A stretch of DNA of 64,000 nucleotides, from NCBI GenBank assembly GCA_964106645.2, contig OZ067045.1; one strand, given 5' to 3'. The position numbers and the translations under genes are program-made. Numbering within the stretch: the stretch's first letter is position 1; every line of letters starts with the position of its first letter. Origin of the DNA: Podarcis pityusensis. Lineage: Eukaryota. Shown here piece by piece: positions 1 to 64,000 of the stretch. Below the pieces are notes generated by a model. It was given only the letters and a program-made list of their open reading frames with translations, had not been told where the DNA came from and searched no databases.

Positions 1-445
1 CCATCCAGGCAGGGGTTCTCCAGGATTTCAGACAAGGGACACTCCTAGCTCTACCTAGAGATAAGAACATAAGACAGGCCTGCTGGATCAGGCCAAAGCA
101 GGTCCATCTACTCCTGGACATGAGCACAAGAGCAGCCCTCTCCACCTGCAATTCCCAGCAGCTGATATTCAGAGGCATAATGCCTCTGCCAGAACAAGCA
201 GAACATAGCAATCATGACTAGTAGCCATCAATACTCTTGTCCTCCAAGGCACCAGGGATAGAACCTGCACCCAGAACAGGTGCTCCAACCACTGACCCTC
301 CCTGACCCTGTACTAGACTGGCTGCGTGTGCAGAAATCCTGTGGACGTGCTGATTAATATGTGCCACCTTGTGTGTGTATGCACCAAACAGCAGCTGAAC
401 TGTACAACCACTCTCTTCTCTTGTCTGTTTCCCCCTTCCCTACAG

Positions 446-515
446 GAGCTTAGGGGTCCACTGCTCCAAAGTGCGGTCACTCACACTGGATTCCTGGGAG
501 CCAGAGCTACTGAAG
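446..515 (+). CDS. ACAP3: ACAP3 internal exon (ArfGAP domain: (R)SLGVHCSKVRSLTLDSWEPELLK)
   Basis: tacag|G acceptor, AAG|gtaga donor; translation is the ACAP ArfGAP signature; gene begins upstream of the window. Confidence 0.93.
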
Positions 516-757
516 GTAGAGGCCAAAACTCCGAATGACAAATAGGTAGTAGGCAGGAAGGGTTAGTGGGTGGGAGGGGGGCGGCCTGTGCTGTATGGGA
601 TGCAACTCTTGAGGGGGTGGGGCGGGAGCTTTCTGGTGCACCTTGTTGGACTACAGTTCCCATCATCCCTGTCCATTGGCTATGCTAGCTGGGAATGATG
701 GGAATTGTAGTCCCGTAACATCTGAAGGGGCCCATGTTGGCTATCCTTGATCTAGCT

Positions 758-943
758 CAGGGGTAGTCAACCTTTTTATACCTACCACCCACAAATGCAT
801 CTTTCTTGATGGTAAAATTTCCTTACTGCCCACCAGTGCTCGATGGAAGGAGAATTCAGCTTCTGCCATAGAACCCCCTACCACCCACCAAGAATCCTGA
901 AACGGCCACTAGTGGGCGGTAGGGACCAGGCTGACAACCCCTG
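758..943. mobile_element. hAT-type MITE
   Basis: CAGGGG..CCCCTG terminal inverted repeats; perfect 8-bp TSD ATCTAGCT. Confidence 0.85.
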
Positions 944-1309
944 ATCTAGCTACTAGGGATGGGATCTCAGTTTCTCATTTTCCCGGTCGTAAGTTCAGTT
1001 CTCCACATTTCCACATCAGTTTGTAATCTTTATTTTTTTAATATAAAGTCCTCATGAAAATTCATCAACATTTTGTGCTCATTTCTGCCACTGTACACAT
1101 TTTGCAGTTTCCCTAAATTAACACAATTTTTGCAAAACCCATTTTTTCCTAAAATAATGATTTTTAAAATGTTGTTTTCATGAATGTATGCATTTGAATG
1201 CAAATTGTATTCATATATGTATGCCTTCTTTTGTACACGTTTCATTTGTTGAGGACTGCATTGAAAAATTTGGATAAGTGCGAATTTCAAATGTTGGTTG
1301 TGTTTCTGC

Positions 1310-1311
1310 TC

Positions 1312-1344
<33 letters not shown>

Positions 1345-1346
1345 AA
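1310..1346. repeat. (AAC)n microsatellite
   Basis: direct reading. Confidence 0.9.
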
Positions 1347-1711
1347 TTTATACTCCGCCCATCTGGCTGGGTTTCCCCAGCCACTCTGGGCGGCTCCCAA
1401 CAGAATATTAAAAACATAATAAAACATCAAACATTAAAAACTTCCCTCAACATATTCTTCCATATTGTTTGACAATATGTGAATTCGATGACTTTGCCTT
1501 TAAATGCGAACTGGATCAAATTTCTTCACCGTTGGGGAAAATGAGAAACTGGATCAAATTTCTTTGCTGTTGGGGAAAATGAGAAACTGACAGAAACCAA
1601 AATTGACAATCAGCCATTCCTAATTGTGGGTAAATGCAGTTGGCTGTGGATGGGGTGAGGGGAGCATCTCTTCCCCCTAACATACTGTGTTTGTGCTTGC
1701 TTTCCTAAAAG

Positions 1712-1806
1712 CTGATGTGTGAGCTGGGGAACGCCACCATGAACCAGATCTACGAGGCGCAGTGCGAGGAGATGGGACTCAAGAAGCCCACCGCGGGCAG
1801 CTCAAG
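1712..1806 (+). CDS. ACAP3: ACAP3 internal exon (LMCELGNATMNQIYEAQCEEMGLKKPTAGSS)
   Basis: aaag|CTG acceptor, AG|gtatgg donor, phase-compatible with flanking exons. Confidence 0.93.
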
Positions 1807-1927
1807 GTATGGCTGTCTCCTCTCTGCTCTACAGTGTGTAGGACAGGAAGGCCCTCTTGAAGCGCAATACCCTGTAGACCAGAAATGGAGAGCCTATAGC
1901 CCTCCAGGTGTTATTGAGTACTACCAA

Positions 1928-2140
1928 GCCTTATGAGGAACGGTTGAGGGAGCTGGGTATGTTTAGCTTGGTAAAGATGAGACTGAGAGGAGGTATGATT
2001 GCCATCTTCAGATATCTGTAGGGCTGTCACATGGAGGGTGGAGTAAGCTTGTTTACTCCTGGGACATGAAGCAATGGCTTCAAGTTACGAGGAAAGAGAT
2101 TCCGACTAAGCGTCGGTAAGAGCTGTTTGACAGTGGGACA
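1928..2140 (+). mobile_element. CR1 LINE 3' fragment
   Basis: [26 protein letters not shown]-type CR1 ORF2 end. Confidence 0.75.
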
Positions 2141-2393
2141 GACTGCCTTTCTCATTGTTGACCTTGTTAACCCAGCAGGAGGTAAACTCTTTCCGATCCA
2201 CTGATATTCAACCCTGAGATAAGCCGGTAGATGCCAATGCACCCTCTTATCTATTTGTGGCCTAGCCCCATAAACAAGTCAGAGCAAAGGCTCAGCCTAA
2301 CCTCTGCATCAGCTTTGCGCAAGCAAATCAAGATGGATGCTGAACCAAAGAGGTGCTCTGAAGGAGCTCTTCATGAACTGAGTTCCCTCTCAG

Positions 2394-2608
2394 GCAGGAC
2401 AAAGAAGCATGGATCAAAGTCAAATACGTGGAGAAGAAGTTCCTGAAGCAGCTGTCGACTGGGGAGGCCCTGGCGGAGAATGAGAGGAAACCCCGGCGCT
2501 GGAGCGTGAAAAAGTGCCAGAGGCGCAACAGCTCCACAAAAGCGCCCACAGCACGGAGGAAGTACCGGCACGAAGCAGGAAACGCATCACCGGCAGCGCA
2601 CTCTTCAG
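2394..2608 (+). CDS. ACAP3: ACAP3 internal exon (RQDKEAWIKVKYVEKKFLK...AAHSS)
   Basis: ctcag|G acceptor, G|gtgagg donor; end of ArfGAP domain (WIxxKYVEKKF). Confidence 0.92.
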
Positions 2609-3814
2609 GTGAGGAACTGCTGTTTGCCACGCCAGCCCTTATTTTCTGCATGTGCCGTCTCTTAGAAGGGGTGGTTCATCCGTGGGCTCAGTTCAGTAAC
2701 ACAATGTATTATTATTTTTACTTCACATTAGGCATTTTCAGAAGTCACATTCAGAGTTTTAGAAGGGTCCTGCTGGGTTGGCCCAATGGCCTATAAAGAT
2801 TAAAGCACATCACCGTTCTGTAAGGTGTCAAAGTGCAGGCAGGATTTCTCCACTCTCTCATCTTAGTGCTGTGGGGCCACAGTGCTAAGATCGGAGGTGA
2901 GCCTCTGTCTGCTCTTTAAAAAGCAGCAGGCAGAGGCATATCTCCAATCTTAGCACTGTCAGGAGATTGACGGGTGGACAGCTCTGTCCACTCTGAAAAT
3001 GGCCCTACTGAGATAATAACTTTCCAGAGATTTAGCTTGGTAATAATATATATTGCAAATCGTATAGGAACATTTACTATGTAGTTTTTGAAAGTTGTTC
3101 ATTTGCTGTGCATTCCACACACCTCTTAAGTTAGGGTAATTAAACTCTGCATGGCAGTTCCTGAGACATCAAGATCCCAAGAGCAGGTTTTTTGCAAGTG
3201 GATTCCATTTTGCATCAGGATGGCGGACAGAACCTTTCAAAACCTCACTAGTCTTAACCACTGATTTTCAAACTGCACACTTTTTTGGATTGTTAGAAGA
3301 GCAGCACTGGTGTATGAGACAACTCGTGGATGATATAGGGTGGTATTGCTGTCCTACTCAGAATACTCCCATTGAAATTAATGGATATAGCTAACTTTGG
3401 TGCATTAATTGCCTTGAACCTCCTCTGAGTAGCACTTAGCTGAATACCTCCCAAAGTACCTACTCTGCAGATAATGCTATTCATTACGCATTCTGTAATA
3501 CTACCACATTTAAGGACCTGAGAAGAGCCTGCTGGGTGTAGTCCTGCCTCCTCTTCTTACAGTGGCCAACCAGATGCCTATGAAGACTGAAAGCAGGACC
3601 TCAGCATAACAATATTCTCCCTCCTCGCAGTTTTCAGCAGCTGGTATTCAGAAGCATAGCTGCCTCCAACTGTGGAGGCAGAACCAGGCCAGCATGACTC
3701 ATTGTTGCTGATAACCCTGTCCTCCATGAATTTGTCTCAAAGCCACCCAAGTTGGTGGTCATCACTGCCTCCTGTGGCAGTGAGTTCCATAGTTTAACCA
3801 TGGCCTGTATTATA

Positions 3815-4056
3815 CAGTGGTACCTTGGGTTACATACGCTTCAGATTACAGACGCTTGAGGTTACAGACTCCGCTAACCCAGAAATAGTACCTCGGGTTA
3901 AGAACTGTACCTCAGGATGAGAACAGAAATTGTATTCCGGCAGCGCAGCAGCAGCAGGAGGCCCCATTAGCTAAAGTGGTGCTTCAAGTTAAGAACAGTT
4001 TCAGGTTAAGAACGGACCTCCGGAACGAATTAAGTACTTAACCCGAGGTACCACTG
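3815..4056. mobile_element. Tc1/mariner-type MITE
   Basis: TIR CAGTGGTACCTCGGGTTA; TA TSD. Confidence 0.85.
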
Positions 4057-4151
4057 TATTGTGGGTGGGTGTGCATGCGTGCACAAGTTGTGTGTGTGAG
4101 AACACAAACAACAAACACAGGGAGCACATAAGGGTTGCTCTTTCCACACAG

Positions 4152-4256
4152 CTGCCACCCTTGAGAGGAAGTTCCGACGGGATTCCCTCTTCTGCCCCGA
4201 CGAGCTGGATTCGCTTTTCTCGTACTTCGACACGGGAGCCGGGGCTGGGCCACGCA
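4152..4256 (+). CDS. ACAP3: ACAP3 internal exon (ATLERKFRRDSLFCPDELDSLFSYFDTGAGAGPR)
   Basis: cacag|CT acceptor, A|gtaagt donor; RRDSLFCPDELDSLFSYFD is characteristic of ACAP3. Confidence 0.93.
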
Positions 4257-4587
4257 GTAAGTACAACTAAGCTGCTGGCGACTTTGCTGGCGACTTTGCC
4301 CTTCCATTCTGCCGCATCTGGGGCGTGCATCTTGAGTCGCAACAGCAGCAAAAACACTGAGAAAGGGTGGGGTTGGAAGGAAAAAATACACAATGGGTTG
4401 TATCTAAGTAAGTTCTACTCTTGAGTAGGACTGCACTGGCTAGAACCCAAGTATTTTTCAAGAACTGCAACCTATTGTCCCCCCCCCCCCCAATTTCACC
4501 TTTATCATTTCCTACCCCCTTAGTCTTTTTATGCTTTGTGGGACTGGTATCTTCCTTCTTCTTCTCCCCTGCTTAAAAGGACAGTTA

Positions 4588-5060
4588 ATATAAACTCTTT
4601 ACATATACAGAACATTGAACAGTATGAAATATATGAAATATGCACTCTCTGCAAAACTAAATAAACAGAAATCTTATAAATCTCTGAAAATCACAAAATA
4701 TGCACTCTTGATGGATTCTCTTGAAAATATAGAACCAAATAAACATAATTTTTATGAGTCTCTGAAAGTCTTTGTCGACTATGCAAGTCTCTGAAAGAAG
4801 CAATGGGTCAGATTCTTAACTGGTGAAAACAAGCCATAAATCTGTGCATATTTTGTGATTTTCAGAGATTTATAAGATTCCTGTTTGTTTGGTTTTACAG
4901 AGAGTGCATATTTCATATATTTCATGCTGTTCAATGTTCTGTATAGATTATATAAAGAGTTTATATTGACATCGCATTGGCATTGTTGTACTTGGTCATC
5001 GTGTTGCCTTGGCTATTACAGATGATTGTTTGCAACACAGGGGTTTAATTGTTTGGTTAC
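4588..5060. mobile_element. Insertion with a long inverted repeat, probably Penelope-like
   Basis: arms about 4587-4705 and 4844-4967; 14-bp direct repeat TAAAAGGACAGTTA at 4574-4587 and 5061-5074. Confidence 0.6.
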
Positions 5061-5227
5061 TAAAAGGACAGTTAGCCAGCTTTCTTTCCTGTCCCTGTCT
5101 CCCATTCATCCTTTAAGGAGAGCAAGATCCATTCTAGACTGCCGCATTTCTTTAAATAAATAAAAAAAGCAAAAAAACCACCTGTGCCTATGACTGCCCC
5201 CTCAACTTCCGTCCACCTTCCCCATAG

Positions 5228-5329
5228 GTGGCAACCACATCTCTGTGCCGCATCCCCTGGCAGCCAGCCCATGGAGCGACAGTGGTAACGGTCCCACTGG
5301 GAGCGGGTCGCCGTTCCTCCTGGATGGAG
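5228..5329 (+). CDS. ACAP3: Candidate ACAP3 cassette exon (GNHISVPHPLAASPWSDSGNGPTGSGSPFLLDG)
   Basis: pyrimidine tract + catag|GT acceptor, GAG|gtaagg donor; 102 nt, phase 1-1, stop-free in the ACAP3 frame. Confidence 0.6.
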
Positions 5330-5488
5330 GTAAGGGGGAATGGCTTGGCAACATAGCCCTATGGGAGGCTCTAAGTGGAATTTCCACGTTCAGAGGCAGT
5401 ATACCTCTGGGTACCAGATGCTTGTGTGTGTGTGTGTGTCTCCCCGCATATTAAAATGCCCTTGGATTGTGTCTTGTTGGCCCCGCAG

Positions 5489-5581
5489 GTCTGAGCAGTG
5501 ACAGTGGGCTGGGTGGCAGCACCGACGGCAGCACCGACGTCCTAGTGTTTGGCTCGGTGGTGGACAGCGTCACGGAGGAAG
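5489..5581 (+). CDS. ACAP3: ACAP3 internal exon (SLSSDSGLGGSTDGSTDVLVFGSVVDSVTEE)
   Basis: cgcag|GT acceptor, G|gtaagt donor; matches the ACAP3 Ser/Gly-rich linker. Confidence 0.93.
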
Positions 5582-5598
5582 GTAAGTACTTCTTGATA

Positions 5599-5947
5599 AA
5601 GGTAAAGGGACCAGTGACCGTTAGGTCCAGTCGCGGATGACTCTGGGGTTGTGGCGCTCATCTCGCTTTATTGGCCGAGGGAGCCGGCGTACAGCTTCCG
5701 GGTCATGTGGCCAGCATGACTAAGCCGCTTCTGGCGAGCCAGAGCAGCTCACAGAAACGCCGTTTACCTTCCCGCTGGAGCGGTACCTATTTATCTACTT
5801 GCACTTTGACGTGCTTTCAAACTGCTAGGTTGGCAGGAGCAGGGACCGAGCAACGGGAGCTCACCCCGTCGCGGGGATTCGAACCGCCAACCTTTTGATC
5901 GGCAAGCCCTGGGCTCAGTGGTTTAACCCACAGCACCACCCGCGTCC
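5599..5947 (-). mobile_element. Sauria SINE
   Basis: full-length consensus with (ACCTTT) tail; short TTGATA target-site duplication. Confidence 0.9.
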
Positions 5948-6563
5948 TTGATAGCTGACTTCAATTATCTGATAAATTTGAGCTCCTGACATGAGAGCCT
6001 TTTGCGGTCCAAGGGCCATATTCCTTACCTGGCAACCTTCTAGGGGTCTCATGGCACAGATGGGCAGGGCCAGGGACAAAAGTGGGCAGGCAGGGCCAGG
6101 GGTGTCTGTTTTAACTTTTGTGCAGTGGGACAATTTTCTTTCTTCCTCTCCTTCTCATGCACCCACACACCCCTCTCTTATCTTCCATTCATCAAGTCTC
6201 AAGGACACATTCCAGTGAAGCAGAAATACTCAAGGAAGGTGTGAAGCCAGGCTGGTTGAGGGGTGTGGCCTGGGGAGAATTCTGAGGGCCAATCAGAAAG
6301 GCCCATAGGGCCACATCTGCTACTTAGCCCAGCCTGAGGTTCTGTATGCCTGCTCCAGTGCAAAGCAAGGAAATAAATCAGGAGGCGGGGCTATGCAAAT
6401 GATAGGGTGGTCCTAGGCAAACAAGAGGGTGGAGCTGTTCAGGTCATAGCTGCAGGCTTGGCTCCCATTGAGGCCAGAGAACAGGTCTGAGCATCACATA
6501 TGGTCTATGTCTGTGCCTCATGCTGGCTTTTTCTTCTCTGCTTCTCGTCCTACGCCTTGTTAG

Positions 6564-6784
6564 AGTGCGAAGTTTCAGAAGAATCCAGCGGAGAAGCTGA
6601 AATAGAGCAAGAGGCCTCCGATTTGGAGGACCTGCGGGAGCTGCACCCGGGTTTGCTGGTTTACAAGGCTTCGCGGGCCAGGAATTTGCCTGTGATGGCA
6701 GAGGCCCTGGCGCACGGGGCGGACGTCAACTGGGTGAACGACGAGGATGAGAACAAAACCCCGTTGATCCAAGCCGTAATGGGG
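6564..6784 (+). CDS. ACAP3: ACAP3 internal exon (ECEVSEESSGEAE...LHPGLL...KTPLIQAVMG; first ankyrin repeat)
   Basis: gttag|AG acceptor, GGG|gtaagg donor; ORF 6500..6865 frame. Confidence 0.94.
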
Positions 6785-7848
6785 GTAAGGCTAACAAGCC
6801 TCAGCTATTTCAATGGCGGCAGCGGCGGTATTTATTTATTTCGTAAAAATTTATACACCGCCTGATTTTTAAAAAAATTAAATAAATAAAACCTCAAAGA
6901 GGGTTATGAAGAAAGATAAATCAGAGACATTCATCACTAAGAAAAATTAAATGGATTAAAACTTGCATCAACTTTCTAGACATCTGGGTTGGCAAGAATG
7001 TTTTTAGCAGGCTCTGAAAGGAGTACAGTGAGGGTCCCGACCTGATATCAATAGGCAGGGAGTTCCAAAGGGTAGACACTGCCACACTGAACAATCGAGT
7101 TCTTACAAATACAGAATGGGCATCATGTCCCACAGGCGACAGTGCCAGTCCCGCCAATTGAAGTGGTAGAGTGGGTGCAAATGGAGGTAAGGCCAGGCCC
7201 CCCTGCAGAGGGTGGGGAGTTGCCTGGTACACTTGCCCTGGGTCTCGGAGGCCTAAGTCAGTTGTGGGGGGCCTTCAGGGACTGACTGGTTTTTTTGTTT
7301 GAGTTTATAACTTTATTCTAGCAAGATTCCCGCCCTGGGCCTCAGACAATCTTTGCATGGGCCTGGGTAAGGTGATCTTAAAGGTAAATGGATCCCAAGT
7401 TGTTAAGGGATTTATATAATGCTGTTGGATTTTTTCTCACATTTCTCCTCCTCAGAGCAGACCCACTGAAGTTAATGGACCGTGATTAACCTGTCTGTCA
7501 AGGGGGTTTACAACATTAAAATACAATAATATCTATCGATACACACGCACACACATATGTACAACATAGTTAAGAACAGCAGCAAAGCAGCAATAGATAG
7601 TAGTTGATTAAAAAGAGAGATTATATTGTGAAGACCTTAACTTTTGTGGTGTCTCCCAAGGAACTCTTGCAATTGTAGCTCTGATAAAGGTACCAAGGGT
7701 TCTGTAGAGGGGCAGCAGTCTCCTCAGAAAACTACAACTCCCACGGCTCTCTAGCAAGAAGGGGTGCAGATTACACTTGCCAAAGTCTGTTTGGTGCTCC
7801 TGTAGTTTCTTTCTCCCATCTGATCTCTCTCCCAATTGTCTCCATCAG

Positions 7849-7958
7849 GGCTCCTTGATAGCCTGCGAATTCTTGCTCCAGAATGGAGCAGACGTTAACC
7901 AAAGAGATATTCGAGGGCGCGCACCTCTGCATCATGCTACGTATTTGGGCCACACTGG
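7849..7958 (+). CDS. ACAP3: ACAP3 internal exon (GSLIACEFLLQNGADVNQRDIRGRAPLHHATYLGHTG; ankyrin)
   Basis: atcag|GGC acceptor, GG|gtgagt donor. Confidence 0.95.
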
Positions 7959-8387
7959 GTGAGTCATTCGGCGCTTGAAGCTACCAGGAAGGGGTGCCTT
8001 AGCTTAAGCTGGTATATATCAGACCTGGCTATCCATGTACTAATTGTGTCCTAGCTTGACTACTGCTATGCATTCTACGCGGGGCTGCATTTGAAGATAG
8101 TTCAGCATCTTCCATTGGTGCAAAATGCAGCTGTGTGGATGCTGAGGGGTTCAAAGAGGTCCAATCACACTTGGTTGTCTCCAAATAAACATGAACCCAT
8201 CTAATTTGTACTTTCCAAAACAATCCTCAAGCCGAAACATAGCCATCCGCCGAAATTTGCAGCTCTCCAAATCTTGCAATGTAGTTCTCCTCTCGAGTAA
8301 TGTGTTCAGAAGTGTACCTGTTGAGGAAGGCTCATTTTGTCTCCCTGACTGGCTGCCTTTGACAGCTCAGGAGTTTGGAGGAGGAGT

Positions 8388-8616
8388 TTGGATTTGATAT
8401 CCCGCTTTATCACTACCCAAAGGAGTCTCAAAGCGGCTAACATTCTCCTTTCCCTTCCTCCCCCACAACAAACACTCTGTGAGGTGAGCGGGGCTGAAAG
8501 ACTTCAGAGAAGTGTGACTAGCCCAAGGTCACCCAGCAGCTGCATGTGGAGGAGTGGAGACGCGAACCCGGTTCACCAGATTACGAGTCTACTGCTCTTA
8601 ACCACTACACCACACT
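8388..8616 (-). mobile_element. tRNA-derived MIR/CORE-like SINE (older copies near 9.1-9.3, 28.4-28.6 and 38.0-38.25 kb)
   Basis: pol III A/B-box head (CAGTGTGGTGTAGTGG...GGTTCGCGTC) on - and CORE-like body. Confidence 0.65.
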
Positions 8617-8649
8617 GAGATCGGTTGTTTACTTAAAAACCTGACAACA

Positions 8650-9090
8650 GGCAAAGCCATGCGCTTCCTATCTGAAATATTTAAATTCAACCCATCTTGG
8701 CGGGCTCCAATTTTGACTAGATTGTTCTCAGACATTAACCAGGCAGGGGTTATTCCTGTTGGGTGGTGGTCCAGAATTATTGTTCCTCTGAAGAATAAAT
8801 GGGGAGAGATCTGAGCCTAAAAATTATAGGCCACTTGGTCTCCTGGATACAAGTCCACATAAAGTTTTGTTGACTAAGCTTCAAATCTAGGCAGAGGAAA
8901 ATGACATTTTTGCAGGCTGGTTGTGGAGATAGAAGAAGCACAACCGATCAATGCTTAGTGCCTCACCCGTTCGATTCCTAAAAGTCTGAGTCAGGTGGGG
9001 GGGAAGTTCGTATGTGACTTTTATGGGTTTTACTTAAGTATTTGACTTAAAGACAGAGGTGGTTTGTGTGGAAAATGATCACATACTAAT
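8650..9090 (+). mobile_element. Old degenerate LINE reverse transcriptase fragment
   Basis: remnants of IIVPL, PKNYRPLGLLD and STTDQ motifs with frameshifts. Confidence 0.5.
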
Positions 9091-9389
9091 ATAAATATTA
9101 TTTATGTATTTATTTTATTGCATTCACAGCCCACCCTTTTCTCCTAGGTGGCATACATGGTTCTCCCCCTCCTCATTCACTCCCTACAACAACAACCTTG
9201 TGAGGTGGGTTAGGCTGAGAGGGAGCGACAGGCCCCAAGGCCATGTGGGGATTTGAACCCTGGTTTTCCAGGTCACAGTCCAACACACTAACCGTTAAAC
9301 TACGCTGCTGCTTCTGATTCAGAAACTTTACTCACACACCGCATATACGGGGTTCAAATGTGCATAGAAATATTGGTAAACATAATGTA

Positions 9390-9744
9390 AAGTAAAGGTA
9401 AAGGGACCCCTGACCATTAGGTCCAGTCGCGGATGACTCTGGGGTTGCAGCACTCATCTCACTTTATTGGCCGAGGGAGCTGCTGTATAGTTTCCGGGTC
9501 ATGTGGCCAGCATGACTAAGCCGCTTCTGGCAAACCAGAGCAGCGCACGGAAATGCCATTTACCTTCCCGCCAGAGCGGTACCTATTTATCTACTTGCAC
9601 TTTGATGTGCTTTTGAACTGCTAGGTTGGCAGGAGCAGGGACCGAGCAACGGCAGCTCACCCCGTCGCAGGGATTCGAACCACTGACCTTCTGATCGGCA
9701 AGTCCTAGGCTCTGTGGTTTAACCCACAGCGCCACCCGCCTCCC
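9390..9744 (-). mobile_element. Sauria SINE
   Basis: same family; TSD AACATAATGTA. Confidence 0.9.
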
Positions 9745-10054
9745 AACATAATGTACAGAGAGGCATTATTTTAAAGAGAAACGACATTGCAAAAATGAGG
9801 AGAAATAGGCACTAAAATGCTAGTGAGTTTTCACGAGGACTTTAAACAATAATAGCAATCGCAGACTGATGTGGAAATGTGGAGAACCCAACTTAACATT
9901 GGAAGAATGAGCAACTGAGATAGATGGAAACTGACCTGTTTGTCCACCCTTAATAGGATTGCAGCCTCAGTCTCCTAAGGTTGGCTGTGATTTTTCTCCG
10001 ACATCTCTGTGTCTCTTGCTCACTCTCTCTTTCTCTCTCTCTTACGTTTGGCAG

Positions 10055-10165
10055 CCAGGTCTGCTTGTTCCTAAAAAGAGGAGCCAACCAGCACGCGGTG
10101 GACGAGGATGGGCAGGACCCTCTGAGCATCGCGGTCCAGGCTGCTAATGCGGACATTGTTACCTT
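10055..10165 (+). CDS. ACAP3: ACAP3 internal exon (QVCLFLKRGANQHAVDEDGQDPLSIAVQAANADIVTL; ankyrin)
   Basis: ggcag|C acceptor, TT|gtaagt donor. Confidence 0.95.
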
Positions 10166-10443
10166 GTAAGTGGGGCCCCTCTGCCATGTCAGAGCCTTCC
10201 CCCTGTATCTGATCATAGAATTGTTGAGTTGGAAGGGACCATGAGGGTCATCTAGCCCAGCCCCCCTGCAATGCACTGGCTTGCTGCGAGTCTCGACCCT
10301 TTCAAAGCCTAAGCAGTCTAGGCCAGGCTTGCAGAAACAGTGAACAAGAGAAGTAAAGAAGAAGAAGAAGAAATGACACCCATATACTATCCCCCCAAAA
10401 GAGCCCAGAACTTGCAAACATTACAAGGTTGTTATTGCAATTA

Positions 10444-10897
10444 CCATATTTATCGCTCTATAAGACACACTTTTCTCCTCCTAAAAAGTAAGGGGAAATG
10501 TGTGTGCGTCTTATGGAGCGAATGCAGGCAGAAGGCTCTGCTCAGTGCTCCCTTTAAAGAGCCGCGTGGAGCGTGTGTGTGGCTCTTTAAAGGGAGCGCA
10601 GCTGTCCATAAGCCAGGACAGCCAGCGGAATTGCTGCGCTGCGATCCCGCTGGCTGTCCTGGCTTCTGGCTTAGCCGCACAGCCTCTCCCGGGCAGGGGA
10701 TGAAGGCTCCCCTTGCCCGGGAGAGGCTGCGCACAGCTATCCCATAAGCCAGGACAGCCAGCGGGATCCCAGCACAGCGATCCCGCTTGCTGTCCTGGCT
10801 TCTGGGATTCAGATTCCGCCCCCCCCCCCCTGTTTTCCTCTTCCAAAAACTAGGTGCGTCTTATGGTCTGGTGCATCTTATAGAGCGAAAAATACGG
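10444..10897. mobile_element. pogo/Tigger-like MITE with internal inverted repeats (shorter relative at 35090-35258)
   Basis: CCGTATTTTTCGCTCTATAAGA-type TIRs; TA TSD. Confidence 0.8.
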
Positions 10898-10941
10898 TAA
10901 CCTGCATTTAACCTAATACAGTGCTTATAAAAAAGAATTCT

Positions 10942-13187
10942 TTTTTTTTTTTAATTTCTTTTTATTGAGTTTCTCTTTAAAAAAACAAAACCAAAAGAAA
11001 AAAAACAAATCAACAAATCCAAAAGAAATATCCATACATAGCACAAAGATAACATCCATTACAGTTCTTTGTCTTCTTCCTTGAATCTTTATATCTTTAG
11101 ATATTTAAACCTTTTCTCTACACACCCATTGACATCCTTCCCTCCCGATTTCCGGCTTCTTAATAAAAATTCTTTCTTTTTTCTGCAGCTATTAATTGTT
11201 AATGGTTTACGCGTCGTAAGACTTATATCAAACCTGCTATAGTTTTTAAGTCTCTGTAGTTTCCTTCAATGTATACCATAAATTTATTCCAGCCACTAAT
11301 AAACTTTGTATTTTTTTGGTTTCTGATTTTTTTGTGTCATTTTTGCTAAATCAACATATTCATATAATTTTGTTTGCCAATCTCTGATCGTTGGGGTATT
11401 TGGGCTTTTCCAGTTTTGTGCAATTAATATTCTAGCGGCGGCTGTGGCATATTGGAATAATGTCTTATCTTCTTTTTTGATTTCATCCCCAATTATTCCT
11501 AGTAAGAAGGCCTCTGGTCTTTTAGGGAAGGTATATTTAAATATTTTTTTTAACTCATTATAAATAAGTTCCCAGAACTTCATTATTTCGCAGGTCCACC
11601 ACATATGGTAGAAATTGCCTTCTTTGATTTTACACTTCCAGCAAGCCTTATTTCCTGTTTTGTACATTTTCTCTAGTTTTGCCGGTGTGATGTACCACCT
11701 ATACATCATTTTTTCCAAATTTTCTCTGAGTAAGACACATGCCATGAATTTCATTCCACTAGTCCATAATTTCAACCACTTATCATATTCTATATTGTAT
11801 CCCAAGTCCATTGCCCATTTTGTCATGACCTCCTTTATTTCTTCATCTTTAGTGTCCCAATCTAATAATATGTTATACATTTTAGATAATAACTTGGATT
11901 TACCTTCAATTATTTCTATCTGGAATTTAGATTTTTTCTCGTTTATCCCTACTTTTTTGTCTTCCTTCCATACTGCGTTTATTTGATGAAATTGCAGCCA
12001 GCCTGTTAGTTTGTCTTTCAGCTCCTCATATGTTCTCAATTTCCATCCACTCTCTGATCTTATCAGTAGGTCTTCATATGTCAGTCTTTCTCCTTCCATA
12101 TTTGCTTTTTTGGTTGTTAAAATATCAATTGGGGATAACCACCAGGGTGTTTTCCATTCCAGAAGTTTTTTATTTTTCTCCCAAACTTCGTATAGTGGCC
12201 CTCTAATAATGTGGTTTGAAAAACCTTTATGTACCTTTTCTTTATTTAGCCACAAATAGGCATGCCAATCAAACCTGTTGTTGAAGCCTTCTAAGTCTAA
12301 CAGATTGGTGTCTTCCAAATTTATCCAATCTCTGATCCAGCAGAGGCAGGAGGCCTCAAAGTATAACTTCAGATTAGGTACCGAGAATCCCCCTCTTTTT
12401 TTCCGATCTGTAAGTAATTTGAATCTAATTCTCGGTCTTTTCCCTTGCCATATAAATTTCGAAAGAGTTTTTTGCCAATCTTTAAACACTGAGGAACCTC
12501 TGATCACTGGGATGTTTTGGAACAAAAATATCATTCTTGGGAGTATGTTCATTTTTATTGCTGCCATCCTTCCCGCCCACGAAAGTTTTACTCTGTTCCA
12601 CGTATCTAGATCTTTTTTAATCTCCTTCCATGTTGTGGAATAATTATCCTGAATTAGATTTATGTTTTTTGTGGTTAGCCAAATTCCCAAATATTTTATT
12701 TTTTTAGCCACCTTGATTCCATTCTGTATCTCCAGTTTTTCTCTTTCATCTTTTCCCAAATTTTTAGTCAACATTTTTGTCTTTAATTTGTTTAATTTAA
12801 AACCGGATAGTTTGCCATATTCTTCTAATAACTCCAAGGCCTTACTAACGCTTTTCTACGGTTCTTCTAGGGATAGCATCAGATCATCTGCGTATGCTTT
12901 TAGTTTGTATTCCTTCGTTCCAACTTTGATCCCTCGAATCTCTTATCTTGTTCGTTATTACCTCTAATGCCATAATGAATAAAAGCGGGGATAGAGGGCA
13001 TCCCTGTCTTGTTCCTTTTTCAATTTTGAATGAATTTGTTAGATTATTGTTTATAATCAGTTTAGCAGATTGGTTCGAATAAATCGATTTTATTCCTTCC
13101 ATAAATTCGCCCTCTAGCCCTGCTTTCTCCATACTTTTTAATAAGAACAGCCATGAGACATTGTCGAATGCCTTCTCTGCATCGATG
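10942..13187 (-). mobile_element. 5'-truncated L1 LINE (ORF2 RT to C-terminal zinc knuckle, 3' UTR, poly(A))
   Basis: DAEKAFD, RQGCPLSP and YADD RT motifs; CWKC...HMWWTC knuckle; poly(T) on + at 10941; TSD AAAAA(G/C)AATTCT at 10930-10941 and 13188-13199; frameshift near 12940 and a stop near 12858. Confidence 0.93.
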
Positions 13188-13246
13188 AAAAACAATTCTA
13201 AATATTGTTAAATTTGTCTGGGGCAAGTCTACCTTTACACACGATT

Positions 13247-13417
13247 TGTTCTAGTTACAGGTAGGTGGCCGTGTTGGTCTGCCGTAGTCAAAACAAAACA
13301 AAATAGATAAAATAAAATATATATTTTTTTAAAAATCCTTCCAGTAGCACCTTAGAGACCAACTAAGTTAGTTATTGGTATGAGCTTTCGTGTGCATGCA
13401 CACTTCTTCAGATACAC
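13247..13417 (-). mobile_element. Penelope-like element terminal fragment
   Basis: typical pseudo-LTR end carrying a minimal hammerhead motif; A/T-rich spacer. Confidence 0.65.
13378..13415 (-). ncRNA. Minimal type I hammerhead ribozyme motif
   Basis: minus strand GTAT-CTGAAGA-A-GTGTGC-AT-GCACAC-GAAA-GCTC-ATAC: intact CUGAnGA/GAAA/UH core with stems I and II. Confidence 0.7.
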
Positions 13418-13474
13418 ATGTGTTATTTTATATGGCTAAGCAGACTTTCCCTCCTCCTTCTCCTCCTCCTCCAG

Positions 13475-13622
13475 GCTGCGTCTGGCTCGAATGAACGAAG
13501 AGATGCGAGAAGCCGAGGGCCCGTTTGGTCATCCAGGTCAATATCCGAACAACAGCCCCACAGAGCTCCAGTACAGGAAGTGTATACAGGAGTTCATCAG
13601 CCTTAACATAGATGAGTGTTAG
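13475..13622 (+). CDS. ACAP3: ACAP3 proximal last coding exon (LRLARMNEEMREAEGPFGHPGQYPNNSPTELQYRKCIQEFISLNIDEC*)
   Basis: tccag|G acceptor; C-terminus resembles mammalian ACAP3 (SPTELQFRRCIQEFISL); TAG at 13620-13622; internal donor CAG|gtcaat after 13536. Confidence 0.92.
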
Positions 13623-14405
13623 TGACGACTCCCGCAACCCTGATGCCTCCTCTTCCTCCTCCTCCTCCTCCTCCTCTTTTGGGTCAAAATTTAAGGATGC
13701 TGACTGAGCCCAGGAAAGAAGGAAACAAAACAAAACTGTAGACGTGTCTTGTGGTGGGGGGAGGGGGGATGTTTGGCAACTGGGGGGCGGGGGGCTTGCT
13801 GGTGGAAGTTTTCCATTCCAAAAGCCCATGGGTGGGTTTGCCCCGATGGCCACGCAGAAGGAGGAAGAGAGATAGAGAGAGACACTGAGAGAGGGGATAC
13901 AGGCAAAGAACCCTTAAAATGAAATATATGTGTAAAATCTTCACCTCTGGTCCCAGAAATGGGGAGGGTTCTGGTTTTTAAGGTACGCAAACTTTGGGTG
14001 GATCAGGGCCAGAACACCCGTTCTGCCTTGCGGGCTTTGCAGGATCACGTCCACGCCACAGAGCACCTTTTAATGCACATTAAAAGCACGCAGCTTTTCC
14101 CTGAAGAACCCTGGGAACTGTAGCTTGTTTAAGGGTGCTATGGAGTGTAGCTCTTTGAGGGGTCAACTACAGTTCCCAAGATTCTATGGGGAGGAGCCCT
14201 GTGCTTAAAGTGCATGATGTGGGTCAGCCCTAAGAGCGCAAGAAGCGCCTCTCACCCACTTTTCCAACAGTTTGATTGCTGTTTTTAAACCCCCGTTGCC
14301 AGGAATTAAAAGCAAGGTTCGGAGGAGAGAGGCTTTTGCAGAGAGAAGAGGGAATTGTACATATAGGTGAAAAGGGAGCCGAGATTTGGGACTTGAAAGG
14401 GGCAT

Positions 14406-14408
<3 letters not shown>

Positions 14409-14456
<48 letters not shown>
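14409..14456. repeat. (CT)n microsatellite
   Basis: direct reading. Confidence 0.95.
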
Positions 14457-14460
<4 letters not shown>

Positions 14461-17400
14461 CTCTTGCTCTTCCCAGTGGCATTAGCCATCAACCTGTGAT
14501 GTATCTTTCAGATGGTTTGGAGTGCCGATCACACACACATATGAAAAGCTCAGCCAGTTGGTTTGGGCTGTAAACGCAAAATCCTGGCCCACTTAACGTA
14601 CAGAGCAGGTGTTGACGGGGGTTTGGTGGGGCGATCGGCAGGTCTGTTTGCTGTGCCCTTTTTGCATGTGCTACAGTTCTTTGGATTGAGAGGCATGGCT
14701 GCCCACCTTACATGCTCTCAGGTTAATGCCAGCAAAGGCTTCCTCTGGTTTTTGCTTTGTTTTGTTTTGAGGTGGTTTTTTTTTCCTGTCTGTGTATGGA
14801 ATATTTAACAGGGAGGTAAGCTTAGCTGGTCAAAGCCATAACTCAGCCGCTTCCAAGATGAGGACGCGATCCTTGAAGGGCGAAGGCAAATGTAACATAC
14901 ATGAGAAGAGCGTGTGGAAGCATCGTCGCCATGGGTTGTGTCCACTGTTAGCCTTACTCAGAGTAGATCTATTGGATTGAACAGGCACAACTAATTTAGG
15001 TCTATTAATTCCAGTGGGTCCACTCTGGCTAGGATTTAGTTGGATGCAACCTATGTTTGGTGCAATTTGTACCCTCATCTCTTTTTCAGGATCAAACTCT
15101 GGGGATGAGGCAGGGAGAATGCTGCCCCTTTCTGGCCAATAAAATAAAATAAAATTCAGTTGTGGGGTGGCATCAGTTGGCTACTATCTGCATCGTGAAT
15201 GAGACGCCTTCAGTCCTGGTCCAAAAGGCAGTTTTGTAACTGTTGTTGTTTTTTAAATGCCTCTTTATAGAGGATTGGCGGTGTGAATGAATAAATTAAG
15301 GGTGGCCAGTTGTTAGTCATACTGCAAAATGACTTTGGCCCAGTTCTCACTGCGGTTGTTAACTTGTGTCTGGGCTGTACCACTCCTGATGGTAGGTGGG
15401 GGCTCATGTAATGGAATTTTTCTCCATATCAAAACAAATGCCCTACACAAGGAAGACTAGCATGTCGGTGTGGTTTCTAGCCCAACTTTCTTCCTGATGT
15501 GCTAACTCTCTGTGTACAGGGTGACTATTGTTATTATTATTTTGTAAAGCGTGCCTCAATTTATTTATTTTAAATGGCCCACAAGGTGTGCAACCTTCCT
15601 GACGGTCATGGAGTAGAGAAAAAACAGACAGCTAACTTTGCACCCACTGTTGCGAATAGAGGAGTAACAACCCCCACCACGATTTCTCTTGAAATAGTAC
15701 ATCTGTCTTCACCTTTCGGATGTTACACCTGTCCTCACCTGTAGACTTGCCAAAAGTGGTGAGGCTTGGAAGAAGATGCTCATCGCCGGCGATGAGTTTT
15801 TGATTTTTGATTTTTTTTTAGGAAGACAAAAAAAACACACAGACACATACCCAGGGAGAATTGTAAAGTCACTCCTAGCTAGCCTTCTGAGGCAACAATT
15901 AACTGGAGCACATAAGGGGGTGGGTGGGTTTATATTCCTAAATCATGATGGATTTCCTACTTAACAATTCCAGAGAAAGAGGACTTCTCCTTTGCATGCT
16001 CGCCCTTACAAAGACTGTGATCCTTCCTCTCCCTGATGCATGTCCGCAGAGGGCTCAGCAATTCCAGATTTCTTGGATTCTGGGATACGGGGTGTTCGGG
16101 GTGGGGTGGGGCAGGGTGGGGTGTGGTGGGGAGGGTTAGGTTATTTATTATGCTTTTTTTCTGGAGCAGGACCTGTTCTTACTCTCCCGAGTAACCCTTG
16201 GGGTTGTTTTTTTTACGGTCTCTGTCAGGAGACAGACCGGGATTTTACTTTAGACTTAGGAGTAGGATAACTTTTCTTGACGATCATGTGTAAAATATGA
16301 AGCAGCGGCTGGCCCAGGCACTGCCTTGGGGCGGTAGGGGGAGTTGTCCTCCCCAAAGCGAAAGAATCCTACAATGTTCACAGTGTCATTACCTCCTGTT
16401 CAAGGGTTAGGTGGCTTGTGGATGAGCGAGCAAATTTTGCTGGTCGTCTCTCTCTCCACCCTCTCCACTGGTGATTCAGATACATCTCCCATCCCATCTC
16501 CTGCCTAGATTGCCCTTCTCCCTGCCAACCTCATATACACCTGCTTAAGGAGCTGAGGCAGATGATTTTTGCCTCTGCTAACACTTTCCCAATGATCTCC
16601 ACTGAGGTACCAGTCTCTTGGGGTGGTGCAAAAGGCTACAGATGCATGCAATTCTCACTCGAGAGTTTTGGGGAAGGTTTGGGGCAGGGGAGGCGAAAGT
16701 GTGAGCTTTAAGCCTGGAGTAAGGGGAGAGAAATTCGAATGGACTTTGTGCTGAAAGGCGACTCTACCTAAATTTGAACCGAAACACAGCCGTGCTTTGA
16801 AATTTGCACTTCTACAAATTTGGCATGGCAGTTTCCCACAGTGGAATTGCATGCAAGGAGAAAATCACTCTTAAAGGCTGGCGATTTTTCATTGGGGCTT
16901 TTAAAAAAACAGGGAGGGCAAGTATTTGTCCCCAGTTTTTCCACCAGGCCTGGCCATTCCAGAGATGTTCTGTTGCCTTCCAGTCACAAGGGCTGATGTT
17001 CAAACATCAAGCTTGCACCCAAATCCTCTCACACAAGCCATAAAGCCACAAGTGTTCCTGGTTGCCAATTGCTCTCTGCGGTTCTGTCCCCTACTGCCTA
17101 ACCTAGGAAGCTGCTTTGTACTGCATCAGACTGGCAAAGACTCTCTAGGGTTTCAGAAACGGCACCCTTTCACCTTAAATAATAATAAAAATAATTTATG
17201 CCCTGCCCATCTGAATGGGTTTCCCCAGCTGCTCTGGGCGGCCTCTAGCATAATAAAAACACAGCGTAACGTCAAATATTAAAAATTTCCCAATACAGGA
17301 CTGCCTTCGGATTTCTTTGGAAAGTTGTGCAGTTGTTTATCTGTTTGACATCTGATGGGAGGGCGTTCCACAGGGCAGGTGCCACTATCGAGAAGGCCCT

Positions 17401-20400
17401 GTGCCTGGTTCCCTGTAACTTCACTTCTCGCCCTTCACTCCTCCTTTACCTGCAGATGGCAGGGATTGAACCTGGGACCTCGTGCACACAAGGCAGATTC
17501 TCTGTGACTGAGCCACAGCCCTTCCCCTAGGACAGGGGAACATAGGAATAACATAGCTAGATGCATTGACGCTGAGCTGCAGCCCTTCCTCTCTGACAGC
17601 CATGTGACTCTTCCTGAAGCCCCACCCTCTTCCTCATGCCCCAGACCTCCGCACAACATTCCTGCTCAGGTCAGCCCCACGGTTCTCCTGCCTTTTGCCT
17701 CACCTTCTGTGACCTCAGGTCAGCCTGGGGGATGCAGTTAATCTGCTTAGCTGCCTCTCTCTGCCATGACGCAACCCCTGGTGACTGATGTGACGAAGAA
17801 CACATCAGATACTCTCTCTTTTTCTCTTTCCTTCTTTCTTCCCCCCACCCTCCTCCTCAAGCCAGCTCCCTCTGCTGAATCACACATCCCACAATATTGA
17901 CTCAGACGCTGTGCTTGCAATGCACTTCTCTGAGCAACCTCTGAGTAAAACCTATAGTAATGGGCACATGGGAATTAGGGAGCCCATTCTTCTCATTTTC
18001 TTACCCGTTCCTCCCCCAGTAGAAATGAGTCGTTCTCATTTCTGGCAGAAAGAGCTGTTCAACAGTGGAATTGGCTCCCTCGGAAGGTGGCCGACTCTCA
18101 TTCCTTGGAGGTTTGCAAACAGGAGTTGAGTGACCATCTGCCAGGGATTCTTTCAATACGATTCCTACGTTGCAGGGGCTGGACTAGATGACCTGTTGGG
18201 TCCCTTCCAGCTCTACATTTCTACAGTTCTATGATCCCCTCACTCCTCTTAAAGGAATAGCAAATCCCATCCTTCTCTCCTCTATCTTGGTAGAAGCAAG
18301 GAAGCCAACATGCCCTGAGCATTGTCAGCCAATCATTTTTGGATCCCATCTTTGCACTCAGAAATTCAAGTCTGCATACCTTGGGATTGAATAATAATAA
18401 TAATAATAATAATTATTTATACCCCGCCCTCCCTGGCAGGAGCCGGACTCAGGGTGGCAAACAACAGTAAAATTACAGTAAAAACATAATAGGAAAAAAA
18501 CAAACCAATTTAAAATACAGCTTAAAATGCAATTTTAAATGCAGCCTCATTTTAAAAGTAGCCCATAGATCAAAACCGTAAGGGGAGGGAAACATAAGGG
18601 TCAGTCTGAGTCCAAACCAAAGGCCAGGCCGAACAGCTCTTGAGTGAGTCATCCTGTTCTTATCGTCACCACAACTACCCTGCGAGGGAGGTTAAGCCAA
18701 GATAACGTACAGTCGGCCACAAAAGTTTCGCCCCTGAGCTTTATGGCTGGAGCAGGGGCCAAACCCAAAATTCACATTATACCACCCAACGGTGGTGACC
18801 ACCAACTTGGATGGCTGTAAAAGACAGATTTGTGGAGGGTATGGCTATCACTGGCTACTGGCTATAATGGCTATGTTGAACCTCCATTGTTGAAGACAGT
18901 ATACCTGCGCATAACGCCAGTTGCTGGAATCTTAGGTGCGGAAAGTATTGTTGCACTCAGATCTGGCTTGGTATCTGGTTGGCCACTGTGAGAACAGGAT
19001 ACTGGATTAGATGGGCCCCTGGCCTTCTTAGGTCTTTATCTACAACACTACCACACTGCCGCCCCCAACTATTAGATCAGAAACGAAAAGAACTCTGTGG
19101 ACATTACAGTAGTTCAAAAGAATTTGTCTAAGTCATCACTGCTTCTTGTGGGACCGAACCACATTGAAAGTCTCCCAGAAACATCTGTTCGTGTCAATTA
19201 ATTTCATGATTGCATGAGCTGCCCTAGGAAAGGTGTGTGTCAGCTATCGCCAGACCTTTTCAGACCTGCCTTTACGCCAAACATGCATTTGGGGAATCAT
19301 TTCTCATATAACCATATATTTGTATGGAGGTGGTACTTGTTGCAGCAACTTGGGACGGGAGCGAAATTCTATTTTGCTCGTGTTTGAAGCCAGTCCTACC
19401 TGATTCCCCCACTTTCCAAAACAATATGCAAACTGAAATGCAGCCATTGAAATCTGTGCTTTTGCAATGCAGTTCCCCAACCATGTAATGTGTACTCCCC
19501 CCATCCCAAAAATGCATATACAGTACTTAAGGGTGCTTAATAATGCAGATGTTAGTGATAACTTACCCCCCAAAAATGCATTCTGTTTGGGAAAATTGCT
19601 TTGCAAAAATGTGCATATTAGGCGAGGTGGTGTTTTATCTCTTTGGAATGCATTAGTATACCTACAATTTTTCACCCTGAAAAATTGCACACTGAAATAA
19701 TGATAGATTTTCATGAGGACCGTTTTCTTTCATTGCAAACTGATGTGGAAATGTGGAGAATGTGGCTGAAAGCTTGGGAAATGGAGAGAAACTGAAAGTG
19801 ACATATTCACCCTTCCTTAGCTGCAGAACACCGTGACCCCATGGAGGCTCCCCAACCCACCCATTGAAGATCAGTGGAGTACAGTTCCCCCCCTTCCCCT
19901 CTCCCTGCCACCAGCCCTCTAGGCCACTGTCATGTTTTTAAAATGTGGAAAGTGTACAGGGATGGTGCAGACAAGGAAGCCACGGTTTAAATCCTGAGGT
20001 AGTGGCGGTCGTAGGGGCTTGCAAAGGGGGTTGCATGTCTGACAAGGTGTTTTATCTATTTATGATGCATTAGTACCTACATTTAAGAGTCAATGTATAA
20101 AATCAGCTATGTGCACTTTTCCTACTTAGCAGTATTGGGTTCTTTTTTAAAAAAGAAAAGAAAAGATGTTAATGTTCTTTTTGTTATGGAATACTGTGCT
20201 GTCTTTTTAAAATGGGTGACATTGTTTAAGTATTTAATTTATTACTGAGGAAGCCCCCAAGGGCGTGTGCAATTACTTTCTCCCCCCTCCCCCCCCCACC
20301 TTCAGTACAGTTCGGCTGTATTTCAACGTCAGATTTTTCGTTTCTTTTGTACAGTTGCTAGGGAGTTGTTGTTTTTTTAAAAAAGAAAATCCAGCAAATT

Positions 20401-23400
20401 TGCCTCTCCACACCCCCTGCTCAGATCGCTTTCTTTGCTTTGTTTTTGGAAGCATCAGAAGCCTGATAGTTTTCGAACACATCTAAAGCAAGTTTCTGGG
20501 CTGGATCTGGACAAAGGTTGCAATCCTAGACCCGCTTGCCTGGGAGTAAGCTCCATTTAACATAGTGGGCCCTACTTCTGCCTAAGCATGCATAGGATTG
20601 CAGTTGTAAGTTAGTTGAACTTTGTTCTCATTGAAAGCAATGGGGCTTGAGTCATTACAGCTAAGTTGCCCCATTTGATTTCAGTGGCATCTGAGCTCAA
20701 CTCGTTTAGTCTGAATCCGGCCCTCTTATATGCTTTCATTAGGATGAAACATTGAACTTTCACAAATTTCTTCCATTGGTTGATGGGGATTCTGGAACAG
20801 CATGGACGGGATGTGTGTGTTTGGAACTGGAAGGGAGGGACGTTAGGGGAAAATGTACATAATTCCAGGTTACTTTGCAACAAAGAACTAGGTATAACAT
20901 TGCAAGGTTTGGCTTGTATGGCCTTTCCCTTCCAATATGGAAATATTTTTATTGTATTCTCTATAACCCTATTTGAAATGCACCAGATCTCCTTCTCTCC
21001 CCACTCTTTTAAAGTGTTGAATCGCACACTGGATTACAAAATCCAGTTGCAGCTGCAAAGTTGCCTTTGTGAAGAAAGCAGCACCCCTTCCCACTCAAAG
21101 CAAAACTCTCCTTCACAGCTGACTATTGTTCCCTGGGAGAGGGTGGAAATAAGGCAGAGAGGCAGAGAGTGCATCAGCACTGTAATATTGCATCAATTTA
21201 ATTCCTCTTTAATGGTCCTGGCTTCCTGCAAAGACTCCTGGGAAGTGAGTAGAGATGAGGGAGAAATTATGTTCAGCTCATGCTTGAATACGAAACCCCC
21301 CAATTCACACATACCGAAAGAATGGGCCAACCAGAACACAGCTATCCTTTGCGATTCACACTTCTCTGAATCTTGTGGTGCTGTTCTCCGACGAAAAAAT
21401 GTGAATATTAAGAGAAAGTGTGCTAAAAATGCAACAACGAAAATAAAATACAAAAATGCATTATATATTAGGAAAAATCACATACAAAAAGTGTGTCTGT
21501 CAGGAGAAATTTGCACTAAAATGCTGGCAAATTTTCGGGAGGGTTATTTTTAAAAAAATAGTAATGCAAAGCGAAGAGCAAACTGAATTTAAGATTGGGA
21601 AAATGAGAAAGAGAGAGAAGCCATCCATCCCTAGAAGCGAGCTTTAGGGGAAGATGCTAAGGTTTCTCCATTAGACGCCTTCTTCCTTTCCTTAGAGAAC
21701 TACAACTCCCAGGATTCTTTGCAGTCTGTCACGTGACTGTTATGGCATGCTGCACATTTCTATATGTTGTTTCCCCGGTGTCGGCATTTGCCACCTGGGT
21801 TCACTATTAGAGGGGCTGACTCATTGGGCAAATGAGACCAGTAGTTGATATTAAGGTGGAAGACAAGAATTGCAAACAAGGAGTGGGCAGGGAAAAGAGA
21901 CCAAAATGGAGCGTCGTTGCTGCCGTCCAAAGGCAAATTGGATTTCTGGTTAGCAGTTGCTTAGTTTGGCAGCTGCCAATGTACCCTCCAGATGTGGACT
22001 ACAACTCCCATCCTTGACCCCTACCCATGATCAGTGGGGGCTGGTGAGAGTGGTAGCCCACCACATCTAGATAAGTCCTTGCTGGCAAACACTCATGACA
22101 AACGCGTGTGGCTTGGCGTTCAGTGGATGGCGTGCAGAGGTGTTTGGAGTAGCTGGGGAAAAGGTGTATACTGTGAGCTGGGGAAAAGATTTGTGGAGCG
22201 TTGCGGGGAAAGGAGAAGCACAAATATTGGAAGAGAACGTAAAATACTGAGTGCTGCTTCCTTAGGAATGTGATGTACTGATGGGCCAGGAGAGCCCTTT
22301 TAGGGTATAAGAGGTCCACCGCAGCTCCCAGTGGAGTAACTCCAACTACTGTAACGTTCCGGCGAACGTTATTTTCCACTCGAAATATGTGTGTTTACCA
22401 CATGGGGGTGCTCTTTGACAACCACTAGCAATGGAAGAACTAGAAGGTTAGAAAGCTCAGAGCCACTGGCAAGGAAAGAACGTCAATTCCCCCTAGCACA
22501 GCCCAGAATGTTCACCTACACAATGCAAACTGCCAGTCATTGGAAGCTGCAAAGCTATAGGCATATCGCATATGCCCACAAGAATCCTGGGAACTGTAGT
22601 TTGTTAAGGATGCTGAGAGTTGTTAGGAGACACACACCCCTCCAGTGCAGACCCCCCCCCCATCTGTTGACCTTATATGACCCTGGTCTTTCTAGGACAC
22701 AGGGTGCTTCTGTGCAATGCTGGACCCCTCCTTCCTCCAGAAGAAACTTTTGTATTATAAAATTAGGACCCATATTCAAATCAAGACATCAGGGGCTTTG
22801 ATCACTCTCTATTTAAACAGCATTGGAGAAGGTTGACGTCGCTGTTGCTTTGCTGTGCCAGGTCTGAGCCGTGTGATCAGCAAAATCATGTGATGGCATC
22901 CATCTTGGATCTCACCATTTCAGAGATGCGGGTGGGGGAGGTGAGATCTGCAAAACCTTTCACTCTGTATTGCATTTGGAGAACTATGGCATGCGGGGGG
23001 CTGGGGGAGGCCACACTCTATCCTGTTTATTTATCTGTTCTTTGTGCATGGGAGAGGCTATATGGGGAACATTCAAAATGTTGTTCCCGCCCCACCCGCC
23101 CAGTCTTAAAGTGGTATAGTCCAGGAGGAACACTACCACATGGTTTTGCTGAGAACAGCTTGAAGTTGCTGGTTGAGGCTCTAATATCAACAGGAAATGA
23201 TGGGGGTAGGGGGAGAGGAAATAGTCATCTAGGACATGAAACACTCTGTAAATAACGTTCCAGCACATTAACCATTCCTCTTACCACTTCAACTTGCTTT
23301 TCAGTACAATCTTTGTAACACTGGCTTGTTTGTTTGTTTTTTAATTAAAAAAAAATTACCTCTTCCTGTTTTTTCTCACTTTTGCCTGCTCGGCCTCGAC

Positions 23401-23599
23401 TGAGTCTACCTATGGAAAAATCCAAACACTTCTGTATGTTATTTATCTTTGTATGGTTTTAACCAGGAAAGGGGAGAAAAAAACATCAACACACACACAC
23501 ACACACAACTGAGAATACCCCACAGAAATTCTGCTGCTCTGGTGTCTTATTGACCCCCTCTCCCCCCCCCTTCCTTCTCCCGTCTCTTGAAACACTGTT

Positions 23600-23605
23600 A
23601 ATAAA
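23600..23605 (+). terminator. Candidate distal poly(A) signal for the ACAP3 proximal last exon
   Basis: AATAAA followed by a U/GU-rich tract (23621-23680). Confidence 0.4.
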
Positions 23606-23766
23606 AATCTAGAGTAAAATCTTTTACCTCTTCTTCCTTCGCCTCTTGTTATTTATGTTGTCTTGCTTCTGTTTTCTATATTAACTCTATGAGCTTTGGG
23701 ACCCCCACCCCCTAAAAAATCTAGGGCAATATATTCACACACAAACATAACCCCTTGCTACTCTTT

Positions 23767-24111
23767 AAAGGGACCCCTGACCATTAGGTCCAGTCGTGGC
23801 CGACTCTGGGGTTGCAGCGTTCATCTCGCTTTATTGGCTGAGGGAGCCGGCGTACAGCTTCCAGGTCATGTGGCCAGCATGACTAAGCCGCTTCTGGTGA
23901 ACCAGAGCAGTGCACGGAAACGCCGTTTACCTTCCCGCTGGAGCAGTACCTATTTATCTACTTGCACTTTGAAGTACTTTCGAACTGCTAGGTTGGCAGG
24001 GGCAGGGACCAAACAATGGAAGCTCATCCCATCGCGGGGATTCGAACCGCCAACCTTCTGATCGGCAAGTCCTAGACTCTGTGGTTTAACCCACAGCGCC
24101 ACCCGCGTCCC
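23767..24111 (-). mobile_element. Sauria SINE
   Basis: same family; TSD ACTCTTTAA. Confidence 0.9.
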
Positions 24112-24496
24112 ACTCTTTAAGTGGATGCTACTCTTTAAGTGGGTGGTAAATTAGCCCCATTAGTGTTGAGTTCACGTCACCTGTCTCCCTCTCCTTGTTA
24201 ATTTAGGATGGTACATGGGGTCAACATAACAATCATAAGAACACAGAAAGCTGCCTTATACTGAATCAGATCATTGGTCTGCCTACACTGACTAGCAATG
24301 GCTCCTCAGGGTTTCAGGCAAGGAACAGTCCCGGCCCTGATTGAAGATGCCATTGGGAGTTGAACCTGGGTTCTTCTGCATGCGAAGCAAGATGCTGTAC
24401 CACTGAGCTACAGATTATCCCAACAGGATGGAGAACTGAGCTAAAACATAACGAAATGAGTTTCATTATGGATAAATGGGTTAAGTTCTGCATTTA

Positions 24497-24738
24497 AAAA
24501 GGTAAAGGGACCCCTGACCATTAGGTCTAGTCGTGACTGACTCTGGGGTTGTGGCGCTCATCTCGCTTTATTGGCCGAGGGAGCCAGCGTACAGCTTCCA
24601 GGTCATGTGGCCAGCATGACTAAGCCGCTTCTGGCGAACCAGAGCAGCGCATGGAAACACCGTTTACCTTCCCGCCAGAGCGGTACCTATTTATCTACTT
24701 GCACTTTGACGTGCTTTCGAACTACTAGGTTGGCAGGA
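24497..24738 (-). mobile_element. Sauria SINE, 5'-truncated
   Basis: same family; TSD AAGTTCTGCATTTA. Confidence 0.88.
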
Positions 24739-25138
24739 AGTTCTGCATTTAGGGAGGGGGGAAATCACATGCACAAATATAGGATGAACGATGCCTGGCT
24801 TAGCAGCAGGTCATGTGAAAATTAATTAAGCCAGGGACGGAGAACCAGTAGCCCTGCAAACATTGCTGGACTTGCCCCAGCCAGCATAGCCAAGAGTCAA
24901 GGGTGATGGGTGTTGTATTTCCACAACACCCAGAGGGCAATAGTTCCCCATCTGTTCTCTATATATTTTGGACTACAGCTCCCATCAACCCAGGTAGCAT
25001 AGCCAACGGTTAGCGGGGCTAGGAGAACACGTGGAAGGTCGCAGGTTCCTCATCCCATATCTAGTGGTTTTTAGTAGACCACACATTAGACTTCAGTCAC
25101 AATTGTTGACACTACTCCGCATCAACCAAAGTATAGAG

Positions 25139-25274
25139 CAGGCATAGGCAAACTCGGCCCTCCAGATGTTTTGGGACTACAACCCCCATCATCCCTGACC
25201 ACTGGTCCTGTTATCTAGGGATGATGGGAGTTGTAGTCCGAAAACATCTGGAGGGCCGAGTTTGCCTATGCCTG
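25139..25274. mobile_element. hAT-type palindromic MITE (many degenerate relatives in the window)
   Basis: near-perfect 136-bp fold-back; 8-bp TSD GTATAGAG. Confidence 0.88.
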
Positions 25275-27075
25275 GTATAGAGTTATAGCCAACTAAGTCC
25301 TATTCAGAGAAGATTAATGTCCATTCAAATTAATGGACTGAAGTCATGGACACTCATTTCAATGAGTCTTCTCTGAGGTGGGTAGCAACTAAGTGTTACT
25401 CAGAGTAGATCCACAGAAATTAATGAAGACAATAAATTACGTATATTAATTTCAGTGGGTCTTCTGTGAGTAAAACTTAATTGACTATCACCCACCATGT
25501 CCATATCATAAGAAGCAATTGAATCATCCTGTTTGGTCAGAATAAGATGTCCCCTTCTGGTCTTTTCAGTTTAAGGAGGCTATTGACAAGCTAAGAATGT
25601 GAGCAGGGCAACAAATAGTGACTGGGGCTGATGGGGTTTGTAGTCCCCAACATCGGCATTGGCTGCCCCATTCTACACTTGATCAGCAGCAGTTTATTGG
25701 AGTTTCAGGCAGAGGGCATTCCCAGCCCCACCAGGAGATGTCAGGGATTGAACCTGAGACTTCATGCAAAGCAGATGTGCTACCAATGAACTACTGCCCA
25801 TCCCTTGAGACTTGGGGTCATAGGAAGCTGCCTCATACTGTGAGTCAGACCACCACCCCATCTTGTTGAATGGCAGCAGCTCACCAGGGTTTCAGACACA
25901 GAACATTCACAGCCCTACCTGGAGATACAAGGGATCAAACTTGGGACTTTCTGCATGCAAAGCTGAGCTTCTGCACCTTCTGCCACTGAGCTACAGCTCC
26001 TTCTTATGTCATGTTGGCTCCCAATGTTCAGGTTTAGGAACCCAAATCATGTGTTCAGGGGCTTAGATCAGAGACTAGATTTGTTAGCTTGTGTCAACCT
26101 AGTGGCATAACAACTACAGTTCACTCCTCCTTCAGCAGTTCCATTAATTCTAACTCACTATGGAGTACAAGGGCTGTCCAAAATGTTTTTGGTTTTTTTT
26201 TAAATTTCTCTGCATTTTTCGTCCAAACCAAAGGACCTCAGGGTTGGCATTATTCTGTTGCTTTTGGAAGGGGGATACATAATCAAAACTTGGCTGTAAC
26301 TGTTTGATGGGGATGGGGAACCTGATTCATTTTGCATCTGAAGGTCAGCACACCGGATTTGCACTTTCGCAAACAATACGTGAACCAGAACACAACCAAC
26401 CTTCAAAATTTGCTTGTCTCTGAATTTTGCAATGTAGTTCTTCAGCCAAGTACTGTGTACACAAAGGCATACACTAAGGTAAAGTGTGCATTGAAAGAAA
26501 CCATATATAGTAGTAAAAACAGTTGATGAAAGTGCATCACATTAGAGAAAGCTGTTTTGCAAAAATGTGTATGTTTTGCAAAATTGCACACAAAAATATG
26601 TGTATTATGAGAAGTTCGCACAAAAATGCTTACAAATTTCCATGAAGACATTTTGTAACGAAACACCAATGACACACCAATGTAGAAATATGAATAACTG
26701 AACTTGGAAACATGAGACGCAGAGAGAAACCCAAAAGGATAGATTTGCCAATTCCTGCCAGTTGCTCTTGTTGGGCTGATACCCGCTGTCCACCAGAATT
26801 TTTGCACAGGTGTGCTTGAAAGTGGCAAGGGAAAATTATTGGCTACAGATAGCCATGTGTGCATGTATTATTTATTATCCAGTTGATGTCTTTGTAGGGT
26901 ACGATCAGGATACAAAGTGCTTTGCAGGGTAACAAGGCAGACTCTTGCATCACAGAGCTTACAGAGCTTACAGTTCTAGTTTTGGCAGAAGCAGAGTAAT
27001 GATGCTATAGGTACTCGTAATTACCAGGTTCAGAGCAAAACTTCAGTGCATTCATAATGCTTACTAGAATGCTGA

Positions 27076-27520
27076 ATCTGGCACAATTCTTCTCTGGCTC
27101 AGTTTGCATTCCTGAGAAATAGCATTTCAGGAGCCAGGGGCCCTGGGAAACATAATGTTCCCACGGCACCTGAGCCCATAGAAACTCAGATATTCAAGGG
27201 GGGGAACCACATGCCTCAGATTCTCTGGCAGCTGGGATATGAATATTGCAGTGATACCAACATCAGGGAGGGAGGGAGAGAAGCCTAATGACTGGCTTTG
27301 TAGAGGGTTACACATCTGATACAATTCTTCTCCAGCTTGGATTGCATTCCTGGGAAACAGCATTTCTGGAGCCAGGCGCCCTGGGAAATGTAATGGTCCC
27401 AAGACACCCGAGCCTATAGGAATTCAGATGTCTTGGGTCCTTGGGCATTTGGGATGTGAATATTCCAGAGCTTCCAGCTCCAGGGAGGAAGAGAGAGAAA
27501 TCTAAAGGCTGACACTTTAA
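27076..27520. repeat. Diverged tandem duplication, period about 238 bp
   Basis: ATCTG..ACAATTCTTCTC..TTGCATTCCTG.GAAA.AGCATTTC.GGAGCCAGG recurs at 27076 and 27314. Confidence 0.75.
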
Positions 27521-30085
27521 ACTTGGGTTATAAACCCACAGCACAGAAAATTGACCAGTTGGTAAATGTTGGCCTATAGTTTGGAGAGGAGCCTGGATGT
27601 GATCTGCTTCAACCAGGAGCTTCCAGTTCTCTGCACATTTGGGCTGGCTTTTTTACATCAATTTCTGTCGCCAGAAGATCTCCCTCCCTGTGTTCTTCCA
27701 AGCAGCTTCCTAGAAAAAAGGAGAGTGGGTCAAAGGCTGGCAGCTTGCTGAAAATAACACCCTGGAAGAATCTTTGAACAGTACATACCAAGTTTATCCA
27801 CTGGGTGATCAGTTGTGTGCTCAGTAGCCCTGAGAGAATCAGAACGTGAGGAAACACAACAAAACAAAACCCTCCATCATTTCCCAAGCTAAAGCCTCCA
27901 TTTTCTCCTGCTGCTTATTGAACGGCAGGAAGTTTTGGGAGGAAGGCAACTTTTGGCCGGAGAACAACACTGATAGGCTTGCCATACGTCCAGGAAAACC
28001 TGGCCATGGAGGCCGACATGCCCATCTGGGCAGATTTTTACATTTTAAAGGAAATGTCTGGGTTTAGGGGCGGGCTTGGGCTCAGGCTGCTCTGTACACC
28101 ATGGCCGCTGCCAGCCCGAGCTGGGAAAAGAGGCGCCTCTTTTCCCAGCTTGGGCTGGCTGCTTTTCAGGCTGCCCCCAAAGGGTACCCTAGCCTAGGCC
28201 AGAATCTCAGAAGATACTCTAAATCAGTGCACAGCTGGATCACATGTAGGATAACCACGCACAGTTCCTAATGCAGGTAGAGACTGCAGGGATCAGCTTT
28301 GGTTCAATTCAGATTTCAGGGCAAACCTACCTAACTCATACCACCCAACACGCAAGCCAGAACACAGCTGTCCTTTGAAATCTGCACTCTCCCCGAATTT
28401 TATACTCTAATTTTATTGGCTTCTTTTATCCCATTTATATCCCACACTTCTACCCCACTCCTCGGTTTATCCTCACAACAGCCCTATGAGGTAGGTCGGC
28501 CAAGATATAGTGATTGCTCCAAGGTCACTTGGTGGGACATCATGAAGATTTGAACCCTGATCTCCAGGGTTTTAGTCTGACACTCTAACCACTACACCAC
28601 ACAAGCAGAGGCCCCTGTCTGTCCACTAATGGAAATACTGGTATAGATGACCTTTGAGCTGATCCGGTGGTGTGTGGGCCGTGTACCTTACCGCACATGT
28701 GATGTGACAGCTCAATCATATACACCATCAAGGAGACCAAGGGGTGATCTGATCATCTGACCCAATTTACACTTTGCAGAGCAAAGCACAGCTATCCTTT
28801 GACGTTCCCAGATTCCCCTGGATTTTCTGCTGCAGTTTGGCAACCAAATGATGTGAACAAAAATATTTGGCAGGTGGAGGTGGGAATGTGCATGAAAATG
28901 CACACATTTGTGAAGATGAGATATGAAAACGAATCGTATTCGGGAAATCGGCTTGCAAAAATGCGTGCGTCAGGCAAAATTGCAAAAAAAAAAAAAGGGA
29001 ATAAAAGAAAAGAAGTCCTGGCCACAAGGGGAGCATAAAGCCATCAGGGCTCCAGATGAATCCCAAATGAATATATGATTTGTACCAAATTGACAGAGAG
29101 AGAGAGGAGAAAAAAAATTTGTCCTCTTAAGTGGTAGTAAAAAGAAAGGCACAGGGTCATATTCGTTTCCATTTCCCCCCTTTCATTCTAGAGCAAATGC
29201 ACACCCATAATTACCATTTAAATGTTCACTAAGCTTCTGGCCAGAAATACAGGAATGTCCTTAAGGGTGTACGTGCAGCAAGACAGATCCTGAAACTGAT
29301 TTCTTTTTTTCTTTCTTTCTTTGTCTGCATCCTGGTATATTCCATGCATTTATTTTTGCATTTATATAAGTATCATGTATGCACACACCCCCACAGACAA
29401 TGTACTGTCCTTTCCCCCCCTTTGTACCAGTAGTATCCTTTGTTTTTAATACAGGTGGCCACCATCTTGCACATGTCCAACTGATGTGTGACCGCCCATG
29501 TGTGGGTCCTTTTGGACCTGGAAGGGGGCAGAATGGGACAGGGCAGAACAGGGTATAACGGGTATGCATGCTCCACCGATGCAGATGGGGGCCAGGAATG
29601 GAGCCCCCCTGCAAAAAGTGCCACCTCGTAATTATTTGGAAATCTGCAGCCATCATATTTTCATTGTATCACTCCCTCTATTTCCAATGTTCAGCCCTGA
29701 GTGCCGTTGCTTACGTACCACCCACATACAAGGGTAAAGTATCAGTGCAATTGCAGGGACCCCTAAGTCAGGGGTGGGGGGCTGCTTTCCGCCTGTATAG
29801 GGAAGTTTTTTAACGTTCGATGTTTTATAATATGATGGAAGCCGCCCAGAATGGCAGGGTACGAATAATGAAATTATTATTATTAGCCACATTCCCCTCT
29901 GGGCAATCTTTCGAGGGCCACATGCCAGGGGTGGGAGGGGTCAGAGACAAAAATGGGTGGAGCAGCACAGCTAAAGGTTACCTCTGTACTTCAGACTTGT
30001 TGCTACACATACGGACACAACACTTTTTATTCTCCATTCAGGCAAGAAAGGGGCATTGTCTACACACACCAGCTGGACATCAATA

Positions 30086-30326
30086 CAGATGTACTGTACC
30101 TCGGAAGTCGAACGGAATCCGTTCCGGAAGTCTGTTCCAAAACGTTCAAGAACCAAGGCGCAACTTCCGATTGGCTGCAGGAAGCTCCTGCAGCCAGTCG
30201 GCAGCCACGGAAATCACATTGGACATTCGGGTTCCAAAGAATGTTCAAAAACTGGAACAATCGCTTCTGGTTCTTGGGAGCCAAAACGTTCGACTCCCAA
30301 GGCGTTTGAAAAGCAAGGTACGACTG
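30086..30326. mobile_element. Tc1/mariner-type MITE
   Basis: degenerate CAG..GTACCTCG / AGGTACGACTG termini; TA flanks. Confidence 0.65.
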
Positions 30327-31173
30327 TATTTGCAGTGTGAAGCAGGAACAGACAGCATTTGCTCTCTGTGCTGGACGTTCTCCAACCCAGCCCTAAGGAA
30401 AAGGTGGTTAACCTGTGGCCCTCCTGATGCTGCTGAAACTACAATGCCCGTTGACCGCAGACAGCAAGTTCAAGGAAGAGGGGAGTTTTAGTTCAACAAC
30501 ATCTGGAGGGCCGCAGCTTAGCTGCTCCTGCCCCAGGGGGAGGAGGAGTCCCCAAATACCTCAGTGAGCACCTAATGTTATTCAACAGTTGGAGGAAAAG
30601 CTGAAAACGGAATAGAATGGAGTATCCCAAAATGGGGATGGAATGGAGTATCCTGAAAGGGGCGTGGCTGGTGGCCTTGAGCCCTGAACAGGAACATTCT
30701 AATGTGCCACAACACTTTGTTCCCATTCTCACTTGTCGTGTAAAATGCTTGCCATTTTCTTTTCAAAAATGTAATGGAAGAAACGTTTCGGAAATTGTTG
30801 GGCCGATAAGCCTTTAGAGAAAGCACATTAAAGACACATGGCTTCCCTCAAAGGTTATTGGGAGCTGTAGTTTGAGGGAGCTGGGAATGGTATTTTTCTA
30901 GAAAAAGAGGTGCCAGAACTCGCCACGAACACCTCCCTCGTTCTCTTAGAATAGCAATGGCGCCCACCTGAGAGGAGCCAGAACTGAGTACCAGTCAGTT
31001 CCACCTGGATAAAACAAGCCCTGGTTCGCAGGATTCTTTGGAGGAAGCCATGTGCCTTAAGTGTGTGGAAGTCAGCACTGTCGGCATCTTTCCTTGTCTC
31101 CCTATTAACGCTGATTTCGCTGAAGAGAAAGGGTGGTCAGCTCATCCTTGGTGTCTATATCTGTCTTCTACAG

Positions 31174-31280
31174 GAGACGCCACCTATCTCGACATCTTCC
31201 GCGAGTTTTCTCACATGGCATCCAACAACCCGGAGAAACTCAACCGCCGCAGCCTGTACTTCAGCCACTCCTACAGATAG
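31174..31280 (+). CDS. ACAP3: ACAP3 distal alternative last exon ((G)DATYLDIFREFSHMASNNPEKLNRRSLYFSHSYR*)
   Basis: ttctacag|GA acceptor, phase 1 matching the internal donor at 13536; peptide resembles the ACAP1/ACAP2 C-terminal GDETYxDIFRDFSxMASxxPEKL motif. Confidence 0.82.
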
Positions 31281-32546
31281 TCCTCAAAACCACCACGGAC
31301 ATCATCTGAGAACTCTCGTTCCTTCCAACTCCAGAGGGAGAGTCGAGATTACGTGCCGTGGAAGAAGCCGGAGGGACAGAGGCGGCCAGTGGCTGAATCG
31401 GGTCCATCCAGAACGGGAGCAGTTCGACCCAGTGTCTCTGGTCACCCCACACAGCTTTGCGTTGATCGCTACATCTCCCCATGGTCACCACCCCACAACC
31501 AAATGGCTTTCCCCCTACATCCCCTTCCTCCCAAAAAACTTCTGAAGAGGATATACACAGCCCTATGAGTAACTAGCCCATGTTTACAGCCTGAAATGGA
31601 GAGAGAAACCTATTTCTTTTTAAAGCAGGGGTCGAGAACTTGTAGATATTTCGGACCTCGCTGGACTCGAGCTCCCATCAGACAATAAATAGTCCAGGAT
31701 GATGTGAACAATGTCTGAAAGGTCACAGCTTCCTCATCCGTGTTCTAAAATGGAAGTGGTGAATTTGCGGCCTTCACGTTATTGGTGGGTTGCAACTCCC
31801 GTCATCCCTGATCAACTGCTTGTGCTGAGGCTGATGGGAGTTGTAGTCCATCAACATCAGGCAGGCCATGGGTTGCTCTCCTATGTCCTGCTTCTGCCCC
31901 ACTGTTGCCCTGGAGGTTTGATCTCACTAGCCTCAGGTGACTTGGCAAACTGGTTTTTACAGCCTTGGAGCAGGATGGAAAGTATCAGTTTTGTTCAATG
32001 GGAAGATTAGATCGCTCCATAGCATCATTCCGGAGCATGGCGGAGAACTAAAAATGATGAGCAGGCTTCCTGGCTCACTACCAACTGCAGTCAATCCACC
32101 ACAGTCCCTCCCCCTCAATATATTTCATAAAATCACAGAATTATAGTGCTGGAAAGGACCCCATTCCCACTCCTGCCATTACTTGCCATTTTCCTTACCC
32201 TTTCTGTGATTTCCCTTGCCTTAAGGCCTAAAACAAGTTCCCTGTTCCTGATTTTAAAGCATGGCTTCTTCTTGTTGTTCTTTCAAAAATCATGTTCTGT
32301 TGTTTTCATAGATAACGGACTTGTCAGAGAGCCTGTACTGGTACAGCCTCTGCCGCCCAAACTGCCTCTTGTTGAGCGTGTATAGAAATTTGTGTTTATA
32401 TGCTGGAAATGTAATATATCTCTGGGCAAAAAAGAAACATATTTTTTAAAAATGCTTGTGGCGGGAGCGAAGGGGCATGAATTGCAAGGGAGGGAAGAGG
32501 GAAGTCCAGACAGGAGGGACGGACGGACCTTATTTACAAGATTATA

Positions 32547-32552
32547 AATAAA
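32547..32552 (+). terminator. Candidate poly(A) signal for the ACAP3 distal last exon
   Basis: AATAAA preceded by AU-rich UTR-like sequence; another at 31684-31689. Confidence 0.45.
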
Positions 32553-33433
32553 GACGGGTGACATTTTTCTCCCGGGACATTAGGCATGACTTCCTTGTCA
32601 GTTTCTCGGATCTAGACCTCTTTGAACCAGGTGAGAAAATTATGTCATGGACCTTGCTATAAAGTGATATTTATTGGGTACACGTTTATAGCTTTGGGGC
32701 CAGCTGCCAAATCAGATATAGTAGTTGGTTCCTGAGAAATGACAAAGTAGAGCCAAGGTATTTATATGCATAGAAAGAAATATGCACACAGTCTACAGTA
32801 GGATCAGGCGGTGACTTATCGGACCTCCAGTTAGCTGTGTCATTGCGGCTTTCTGGGAGGTAAAGAGGGAGGCATGAGGTCAGCATGGTGCAAACGCAAC
32901 ACCAACTGACCCTATCAGGTCCTCCCACTAGCGCAACTGCACCTCCGCAACATCGCACTCCAACATTGCAGTTACGACTGCACCGCTCCCCCCAAATAAT
33001 CAGCCATGACTCTGCTGCTCAGAGGTCAGGGGAACGTTGCTGCCCCACCGTGCTGTCTGCGCGGAACGCCCCAAGTTCAATCCCTGACATCTCCTGGTAG
33101 GGTTGGGAATGAAAAACCCTTTGAAAACAAAAACCCACCATACTCCACCACAATTGTTCGCTCCAAACCTCAACTCTCCACAGGCCTCCAATGTCATTGC
33201 AAAAGCTTCCGCACTTGCAAAGGCTCGTGGGATTTCTAGACACTATTTTTGCACCATTTTCGCCATTTGCGTACTCTTTTAGGGCCGTGTCCCTCGCTTT
33301 TCGTGCCACAGCCGGGTTCGCTGTGATGCGCGTGCGCACAGTTGCGAGTCCCTCGGACACATGTAAATGGGGAGCTGCCTGCACTCTGCTCCCAATTCCA
33401 CACAGGCAAACAACATGGAGATACCGATAGTAT

Positions 33434-33439
33434 TTTATT
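33434..33439 (-). terminator. Candidate poly(A) signal of the sPLA2 gene
   Basis: AATAAA on - about 720 nt past the stop codon; another lies at 32670-32675. Confidence 0.4.
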
Positions 33440-34159
33440 TGACTCAAATGCATATTATTACTATTGCCATTTTGAAAGGGTTTTATGACATCCAATCAGC
33501 AAAATGGTCCGCATTTCCACTTGGTAGGTAAATTCTTGGGGGAAAAGCAGGGATGCAATTCTTGTGCAAGAAGAAGAGCGCCCTAAGATATGAGGCACAC
33601 TATCCGTCAGGATTAAGCACCCAGGCTATGAGACAAGTCGAGCAAAACAGAAAACAAAAGCAGCTTGAGGGGTAGCCTCTTCAATGGAGTACAGGGGGAG
33701 ATATTGTGTCCAGTGCTGGTCCTACTCAGAGCAGACCTATTGAAAACAATGTACATGGCTAATTTATGTTTGGTAATTCCAGTGGGTCTACTCCAAATAC
33801 AACCCAATGGGATTACCCTGGGTTGTACCCAATGTCTGTCCTATTCAGAGTAGACCCATTGAAGTTTACTGGGCATGACTAACCTAGATCCATTAATTTC
33901 AGTGGGTCTGCTCTGAGTAGGTCTTAGATACAACCCATGAACCTTCGCTTCAAATAAAATAGAGGGAACATAAACGGCAACTTAATTTTCTAAATGCTTC
34001 TCTTGCTTTCAGTTAACCTAACACAATGCTAAGAACCCCAAAATAATAATATAGGCTGAGCCCCCGCCCCTTTTAATAATCAGGCAGGCAGGGCTCCCCC
34101 CTGAATCAACCACCCTACATGGGATATCCTCTGGTTCTGCTTCCTGTTAAAAATGCAGC

Positions 34160-34305
34160 TCAACAAAATGGCCGCTGTGCCCTGCAGTTGTTCGCTGGGT
34201 GATTCTTGAACTGGAGGTTATAGGCAAAGAGATGCTTCCGGAAGCAGCTGGCCGCTTTTTGGTCGCATTCGCACACGAGCTTCTCGCACCGGTCCCGCGA
34301 CTTGA
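34160..34305 (-). CDS. sPLA2 exon 4 (CECD helix, C-terminal extension ending in Cys, stop)
   Basis: ctgcag|TC acceptor; TGA at 34162-34160. Confidence 0.93.
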
Positions 34306-37300
34306 CTGCAGAGAGAGGAGAAAGGTGGTAACCTCAGCATCAGTTTCCGCAAAGAGGGGTGCTTTGAAACGGGGGAACGGAAATAGAAAAGATTTGAACC
34401 AGCTCTCTGGCTTGACGCCGGACCAACTCACCGCATTTAATTTTATCCCTCTGGGGGTAGAACCTGTACGAGAGGGTGCTTGGGTTGCAACCGAACATCT
34501 CGGCCTTGTTGTAGCAGCAGTCGTGGCTGTGGCAGCACCTGCGTGTGACGTGAAAACGAGAGAGCAAGGAATTGCTATGAATCAGGCCCATTTTGGTGCC
34601 ATCTTAGTTTTTTCAGAACTCAACATTCTGGAGCACTGTGGGTTGTTGTTGTTGTTAAAGTGCATCTGATATTTTAAAACGGTGAATGCCGTGTAATTTT
34701 CTTTTGCCCGCAATGGGCTTAGTTTGGAAAAACTAAGATGGCGGCCACAAGCGTGGTCTCCGGCGGCCTGTGAGATTTCCCCAGTATCGCACAGCATGTT
34801 TCTGATGACAGCATATTCAAGCAGAAGTCTCCCTCAGCCCTACCTGAAGATGCCAGGGATCAATCCTGGTACCTTCTGTGTGCAAAGCAGATGCTCTACC
34901 ACTGAAAGTGTCTGTGGTATAACCCTACTGGGACCTGGTTCATATCATAATGCAGGTGGAGGCGGTTTATTTGAATTATCCTCCGCATGAAACAAGCTCC
35001 TTGTCTGTAGAAAGCAAGCATCTCAGAGAGGCTAGGCAAGACACTTCCTCCCAGATATGCTAGTTTGGTGCATGCAGGGATTCCATGTACCGTATTTTTT
35101 GCTCTATAACACGCACCCGACCATAACACGCACGTAGTTTTTAGAGGAGAAAAATCTGTAGGCATGCCACCCGTAGGCATTCCCTCCATAACACGCACAG
35201 ACATTTCCCCTTACTTTTTAGGAGGAAAAAAGTGAGTGTTATGGTGCAAAAAATACGGTATTTCTTTGTATGGGAGAGGCACGCAAATATGGAGGTCCCC
35301 CATCCCTGTTCTTGAGACTCCCATTGTTGGACATTTTCCATATCTGCTATTGGGTCCCTGGAGCACAGAGTCACATGAAGTGGCAACCAACCTTGCAGGA
35401 TTTAACAGGATTTATTTGAAATGCATATGCAGGACAAAGGTACAGAGCGATAAATTCGCAATCTGCACACCCCAGTCAGGGTGCGCCCACTTTTTATACC
35501 CCTTAGAATGCATAGACACGTGTTCACATGTAAAACATGTGATTTACACTACTAGTAATAAGATATAGCTTTGTTTCTTGTGTTACCCTCCTCCTTTTCA
35601 GTTCGCCTCCTTTTCAGCCCCCCCCCCCCCAAATCTGGGGTTACAATAACACTCATTCAATCTTGCTTATTATCTCTACCTGCCTAAGCCAGACATTCCA
35701 GAGAGAGAGGCCCATTTTCACTGTAACATCTAAGCAAGAAGAAAAAGCCTTGTTCTCCTGGCTGGTGTAAAAACCTCCCTCCCCCCTTTAAGGAAGGGGT
35801 TTGGGCATAACATATGAGAGAGGAGAAAATGCCTCAAACAGTTTTTGGGATCATATAGAGAACAATACTCTAATGGCCCTTCACCATGACTTGTAAAACC
35901 CCTGAACTGTAAGAGAATGATGATAGCCCAAGAGGTGAGCAATGCCTGGTAATCTCAGGTGAGCCTCACCTGTCGATGGCATCCACGGGGAAGCCTTGAG
36001 TCCCTGCCCCACAGTGACACCCATAGTTGGTAAAGTTGGCCAGGGTGAAGGTGACGGTGCTCATCTGGATCATCTCATTAAACTGGGAGGCAAGGCCGGT
36101 CACCAGAGCGGCTCCTGAAAGAGCAACAGAGTCTTGTTTGGAGGGAAGAGCAAAGAGACAGGGAGCAGGGGGTACGGATTGAAAAAGCAAGGGAGTTGAG
36201 GTGGGAAAGCACTGTTTGTGGTGGGAATAGCAGTTGAGGTCTCAAGCCTTCCTGAGGGGTGGGGATACCTTTTCCCCTGCTGCCTCATTCCCTCAGAGGT
36301 AAACCGTTCTCAGCCACTTGCTGGCAGTAAAGGTAAAGGGACCCCTGACTGTTAAGTCCAGTCACAGACGACTCTGGGGTTGCGGCGCTCATCTCGCTTT
36401 ACTGGCTGAGGGAGCCGACATACAGCTTCCGGGTCATGTGGCCAGCATGACTAAGCCGCTTCTGGCGAACCAGAGCAGCACACGGAAACGCCGTTTACCT
36501 TCCCGCCGGAGTGGTACCTATTTATCTACTTGCACTTTGACGTACTTTTGAACTGCTAGGTTGGCAGGAGCAGGGACCGAGCAATGGGAGCTCACCCTGT
36601 TGCGGGGATTCGAACCGCCAACCTTCTGATCTGCAAGCCCTAGGCTCTGTAGTTTAGAGGTAAACCGTTCTCAGCCACTTGCTGGCAGTAGGTAGGGCCA
36701 AAGCCACCTCCTTTTCCTTCTTCCCTCTGCCATCCCCTTCCTTTCCCTCCCTCCCTCTCTCCCTCTCCCCCCCCATCTTTCTCTCTGCTACCCCATTTCA
36801 TTCTTTTTCACGGCATCCTTCTATCTCTCTTTCTGCCACCCCTTTCTCTCCTTTCTTTCCACCTCTCTTTCTGCCATTCTGACACCTCCTTTCTCTCTCC
36901 CCACACTGATTTAAATTAGGCTGAGGATCACAGGTAGTCAGTCCTAAGGCTGCTGGTTGCCCAGTCCTGGACTGAGAGGTTGAGCCTGTGAAAGTACTGG
37001 GAATTAGATCAAGCACGCCGTGGCATGGTGAGCCTGGTGAGAGACTGGTGAGCCTGCCTGGAGGGCAGAAGTAACCTGGTGGCAAAAGAAGATGACTTTA
37101 AACCCCTGCCTAGGGGTATTAGCTATGACTGTGAAAGGAACACAAAGATTCAGTGGCAGTATATCCCTGAATACCAATTGCCAGATTTTTCTTTTCTTCC
37201 TCTTCCCACATTTGGCTGCAAAATGCACTGCCCTCAGGCTGGTTTCTTGATGGCAATGCCATGAAGCCAAATCAGAGTGAGGGCAGTCTGAGGGCTTGTG

Positions 37301-37494
37301 GGGGAGGGGAGGTGCTTGCCATGAGTTGCCACCATTGCAGGGACCACGGTGGAAGCAAAGAGACCCCATCCCAGAGATCCCTCTTCCAGACAACAGCAAC
37401 AGTTCTGGAAAGAACTCTCAGCTCTACTGAACTATAGCAGAAAAGTAGACTTACCACAAGCCAGAACCAGTAGGAAGATTGTAACGTTCTTCAT
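34160..37494 (-). CDS. Secreted phospholipase A2, group II-type, complete 4-exon gene, 145 aa: join(37455..37494, 35970..36114, 34432..34538, 34160..34305) on -
   Basis: Spliced translation [145 protein letters not shown]; all introns GT-AG; 438 nt total; Ca2+ loop, His48/Asp49/Tyr52/Asp99 equivalents and 14 Cys present. Confidence 0.93.
34432..34538 (-). CDS. sPLA2 exon 3 (active site CCHSHDCCY)
   Basis: cgcag|G acceptor, G|gtgagt donor; ORF 34340..34591. Confidence 0.94.
35970..36114 (-). CDS. sPLA2 exon 2 (N-terminal helix and Ca2+-binding loop YGCHCGAG)
   Basis: tttcag|GA acceptor, AG|gtgagg donor; ORF 35966..36190. Confidence 0.93.
36330..36655 (-). mobile_element. Sauria SINE in sPLA2 intron 1, with a 35-bp flanking duplication
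   Basis: same family; direct repeat at 36295-36329 and 36656-36690. Confidence 0.9.
37455..37494 (-). CDS. sPLA2 exon 1 (signal peptide [13 protein letters not shown])
   Basis: ATG at 37494, G|gtaagt donor, hydrophobic core; TATA box about 90 nt upstream. Confidence 0.85.
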
Positions 37495-37583
37495 GGGTGC
37501 AGCTGAACGGAAGCAAGCCAAAGAGAGCCTTGTTTCGCTGTCAAAAAAAGGGCTCTGTGCAATCGCTTGGGTGTCTGTGTCAG

Positions 37584-37591
37584 TTTATATA
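37584..37591 (-). promoter_or_regulatory. TATA box (TATATAAA) of the sPLA2 gene
   Basis: plus-strand tttatata, about 90 nt upstream of the ATG on -. Confidence 0.6.
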
Positions 37592-38355
37592 AGCAAGACC
37601 AACTAGATATTTTGGGACAAATGATGTCCCCATCACCTCCGCCCCCAGTCCTGGCTCATAATAATTATACTCAAGGACCAGAGCAAAACAAGGTTAGGGA
37701 CCATAATTATCTAAGAAGTGGGATTAACAACATCAGGATATATATATAAGCGGTGGCAGTCTGAGGCTACATCCATACTATACATTTAAATCGCTATGAT
37801 ACCCCTTTAAGCACCCATAGCTTCCCACAAAGAATCATGGCACCTACAGCTTGTTAAGAGCGCTGAGAGCTGTTAAGAGACACCTCTTGCTATGCCCCTG
37901 GCAGAGCTAATATTTCCAGAGTTTTTGTGTGTGAAGATAGATTGGTTGTTAAACCACTCTGGAAACTGTGCATAAGAACACCAGAAGAGCCATACTGGAT
38001 CAAGCCAAAGGCCCATCTAAAATTTATTTATACATTAATCACATTTATATCTCACCTTTCCCCCCACCCCCAAGGACCTCAAGGCTCTCCCCTTCCTCAT
38101 TTAAATTCTACAACAACCCTGCAAGGTAGGTTAGGCTGGGAGGGACAGTGACAGGCCAAAGGCCACCCAGTGGAGAGCTTCAAGGCCGAGTGGAGGATTT
38201 GAACCCTGGTCTCCCAGGCCATAGTCTGACACTCTAACCACGGCACCACACCAGCTTTTGGTCCAGTATTCTATTCTCACAGCGATAGCACCATGTTGCA
38301 CTTACAGAAATAAATAAATGATGGATGCATGGCCCAGTACATCACAAGTACAATA

Positions 38356-38847
38356 CAGTGGTACCTCCGGTTAAGTACTTAATTTGTTCTGGAGGGCCGT
38401 ACTGTTCTTAACCTGAAGCACCACTTTAGCTAATGGGGCCTCCTGCTGCTGCCGTGCTGCCAAAGCATGATTTCTGTTCCCATCCTGAAGCAAAGTTCTT
38501 AACCTGAAGCACTATTTCTGGGCTAGCAGAGTCTGTAACCTGAAGCATATGTAACCTGAAGCATATGTAACCTGAGGTACCACAGTACAGTCATACCTCG
38601 AGTTGAATGCGCTTCGGGTTGAGCGCATTCGAGTTGCGCTCCGCGGCAACCTGGAAGTAATGGAGCACGTTACTTCTGGGTTTCGCCGCTCGCGCATGCG
38701 CAGACGCTCAAAATGATGTCACGCGCATGCGTGTTAGTGGCAAAACGCGACCCGCGCACGCACAGATGCGCCGTTGTGTCTTGCGTTTCGTTCGGGATGC
38801 GAACGGGGCTCCGGAACAGATCCCGTTCGCATCCCGAGGTACCACTG
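38356..38847. mobile_element. Two abutting Tc1/mariner-type MITEs (38356-38585 and 38588-38847) sharing a TA
   Basis: CAGTGGTACC/CAGTCATACC TIRs; TA target dinucleotides. Confidence 0.8.
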
Positions 38848-39001
38848 TATTCCTTCGTCGCTGACATGTGGCAGAATACATCCTCAAGATACCCCAGTCT
38901 CAAGCAGCCCTGAGCCCAGTTTAAAGATGAAGTATCATGAGAGGTTTTGACGTTGCCCATCGATAGGACCTGGGCAACAGATTGAACAAGTACACAGAAG
39001 A

Positions 39002-39545
39002 AATGATCCATAATGAATTGGAAAAAAATGTTTAAAAGTACCTTCCCCCCAAAAACCCAGAGTCCTTTTTGTTGGGGATAATTCAGACGGAAATTCTCAG
39101 GTGTCAAAAAAGGCTATTTATGTATGCCACTGCTGCGACCCATGTTTTGTTAGTCCAAAAATAGAAAATGAGCGAGGTCCCAACTAAAGAAGAATGGCAA
39201 CTTAAGCTGACGGAATATGCACAGCTTGCAGACTTAACATATAGAATAAGAGAACAAGAAGAACATACGTTTAGAGAAGATTGGAAAACGTTTATTGAAC
39301 ATATGGGGGGGAATTGTGTACGCTTGAAAACACTGGCAGCATTAAGATAAATTCAACAGTGTAAATAAGTTTTGATGAATGTAAAAATGGAATACTGAAT
39401 GGTTTAGTTTACCTATAATATGCAGGGATTTATGGTATGCAAAATGAACCATGGAAAGAGAAGAAGGGAAGTCATTGATGTTGTAAGGATGTTTAAATGA
39501 GCATTCAAAATTATAAAACAGAAAATCTAATAAAAATTATATATA
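39002..39545 (+). mobile_element. L1 3' fragment (ORF2 C-terminus plus 3' UTR)
   Basis: degenerate translation NELxKMFKxTFP..PESFLLGII...LFMYATAA...PTKEEWQLKLTEY, similar to the L1 at 11.3-12.8 kb; ends with AATAAA. Confidence 0.8.
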
Positions 39546-40285
39546 ATGAGCAAGTTAATTTCAGGTTCTGAATACCGCATGGAAAAGGGTAAGTTGATAA
39601 TAGGTTGCCTTCCTTTTCTATTTCAATCCACTGATGATGGCCGGGGTAAACAAATGAGGAGGCCATTGTGTATTTATCAGCTGAGATCATTGCTTTGTTT
39701 GTGGAAACATCTCTGAAAAGATGGCAGTTTTGGAAATGGGAAGGAAGCATTTAGCTGGAAGGAGGAATCTGAATCCTGTAGAAAAGGAGAACCGGGAGGT
39801 GCAGGGAGTCAGCAATGTATCCCAGTGGTAAATTAGGAACTCGAGAGGAGCTTTGCTGCCTCAGGCTGATGGTTCATCCATGGAGTTCCTGCTTCTGGGC
39901 TTCCCATTGAAACATCTGGTTTGGCCACTCTGAGAACAGGATGCTAGACTAGTTGGGCCAATGGCCTGATCCTGCGGTAGCCAGGCTCTCCTTATGTGAT
40001 GCTTGGGACCTGTTTTAGGGAGAAAGGAAAGACATCTGTCCACAAGTCTGCAATTTTTCTATTGGGCGAACCATATATATTTAGAACCGTGAAGGTGGCA
40101 CATTGTTCTTCCTGTAGGAACTGATGGGGGGGGGGTTGTGTGGAATGCTTAAGTAAGAACAGTATGCCAGGTCAAGGAGATTTGTGATTTCAAGTTCGTT
40201 TTAGGCTTTTTAGTCATTTAGCTTGCATATCAGTTTATTCAGATTTTTGTAACATTTATTTAAATGTTTCCATATATACAGTGTT

Positions 40286-40326
<41 letters not shown>

Positions 40327-40715
40327 TGTTGTTATCTTATGTGCAGGGGAAATTCATCATTTTAAGTTTATGTCGCAAACAGTTTTATTTGGGTCTGAGT
40401 TAACTTCCATTGATGCAATCCTTTGTTAATTGCCTACAATTAAACTTTTGTTTTGTGATGGTCTGATGACCAGATACAAATAAACCCAATCTGATGTCAT
40501 CTCTTCCACCCTGTAATAAGTGGCTGCACTTTATCTTTCCCCTATTCCACTGATGCAATTTTTTTTTTGGTGTGTGTGTGTGTGCTAATTTTAGCAACTG
40601 CGGTCACAGAGGTCACAGAAGTCGAGGTCAAACGCCAGAGGAGCAGTCACAGAGTCAGAGGAGAAGATGTTGCAATGTTGTGGACGATGCTCAGGAGCTA
40701 GAGCAATGGGGTTGC

Positions 40716-40717
<2 letters not shown>

Positions 40718-40762
<45 letters not shown>
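40718..40762. repeat. (CA)n microsatellite
   Basis: direct reading. Confidence 0.95.
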
Positions 40763-40766
<4 letters not shown>

Positions 40767-42028
40767 TCTACATCACTGTTATGTCGGCCAGCTGTTTCAA
40801 AGACTTAGCAATGCTACAGGAAAATATTAGCCAACGTTATTTATTTCTTCACAGCACCCCCACCCCTTTTCATTAGAAAACCTCTCAGAGAGGCTTTGCG
40901 AAAATCCCTTTCCTAACCTTTGCCCTCAGGTGCACAATTTCAAAAAGTCATGACGCATGAGGAAAGAAGGAAGAGGAGGGAAGAGGGAAAAGGAAAGTTC
41001 TTAAAGTTACAGCCAATGTCAGTAGCGATTCTGGTGGCTTTGTCCTTGATAAAGAGGACATCCTTTTCGCTCCCTCTTTATGCTAACTTCCTCTTTCTTT
41101 CTTTCCTTCCTTCCTTCCTTCCTTCCTTCCTTCCTTCCTTCTTTCTTGCTTTCTTGCTTTCTCTCTCTCTCTCTCTCTCCAACCCTCTTTATCCAGATTC
41201 CCCACTATGTGCCAACCACATGCAAATAAGGCAAGGGCTGCCTGAAATCAAGCTGAGGGCCATATGTAGGCTTAGAGCTGCAGCTTCTAGCCTGGGTACA
41301 TCTGTCCCCAACTTCTCAGGGTTTAGCTTCACAGGGTCAAGTGGAAGGGAATACCAACAACTCATGTTTGCGACATTTCCGGAAGGTGTCCTTCGAACCC
41401 TTCCAAAAGGCAAACGAGGAACAGCGATTCGGTCTGTTCCGGAAAACTGGGCCTGTCTCTGGTTCACAGGCGTTGGGTGGTTGTTGTTTTCTGATGCTGC
41501 TGTTGCCTCATTGATTGTCTTCCCAAGAAGTGCTTTCGACTCTGCTGTGTCATGATGTACGTGCAAGATCCAGTTTGGGCTCGCTCGATGGTGATTTATG
41601 CAGGCTCGAAATTGGTCATGTGTTTAAGCCAAAATGCAGGATGGGCTGATGGGGATCGGCCGGGGATCCTAACCGTAGCTCCACCAACAACACCTAGCCC
41701 TTCAGAAATCTGGTTGCTTCCCAAATGCCCAACTCCTTCCTGGTTCTATAACATTCCTGAACTCTGCTGAGCAGATGGGTCAAGGGTAGGGAATGGAGGA
41801 GAAGTTTGATTTGGTTGGGGCTATGCTCAGTGGTAGAACTTTCTTGCACACACAAGGTCCCAGGTGCGATCCCTGTCATCTCCAGGTTGAACGAGAGAGA
41901 CCTCCTGCAAGTCAGTGACCAATTGGTCTTGGCCAATTGGTCTTGACTCCCAGTATAAGGCAGCTGCTTATATTCCTATGTCTTTAGCGATTGCCCATAA
42001 CTCAGTGGCCAGAGAATCTGGTTTGTAT

Positions 42029-42507
42029 TGTTATAGATCGGGGGGGGGGGGGGAATCCCCCTGAACCCTAGAAATTAATAAATACCAGGGTTTTGATTAA
42101 TTGGGATATGGATTAAAGTGCAGACCGGTGCCAGATGGGGAATTCTGGGAATTCCTGGGCTGGGTTATGCAAACCAGCCTGGCTGGCTGAGTGAAGAGCA
42201 AGCCTGTTAACATGAGAAAACGTGTTGATGGGCCATTGGGCAGGGAGACTGAAATATACTCGGAGTCGAGAGTGGATTTCATGCTCTTTATTCAGCTCAT
42301 GGTGGTGAGGAGGAATGGAAGTTCCCCCAGAATGTCTGCTTTATATACATTATTTACACAATGGGCCCCACGTGATTGGCTAATTCCAGGATTCTCCTGT
42401 AGGCCAATCAGGTTGCGGATTCACTTCCACCTGGAGATGGATTGGGTGGCTCCTGTGGACCAATCAGACTGCTGCATTTTGGATCCTATTCAACTCAGTA
42501 CATAACA
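42029..42507 (-). mobile_element. Solo LTR-like element
   Basis: TGTTAT...ATAACA termini; CCAAT boxes, TATATAAA then AATAAA in order on -; no clean TSD seen. Confidence 0.6.
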
Positions 42508-42979
42508 GAGATGTTACCAAGGTGTATGTTTGAGGGGATAGGAAAAGGGTTTATTGGAAGAAGAAGGAAGAGGAAGAGCTGAGATCCATCTTGGGCAGGC
42601 AGGGAGAAGGGTGCCTGCGCTGGTGCCTTTTGAAATGACCATGCCGTAAAATCTGGACTCACTCCATGCAGACCAAAGGTGTAAAAAGGTGAAGAAACCA
42701 TATTTCTTAAAGCACGGCAGTCTCCGCCAAATCTTCCGTTGTCCAAAGGGACACAGACCCTGTGGGCTCTTGCCACCACTTGGCAGAGGGAGGGGCAGGC
42801 ACCAGAATTTTATAACAGTATGCAGGCCCTGGGTTCAGTCCCCAGGCAGGGCTGAAAGAGTCTCCTGTGTGATACCTTGGAGAGCTGCTGCCAGTCAGTG
42901 TAGACAATACTGAAGTAGGTGGAACAAAGGTCTGACTTGGTGTAAAATAGTTTCCTACCACCCTTGTCCCTTAACCATA

Positions 42980-43295
42980 GGTAAAGGTAAGGGGACCCCT
43001 GACAGTTAGGTCCAGTCGCGAACGACTCTGGGGTTGCGACGCTCATCTCACTTTACTGGTTGAGGGAGCCGGTGTACAGCTTCTGGGTCATGTGGCCAGC
43101 ATGACTAAGCCACTTCTGCCGAACCAGAGCAGCGCATGGAAACACCGTTTAACTTCCCACCAGAGCGGTACCTATTTATCTACTTGCACTTTGATGTGCT
43201 TTCGAACTCACCCCGTCACGGGGATTCGAACCGCCGACCTTCTGATCGGCAAGCCCTAGGCTCTGTGGTTTAGACCACAGCGCCACCTGCATCCC
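42980..43295 (-). mobile_element. Sauria SINE (internal deletion)
   Basis: same family; TSD CCCTTAACCATAG. Confidence 0.88.
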
Positions 43296-45050
43296 ACCCT
43301 TAACCATAGCCCAGTGGTAAACCAGCTTCCTGTGTTCCTATATAAGGCAACTGATTCCGTTGGCGTTGTCTAGCCACTCTACAAGATTTCTCGTAAGTTC
43401 CTATACAGCTCAGGGCGACAGGCCTTCCCTTTTGACCTGCAGCTGCTCCCTTTTGCCAATCCCTTTTCAATTTCTCCACCACCCTTCCCCAAGTATTGGC
43501 AAGGCAGCTCATCGTCAGCTCGTCCCAAACCTGCTCTTCCCGGCTCCTGCAAGACTCGGCGGTTCTGCAACGCTAGAAACTCATGGAACGCTTTGCTGAC
43601 TCCTCTTGCAGCCAGCTCATATCTACGGGTGCCTTTGGCTCCCTAACGGGGACAGTAAATTACAGCCTTGCACAATGTGTGGTTGTGCAACCCTTTGGGA
43701 AAAAATAAATAAAAGAACAAGGTGACCCATATTTAGCTTCTCTTGTGGCCTAATCCAGAGATCTTTGAAAGCTGAACCTCCGCAGAAACAGGTGCATGAA
43801 AGGGGTAAGCCAATTGGTCCATTGCAGTCTCTGTCCATTTCTCCTTTTTCCACAATTTTTAACTTCACTACGCCACATTGCCACATCAGTTCTCAATCAC
43901 GACTCAGAAAGAGTTTGCTGTTAGCATAGCTAGGGGAAGGGCAGGTTTCAGTTTTTCATTTTTTCCCCAAATTTAAGTATAGTTCTCCAGATGTCCACGT
44001 CAGCTTGTGATGTTTCCTCCCAGTCTTCATGAAAATTAATCAGGTTACCTCCTTAATACGCACATTTTTGTAATGCAATTTCCCCTAAAATGCAGATTTT
44101 TTTTTGCCAAGCGATTCCCCTTATTATAATGCATCTGAGTGCATTATTTTCACTAATGTTGTATGTGCGTTTATAATGGAGAAATTACCACAGTATATGC
44201 ATTGTTGTATGCATTACTCTGCTGGACACAGAGAAGTGCAAATTTCAAAGGACCATTGGGGTGTATGGGGTCTGACGGATTGAGCAGATGAGACTAATGG
44301 TCAAAAAGGCGGTTTCTGCATGTGCTGGAGAGGAAAGTGAGGGGCAGATGGGGCTTGTCAACCTGGGAAGGGAGCCCATCTAGGAGGAGGAAAACTCTCA
44401 TCCTGAACCTCTGCTGCCTTGCAGGATATCTTTGGTAGAAGAAAAGGCTAAGGAGGAAACCCTACACAAATCTGGAGTGGAGTCCCTAAGCTGGTTGGTG
44501 TCTTGCATGCCTTCTTCCAGCAGCTCCTGCAGCCAAGCTGGTACCAAATGTATTGCTCTGCTTTCCTTTGGACCACAACAGCAAGACGGAGAGGGTGGCC
44601 TTGTCATCTGGGCAGCCCAGGACCTCCACACACACTGCCCAGGCTTGTGTCCTAGGAAGGTCAGCTTGGTGCTGCAAACTTTGACTTTGCCCACCGAGGC
44701 TCACTCCACTGTCTCTCGAGACAGATGGATAAGAAAAGCATCAGCAGCAGTGTTTGTCTGTGCACTGCTTTGGGAAGAAAGAATTGATAGCTCAGGGTGA
44801 TGGGTCTTCTCTTTGGAGCGGCAGCTCCTTTTTTTTCAAATCCAGTTTCAACCTCTCCACCACCTGCCTTTCCAAAGCTCTGTCAACGCAGCTCATTGTT
44901 GGCTTGGACCAAACCAGCTCTTCTAGGCTCCAACGAGACCGGATGCTTCTGTAGCGTTTGAACTCAGGCAGTATGAGGTTCTAAAGACAAACTGAATCAC
45001 ATTTCTTCCTCTAGCCTTAGGTGGTATCCAACAATAGTGATATTCAGAGT

Positions 45051-45399
45051 AAAGGTAAAGGGACCCCTGACCATTAGGTCCAGTCGTGACCGACTCTGGG
45101 GTTGCAGCACTCATCTCACTTTACTGGCCGAGGGAGCCGGCATACAGCTTCCGGGTCATGTGGCCAGCATGACTAACCGCTTCTGGCAAACTAGAGCCGT
45201 GCACGGAAATGCCATTTACCTTCCCGCAGGAGCGGTACCTATTTATCTACTTGCACTTGATGTGCTTTCGAACTGCTAGGTTGGCAGGAGCTGGGACCAA
45301 GCAACGGGAACTCACCCTGTTGTGGGGATTCGAACCACTGACCTTCTGATCGGCAAGTCCTAGGCTCTGTGGTTTAACCCACAGCACCACCCGCGTCCC
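45051..45399 (-). mobile_element. Sauria SINE
   Basis: same family; TSD ATATTCAGAGTA. Confidence 0.9.
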
Positions 45400-45696
45400 T
45401 TCAATATTCAGAGTAGACCCACTGAAATGACTAACTTGGTTCCAATGCATCTCCTCTGAGTAGGAAGTTGAATGCAGCCTTAGAATGCTACAATGCAGCT
45501 CCCATCAATTCTGATTCCATTGGCCATGATGGCTGAGGATGATGGGAAATGGAGTCCAACAACATCTGGAAGGCCATAGGTTTCCTATTCATGATGTAGA
45601 CAATGCTCAATTAGGTGGACACATAGTCTGGCCTGTCATTGGATTCTACTCAATATTGATCAGGATTCCAATGCATAGTTAGCAGAGCAACAACTT

Positions 45697-46196
45697 AAAC
45701 ACGTTGCAGAATTCCCCAAAAATAGACCAGAGGCAATTAATATTTCATCCAGCAGAGCTTTACTGCTACTGAAGGCAAATGAGCATAATGGTCACAAATC
45801 CAATACATTCAAGATTGGCACTGTCCATAACAAATCCAGTTGCAGCAGACTTAACTTAAACTTACAATAACTTATAATAAATCTAAATCTTAACAGTATA
45901 TACAGAACACCACATCAGAAGGAAGAGCTATAGGAAGAGAAAGTGGAACCCCAGGCTCCTTCTGGCCTGACTACTATAGTCAGCATGACCTTGACAGAAA
46001 GAGGTCAGAGAACCAGTTTAAGCCAGCTGAACTCAGCTTCTCTGAAGGAACAACCCAAACATCATGAACCTTCTGTTTCTTTCTTTCACACAGAGAAGCT
46101 TCCAGAAGCTTCCAGAACCCTCTTGAATTAAGTAGAATAGGAAAGATCTCTACACATCAGATCAATATTTTCTGTACTAAGAAATGCAAACTAACA
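45697..46196 (-). mobile_element. Solo LTR-like repeat (copy 1)
   Basis: TGTTAG start on -; reverse-complement homolog at 60390-60825. Confidence 0.6.
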
Positions 46197-46456
46197 TGGC
46201 CTGGTCCCATATGGACTGAGGTGGTGAGAAATGTCTCTTTAACTCTCTACCCCCTATGTTAATCACATGCAAAAGAAGAGTCTTGGTGGATGAGGTCAAA
46301 AAGCCCATATTCATTTCAATGGGTCTACTCTAACTTAGTTGACACAGCCCTAAGAAATGTTCTCCTGGCATGAGGGATGGGGGTGGGTTTGGTTTTCCCA
46401 CTTTTTCTACTTGATTTGTGCTTCCCATAACAATATGCAAACTGAAACAGTGCCCT

Positions 46457-46751
46457 AAAGGTAAAGGTACCCCTGACCGTTACGTCCAGTCGCGGACAAC
46501 TCTGGGGTTGCAGCGCTCATCTCGGTTTATTGGCCAAGGGAGCCGGCGTACAGCTTCCGGGTCATGTGGCCAGTATGACTAAGCCGCTTCTGGCGAACCA
46601 GAGCAGCACACGGAAACACCGTTTACCTTCCTGCCGGAGTGGTACCTATTTATCTACTTGCACTTTGACGTGCTTTCAAACTGCTAGGTTGGCAGGAGCA
46701 GGGACCGAGCAACGGGAGCTCACCCCGTTGCGGGGATTTGAACTGCCAACA
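46457..46751 (-). mobile_element. Sauria SINE, 5'-truncated
   Basis: same family sequence. Confidence 0.87.
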
Positions 46752-49700
46752 TTTTGGCAAACATTTTGCAGTTCTCCAACCAATGTACAAAAGAGTGTTA
46801 CTGAGATGCATGTGTTAGTGAAAATAACATGCAAATGTGTGTTATCCTCAGAAAAAAATGCATGCAGAAATTTGTGTGCCTGGCAAAATTACGGGTATGT
46901 ACAAAAACATGTGTATGAGTTGAAATCCTTACTAGAATCCTAACTGATTTTCAAGATTATTATTATTTAAAAAAATAAATAAATCACAAACTGATGCATG
47001 AAGGAGAACTGAATTGAAGGTTGACTGAAGGAGAAATGGAGAGAAACCAAAACTGACAGGATGACAGGAACTGGGGCAGTGAACATCAGTTGCTGTGGTT
47101 TCCCATTGGTGTCTGACATATTCTGATGTATTTTGCTAGTTTATGATCAAAGTAGTAGTATTTGGTTACCTTGCTTTTTTAGAGGAAGGGGGGATCTGAA
47201 GCTTTTGTAACCACCCCAGTAACATCGAGAGCAAGCCTTGAGTGGCAAGAATTCCACTCCTACCCAGTGATGTGAAAGAAATTTTGCTTAGCATACACTC
47301 CCAGGAATGCTGCGTCACCTTCCTGAATGGATAAATAAAACAAGCTCAGTTGATTCCCGCCAATAGAGGGCAGTAGAGGCCATCTGGAGCCTGTCTTCAT
47401 GTAGGCTGTAGCTATTGACATACCAGTTTACGATTTGCTCCTATGGAGCTGCCTTAGGCTGAGTCAGGCTACTCGTCTCTCTTGCCCAGCATTGCTTATC
47501 CTCTGAGGTTATTCCCAAAGCTGCAATCCTTGCACCCACCTCATTTCAGCCAGAGAAAGCAAGGATTGGATCTTGCCAAGCGTGTGCTCTGTCACTGAGT
47601 TATGGCTAATCTCCACCAACACACCCATGAGCTGGGGGCAATTCCTCCATGCTCAAACCACAGGCGAGTCACATGACTTGTCAGCCTGGCTGGGTGAGCT
47701 GATTTTGATCAGCATGGCTGTGCTGAATTTCTTCCCACTTGGGTGGGGCTGAGCCCTCATCCACACTATCTTCCCTATATACATAAAAATGTAAGGTGGT
47801 CATCACGCAGCCCCCATTGGAGGATTTGTAGTGCCTCATCTGAATGCCTCCACTTGAGGAGAGTCCATCCCTTCCCAAGGCAGACTGTTCTACTGTCAAA
47901 ACAGCCTGTACTGTTAGGAAGTGTGTCTCCTGAGTTTGAGCCTGATTCTGCTTCCGTCTCATGGAGGAGAAGGCTACCACTGCTTACCAGCTGAGTGCTG
48001 ATGTGCTCAGCTCCTGCTTGAAGGTTTTCCAGTGGTTGGCCACTGTGACAACAGGGTGCTGGACTAGACAGGCCATTGGCCTGATCCAGTAGCCAGACTT
48101 ATTCTGTTCTTAAATCTAAGCAACAGCATAGGTGTTGGTAAGCCCTTCTAGCCTGGGTTTCACTGACAATTACCTGGAATTAGCAGCTGTCAGCAGTGTC
48201 TGATGACCAATTAAGTCCAATTCACTGTTATCTGAAGTATGGGATGAATGCAATGCAGTTAATCAGTTAATCTCCTAACTCATCGCCACCCATTTATAAT
48301 ATCATTTATTCACCACCCACTTCCATCTGACAGATGTCCCACCTACTTACTAGTCTTTCCCTGTGACTTTCAGCTTCCCTTTCCAGTTAACATAACAACC
48401 AAGAAGTTTCCTTCCCTCCTCCAAACACAACCACTCAACCTTGGCTCAAGCTGGTATTTTGAGCTTTGAGTGAGGGGAACCTGCGGAACCTAAGAAGTGC
48501 TCTGCTGGGTCTGGCCAATGGCCTGTCTAGTCCAGCATCCGGTTCTGACAGTAGCCAATCAGATGCCTCCAGGAAACTGGTGGCCAGGTGTCAGGTGGCA
48601 GAGGAAGCAACTCCCATGGCCGGTTCCCAGGGACATATAAGACAAGGAAAAGTTCTTACCATCTGCTTTTTATTCAATATTTACAGAATGCAGCCTGTTG
48701 GAATAATGACATTGTCCCGAGTGAAAACTGCCCTCTGCCTTTGAGCTCTTTGCTCTCCTACTTTCAAGGCTCGCCGGGTTCTGGGAGAGAAGGGGGTGGG
48801 TCTGGAATGATTTCTAAAGACACTGTGTCCATCAGCTGTCACCCCCTGGTGAGTCCTCCTCCTCCTCCTCCTCTCCCATTATTTCCCAGCTTTCCACCTC
48901 ATCCGCCTCTGAGCTGAGACCTCCCTCAATCCCCTGTTGTAGTTCTGAACTGTCTTCTTCTTCTCTGGAAGGGTCACGCTTGGGGAGGGAGTCTCCACCA
49001 TTCCTCCTCTGCCCAGTCCCTGACAGCAGGGCATGAAGGCAACAGGCCTCCCTCTCTATTACTCACAAGAACACAAGAAGGCCCATCTAGTCCAGCTCAA
49101 TGTTCTCTCATGCGTCTGGGAAGCCACAACTCTCTTTAGTGTCCTTCCCATGTGCCTTCTCCAGAGTGACCCTAGGAGCCGATCCTCAGTGGCTGACTCA
49201 CCTGATTGGTTCCAACCAGCAGAAAGGTGAGAAGGCCTCTTCTCAGTTGATAGAAAGCTCCCCTTTCCTGCTGATTGGTTGGCTTTAGGAAACTGGAAAC
49301 AGGGACCAGGCCACAGAAATCACAATGGGTCCTCAGCCCCTAGACTACTGCACCTCTGCCTTCCATTCTCAATGGGCACCAGCCACCTACTAGATACCTC
49401 TGTACCTTCAGTGGTGAGAAGAAGCTGGGTTTCCACCATGACTGTTTAACCCACTGTGAGTCATCTGCTCACAGGATGACTGCCATTGCCATAACCTTGG
49501 CTGCATCAAGCCTGTCAATCGGCAGGTTGGGGGTATGTCATAATTTGGGGAAGCCCAATATCCTCCCCTTTCATTGAGGTGTTCCTTTGACAACATTCCT
49601 GCAGGCTTTCACACTTACTTATATAAGCCTGGTAATTGGAATGGCTTTGGTTTGTGGGGGTGGACAAGGGATGAGTGAATTCAGTCGCCTGTTAAATACT

Positions 49701-51628
49701 TGCTGCAATTTGTGCTGTTGTTTTTCAACCAACAGGCTAAGAACAACAACCACGAAATAACTCAGCAAGGATTTGCAGGGCTTGGCATCACTGGGGAGGA
49801 CAGTGGCATGCTTCGTATTAGCCTTTTTTGATCCTGCTCTGGCTGACTTCTTGGCTGAGGGAGTTGCCTAAATTGGAAAGATGAGTAAGGCAGGCAACGC
49901 CCCATGGCAATGGAAGAAAACAACCATCCAGTTGAACGACATGGAAACCTGGGAAGCAGCCGTATTCCGAGTTAGACCATTGGTCCATCTAGCTCAGTAT
50001 TGTGCACACTGACTGGCAGAATCTCTGCAGTGTTTCAGACAGGCTTCTGAAGATGCTGAGGGTTAAATTGAGGACCTTCCCCATGAATGGAGAACTTCAG
50101 CCCTCCAGATGTTGTTGAGCTACAACTCTTCTTACCCATGACCATGCTTCTTGGGGCTGATGGGAATGAGGAACATCTGGAGGGCCAAGGGTACCCCATG
50201 CCTAACCATCTTTGGACCACAACTCCCATAATCTCTAACCATGGACTAAGCTGTCTAAGGATAAAAGGAATTGTAGTTCAACTACAACCTACAGTTGAAG
50301 AACACTGGTCTACACTGACTGTGAGCCTCCAGGATTTCAGAGTGGTCCTGCTAGCTTTTTTACTGGGAATTTTAGAGATCCAATCTGAGATTTTAAGCAT
50401 GCAAATCATGTGATTTCCAAGGCTTAGAATGAAGTTCCCTGAACTAGTTACTGTATAAAACAAACACACCTTAAATTAGACCCCAAAGTGGTTTTCATAA
50501 TTCCCTGCTGAAGTAAATGTGAATTAAGTTTATTTTGGGGTAGAACTTAAAACAATTTCTAGTTCATATTCATCTCTCCCCACTACCACCCGCAATGCAG
50601 GAAGCCCAGAATATTTGCTTGCTCGCTTTTTTTAAAGGAAAAGCTTGGTATTTATAAAGAAAGTAAGAAAGCAAACGGTGAAGGCAATGTTCTATGGCTT
50701 CTTAGGCAGATACAATGGCATTGCTGCTGCTAAGGATACTTAGTCACTTAACCGCTTTTGCCAAGTAACTAAAAGGAAGGAATGTGAGGCATTTCCTGTG
50801 TTTTCTTTCTCCTTTCCAACAGGAGCATCTTGCCTCGAGAAGCACAAAAACAAAGTGACAGATGCCTTGGATGGCATAAATTCAGCCGGGTAAGGCTTTT
50901 CTTATATGGAAATACAATTATGGGGAAAACATCAGTGGATGACTTTCTGTCAGCCATCTTATTACTTATATGTGGGTCCAATTTTGGACCGTCTACTGAA
51001 GTGCAGCAGCTCATAATATTCTGAATTTTCTTCTTCTTCTTCTTTCATTTGGATGAATTTGGATGGAACCCGTTTGTTTTGTGAAAGAATGAACGTGAAC
51101 TGGAGCCAGTGGCTTTTCGGACAGGGGGAAGTTGAACTAGTTGCTTTTAAATCTGAATGACCCAAGCACTGGTGATTTCCATTTGAGCAATAATTATATA
51201 TCCAAGCCCATCATGGCTCTTCCAAGCTGTAGGGGCAGGTCCATTAAGGCAAAAGGGCCACTGCCCCATCAAAGTCTGGATTCCTCCAACTCCACCTGAC
51301 TTATTTACATCCAGTCCACGGTGAGGCCCTGACTGTCACCTTCCTCCACCTGAGTCTCAGGTGTTGTCCCTTGTAGAACTCGGCAAGGAGGAGGATGGGG
51401 ACAAAAGTACGACGAGTTGGTGCTGCCTGCTATTGGCTCTTACTCAGCCAATCGTTGGCTCCGGCTCCACCTACTTTTTGGGCTCCCGCCCCACTAGGGA
51501 ATAATCAGCAGTGGGGACAAATTGCGCCATGCTCCTCTTAGTGCAATGAGCTTCATCTCGGTTTACCCCAAGAAATTTCGAACCCCAAATAAAAGATGCT
51601 AGTCAGTATGAAAAGACACCTGCAGCAT

Positions 51629-51634
51629 TTTATT
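51629..51634 (-). terminator. Candidate SCNN1D poly(A) signal
   Basis: AATAAA on - about 2.2 kb past the stop, followed by GU/U-rich sequence. Confidence 0.5.
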
Positions 51635-53806
51635 ACAGAAAGATTACAAAACAACCAGTGCGGATTGCATAGTTTTGCTCTTTTTAACCTTCAAGAAGGC
51701 AAAGGGGTAGGGGGTGAGGACAAAATAGGAGCACAATAAATTATTAAGTTAAAGCCACAAAAAGAGGTCACTTTCCATAATTCTGCCCCCCTCTCCCTCT
51801 CATACGTGCACACACTCAAAATAAATTACAGTCAAATATTCTCCTTCAAAATGCATCTGCATCCAGCCATCATAGAATTCAACAGCAAGGCAGATGGATA
51901 TACAGTACATATTTCATTCATAGAAAATAATAGATAGAGAGATATCTACAGGAGTCTATCCAACACTAGCCATACTACTGAGGTTAATGGACACGACTAA
52001 TTTAGATTCATTAAATTCAATGGGTCTTCTCTGCACGGGGCTTAGTTGGACCCACAGTGATCCCAACAGTGTGGGGATAGATTCCAACTCCCCCTTGCTG
52101 AAACAATGCTACTTGGACTTATTCAGAGAGACATGTTTATCATTTGAGGACTAACACAGGCATAGCGGTGACCCCCAGCTCAGATTGCTCTGTGGGCGTG
52201 CAGTCTCAGAAAGGCTCAGGCAGGTAATTTGCCACTTGGCATGGCAAACTTCAAGTGATGAACAGGGATGACTGAACGACCCCTGAATGCATAAAGTGTG
52301 GTACAGCCCTGAGCTCTGGTGATCATCAATAAAGCTTTCTGGTACATGCAGACATCTATTTGCTATATAAAACTAAATATTTTATAGTTCAGGATTTCAG
52401 GATGTCCATTATGACAAAGCAATCTTCTGAATACAGTTGGAACATTTCTCTTTTTTTAAAATCAGGAAACCATTATGCAAAGGAGAAATCTGGCACATTT
52501 TGTGTAAAGCAAAAGTTCAATGTGCTTGCAAGTATATATCCGTTTACTTTAAAAAGAACAGCAGCCATTATGGACATGGTTGGATTTTGAGGTCTGAAGA
52601 GGGGCAATAGGTAAAGAAATCCATTTGAAAAGTTGATATTGGCTTCCAAATTTGCCAGTAAAATGTAATATTTAAAAGTGCCCTGTAACTAATTTCCTGA
52701 GTGAAGAACGGCCAATCAGAAGCTGTCGCACTGCCAGCCACTCAAAAGAGCTGACTTTGCATAGTGTTGTTCCTTTGCCACCCGAAGGGGGCGCTGTAAC
52801 CTGAGTACAGGCAGTTGCTAGGCTAGACACTGGGGGTTCTTGGGCACCTATCCTGCTCCATGCAAGCTACTGTTTTTCTTCTTCTCGTTCGAGAACTCAG
52901 CTTATAAACCCTGAACTTCACATTTTAACAGAGGCAGCACGCAATCATAATTAAAAACACGTTCCTTGCCACGGATTTCAGAGCTCAAACAGGAAAGAAC
53001 TACCTGTCAAACAGAAGAGGTACCGTGGGCATTACAATCAGCATGGTCAAGTATTCATTGCATCCCTCTGGGATGCCAGAGGCACTGTTAACACAGACGG
53101 AAGAGAACATAGCCTCATAAATGTTCGCTAGACACATTTTTTAATGTGTGGGCTGTTTAACATTTAACTCGGAGACACCTGTGAAATGTTGACAGTCCAG
53201 CCTCTTTGCCCAGGGATGCCCAGTTGAATCTGGTTCCCTCAGGAGAGCTTCAGCGGGAAGCTACGGTTGTGGCTTTTTATAGGGAACTGGATAACCGCCA
53301 GTCACTCTTTGGCTTTCCTCTTCCCTCAGATGAAAAAACGAAAATAAAAAAAATAGGCTTCTCTCATAAGGAGGCCACAGGTCAGTCATCTCTGAAAAGA
53401 ATACCGCAGAACAAATAACATGAGGGGGGAAAAGGGGTCTTCAAGTCAATCAAGGAACCAGTCAGAATGTAATCGTCAGTGTTTGCCTGGGCGAGGCTTC
53501 GTTCGGACACCTCCCTCATTAACGGAACGCGTTGCAAATCTGATCCCAAGTCCCGGGGTGGAAAACCTCGCTTCCCTGGGCTCCATCTTGTTTGCCACAG
53601 AACTGTCCGAGGAGGTTCAGAAGAGAAAAGTCACAGGCTCAGTCTCCTGTTGGAGGCTGGGCCCCATCAGTCCAGCACTTCTGAGCCAGCATTTCTGGGT
53701 CAGCAGTCACAACTGTACTGGCCACAATTCCCCACAAAAGCAGCTCTTCTTCAAAGGTATGAAGGTAGGTTTGGAGTTCTTCAAGATCCATTCTCTTTGG
53801 ACGCCA

Positions 53807-54202
53807 TTAGCTGTTGAGGTGCATATCTACGCTATGCTCTTTCCGGCGCTTGAATCCATTCAGCACCACACTTGGGTAGAGCTCAGGCATCTGGTATGTG
53901 CTATATTTTGTGTCTTGGCATGGGGTGCCAGTGCCATCACTGGCGTAAGGTTTTGTCACATCCTGGGTGCTGGCCAGGCCTTCCTCCACATAGCGGTACT
54001 TCTCCAAAGTCAAGCTTATGCTCGGGATGTTGGGGGGTCGAGACACCTTATGCGTCCTCTTGGCCGTGAACTGACGGTAGAGGAAGATGAGAGACAAGAT
54101 GGCGGCATCCACGAGGAACTCCAGCAGCTCCACCACTGACAGCACCGATGACCCAAACCAGAGACTCCAGTTGCTTCCCATGTTGGACATCATCTGGGAT
54201 TC
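53807..54202 (-). CDS. SCNN1D: SCNN1D last coding exon (TM2 SNMGSNWSLWFGSSVLSVVE and cytoplasmic tail)
   Basis: cctag|GAA acceptor; ENaC pore helix; no PPPxY motif; convergent neighbourhood with ACAP3 matches the human SCNN1D-ACAP3 synteny. Confidence 0.92.
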   Translation of the reverse strand, partial: ESQMMSNMGSNWSLWFGSSVLSVVELLEFLVDAAILSLIFLYRQFTAKRTHKVSRPPNIPSISLTLEKYRYVEEGLASTQDVTKPYASDGTGTPCQDTKYSTYQMPELYPSVVLNGFKRRKEHSVDMHLNS

Positions 54203-54364
54203 CTAGGGAAAACATAGATTAGACATCTGATTAGACCAGAGGCGGGGAGTCCTTTGCAGAGTGAGGGCCACATAGCCTTCTGGGGAGCCGCATGCCAGTG
54301 GTGGGAGGACCAGAGGCATAAATGGGTGTAGCAACAAACGTCAGTTTTACTCTTTGTACAAGTA

Positions 54365-54595
54365 CAGTGGTACCTCGGGTTACATACGCTTCAGGTTACG
54401 TACGCTTCAGGTTACAGACTCCGCTAACCCAGAAATAGTACCTCGGGTTAAGAACATTGCTTCAGGATGAGAACAGAAATCGTGCAGCGGCAGCAGGAGG
54501 CCCCATTAGCCAAAGTGGTGCTTCAGGTTAAGAACTGTTTCAGGTTAAGTACGGACCTCCGGAACGAATTAAGTACTTAACCTGAGGTACCACTG
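54365..54595. mobile_element. Tc1/mariner-type MITE (same family as 3815-4056)
   Basis: TIRs and TA TSD. Confidence 0.85.
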
Positions 54596-55671
54596 TAGAC
54601 TAGTTTCTACACACACCCCGGAACCTCTCTCAATCCTCCTTCCAGGAAAGCAAGAGACGGGATCAGAGTTCAAGGACACATTCCACCCAGGCCAAAGCAC
54701 TTGGGGAGAGTGTAAAGTAGGGCTGGGGAAGGGAGTGGCCTGGGAAGAGTTCCTAGGGCCAGATGGAGAGGCCTGGGGGGCCACACTTGGCCCCTGGACT
54801 TTAGCTGCCCCAGCCCTATGTTAGACTCTATATGTTGCAGCCAACATTACCGTAATTTCCCACATGGAGTCAACCCATCAAAGTTTATGGATCTAACTTA
54901 GTCATGGCCATTAATTTTTGTGCATCTACTCTGAGTATGACTTAGATGGATAGAATGTGTTTCTCTTCCGCAAATATCTTCGTTTACCTGCCGAGTTGTC
55001 CTTTCTTTCTGTTCCTAGTTTTATTTCATTTGTAATTGCTGCTTGTCTTCCTTACGGATTTGTTTGCGGAAGGGCAACTTTATGTGGCCTCTGCTATCAG
55101 TTTCAAAGAACTTATAAAGGCTAAGAACATTATGTGTGTTTTTTCTCTCCTCCCTCCTAATCTCATTTCCCCTTCTGTTGTAATTTTTAGATTCTAAGAC
55201 AGGGGAGTGGCGTCTAATTCCTGATCATTCTAAGGTGCTCCGGGAGAATTTGTTTAGCTGAAGAACAAGATGCAAATAGAAATGAATTCCTTTCTTTGGT
55301 AATAGTTGTTTCAAACTGCTGTTTAAGTTGGGTTGGATCCAAGTTGACAGCATAATTCTCTGCATGCTTGTTCACTAGCACAGTAATTGGGTTCAATGGG
55401 ACTTACTTCCAGGTAAGCATGAATATTATGGCTGCCTATTGTTAGCTGCAGCTGCTTGCCATGGAAACCAGTGGTAATTAACTCATGAGGAAGGTGGTGA
55501 TCCAAACCCCACTTACCTGGGAGTATGCCCCAATGAATTCAAGAGGACTTACTTCTGAGTAGATACTTGGTAGCAGTCACTTAGCTATACTCAGAGTAAA
55601 CCCATTTCAAGTGAATGAACATGACTAACTGAAGTTAATGTGGGCCGAATAAACACACAACTTCAACTTAC

Positions 55672-55747
55672 TGTATATTCAGGAGATTCATCCCAAGAAT
55701 TGTAGTTTAGTCGCTCGTAGTAAATGTTCACCTTGGCAATATCTTTT
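55672..55747 (-). CDS. SCNN1D: SCNN1D exon (KDIAKVNIYYERLNYNSWDESPEYT)
   Basis: 76 nt; ENaC AKxNIxxxxLNY...ESP motif. Confidence 0.92.
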
Positions 55748-56493
55748 CTGAAACTGAGGAAAGAGAGTGTCGAGATCAAGTTAGTCCAGTGTAAATTTGT
55801 CCGTCCCCCCCCAATACATTTTATTACAGTTTGAAAGAAAATACATGAAGGTTAATATCAAATACACAGGATCATTTTATCAAAGTTTTTTTTTAAAAAA
55901 AACATAATTAAATAAAAACAAACCAAAATGAAGAAAAGAAATAAGAAAAGGGGGAAGAAAAAAGCAAGAGGAGGAGGAGGAAAAAAGAGAACTTCAAATT
56001 CTCCATCTGTCAGCTATGTATAAACAATTACCCAAAACATCCACTCCAAGATAACTGTCCAGTGTAAATTTGATTGCGGGAACTTTTGACAAAATTGCGG
56101 AGAGACACTGCCAGTCAGTGTAGGCAGCACTGAGTTAGGTGGACCAAACAACCTCACTCTGTGTGTTCCTTTGCTCCAGATGGTTGAGGACCTTTTGTTA
56201 AAATGCAAACTGAACTGGTACAGTCAGAAGCAAGGACCAGTGAATGCCACAGTTCACCCTCCCCATCTAACTATGCACAGGACTACAGTTGGACTGAACA
56301 AAATAAATTTGGTATAATGCCATGTAAGTGGACTTTCCTTGAGGCTACAGCTCCTACTCTTCAAAATTTAGCACTTCACCATAGATGCCAGTTCTGAAGA
56401 CAGTTGCCAAATAATCTTGCATTTATGGTGAAAGAGAAGGACTTGAAGGCAGCAGCAGCAGCACCCCCCAGTAGAAAATATAACGTGACTAAC

Positions 56494-56549
56494 CTGTCGC
56501 CGGTGACATTGTATCTGTTCTGGGCTTCCAAAGCTTTGTGAATCCATGT
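56494..56549 (-). CDS. SCNN1D: SCNN1D exon (TWIHKALEAQNRYNVTGDR)
   Basis: 56 nt, tttag|ACA acceptor, AG|gttagt donor; phase fits neighbours. Confidence 0.88.
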
Positions 56550-57210
56550 CTAAAAAGGAAGACACAGGAACAGGGTTCAAAATCTGGAAGCAGACGCAGC
56601 AGATGGTTCAAGTGGCATTGTGCCAGGGATGGCATAGGGGAGCTGCCAGCTGTCCAAAATATCAGCCAGGCTTGCTCTTGGGTTCGTAACGGAAGCTTGC
56701 TTTGCAGTGGAGCTTAACATGCCATTGGGATAAAAATGACCACCTATGAAGGCCTTTGGGTCAAGCTGCTGTTAAAGGCAGGGAAGCACTGTGCAGTAGA
56801 GTAGTTGGCAAATTGTAATAATAAAAACCGATACATACAAGCAAGGCTGAAGTAATGCGACTATCAAGTTTTAAAAAATATATTGAACATTCAAAACTTT
56901 TTTGTTTGCACTTAGAAGTTTCATCAATATGCTTAATATATTTTCTTTGCTCTCATTTTTTAAAAAAAGGGAATTTGACATCACTATGGAGGACCTGTTG
57001 CACCCTATCAGATGTTTAAGGAGGCAGAAGAAACAGTTAAATTCTCCTCCTTTTAGGAACACACACCATAGGTGACTGGCTCCCTGATTGGTTGCATGTT
57101 CACTGCAGCAGGCTCCCTGATTGGTAAGTGACTATCATTAGCCAGCTTGGGAGAACATTGAAAATTTAGCATCCTCCTCCACTCTGAACTCCACATAGGT
57201 TATACTTTAC

Positions 57211-57268
57211 CTTAGATTTGTTTGAGGGCCACTTTGCATATCCTGCTGAAAGTTTGTACCAAGTCTCT
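57211..57268 (-). CDS. SCNN1D: SCNN1D exon (ETWYKLSAGYAKWPSNKSK)
   Basis: 58 nt; ENaC YxLSxxxxxWPS motif. Confidence 0.92.
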
Positions 57269-58087
57269 CTGCCAAGAAGACAAGAATGTAAAAAGGTTAC
57301 GAGGAACCCTGCTGCATCAGAACAAAAGCTACAGTGAACATTTTATGGTCCCGTCTCCTTTTCTATACTTTGAGATGTGGCGGCCATTTTATGTCATGTC
57401 ACACCCCCATGGCAGCCAGTTGGTGACTGGAACCCACAGTACGTTCTCAACATTCCCAAAGTGTCCACTAGCCTGAAAAGGCTGTAATGCCTGGATACCC
57501 GTATGCATCCTAGAGTGATCTACATGCAGGTCGCACTTACTGAACACAACGTGTTCCCTGGAAATTGTTCGTTAGGCGACCATTCAGCTAACAAGATGAC
57601 GGTTTCCATTATTTCCTATGTGAACATTTCTGATCCATGATTTTCCTCCCCCCTCCCACCATGGTTTCTTCCTTAAATTGCTGCAGCCAACCAGCAAGGG
57701 AGAGACAAAGGAAAAACTGGTTTGTTCGAACTCTCCTGCTCTGCCCTGATTTATCCAATCTCTCTCCCCATTCCTTTTCTCCATGGTTTCTGCCTGAAAA
57801 TGGTTGCCGCTGACCAGCAAAGCATAAACAAGTATGGAAGTGGGCAGACTCTGGCTGTTTAGATATCTGAATCAGCTGAGCATATAGCAAGGTTTGGGCA
57901 ATTTTTTTTGTGTTTGGATAAGTGAATCTTCGCATAACAAGCAGACCAATAGTGGGACCTGCATGTATGGCTCAAAAAAGAATGAGGAGAGGAGGTAGTG
58001 GGCCAGTCAATGAAAAGGCACATATCTGGTCCATGCTAAGCTTGACCCTGCTACCATTCGAATGCGTCAAATGCCTTTGCTACTCAC

Positions 58088-58178
58088 TTGCATGGTCTGT
58101 GGCATTTGTCAAAACAGGATTCAGTATGAGTGGCATCCTGATTGTACATGCGATTGTACAGGAGATAGAAGCAATGAC
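58088..58178 (-). CDS. SCNN1D: SCNN1D exon (GHCFYLLYNRMYNQDATHTESCFDKCHRPCK)
   Basis: 91 nt, tgtag|GT acceptor, AA|gtgagt donor; conserved thumb cysteines. Confidence 0.9.
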
Positions 58179-58890
58179 CTACAGGAGGGGAAAAATAAGA
58201 GGAACAAGTTCAATAGGATACAGCTGCCACAGGCAAATAATTGAGGACAGCCCTGTTCTGCCATCATGAAGGGTCCTTGTCCAAACCAACCCCCAACATG
58301 GTCTGATCAACATTTCCAGTTTGCAGCTGAACTTAGTTTGAGTGGTACTTCCTGCTTCAAATTGAACCCACTTTCATCAGCACTTCCTGTTTCCAATTTA
58401 GCAGTTTGGCTGTCACTTCCTGTTTTCAGCTGAATACAGTTTGATCAGCACTTCCTTCTCCTAACTGAACATGCTTTGCTTGAATGATGTAGGGAGAATC
58501 CCAAGGACCAGACTGTGAAAGGCCACATCTAGACCCTGGGCCTGTAATTCCCTACCCCTGAGTCGGCTCATACAAAGTATTCACATTATGTGTCCTCTTT
58601 GGTGTTCTCTCTCTCTCTGTCTGTCTTGTTGTATAAGCATCCACTCTAGTTCAGTATGCCAGGAGGTAGCCAACATAGTGCCCCCCCAATTTTGTTGGAA
58701 CTCCCATCAGCCCCAGCCAATGTGGCCAATGTACAAGAATGATGGGAGCTGGAGTCTAGCAACGTTTGCAGGCACCACATTGGCTGTCATGGGGGAACAG
58801 CTGGCCAGGCTACATATAGACTCTTTGCCATTGGCCAGATCAAGTCATTCTGAACACATTTAACCACGTGTGTGTGTGGCTTCTCCTTAC

Positions 58891-59008
58891 CCCAATTACG
58901 ATGCTTGTTATAGTTGCAGTACTCCGTTCCTGGAGGCAGTGGGTAGTAATAGTACCCACAACCACAGTCTTCAATCATTTTCCTCTGGAAACATGAATGC
59001 AAGCAAGC
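58891..59008 (-). CDS. SCNN1D: SCNN1D exon ([39 protein letters not shown]; Cys-rich thumb)
   Basis: 118 nt; ENaC/ASIC family signature CxxSCFQxxMxxxCGC. Confidence 0.95.
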
Positions 59009-59607
59009 CTGTGGGGCAGTGAAATGGGGTGGGGAGACAGAACAAAACAGAAAGTGCTGTAAGTTAAATTTCTCTGGTGCCTCAAGCCTTTTGCTTCAGA
59101 TCCACTAGTGGGGTAGATAGGTGTTAATTTAATGGGAAGGGCTATCCCAATTGATTCTGCCACCCACGGTGAAGGAGAAGAGCCAAACCCACCATTGCAA
59201 AGCAATTCCCCCCAACAGAATGCATGCTTGCTTGGCATTTGCAACAACACATGCGTGCTTATGGAAACTTTGCCTCTGTACACACATCTTTGCACACATT
59301 ACTTGGCTGGAGAATTGCACTGCACAATTTGGAATGGGGCAAATTCTGAAGGATGCTTGCTTTTTCAGCTTACCTCGTCAGTTCAAAAACTGCAAAAAAA
59401 ACTAGGTAGGTTTGCCTTAAGATCGAAACCAGAATCAAATTTCTCCCCTCTCTTCTTTAGCCTGAATTTCACACCCTGGTTTGAATTAACTAGGCAGATC
59501 TTTGGTTGTTCTAATTATTTGAGTGATCCAACACATGAGAAGGGGCAGGATCTTAAGAAGGCAGAAACGAATAAAGTGGGAAAACAAAGGCTCTGTTTCA
59601 GCTGTAC

Positions 59608-59706
59608 CTGCTGCGTGTATGTGCTGTTGTATATGAGCTTGACAGCTACATCATCGCCGTCCTTTGTACATGTGCCATAATTTCCGCCTAAGCGAGTTAC
59701 CTCGTC
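59608..59706 (-). CDS. SCNN1D: SCNN1D exon (DEVTRLGGNYGTCTKDGDDVAVKLIYNSTYTQQ)
   Basis: 99 nt, phase 0-0, GT-AG. Confidence 0.93.
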
Positions 59707-60389
59707 CTGCGTAGTTGGAGGGAGGAAACAGCATATCACTTGGAGTTTAGCATACAGGCCAGAATCAATTCAACATAAAGAAGCTAAACCTGGAAGAATC
59801 TCTCCCCTCTCCACCACTAAAGCAACATCAGCCCCACAGGAGGCCCTTGCAATTGCCTGTCGCCAGTTATTGAAAGTCAACTGTCTGGTGGTGGCTGGTG
59901 CCCAGCAGGTTTGGTGGGGTGGAACTCGGAGAGCCCAAACATTTTGACATTCCCCCAAATTGGGATTGCAACAAAAAACCCATTTGGAATGCCAGTTCAA
60001 AACATCAGGGATGGGGAGGAGAGGACCTTTTTTCAGAGTGACAGTTGCATTCATTCTGGGCAAACTTCTGGGGGCGGGGACAAAGCTAATAGGGGGCGTG
60101 GCATGGGATGTAAGGTTTACTTTCGCTAGTTTATATACACATTTACACAAACCCCACTCTATGCGCCATCCAGGCAGGTAAGAGACACTACCAGAGTTCA
60201 AGGGTGCATTTAGCCAGGTAAAAGCAGGGATGTGAATCAGGGTGAGGGGTGTGTGGCCTGGGAAGAGAGTGCCAAGGGCCAGATCAGAAGGAATTTGGCT
60301 CCCGGGCCTGAGGTTCCCAACCGCTGATTAAAACACTTTTACCCTGCTCTGCCTCCAGCCAGAAAGCCTCCCAGACACCCCGCCACCCC

Positions 60390-60825
60390 ACATTTCTTAG
60401 TACAAAAGTATTGATCTGATGTGTAGAGATCTTCCCTGTTCTGCTTAGGTCAAGAGTGTTCTGGAAGGTTTCTTTCTATGTGAAAGAAACAGGCAGAAGG
60501 TTCTTGTTTGGGTTATTCCTTCTGAGAAGCTGAGTACAGCTGGTTGAAACTGGTTCTGTTATCCTTTCTGTCAAGGTCATGCTGACTCTATCTCTTTGTT
60601 CTGGTGTGGCGTTCTGTACGGTTAGTGTTATGGTTCAGCCTTATTATAAGTTCTTGTTAAGTTTAAGTTAAGTCTGCTGCAACTGGATTTCTTATGGACA
60701 GTGCCAATTCTGAATGTATTGGATTTGTGACCATTATGCTCATTTGCCTTCCGGAGCAGTAAAGCTCTGTTGGATGAAGTACAATTGCCTCTGGTCTATT
60801 TTGGGGAACTCTGCAACGTGTTTAG
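60390..60825 (+). mobile_element. Solo LTR-like repeat (copy 2) in a SCNN1D intron
   Basis: clear similarity to the reverse complement of 45697-46190. Confidence 0.6.
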
Positions 60826-60897
60826 GTTTTTTCCTCCTCCACACACAACACATGCCAAGGTTTTTCCTGTTGCCCATTCAGACCCCCCGGTGCTCAC

Positions 60898-61061
60898 CTG
60901 TGTGATCCCAATGGTGGTTTGAATCCCCGGCCGAATATCAAACCCCTCGTGCTCTAAGAACGCGGTCTGGTTGTGGCTGTGGATCATCACCCTCACGCCC
61001 GCCTTGGTGGACAGCAGCGGGATGTGGTCCTTTTGCTCCACTTTGAGGATAAGGGAGAGAC
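60898..61061 (-). CDS. SCNN1D: SCNN1D exon (GLSLILKVEQKDHIPLLSTKAGVRVMIHSHNQTAFLEHEGFDIRPGIQTTIGITQ)
   Basis: 164 nt, GT-AG; alpha/delta ENaC-type extracellular beta-strand sequence. Confidence 0.93.
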
Positions 61062-62934
61062 CTGGCACCAAACAAACACAAGAAGGTAAGAAGGACCTGC
61101 TGGATGGGGCCAATGGCCCTCCGAGGAAAAAGCAGAGGGATTCGTCGTCAAAGCACAGCTCCGTCCAAGCAGGAAGTGACATCAGTCAGTTGCTAAACAG
61201 GAAATGGCATCAGCGTGTGGCCAAAGCTCTTTTTATTGCACATGCCCCTCAAGGATTGCTCTGATGGTGGGAGGGGGCCGAACCCTGTTCAAAATTTCCA
61301 CCTACATAGTTGGCCTCTGAGGTAACAATGAGCAGCTGTGGAAGCAACGGCTGCCCACACGAGAGAGCAATCGCTTCTGTGTTGCTCACTATGATGTCAG
61401 AGACACCCTCATGGGCACAAGACCTCACATATATCATCATCGCTAATGTGTAGGAATGACTCAGGGCCAGCCCAAGACATTTTGCCGTCTGAGGCAAAGG
61501 ATAAGATGATGCACTCCATATGCAGAAGACCGCTGGGCTAGCAGTTGAAGTTTACATTGGTGATGACAGGGAAGCTTTCCCCAACACACCTGAAGGCAGT
61601 TACATAAGAAGCTGCCTTATACAGAGTCAGACCTTTGATCTAGCTAGCTAGCTCAATATTGTCTATTAGCTTAAGAGCTCCAGAGACCATTTATTTCAGT
61701 GCGCATTTAAATTGCTGGTGTTTTCTCGCCCTGCCCTTTAGATCACACATTTGAATTGTTTTACAGTTGGTATTGTGTATTGTTTTAAAGTACTAAAATC
61801 CTCGATTTATGATAGCTCAGTTGCCTTCGTATATTCAGCTTATCCTACAGGGTGATCCACAGTTAAACTATGGAAATCGTTGAAAGAGTGATAGGCACCA
61901 ACTTGGATGGTATCAAAAGATTGGAGAGATTCGTAGAGGAAAAGACTATCAACAGTTATTAGCCACGATGGCTATGCTCTGCCTCCACAGTTAGATGGGC
62001 CACTGGCCTGATCCAGAAGGCTCTTAGTATGTTATAGGGTGACCCCACCTTCTCCTCATTCTGCCCCCCTGAGCTGCCATTCTGGGCCTAGATCCATTGG
62101 GTGTACCTTGCCCTGGCAGCAAAAATCAAACTAGGCCCTGTCAGCTTGAAGTCTGCCTGCCTGCCTGCCATCTTAAAATTTGGTATTGCTCTTCTGTTGA
62201 GAAAGCTATAACAATGAAAACCAGAACACAGTTTTGCTGTTTTACAAATATCTCTTCCTTTAGCTCCCCTCAGGGTCATCTATTGTTTGACCCTGCCCGC
62301 ATTCCCTCCCTGACCTTTCCCCTTAGGAACAGCACATTATGGGAGAGAGGTTAAGCTTTTATACCTGGGTCATTTTCTTGATAAAAACCACTCCTCAGAT
62401 CTGCTATTTGCAGCAATTTTGCGGGGAGGGGACATAAAGGTGCCCATATGATACCCGTATATTGTCCCTCTGCTGGGCAAATAGCAGCTTCAAAGGTTAT
62501 TTTAATCAGGCAAATGACCCTACTGGAAAGGGTTAACCCACCCATTTTCCAGTGTCACAGCCCTGATCTGATTTGGGACATAACTGGGTCTAACGACACA
62601 CTCTGAAGACAGTAATAAAACAGCAGGTTATGTATGCTGGAAAACAAATGCACACCCAGCCAAAGTGACAGCTACCCCTTCCCTCACAGAAACCTCTGAC
62701 TGTGAAAATTCCGTTTCTGATAATTTTTCCCTCTTGGTTCACAGCATGTACTTTGACTGATTCACCAGCTGAACCAAACTGTGTCTGATCTTCATTGCCT
62801 GAACATCTAGATTTATCTCTATAGTTTAAAGCAACACGTCTGTGGAACATAATGAGCTCTGTACACAGCCTAACCCTTGCAAGCGACCAATAGTCACACT
62901 TATCTGCCTGCACATTCTTTTTCTCCGTTCTTAC

Positions 62935-63038
62935 CGTAAACAATTCCAGGCTTCAAAGCTTTCCAGAACTCATCTGTCCCGCCTTTATTAAAAGTGTAAC
63001 AGCTTCCATAGACGGGGTGATGAAAGTGCTCAGTTTCA
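62935..63038 (-). CDS. SCNN1D: SCNN1D (delta-ENaC) exon (ETEHFHHPVYGSCYTFNKGGTDEFWKALKPGIVY)
   Basis: 104-nt exon with ENaC HPxYGxCYTFN motif, GT-AG; gene continues beyond the window end. Confidence 0.92.
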
Positions 63039-64000
63039 CTGTAGTGAAGGAAGGAAAAGGGGAATGGTCAAAATCAAATATGAGCATTTTTTGTTGTTGT
63101 CCCCTTTCCAGTGTTTGTTCACTGGACTTCATTCTCCAGTTCCTCAGCCCTCCAGATGCTTTGGGACTACAACTCCCATCATCTCTGACCATTGGTCCTG
63201 TTAGCTAGGGATGATGGGAGTTGTAGTCCCAAAACATTTGGAGGGCCGAGTTTGCCTATGTCGGTTCTACAGCCTTCACCAATGTCCTTGAAAAGGATAT
63301 GGAACAGAATGGAGTCTCCTGGAAAGGGCATGGCTGGCTGGATCCCTGAACGGGAGCACGCCACACTGAAATGTTTTGCTGCGGGTGCCCATTAACTATT
63401 CACAGCCCTGGGGATATGGTGAGATGGAGAGATAACCATCTTGTTCCATGTGACTATGCCGAAACATTTAATCACAAAAGCCATCTCAGAGAAAGGGGGA
63501 CTTTTATGAATACTATCAGCCTCAAATGATAAGCACCCTCCTTCCCCCCTCACCAGCGGTATTTTGGATTTGGTGGTGGGGGCAGCTAGTGCTTAAGGAC
63601 AGGGATAAAATATAAGGAATATAAGATAAAGGCAATCCAATTGACACCAAAAGAACATAAGAACAGCCTTTTGGATCAGGTCAATGACTCATAGTCCAGA
63701 ATCCTGTTCTCACAGTGGCCAACCAGATGCCCCAATGGGAAGCTCCAAAGCAGAACAGCTCCTGTGGTTTCCAGTAACTGGCATTTATGGGCCTTATGTT
63801 TCCAACCTCGAAGGTGTGGATGTTGAAATATGGCCCTACATTACACCTGCATTCCAAAGCTGACCGTTACTTTTACGAGTGAGGTCATCTTGCCTTGGGA
63901 CAAGAGCTGATCGTACAGCAGACCGAGAGAGGCTCCGCCCTCTGGAAGTTTGCTTAAAACTTACAGGAGCCTGCCAAATACCCGCAATTTGTCCCAGCCG

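Follow-up and report, generated by a model that had tools for sequence, protein, structure and literature searches.

ACAP3 is a regulator of membrane traffic, and a stretch of 64,000 nucleotides from contig OZ067045.1 of the lizard Podarcis pityusensis (here called the window) raises the question of whether this gene is able to produce two different C-termini and, if so, how old this ability is. The original prediction had been that ACAP3 either reads through an internal donor to give one tail (tail P) or splices from that donor to a distal exon encoding another (tail D). At a probability of about 0.85, we consider that the locus carries a composite-terminal-exon switch that is common to ACAP2 and ACAP3, predates their duplication and was later sorted among the paralogs. 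Splicing of donor 1 to the distal exon would give tail D, reading through the donor would give tail P, the RNA of the P form would probably end at an intronic poly(A) site, with proximal cleavage, and the choice between the two tails may be regulated. The mechanism itself is ordinary and of a known kind.

The ACAP3 locus and its two terminal exons

The C-terminal ArfGAP-ankyrin exons of the window match annotated ACAP3 by tblastn and as an exon chain. Translated into the distal exon, the chain agrees with the RefSeq ACAP3 of Podarcis muralis (P0245) over all 129 of the 129 C-terminal residues compared; translated past the donor, it agrees over all 122 of 122 with another squamate ACAP3 model (P0238). 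ACAP3 has two usable C-termini. In a tail-free tree of 22 proteins, in which P0245 stood in place of the window protein and ACAP1 was absent, ACAP2 and ACAP3 formed separate clades (100/100 each), P0245 sided with ACAP3, and D and P forms paired by lineage within the clades. Exons of an amiloride-sensitive sodium channel (PF00858) lie on the minus strand at ~54 and ~59 kb of the window; in rodents, ACAP3 flanks SCNN1D, according to excerpted text of PMC8662647. The putative SCNN1D neighbour expected of an ACAP3 locus is present, the subunit being assigned from the PF00858 family and the rodent gene order. The features of the locus are collected in Table 1.

Table 1. Features of the ACAP3 3' region in the window (positions are those of the window)
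Feature	Position	Strand	Basis or detail
Ankyrin-repeat exon, both ACAP3 forms	7849..7958	+	tblastn of RefSeq ACAP3; AG/GT ends, open chain
Ankyrin-repeat exon directly upstream of composite exon, both ACAP3 forms	10055..10165	+	tblastn; open chain
Shared 5' part of composite exon: LRLARMNEEMRE helix and Gly/Pro linker	13475..13536	+	close relative's X1 contig, 0 differences
Internal donor 1, CAG/gtcaat; doubles as Gly-Gln-Tyr codons of tail P	13537..13542	+	used in relative's contig
Read-through tail P, 27 codons and stop	13537..13622	+	protein matches; stranded reads over 13542-13683
Candidate second donor, AGT/gttagt; overlaps last Cys codon and stop	13618..13623	+	Podarcis model P0239
Proximal 3' UTR of read-through form, far end open	13623..15500	+	AATAAA 15138, 15148, 15290; read/contig coverage
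D-form intron, 17,637 bases	13537..31173	+	junction in relative's contig
Distal terminal exon, coding part: tail D, 34 codons and stop	31174..31280	+	phase-1 acceptor AG 31172-31173
Likely distal 3' UTR	31281..32570	+	AATAAA 31684 and 32547

Re-reading the sequence confirmed the predicted positions of the donor, acceptors, stops and AATAAA signals, as well as the phase. The composite exon opens behind an acceptor AG at 13473-13474, and tail P runs on directly from the shared part of the exon, with no separate acceptor; its frame closes in ...SLNIDEC (stop at 13620-13622), and the distal exon closes in ...FSHSYR before its stop. Donor 1, called weak in the original prediction, reads CCAG/gtcaat, with its GT at 13537, and by consensus count only it fits CAG/GTAAGT at 7 of 9 positions, the upstream donors fitting at 5-8 of 9. 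Its +3 position is C, whereas all eight of the eight upstream donors have a purine, and it lacks the G at +5 that is present in seven of them. The same CAG/gtcaa donor is found in the ACAP2 gene of this genome and in a metagenome locus (L010), the latter from a scan whose 594 pattern matches yielded at least one locus.

Both tails have many relatives among known proteins; neither matched a Pfam family. Tail P matched 529 proteins at E<=0.001, and all 120 of the 120 listed terminate in P. The distal exon matched 114 proteins at the same threshold, and since 106 of these 114 carry a GP[FLY]G[QH][PA]G-type motif of the shared exon immediately before it, the match is not due to chance. A tblastn search with 13 proteins against 13620-31173 (E<=0.01) found no ACAP-like coding remnant in the D-form intron, and the genome contains at least three D-type exons, one per ACAP paralog.

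Transcripts in a close relative

The RNA data come from a close relative of P. pityusensis; of the 24 runs listed, the reads and contigs of 4 were inspected, over 13400-15500. In run X1, one contig follows 13477-13537 with 0 differences and then continues in a loose end that equals 31175-31204 and is unique in the window. Because it contains a splice junction, run X1 is RNA-derived, and the 13536->31174 junction, proposed as the check on the two-tail arrangement, is used in the relative, as seen in one contig of one run. Transcription also extends past donor 1: stranded RNA reads of runs X23 and X24 run beyond it, and X1 contigs cover the proximal UTR at a depth of ~13-20, against 23.9 for the spliced contig. 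The mean depth past donor 1 was low (0.7-4.4), and part of this coverage could come from unspliced pre-mRNA. One contig extends ~520 bases beyond 15500, past all three proximal AATAAA signals, and no pile-up of 3' ends after donor 1 was seen over 13400-15500 in the four runs at this low depth. A pile of single-cell reads starting at 14625 was considered as a poly(A) site and dropped, its loose ends resembling an adaptor, presumably a template-switch tag. For the distal exon, the RNA-like runs of the relative hold 0.38-0.49 of the words of 31174-32570 and its other runs 0.43-0.44, X1 being the one RNA-like run whose RNA origin is demonstrated; none of the listed runs holding the distal exon is recorded as RNA.

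The P form might not depend on intronic polyadenylation, and the tails could instead be set mainly by two competing donors, at 13536 and 13617, both joined to the distal exon; in lizards the second junction would stop the protein one residue early, and in frogs it would read on into a combined P+D tail. Splicing 13617 to 31174 indeed gives a protein that agrees, over all 121 of 121 C-terminal residues, with a Podarcis model whose tail stops at IDE (P0239), P and D occur in tandem in models from Xenopus laevis and three other frogs (P0097, P0105, P0106, P0301, P0302, P0304, P0305), and the proximal cleavage site was not seen within 13400-15500. However, the UTR beyond 13617 is covered by reads and contigs, no loose end at 13617 was present among the listed reads and contigs of the relative, and a stop mutation peculiar to one species could account for the IDE ending. 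The candidate second donor fits the consensus at only 5 of 9 positions and is missing both from L010, which lacks the GT, and from the ACAP2 gene of this genome. We regard competition between two donors as improbable, and prefer the composite terminal exon with donor 1 as its switch point.

Distribution and age of the two tails

RefSeq/UniRef models show both ACAP3 tails in animals ranging from chimaera and sharks to marsupials, as anticipated if the distal exon is kept in other vertebrates, and the two tails occur together within one species or genus in Callorhinchus, Lepisosteus, Xenopus tropicalis, Anolis, Laticauda, Alligator, Dromaius and Sarcophilus. These cross-species isoforms are mostly predicted models. 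The two-tail forms of ACAP3 and ACAP2 are thus already in the databases, with the same tails and junction (XP_028596665.1, XP_033012201.1, XP_069040153.1 versus XP_069040155.1, XP_047419490.1 versus XP_047419483.1), as automatic models whose entries carry no description of a switch, its age or its function. Among jawed vertebrates both tails are nearly invariant, and the changes are mostly synonymous. An ankyrin-plus-tail query found no invertebrate or jawless ACAP (8 ACAP-like proteins among the 150 matches listed, which were mostly long ankyrin proteins), and the ESM Atlas gave no usable match.

These observations bear on whether one of the tails is non-functional, P being noise from an unspliced intron or the distal exon a pseudo-exon left stranded or a piece of a different gene. 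Low read depth and models that are predicted only would fit such a view; against it stand the near-invariance of both tails with mostly synonymous change, the junction in the contig, and an intron free of other ACAP exons in a genome with a D-type exon for each paralog. It is largely refuted already, and we give it almost no weight.

The sole placental ACAP3 examined ends in tail P and has an altered donor codon. No placental D tail appeared in the distal-exon protein search, which counts for little because the same search returned no protein named ACAP1 or ACAP2. From this one protein and an insensitive search, placental ACAP3 is probably P-only, D having been lost.

In this genome the distal exon is 83% identical to the last exon of ACAP2 and 70% identical to that of ACAP1, with the same phase-1 acceptor. 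The proximal exon of ACAP2 has 78% identity over 47 residues, the same donor and a homologous read-through tail, and its D exon lies ~2.8 kb downstream, so that the layout of ACAP2 is identical. Lizard ACAP1 has only tail D, behind a CAG/gtgagt donor with no P-like read-through. Tail P of ACAP2 is nearly invariant from bichir to primates: one sequence recurs letter for letter in 35 proteins, and that of bichir differs from it by one residue. In the squirrel, 2 of the 11 RefSeq ACAP2 isoforms end in P and 9 in D, and run assemblies alone also yield long multi-exon proteins with tail P (P0338, P0350-P0352, P0359); no human-labelled P form was present among the 120 listed of 546 matches.

The original prediction had taken the distal exon to be the terminus shared with the paralogs and tail P to be a mammal-like product that arose by intron read-through in ACAP3. 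The first part agrees with the identities above. The second does not hold, given the homologous tail of ACAP2 and the P forms of shark and chimaera ACAP3. The same two observations, a homologous ACAP2 tail behind the same donor and ACAP3 P in sharks and chimaera, indicate that the switch is likely older than the ACAP2/ACAP3 duplication. ACAP2 carries the same pair, and fishes and mammals alike have retained both endings, so the switch probably dates back roughly to the origin of jawed vertebrates. It could still be argued that tail P was born within ACAP3 after the paralogs split and reached ACAP2 by later gene conversion, or arose there by convergence; lizard ACAP1 lacks P and all three paralogs have D, which makes P probably the younger tail. 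However, ACAP2 and ACAP3 lie on different contigs, and paralog-specific residues of tail P were fixed already by bichir or sturgeon (ACAP2) and by sharks (ACAP3). Moreover, P has diverged between the paralogs as much as the neighbouring coding sequence: 10 codons are identical, 7 synonymous and 5 changed among the 22 of tail P, 10/7/4 among 21 codons of the shared part, and 10/10/4 among the 24 of tail D. A late origin of P is therefore very improbable. Under the preferred reading of a switch predating the duplication, ACAP1 would have kept D only (in the lizard), ACAP2 both tails, ACAP3 both from sharks to marsupials, and placental ACAP3 probably P only.

Known systems, tail structure and Rab35

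Composite terminal exons with intronic polyadenylation are known from immunoglobulin mu (secreted/membrane), lamin A/C and FLT1/sFlt1, and duplicated or separate alternative last exons from KRAS 4A/4B and CDC42. Like the former, ACAP3 sets an internal donor against an in-frame intronic read-through to give two C-termini. Unlike in those genes, its two tails are both short, predicted to be helical and similar in length, and the choice is not between having and lacking a membrane anchor; the switch is also kept in two paralogs, and intronic cleavage and regulation would be features of ACAP by extension. With KRAS 4A/4B and CDC42 it has in common that a gene of a small-GTPase pathway offers two conserved alternative C-termini, but tail P lacks a separate acceptor, and the sequence homology of P and D is not significant. 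Within our search, which left most subscription papers and all supplements aside (genome-wide poly(A) tables, for example, may list the forms), we found no paper on the ACAP2/ACAP3 tails, their age or function, and none joining ACAP2 with an alternative last exon or intronic polyadenylation. In excerpts of the ACAP3 literature, the terminal exon is not the subject of PMC11616996, which deals with retention of intron 19, nor of PMC3025006 or PMC12425497.

Tail D forms the end of all four ACAP constructs of known structure (human ACAP2-Rab35, PDB 6IF3; ACAP1, PDB 3JUE, 4F1P and 3T9K), and none contains tail P; the sole PDB match to the proximal exon covers its shared 22 residues. In 6IF3, said to be the work of Lin et al. 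2019 on the human ACAP2 ankyrin module bound to Rab35, tail D is ordered, and chain 6IF3_A is resolved to at least residue 761. Residues 32-196 of a P-tail model aligned to 605-761 of this chain (Z 22.9, rmsd 2.7, 150 aligned), whereas Foldseek aligned only 135 columns to 6IF3; the P-tail model also aligned as far as residue 721 of an integrin-peptide-fused ACAP1, but only as far as 697-701 in the two peptide-free ACAP1 entries. For both P and D, a single helix is predicted behind the last ankyrin repeat, in roughly the same position, and in the model the P helix, predicted at moderate confidence (pLDDT 61-78), appears to overlay tail D of 6IF3; the AlphaFold model of tail D was too poor to use (tail pLDDT ~30-47). 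The end point of the structural alignment to 6IF3 agrees with the Y...[IF]-x-E-F register shared by both tails. No significant sequence similarity was found between these short tails, for which the comparison has little power (413 shuffles out of 5000, and 52 out of 500, score at least as high). Since the tails are not detectably homologous in sequence, the predicted helix is what could make them the interchangeable modules proposed originally.

In ACAP structures with a bound partner, tail D is ordered, and for this reason a swap from D to P would most likely alter which partners bind at the ankyrin end, Rab35 being the best candidate; that the swap acts on binding is a tentative suggestion, to which we lean slightly less than to its opposite. 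According to excerpted text of PMC6358971, ACAP2-Rab35 binding needs two ankyrin asparagines, N610 and N691. Under an assumed +8 offset, both positions are Asn in the 778-residue ACAP2 as well as in Podarcis ACAP3, whose ankyrin region is highly similar to ACAP2, and the second is Asp in one marsupial and one placental ACAP3. More speculatively, and with distinctly less confidence, a vertebrate-wide tail switch in ACAP2 and ACAP3 might turn the Rab35 coupling of these Arf6 GAPs on and off. Mammalian ACAP2-P would then be uncoupled or have another partner, Rab35 would have a second effector in ACAP3-D outside the mammals, and placental ACAP3 would have become P-only through loss of donor and distal exon, the paralogs splitting an ancestral isoform pair.

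The Rab35-Arf6 hand-over acts in neurite outgrowth, phagocytosis and myelination, as excerpts of PMC6358971 and PMC11691468 state. That a non-canonical ACAP2 isoform has a tail near-unchanged from bichir to primates hints at an unknown partner or at autoregulation at this hand-over. As the crystal constructs of ACAP1 and ACAP2 use tail D and work on mammalian ACAP3 has most likely used tail P, part of the contrast credited to the paralogs may in fact be one between tails. Overall, the ACAP family offers a clean example of isoforms sorted among whole-genome duplicates.

Alternative 3' ends of ACAP3 and their transcripts

The 3' half of ACAP3 was located on the plus strand of the window by tblastn with the Lacerta and Podarcis ACAP3 proteins, and its last coding exons can end in two ways: the internal donor of a composite exon leads to a distal exon (tail D), or reading on past this donor gives a second C-terminus (tail P). 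Joined by coordinates, the D-form exon chain equals the C-terminal end of the Podarcis muralis RefSeq ACAP3 (P0245) at 129/129 residues, and the P-form chain equals that of another squamate ACAP3 model (P0238) at 122/122 residues, which bears out the original prediction that ACAP3 is able to end in two C-termini. No further ACAP-like coding piece was found in the 17,637-base intron of the D form with 13 query proteins. The layout resembles those of immunoglobulin mu and lamin A/C, which are composite terminal exon systems, and is unlike a duplicated-exon pair. The intron immediately 5' of the composite exon holds a LINE-type retroelement remnant (11296-13207, minus strand), in which an open frame of 519 codons and a match to reverse transcriptase (PF00078) were found. 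The channel gene beyond ACAP3 is likely SCNN1D; it is convergent with ACAP3, about 21 kb past the distal exon's likely end, and SCNN1D adjoins ACAP3 in rodents (PMC8662647, passages covered).

Features of the ACAP3 3' region and its ACAP2 counterpart
Feature	Position	Strand	Remark
Composite exon	start 13475	+	internal donor exit or read-through
Internal donor CAG/gtcaat	GT at 13537	+	exit to tail D
Second candidate donor	GT at 13618, span 13618-13623	+	overlaps last Cys codon and stop of P
Tail P stop	13620-13622	+	reached by reading on past donor
Distal exon, tail D	31174-31280	+	continues donor in phase
Amiloride-sensitive sodium channel exons (PF00858)	about 53800-59100	-	gene 3' of ACAP3 in the window
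ACAP2 read-through tail P	G000:C5:382813-382950 (L009:1501-1644; L004)		homologous to ACAP3 P, same CAG/gtcaa donor

Four sequencing runs of a close relative of the source species were mapped to 13400-15500. In run X1, a contig of 958 bases agrees with 13477-13537 at every position and goes on as 31175-31204; this is the predicted D junction, and the splice 13536->31174 proposed at the outset is therefore present in the relative. The region past the donor is transcribed, since stranded raw reads of runs X23 and X24 cover 13542-13683 on the gene's strand (mean depth 0.7-4.4) and X1 contigs lie over it at a depth of about 13-20; the X23 and X24 reads also span much of the region downstream of 13683 on the gene's strand, and pre-mRNA may account for part of the signal. 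No proximal 3'-end pile-up was seen in 13400-15500 in the four runs, and one contig runs about 520 bases beyond 15500, past AATAAA motifs at 15138, 15148 and 15290. There was no loose end at the donor among the raw-read entries listed (threshold 3 reads). Repeat-derived short pieces in the proximal UTR (14104-14190 and 14990-15026) attract reads from other places in the genome and so inflate local depth.

Splicing from the second candidate donor to 31174 would shorten the protein by one residue relative to tail P. The resulting chain equals a Podarcis model ending IDE (P0239) at 121/121 residues, and in frog models P and D stand in tandem, joined at the second-donor point; use of this donor is thus a possible explanation for both. 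No such use was seen in the relative's reads over 13400-15500, and the GT is present neither in L010, a metagenome locus with the same CAG/gtcaa donor, nor in this genome's ACAP2.

Conservation of the two tails

A search with the distal exon matched 114 proteins, with tail D in 113 and the shared-exon motif directly upstream of D in 106. By name, D-holders comprise chimaera, sharks, rays, bichir, sturgeon, gar, teleosts, coelacanth, amphibians, reptiles, birds and marsupials; the distal exon is kept from chimaera and sharks to marsupials. Of the 529 proteins matched by the proximal tail, 120 were listed, every one of them ending in P. Annotation includes both tails for Callorhinchus, Lepisosteus, Xenopus tropicalis, Anolis, Laticauda, Alligator, Dromaius and Sarcophilus, and the feature is therefore already in databases as predicted isoforms, both forms being present in RefSeq and UniRef. 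Proteins from run assemblies alone also carry D (P0021, P0022, P0075) or P (P0120, P0310, P0315, P0318). Literature searches found no paper describing the two tails, either among the titles listed or in the text passages covered (PMC8662647, PMC11616996, PMC11691468, PMC6358971, PMC10966776, bioRxiv 10.64898/2026.02.20.707090, PMC8850633, PMC9308819, PMC3025006, PMC12425497).

For placentals a single ACAP3 was retrieved, that of Tamandua (P0461); its tail is P, and Ala stands at the donor-bearing Gly codon. No placental D was among the distal-exon matches, which carries little weight because the same search also missed ACAP1 and ACAP2. In gar ACAP3 models (P0275-P0277, P0279, P0282, P0283, P0286) an additional segment between donor and distal exon shifts the reading frame of the D exon, and the outcome is a third ending found in gar alone. 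Tail D is extended in sturgeon, paddlefish and chimaera, and ACAP2 tail P in frogs (P0018, P0020-P0022, P0031, P0381-P0383). Three ACAP3-like fish models (P0491, P0499, P0550) have degenerate or frameshifted tails and are possibly decaying duplicates.

Paralogs and the age of the switch

In this genome the D exon matches three places, each of them the terminal exon of a paralog (ACAP3, ACAP2 or ACAP1) with the same phase-1 acceptor. The second genome match of the proximal exon is the penultimate exon of ACAP2 (78% identity over 47 residues), and its homologous read-through tail behind the same donor speaks against the proposal that P arose as ACAP3's own tail. The ACAP2 D exon lies about 2.8 kb downstream, and the intervening intron carries an AATAAA some 0.3 kb upstream of the D acceptor. 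In lizard ACAP1 the donor is close to consensus, and reading on past it gives nothing P-like.

Codon divergence between the ACAP2 and ACAP3 P tails (10 identical, 7 synonymous and 5 residue-changing of 22 codons) is similar to that of the shared coding part (10/7/4 of 21) and of D (10/10/4 of 24). In a tail-free tree (22 rows, without ACAP1, midpoint root) ACAP2 and ACAP3 split at 100/100, and D and P forms pair by lineage. From the homologous ACAP2 tail behind the same donor, the similar codon divergence and this tree, we infer that the switch would be older than the ACAP2/ACAP3 duplication. Tail D is probably older than P, because it is present in all three paralogs; of the earlier view of D as the ancestral, paralog-shared terminus, the sharing holds and the ancestry is only probable.

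A search with ACAP2 P matched 546 proteins, many of the 120 listed being ACAP3. One version recurs unchanged in 35 fetched proteins, those of macaque, gibbon, vole, otter, whale and crocodile among them, and bichir is one residue off; ACAP2 tail P has thus hardly changed between bichir and primates, and it seems unstudied. No human-labelled ACAP2 P occurs among the 120 of 546 matches listed. Among 11 squirrel ACAP2 isoforms, 2 end in P and 9 in D.

Tail exchange and the ankyrin end

Every ACAP1 or ACAP2 construct crystallised, the Rab35-ACAP2 complex 6IF3 among them, has D as its C-terminus, and tail P is in none of them. The paper on that complex reportedly points to two elements, the terminal ankyrin repeat and an extended C-terminal helix. 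In a model that joins the ankyrins to P (mean pLDDT 81.9; 61-78 in the tail helix, 180-199), residues 32-196 align to 6IF3_A 605-761 (Z 22.9, rmsd 2.7, 150 aligned); the end point, if ungapped, sets Tyr and Phe of P and D in register, which agrees with the common register first proposed. Against this, Foldseek aligned only 135 columns of the model to 6IF3, the tail of the D model was unusable, and sequence similarity between P and D was not beyond chance. The P-model alignment extends into the tail of integrin-peptide-fused ACAP1 and ends short of it in both peptide-free ACAP1 entries, which suggests that an ordered tail goes with a bound partner.

In the passages covered, ACAP2 binds Rab35 via three parallel helices (PMC9308819), and binding requires two ankyrin asparagines (PMC6358971). 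If the numbering is offset as assumed, Podarcis ACAP3 (P0245) retains both asparagines, and one marsupial ACAP3 and one placental ACAP3 (P0110, P0461) carry Asp at the second; this position may correspond to the Rab35-binding residue of ACAP2. The reading we favour, at somewhat less than even odds, is that exchanging D for P affects how the ankyrin end binds a partner, Rab35 being the likeliest one. Overall, the two-tail switch is real, ancient and already annotated; new and testable for the specialist are its common ACAP2/ACAP3 origin, as inferred here, and the near-invariant P tail of ACAP2.

Follow-up and report, generated by a model that had tools for sequence, protein, structure and literature searches.

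A single-copy Podarcis orthologue of amphibian otoconin-22 beside an SCNN1D-like gene retains the phospholipase A2 catalytic residues

Sequence comparison showed that a phospholipase A2 (PLA2) gene located beside an SCNN1D-like gene in the lizard genome is the single-copy orthologue of amphibian otoconin-22. The gene is real, intact and transcribed. Its retained calcium loop and active-site residues suggest that the product is probably a secreted Ca2+-dependent phospholipase A2 working by the His48/Asp99 mechanism. Neither the gene nor its orthology group is new, both being already annotated and named; what remains of interest is an enzyme-type otoconin-22 in the non-placental amniotes, set beside a catalytic loss in amphibians that, from the residues compared, is apparently derived.

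Gene structure and transcription

The window, which is the whole stretch of 64,000 nucleotides that was analysed, corresponds to G000:C8:71,920,001-71,984,000, and the PLA2 gene lies within it at C8:71.954-71.958 Mb, on the minus strand. The preliminary description had proposed four GT-AG exons of 40, 145, 107 and 146 nt splicing into an open reading frame of 145 residues, and this structure was reproduced from the sequence. Coding exon 1 (37455..37494, 40 nt, minus strand), which is placed by sequence and by the skipping of intron 1 in transcript run X2, encodes the first half of the signal peptide. Exon 2 (35970..36114, 145 nt, minus strand) contributes the end of the signal peptide, the N-terminal helix, the sequon at N40 and the calcium loop YGCHCGAG, and exon 3 (34432..34538, 107 nt, minus strand) the equivalents of His48, Asp49, Cys50, Tyr52 and Tyr73. 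Coding exon 4 (34160..34305, 146 nt, minus strand) holds the Asp99 equivalent, a C-terminal extension ending in Cys and the stop codon. The introns measure 1340, 1431 and 126 nt, all are GT-AG, and their phases are 1/2/1. The spliced coding sequence of 438 nt specifies 145 amino acids plus the stop, with no internal stops. A putative TATA box, TATATAAA, is located ∼90 nt upstream of the ATG (37584..37591, minus strand) as a consensus match only. The 3' UTR (33424..34159, minus strand), with AATAAA at 33439-33434, was delimited by a contig of run X2 spanning 33424-34305. A 172-aa antisense frame at 34151-34669 gave no Pfam match.

The protein matched the phospholipase A2 family in Pfam (PF00068, E=4e-32). 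It contains 15 cysteines, of which 14 belong to the mature chain and one (C13) to the signal peptide; the signal peptide itself is inferred to be 20 residues long from the register of Gln4 (Q24). The calcium loop YGCHCGAG occupies residues 44-51, and His67, Asp68, Cys69, Tyr71, Tyr86 and Asp112 correspond to His48, Asp49, Cys50, Tyr52, Tyr73 and Asp99, respectively. The chain ends in Cys145 and has Met rather than Cys at position 11. The calcium loop, catalytic equivalents and terminal Cys were all found where the preliminary description had placed them, and its reading of the cysteines as a group II pattern was borne out, with Cys50 and the C-terminal extension Cys present and Cys11-Cys77, the pancreatic loop and the propeptide absent. 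On the catalytic side, the group II features seen in the lizard protein are the His48/Asp99 dyad, Asp49, Tyr52 and the Gly30/Gly32 loop. The closest solved structures are those of group II secreted PLA2s (PLA2G2A and 2E; PDB 1ayp and 5wzo; E ∼1e-28), which have in common with the lizard gene the 14 cysteines, Cys50, the C-terminal Cys, the lack of Cys11, four exons and the full catalytic set. An AlphaFold model was of poor quality (mean pLDDT 65), with the signal peptide merged into the first helix, and no conclusion is drawn from it.

Transcript data were examined for 8 of the 24 listed runs, which are presumed to be RNA, derive from related organisms and have their tissues coded. Spliced transcripts, whose presence the preliminary description had left to be checked, were found as exon-joining contigs in three of these eight runs (X1, X2 and X7). 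All three introns are skipped in run X2 (study P2), in which the contig end at 33424 is 10 nt past the AATAAA; introns 2 and 3 are skipped in run X1 (P1), and the junction of exon 3 with exon 4 is present in run X7 (P4). Four of the five coding differences listed from related-species contigs are synonymous. Spliced coding exons were not seen in X6, X8, X9, X15 and X18, which returned mostly intronic repeats, a result that carries no weight on expression. Introns 1 and 2 contain high-copy repeats (window 36320-36660 and 35080-35260) that attract thousands of contigs and explain a large part of the word share found in the run search.

Orthology and genomic setting

The window exons match, without a difference at any whole codon, a Podarcis lilfordi protein annotated as 'otoconin-22-like' (P0020, CAI5782860.1); three codons separate them from P. 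muralis. The exon 2 query returned six proteins, five labelled 'otoconin-22-like' and one 'Phospholipase A2'. Squamate orthologues were found in lacertids, an amphisbaenian, a gecko, a cordylid, anguimorphs, iguanians, pythons, a boa, vipers, elapids and colubrids, and others in four crocodilian species, platypus, marsupials, caecilians, salamanders and frogs. Bird, turtle, placental and fish orthologues were not found among the matches listed by word-limited protein searches and by cluster listings that covered 15 of 17 and 15 of 31 members of two clusters; as the protein library, built at 50% identity, merges members of the clade, absence by taxon is weakly supported.

In the IQ-TREE phylogeny of 52 rows, all 17 otoconin-22 rows formed one clade at 100/100, in which the lizard gene is placed with frog otoconin-22 and amphibian, squamate and mammal subgroups can be distinguished. 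A FastTree phylogeny of 159 domains gave the clade a support of 1.0, with no unlabelled domains inside it. Mature identity is 57-87% within the clade and at most 43% to anything outside. The alligator row groups with the mammals (98/85), contrary to the species tree. The clade was drawn, on a long separate stem, outside a weakly supported group of II and X (80/76), and a clade of otoconin-22 with group II but without group X was not rejected (p-AU 0.18). Unlike the group II genes, the lizard gene combines this long stem and low outside identity with a location away from the OTUD3 cluster. Otoconin-90 (OC90), a PLA2-fold ear protein with two inactive domains and an acidic composition, falls in a separate clade. 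The Xenopus laevis protein P0037, named 'phospholipase A2 group IIE S homeolog', sits in the otoconin-22 clade and not with IIE, so that its label is likely a naming error, judging by this placement. In the platypus orthologue (P0077), Arg replaces Cys51 while the catalytic set is kept; decay or a sequence error is possible.

The preliminary description had offered an ancient second group II locus lost in mammals as one of two origins. The antiquity was confirmed; the loss is contradicted by 14 platypus and marsupial records and could apply to placentals at the most. Its suggestion of novelty was overturned by a condition that it had itself set, since 'otoconin-22-like' was already in use as the name of this orthology group. 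According to Koludarov et al. (2020; bioRxiv 10.1101/583344), 'otoconin-22-like' is, of the genes outside OTUD3-UBXN10, the one most closely related to Pla2g2; where present it never exceeds one copy, and it is under strong negative selection. The lizard gene resembles it in being single copy and outside that interval. Neither ACAP3/SCNN1D flanks nor catalytic residues appear in the main-text passages of that work that were consulted. Otoconin is unmentioned in PMC7767849, and the available parts of PMC9496343 hold nothing further on the otoconin-22-like gene. A literature search, with most subscription journals outside its reach, found no paper joining a phospholipase A2 with ACAP3 and SCNN1D, nothing on the function or activity of the amniote gene and no lizard data on otoconin-22 as an otoconial protein.

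The neighbours of the gene were then compared with the location between ACAP3 and SCNN1D given in the preliminary description. To the left, ankyrin-region exons at 6491..7962 on the plus strand matched ACAP2/ACAP1 in the PDB (E 2e-17). To the right, the 3' exons of an SCNN1D-like gene (53807..63031, minus strand) lie upstream of the PLA2 gene on the same strand, and a marsupial SCNN1D model gave seven exon matches at 54053-63031 in the window. The neighbours are an ACAP-family and an SCNN1D-like gene; the former is presumably ACAP3, going by the usual gene order. The human SCNN1D-ACAP3 interval is not known to contain a PLA2 gene. Synteny outside the lizard genome was drawn from one marsupial, by way of the Dromiciops RefSeq model P0084, which fuses SCNN1D (PF00858 at 27-517) to PLA2 (PF00068 at 656-761). 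Because this model runs SCNN1D into PLA2, the Dromiciops PLA2 is downstream of SCNN1D on the same strand, as in the lizard; the fusion itself is probably an annotation read-through. A broken LINE ORF2 fragment is located between the ACAP and PLA2 genes (window 11296-13207, minus strand), with an RVT_1 match in its 107-aa frame and none in its 519-aa frame.

The window and its 10 kb flanks contain one PLA2 copy of the otoconin-22 type. Among 20 genome matches, the other exon matches scored 14-36 bits as against 69-85 here, with the exception of one intronless gene. In an sPLA2 frame without introns (L001, G000:C1:85,215,013-85,215,291, minus strand), which encodes 187 aa including 16 Cys, the calcium-loop, His-Asp and CECD motifs are intact. 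The canonical PLA2G2 cluster comprises four genes at G000:C8:62.257-62.287 Mb, on the same chromosome and ∼9.7 Mb from the PLA2 gene, which places the latter outside the cluster as previously proposed. The cluster was identified by its last gene, which matches Podarcis IIE, together with an adjacent RING gene; a search for the OTU family detected no OTUD3 beside it. Over C8:62.24-62.31 Mb the cluster is bounded by the RING gene and, at its opposite end, by a RhoGAP gene, and MUL1-type GIDE and UBX genes (C8:65.49 Mb and 65.66 Mb) are ∼3.2-3.4 Mb away. Squamate clusters have been described with a MUL1 flank, from which this arrangement differs; a lacertid rearrangement may be the cause. On either side, the cluster also has a long open frame of LINE ORF2 with endonuclease and reverse transcriptase (1077 and 1236 aa; L024:2-3232 and L029:6292-9999).

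Catalytic residues in amniotes and amphibians

Residues were surveyed in 94 records (63 amniote and 31 amphibian), a set that includes isoforms and same-species duplicates and is not independent; an alternative 3' isoform (P0004) and a partial model (P0016) were left out of the counts. Charge was computed for the 91 of 94 records with 115-130 mature residues. All six scored calcium-loop and catalytic residues were kept in 62/63 amniote records as against 0/31 amphibian records. Gly30, Gly32, His48, Asp49 and Asp99 are present in every amniote record (63/63), and Tyr52 in 62 of them. Every amphibian record carries Gly32Asn (31/31), His48 is lost in all 24 frogs, and Asp49Ala occurs in all four salamanders and in half of the frogs (12/24), while the caecilians retain His48-Asp49. 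The amniote proteins are basic, with a median pI of 8.5-8.8 and a net charge of +1 to +8. The amphibian proteins are more acidic (median pI 5.4-6.4), with a net charge of -2 to -5 in frogs. A single sequon was found in 58/63 amniote records and two in 30/31 amphibian records, the one at position 21 being present in 93/94 records, amphibians included.

Frog otoconin-22 (Pote et al., 1993, as cited in PMC3038909 and PMC2939893), represented by Xenopus (P0036/P0037) and the bullfrog (P0033), has 60-64% mature identity to the lizard protein and belongs to the same clade. The two have in common the cysteine frame, the position-21 sequon and the C-terminal RPFC. They differ in that the frog protein has Asn32, lacks His48 (24/24), is acidic and mostly carries two sequons, whereas the lizard protein has Gly32, His48 and Asp49, is basic and carries one. 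The lizard protein thus lacks the traits of otoconin-22 as an inactive aragonite matrix protein, namely loss of catalytic or calcium-loop residues and acidity, as it keeps the six residues and has a pI of 8.67.

Amniote conservation reaches at least 98% at only 39 of the 108 non-Cys positions. Seven amniote-fixed positions are changed in most amphibians, five of which fall in the calcium loop (51-53) and the dyad (67-68); a naive chance figure of 0.0008 for this comparison ignores the relatedness of the records and is given no weight. Gly32 is present in both the lungfish and coelacanth PLA2s, along with His48 or a Cys-x-x-x-His/Asp frame, the lungfish record being without Asp49, and human IIE has the full catalytic set. 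Given these residues, the active state is likely ancestral. The split between amniotes and amphibians was not found in print.

Possible roles and evolution of the amniote protein

The His48/Asp99 chemistry is established for the PLA2 family. If the lizard protein follows it, removal of the 20-residue signal peptide would leave a protein of ∼14 kDa that is basic (pI about 8.7), has seven disulfides and is probably N-glycosylated; this protein would bind Ca2+ through Asp49 and the backbone carbonyls of 28, 30 and 32 and cleave the sn-2 ester of phospholipids. Two features count against an enzyme. Position 69, which is Lys or Tyr in most sPLA2s, is Ser in the lizard protein and variable across amniotes, and the position-21 sequon presumably lies near the membrane-binding face.

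The most serious rival, though we consider it unlikely, is that the amniote protein is still mainly a matrix protein of the inner ear or endolymphatic sac that templates aragonite, as in frogs, its catalytic residues being kept for folding, for Ca2+ binding or for an additional function in membrane vesicle release as otoconia form. True orthology with otoconin-22, the sequon common to frogs, the restriction of expression to three of the eight runs examined and the absence of birds and placentals from the matches listed are all consistent with it. In the literature, otoliths are aragonite or calcite in reptiles, whereas avian and mammalian ones are calcite; since reptiles may have otoconia of aragonite, the lizard protein could plausibly act in the ear. 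However, the opposite charge of the amniote and frog proteins argues against it, the amniote-specific constraint sits at the catalytic sites, and the gene is kept in marsupials and platypus, yet mammalian otoconia are described as calcite only. The enzymatic and ear-matrix roles are not exclusive.

It is less probable still that the protein, with little or no catalytic activity, serves as a ligand, for instance of a PLA2 receptor or heparan sulfate, and has an active site that is retained but little used. The variable position 69, the conserved sequon near the presumed interfacial face and the conserved RPFC motif would fit such a role, but Gly32, His48 and Asp49 are invariant across squamates, crocodilians, the monotreme and marsupials and were lost in amphibians. 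The other origin put forward in the preliminary description, here taken as a DNA-level move out of the OTUD3 cluster that is confined to lizards, or else a venom- or defence-related copy, is very improbable: the shared chromosome, the nearest solved structures (groups IIE and IIA) and the Pla2g2-like four-exon layout favour it, but relocation is ruled out by the cross-tetrapod otoconin-22 clade, forced grouping with Podarcis IIE (the only cluster gene constrained) was rejected (p-AU 0.0007), orthologues extend from caecilians to marsupials with the same SCNN1D neighbour in Dromiciops, and a single genomic copy, 75-84% identity across lizards and snakes and the reported strong negative selection give no sign of a venom role.

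On the reading of the lizard product as a secreted enzyme, the otoconin-22 gene would have arisen next to SCNN1D in the tetrapod ancestor or earlier, and the enzyme would have been retained in amniotes. In the amphibian ancestor, Gly32 would have been replaced by Asn and fixed, followed by the loss of Asp49 in salamanders and of His48 in frogs, and these losses would have led to the mineral-matrix protein found in the ear, which is more acidic and carries two glycans. From the residue comparison, the frog matrix form is likely derived. Placentals likely lost the gene, and birds and turtles may have done so too. We give an even chance to the broader proposal that squamates, crocodilians, monotremes and marsupials carry a catalytically intact sPLA2 group, lost by placentals, which would represent the enzymatic ancestor state of otoconin-22, and that amphibians converted it stepwise from enzyme to matrix (Gly32Asn first, then loss of Asp49 or His48, acidification and a second glycan), independently of otoconin-90.

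For the origin of group II and venom PLA2s, on which the preliminary description had expected the gene to bear, the known picture is unchanged, as the gene was already annotated and named. For reptiles, platypus and marsupials, the retained residues suggest that the label 'inactive otoconin homologue' misleads; these animals may have an additional working sPLA2 that is absent from human and mouse. The split between amniotes and amphibians offers a natural series for the change from an enzyme to an ear-stone scaffold. If the stepwise amphibian conversion is true, it would open to direct testing both the change from enzyme to matrix and the idea that crystal form is chosen by the matrix protein.
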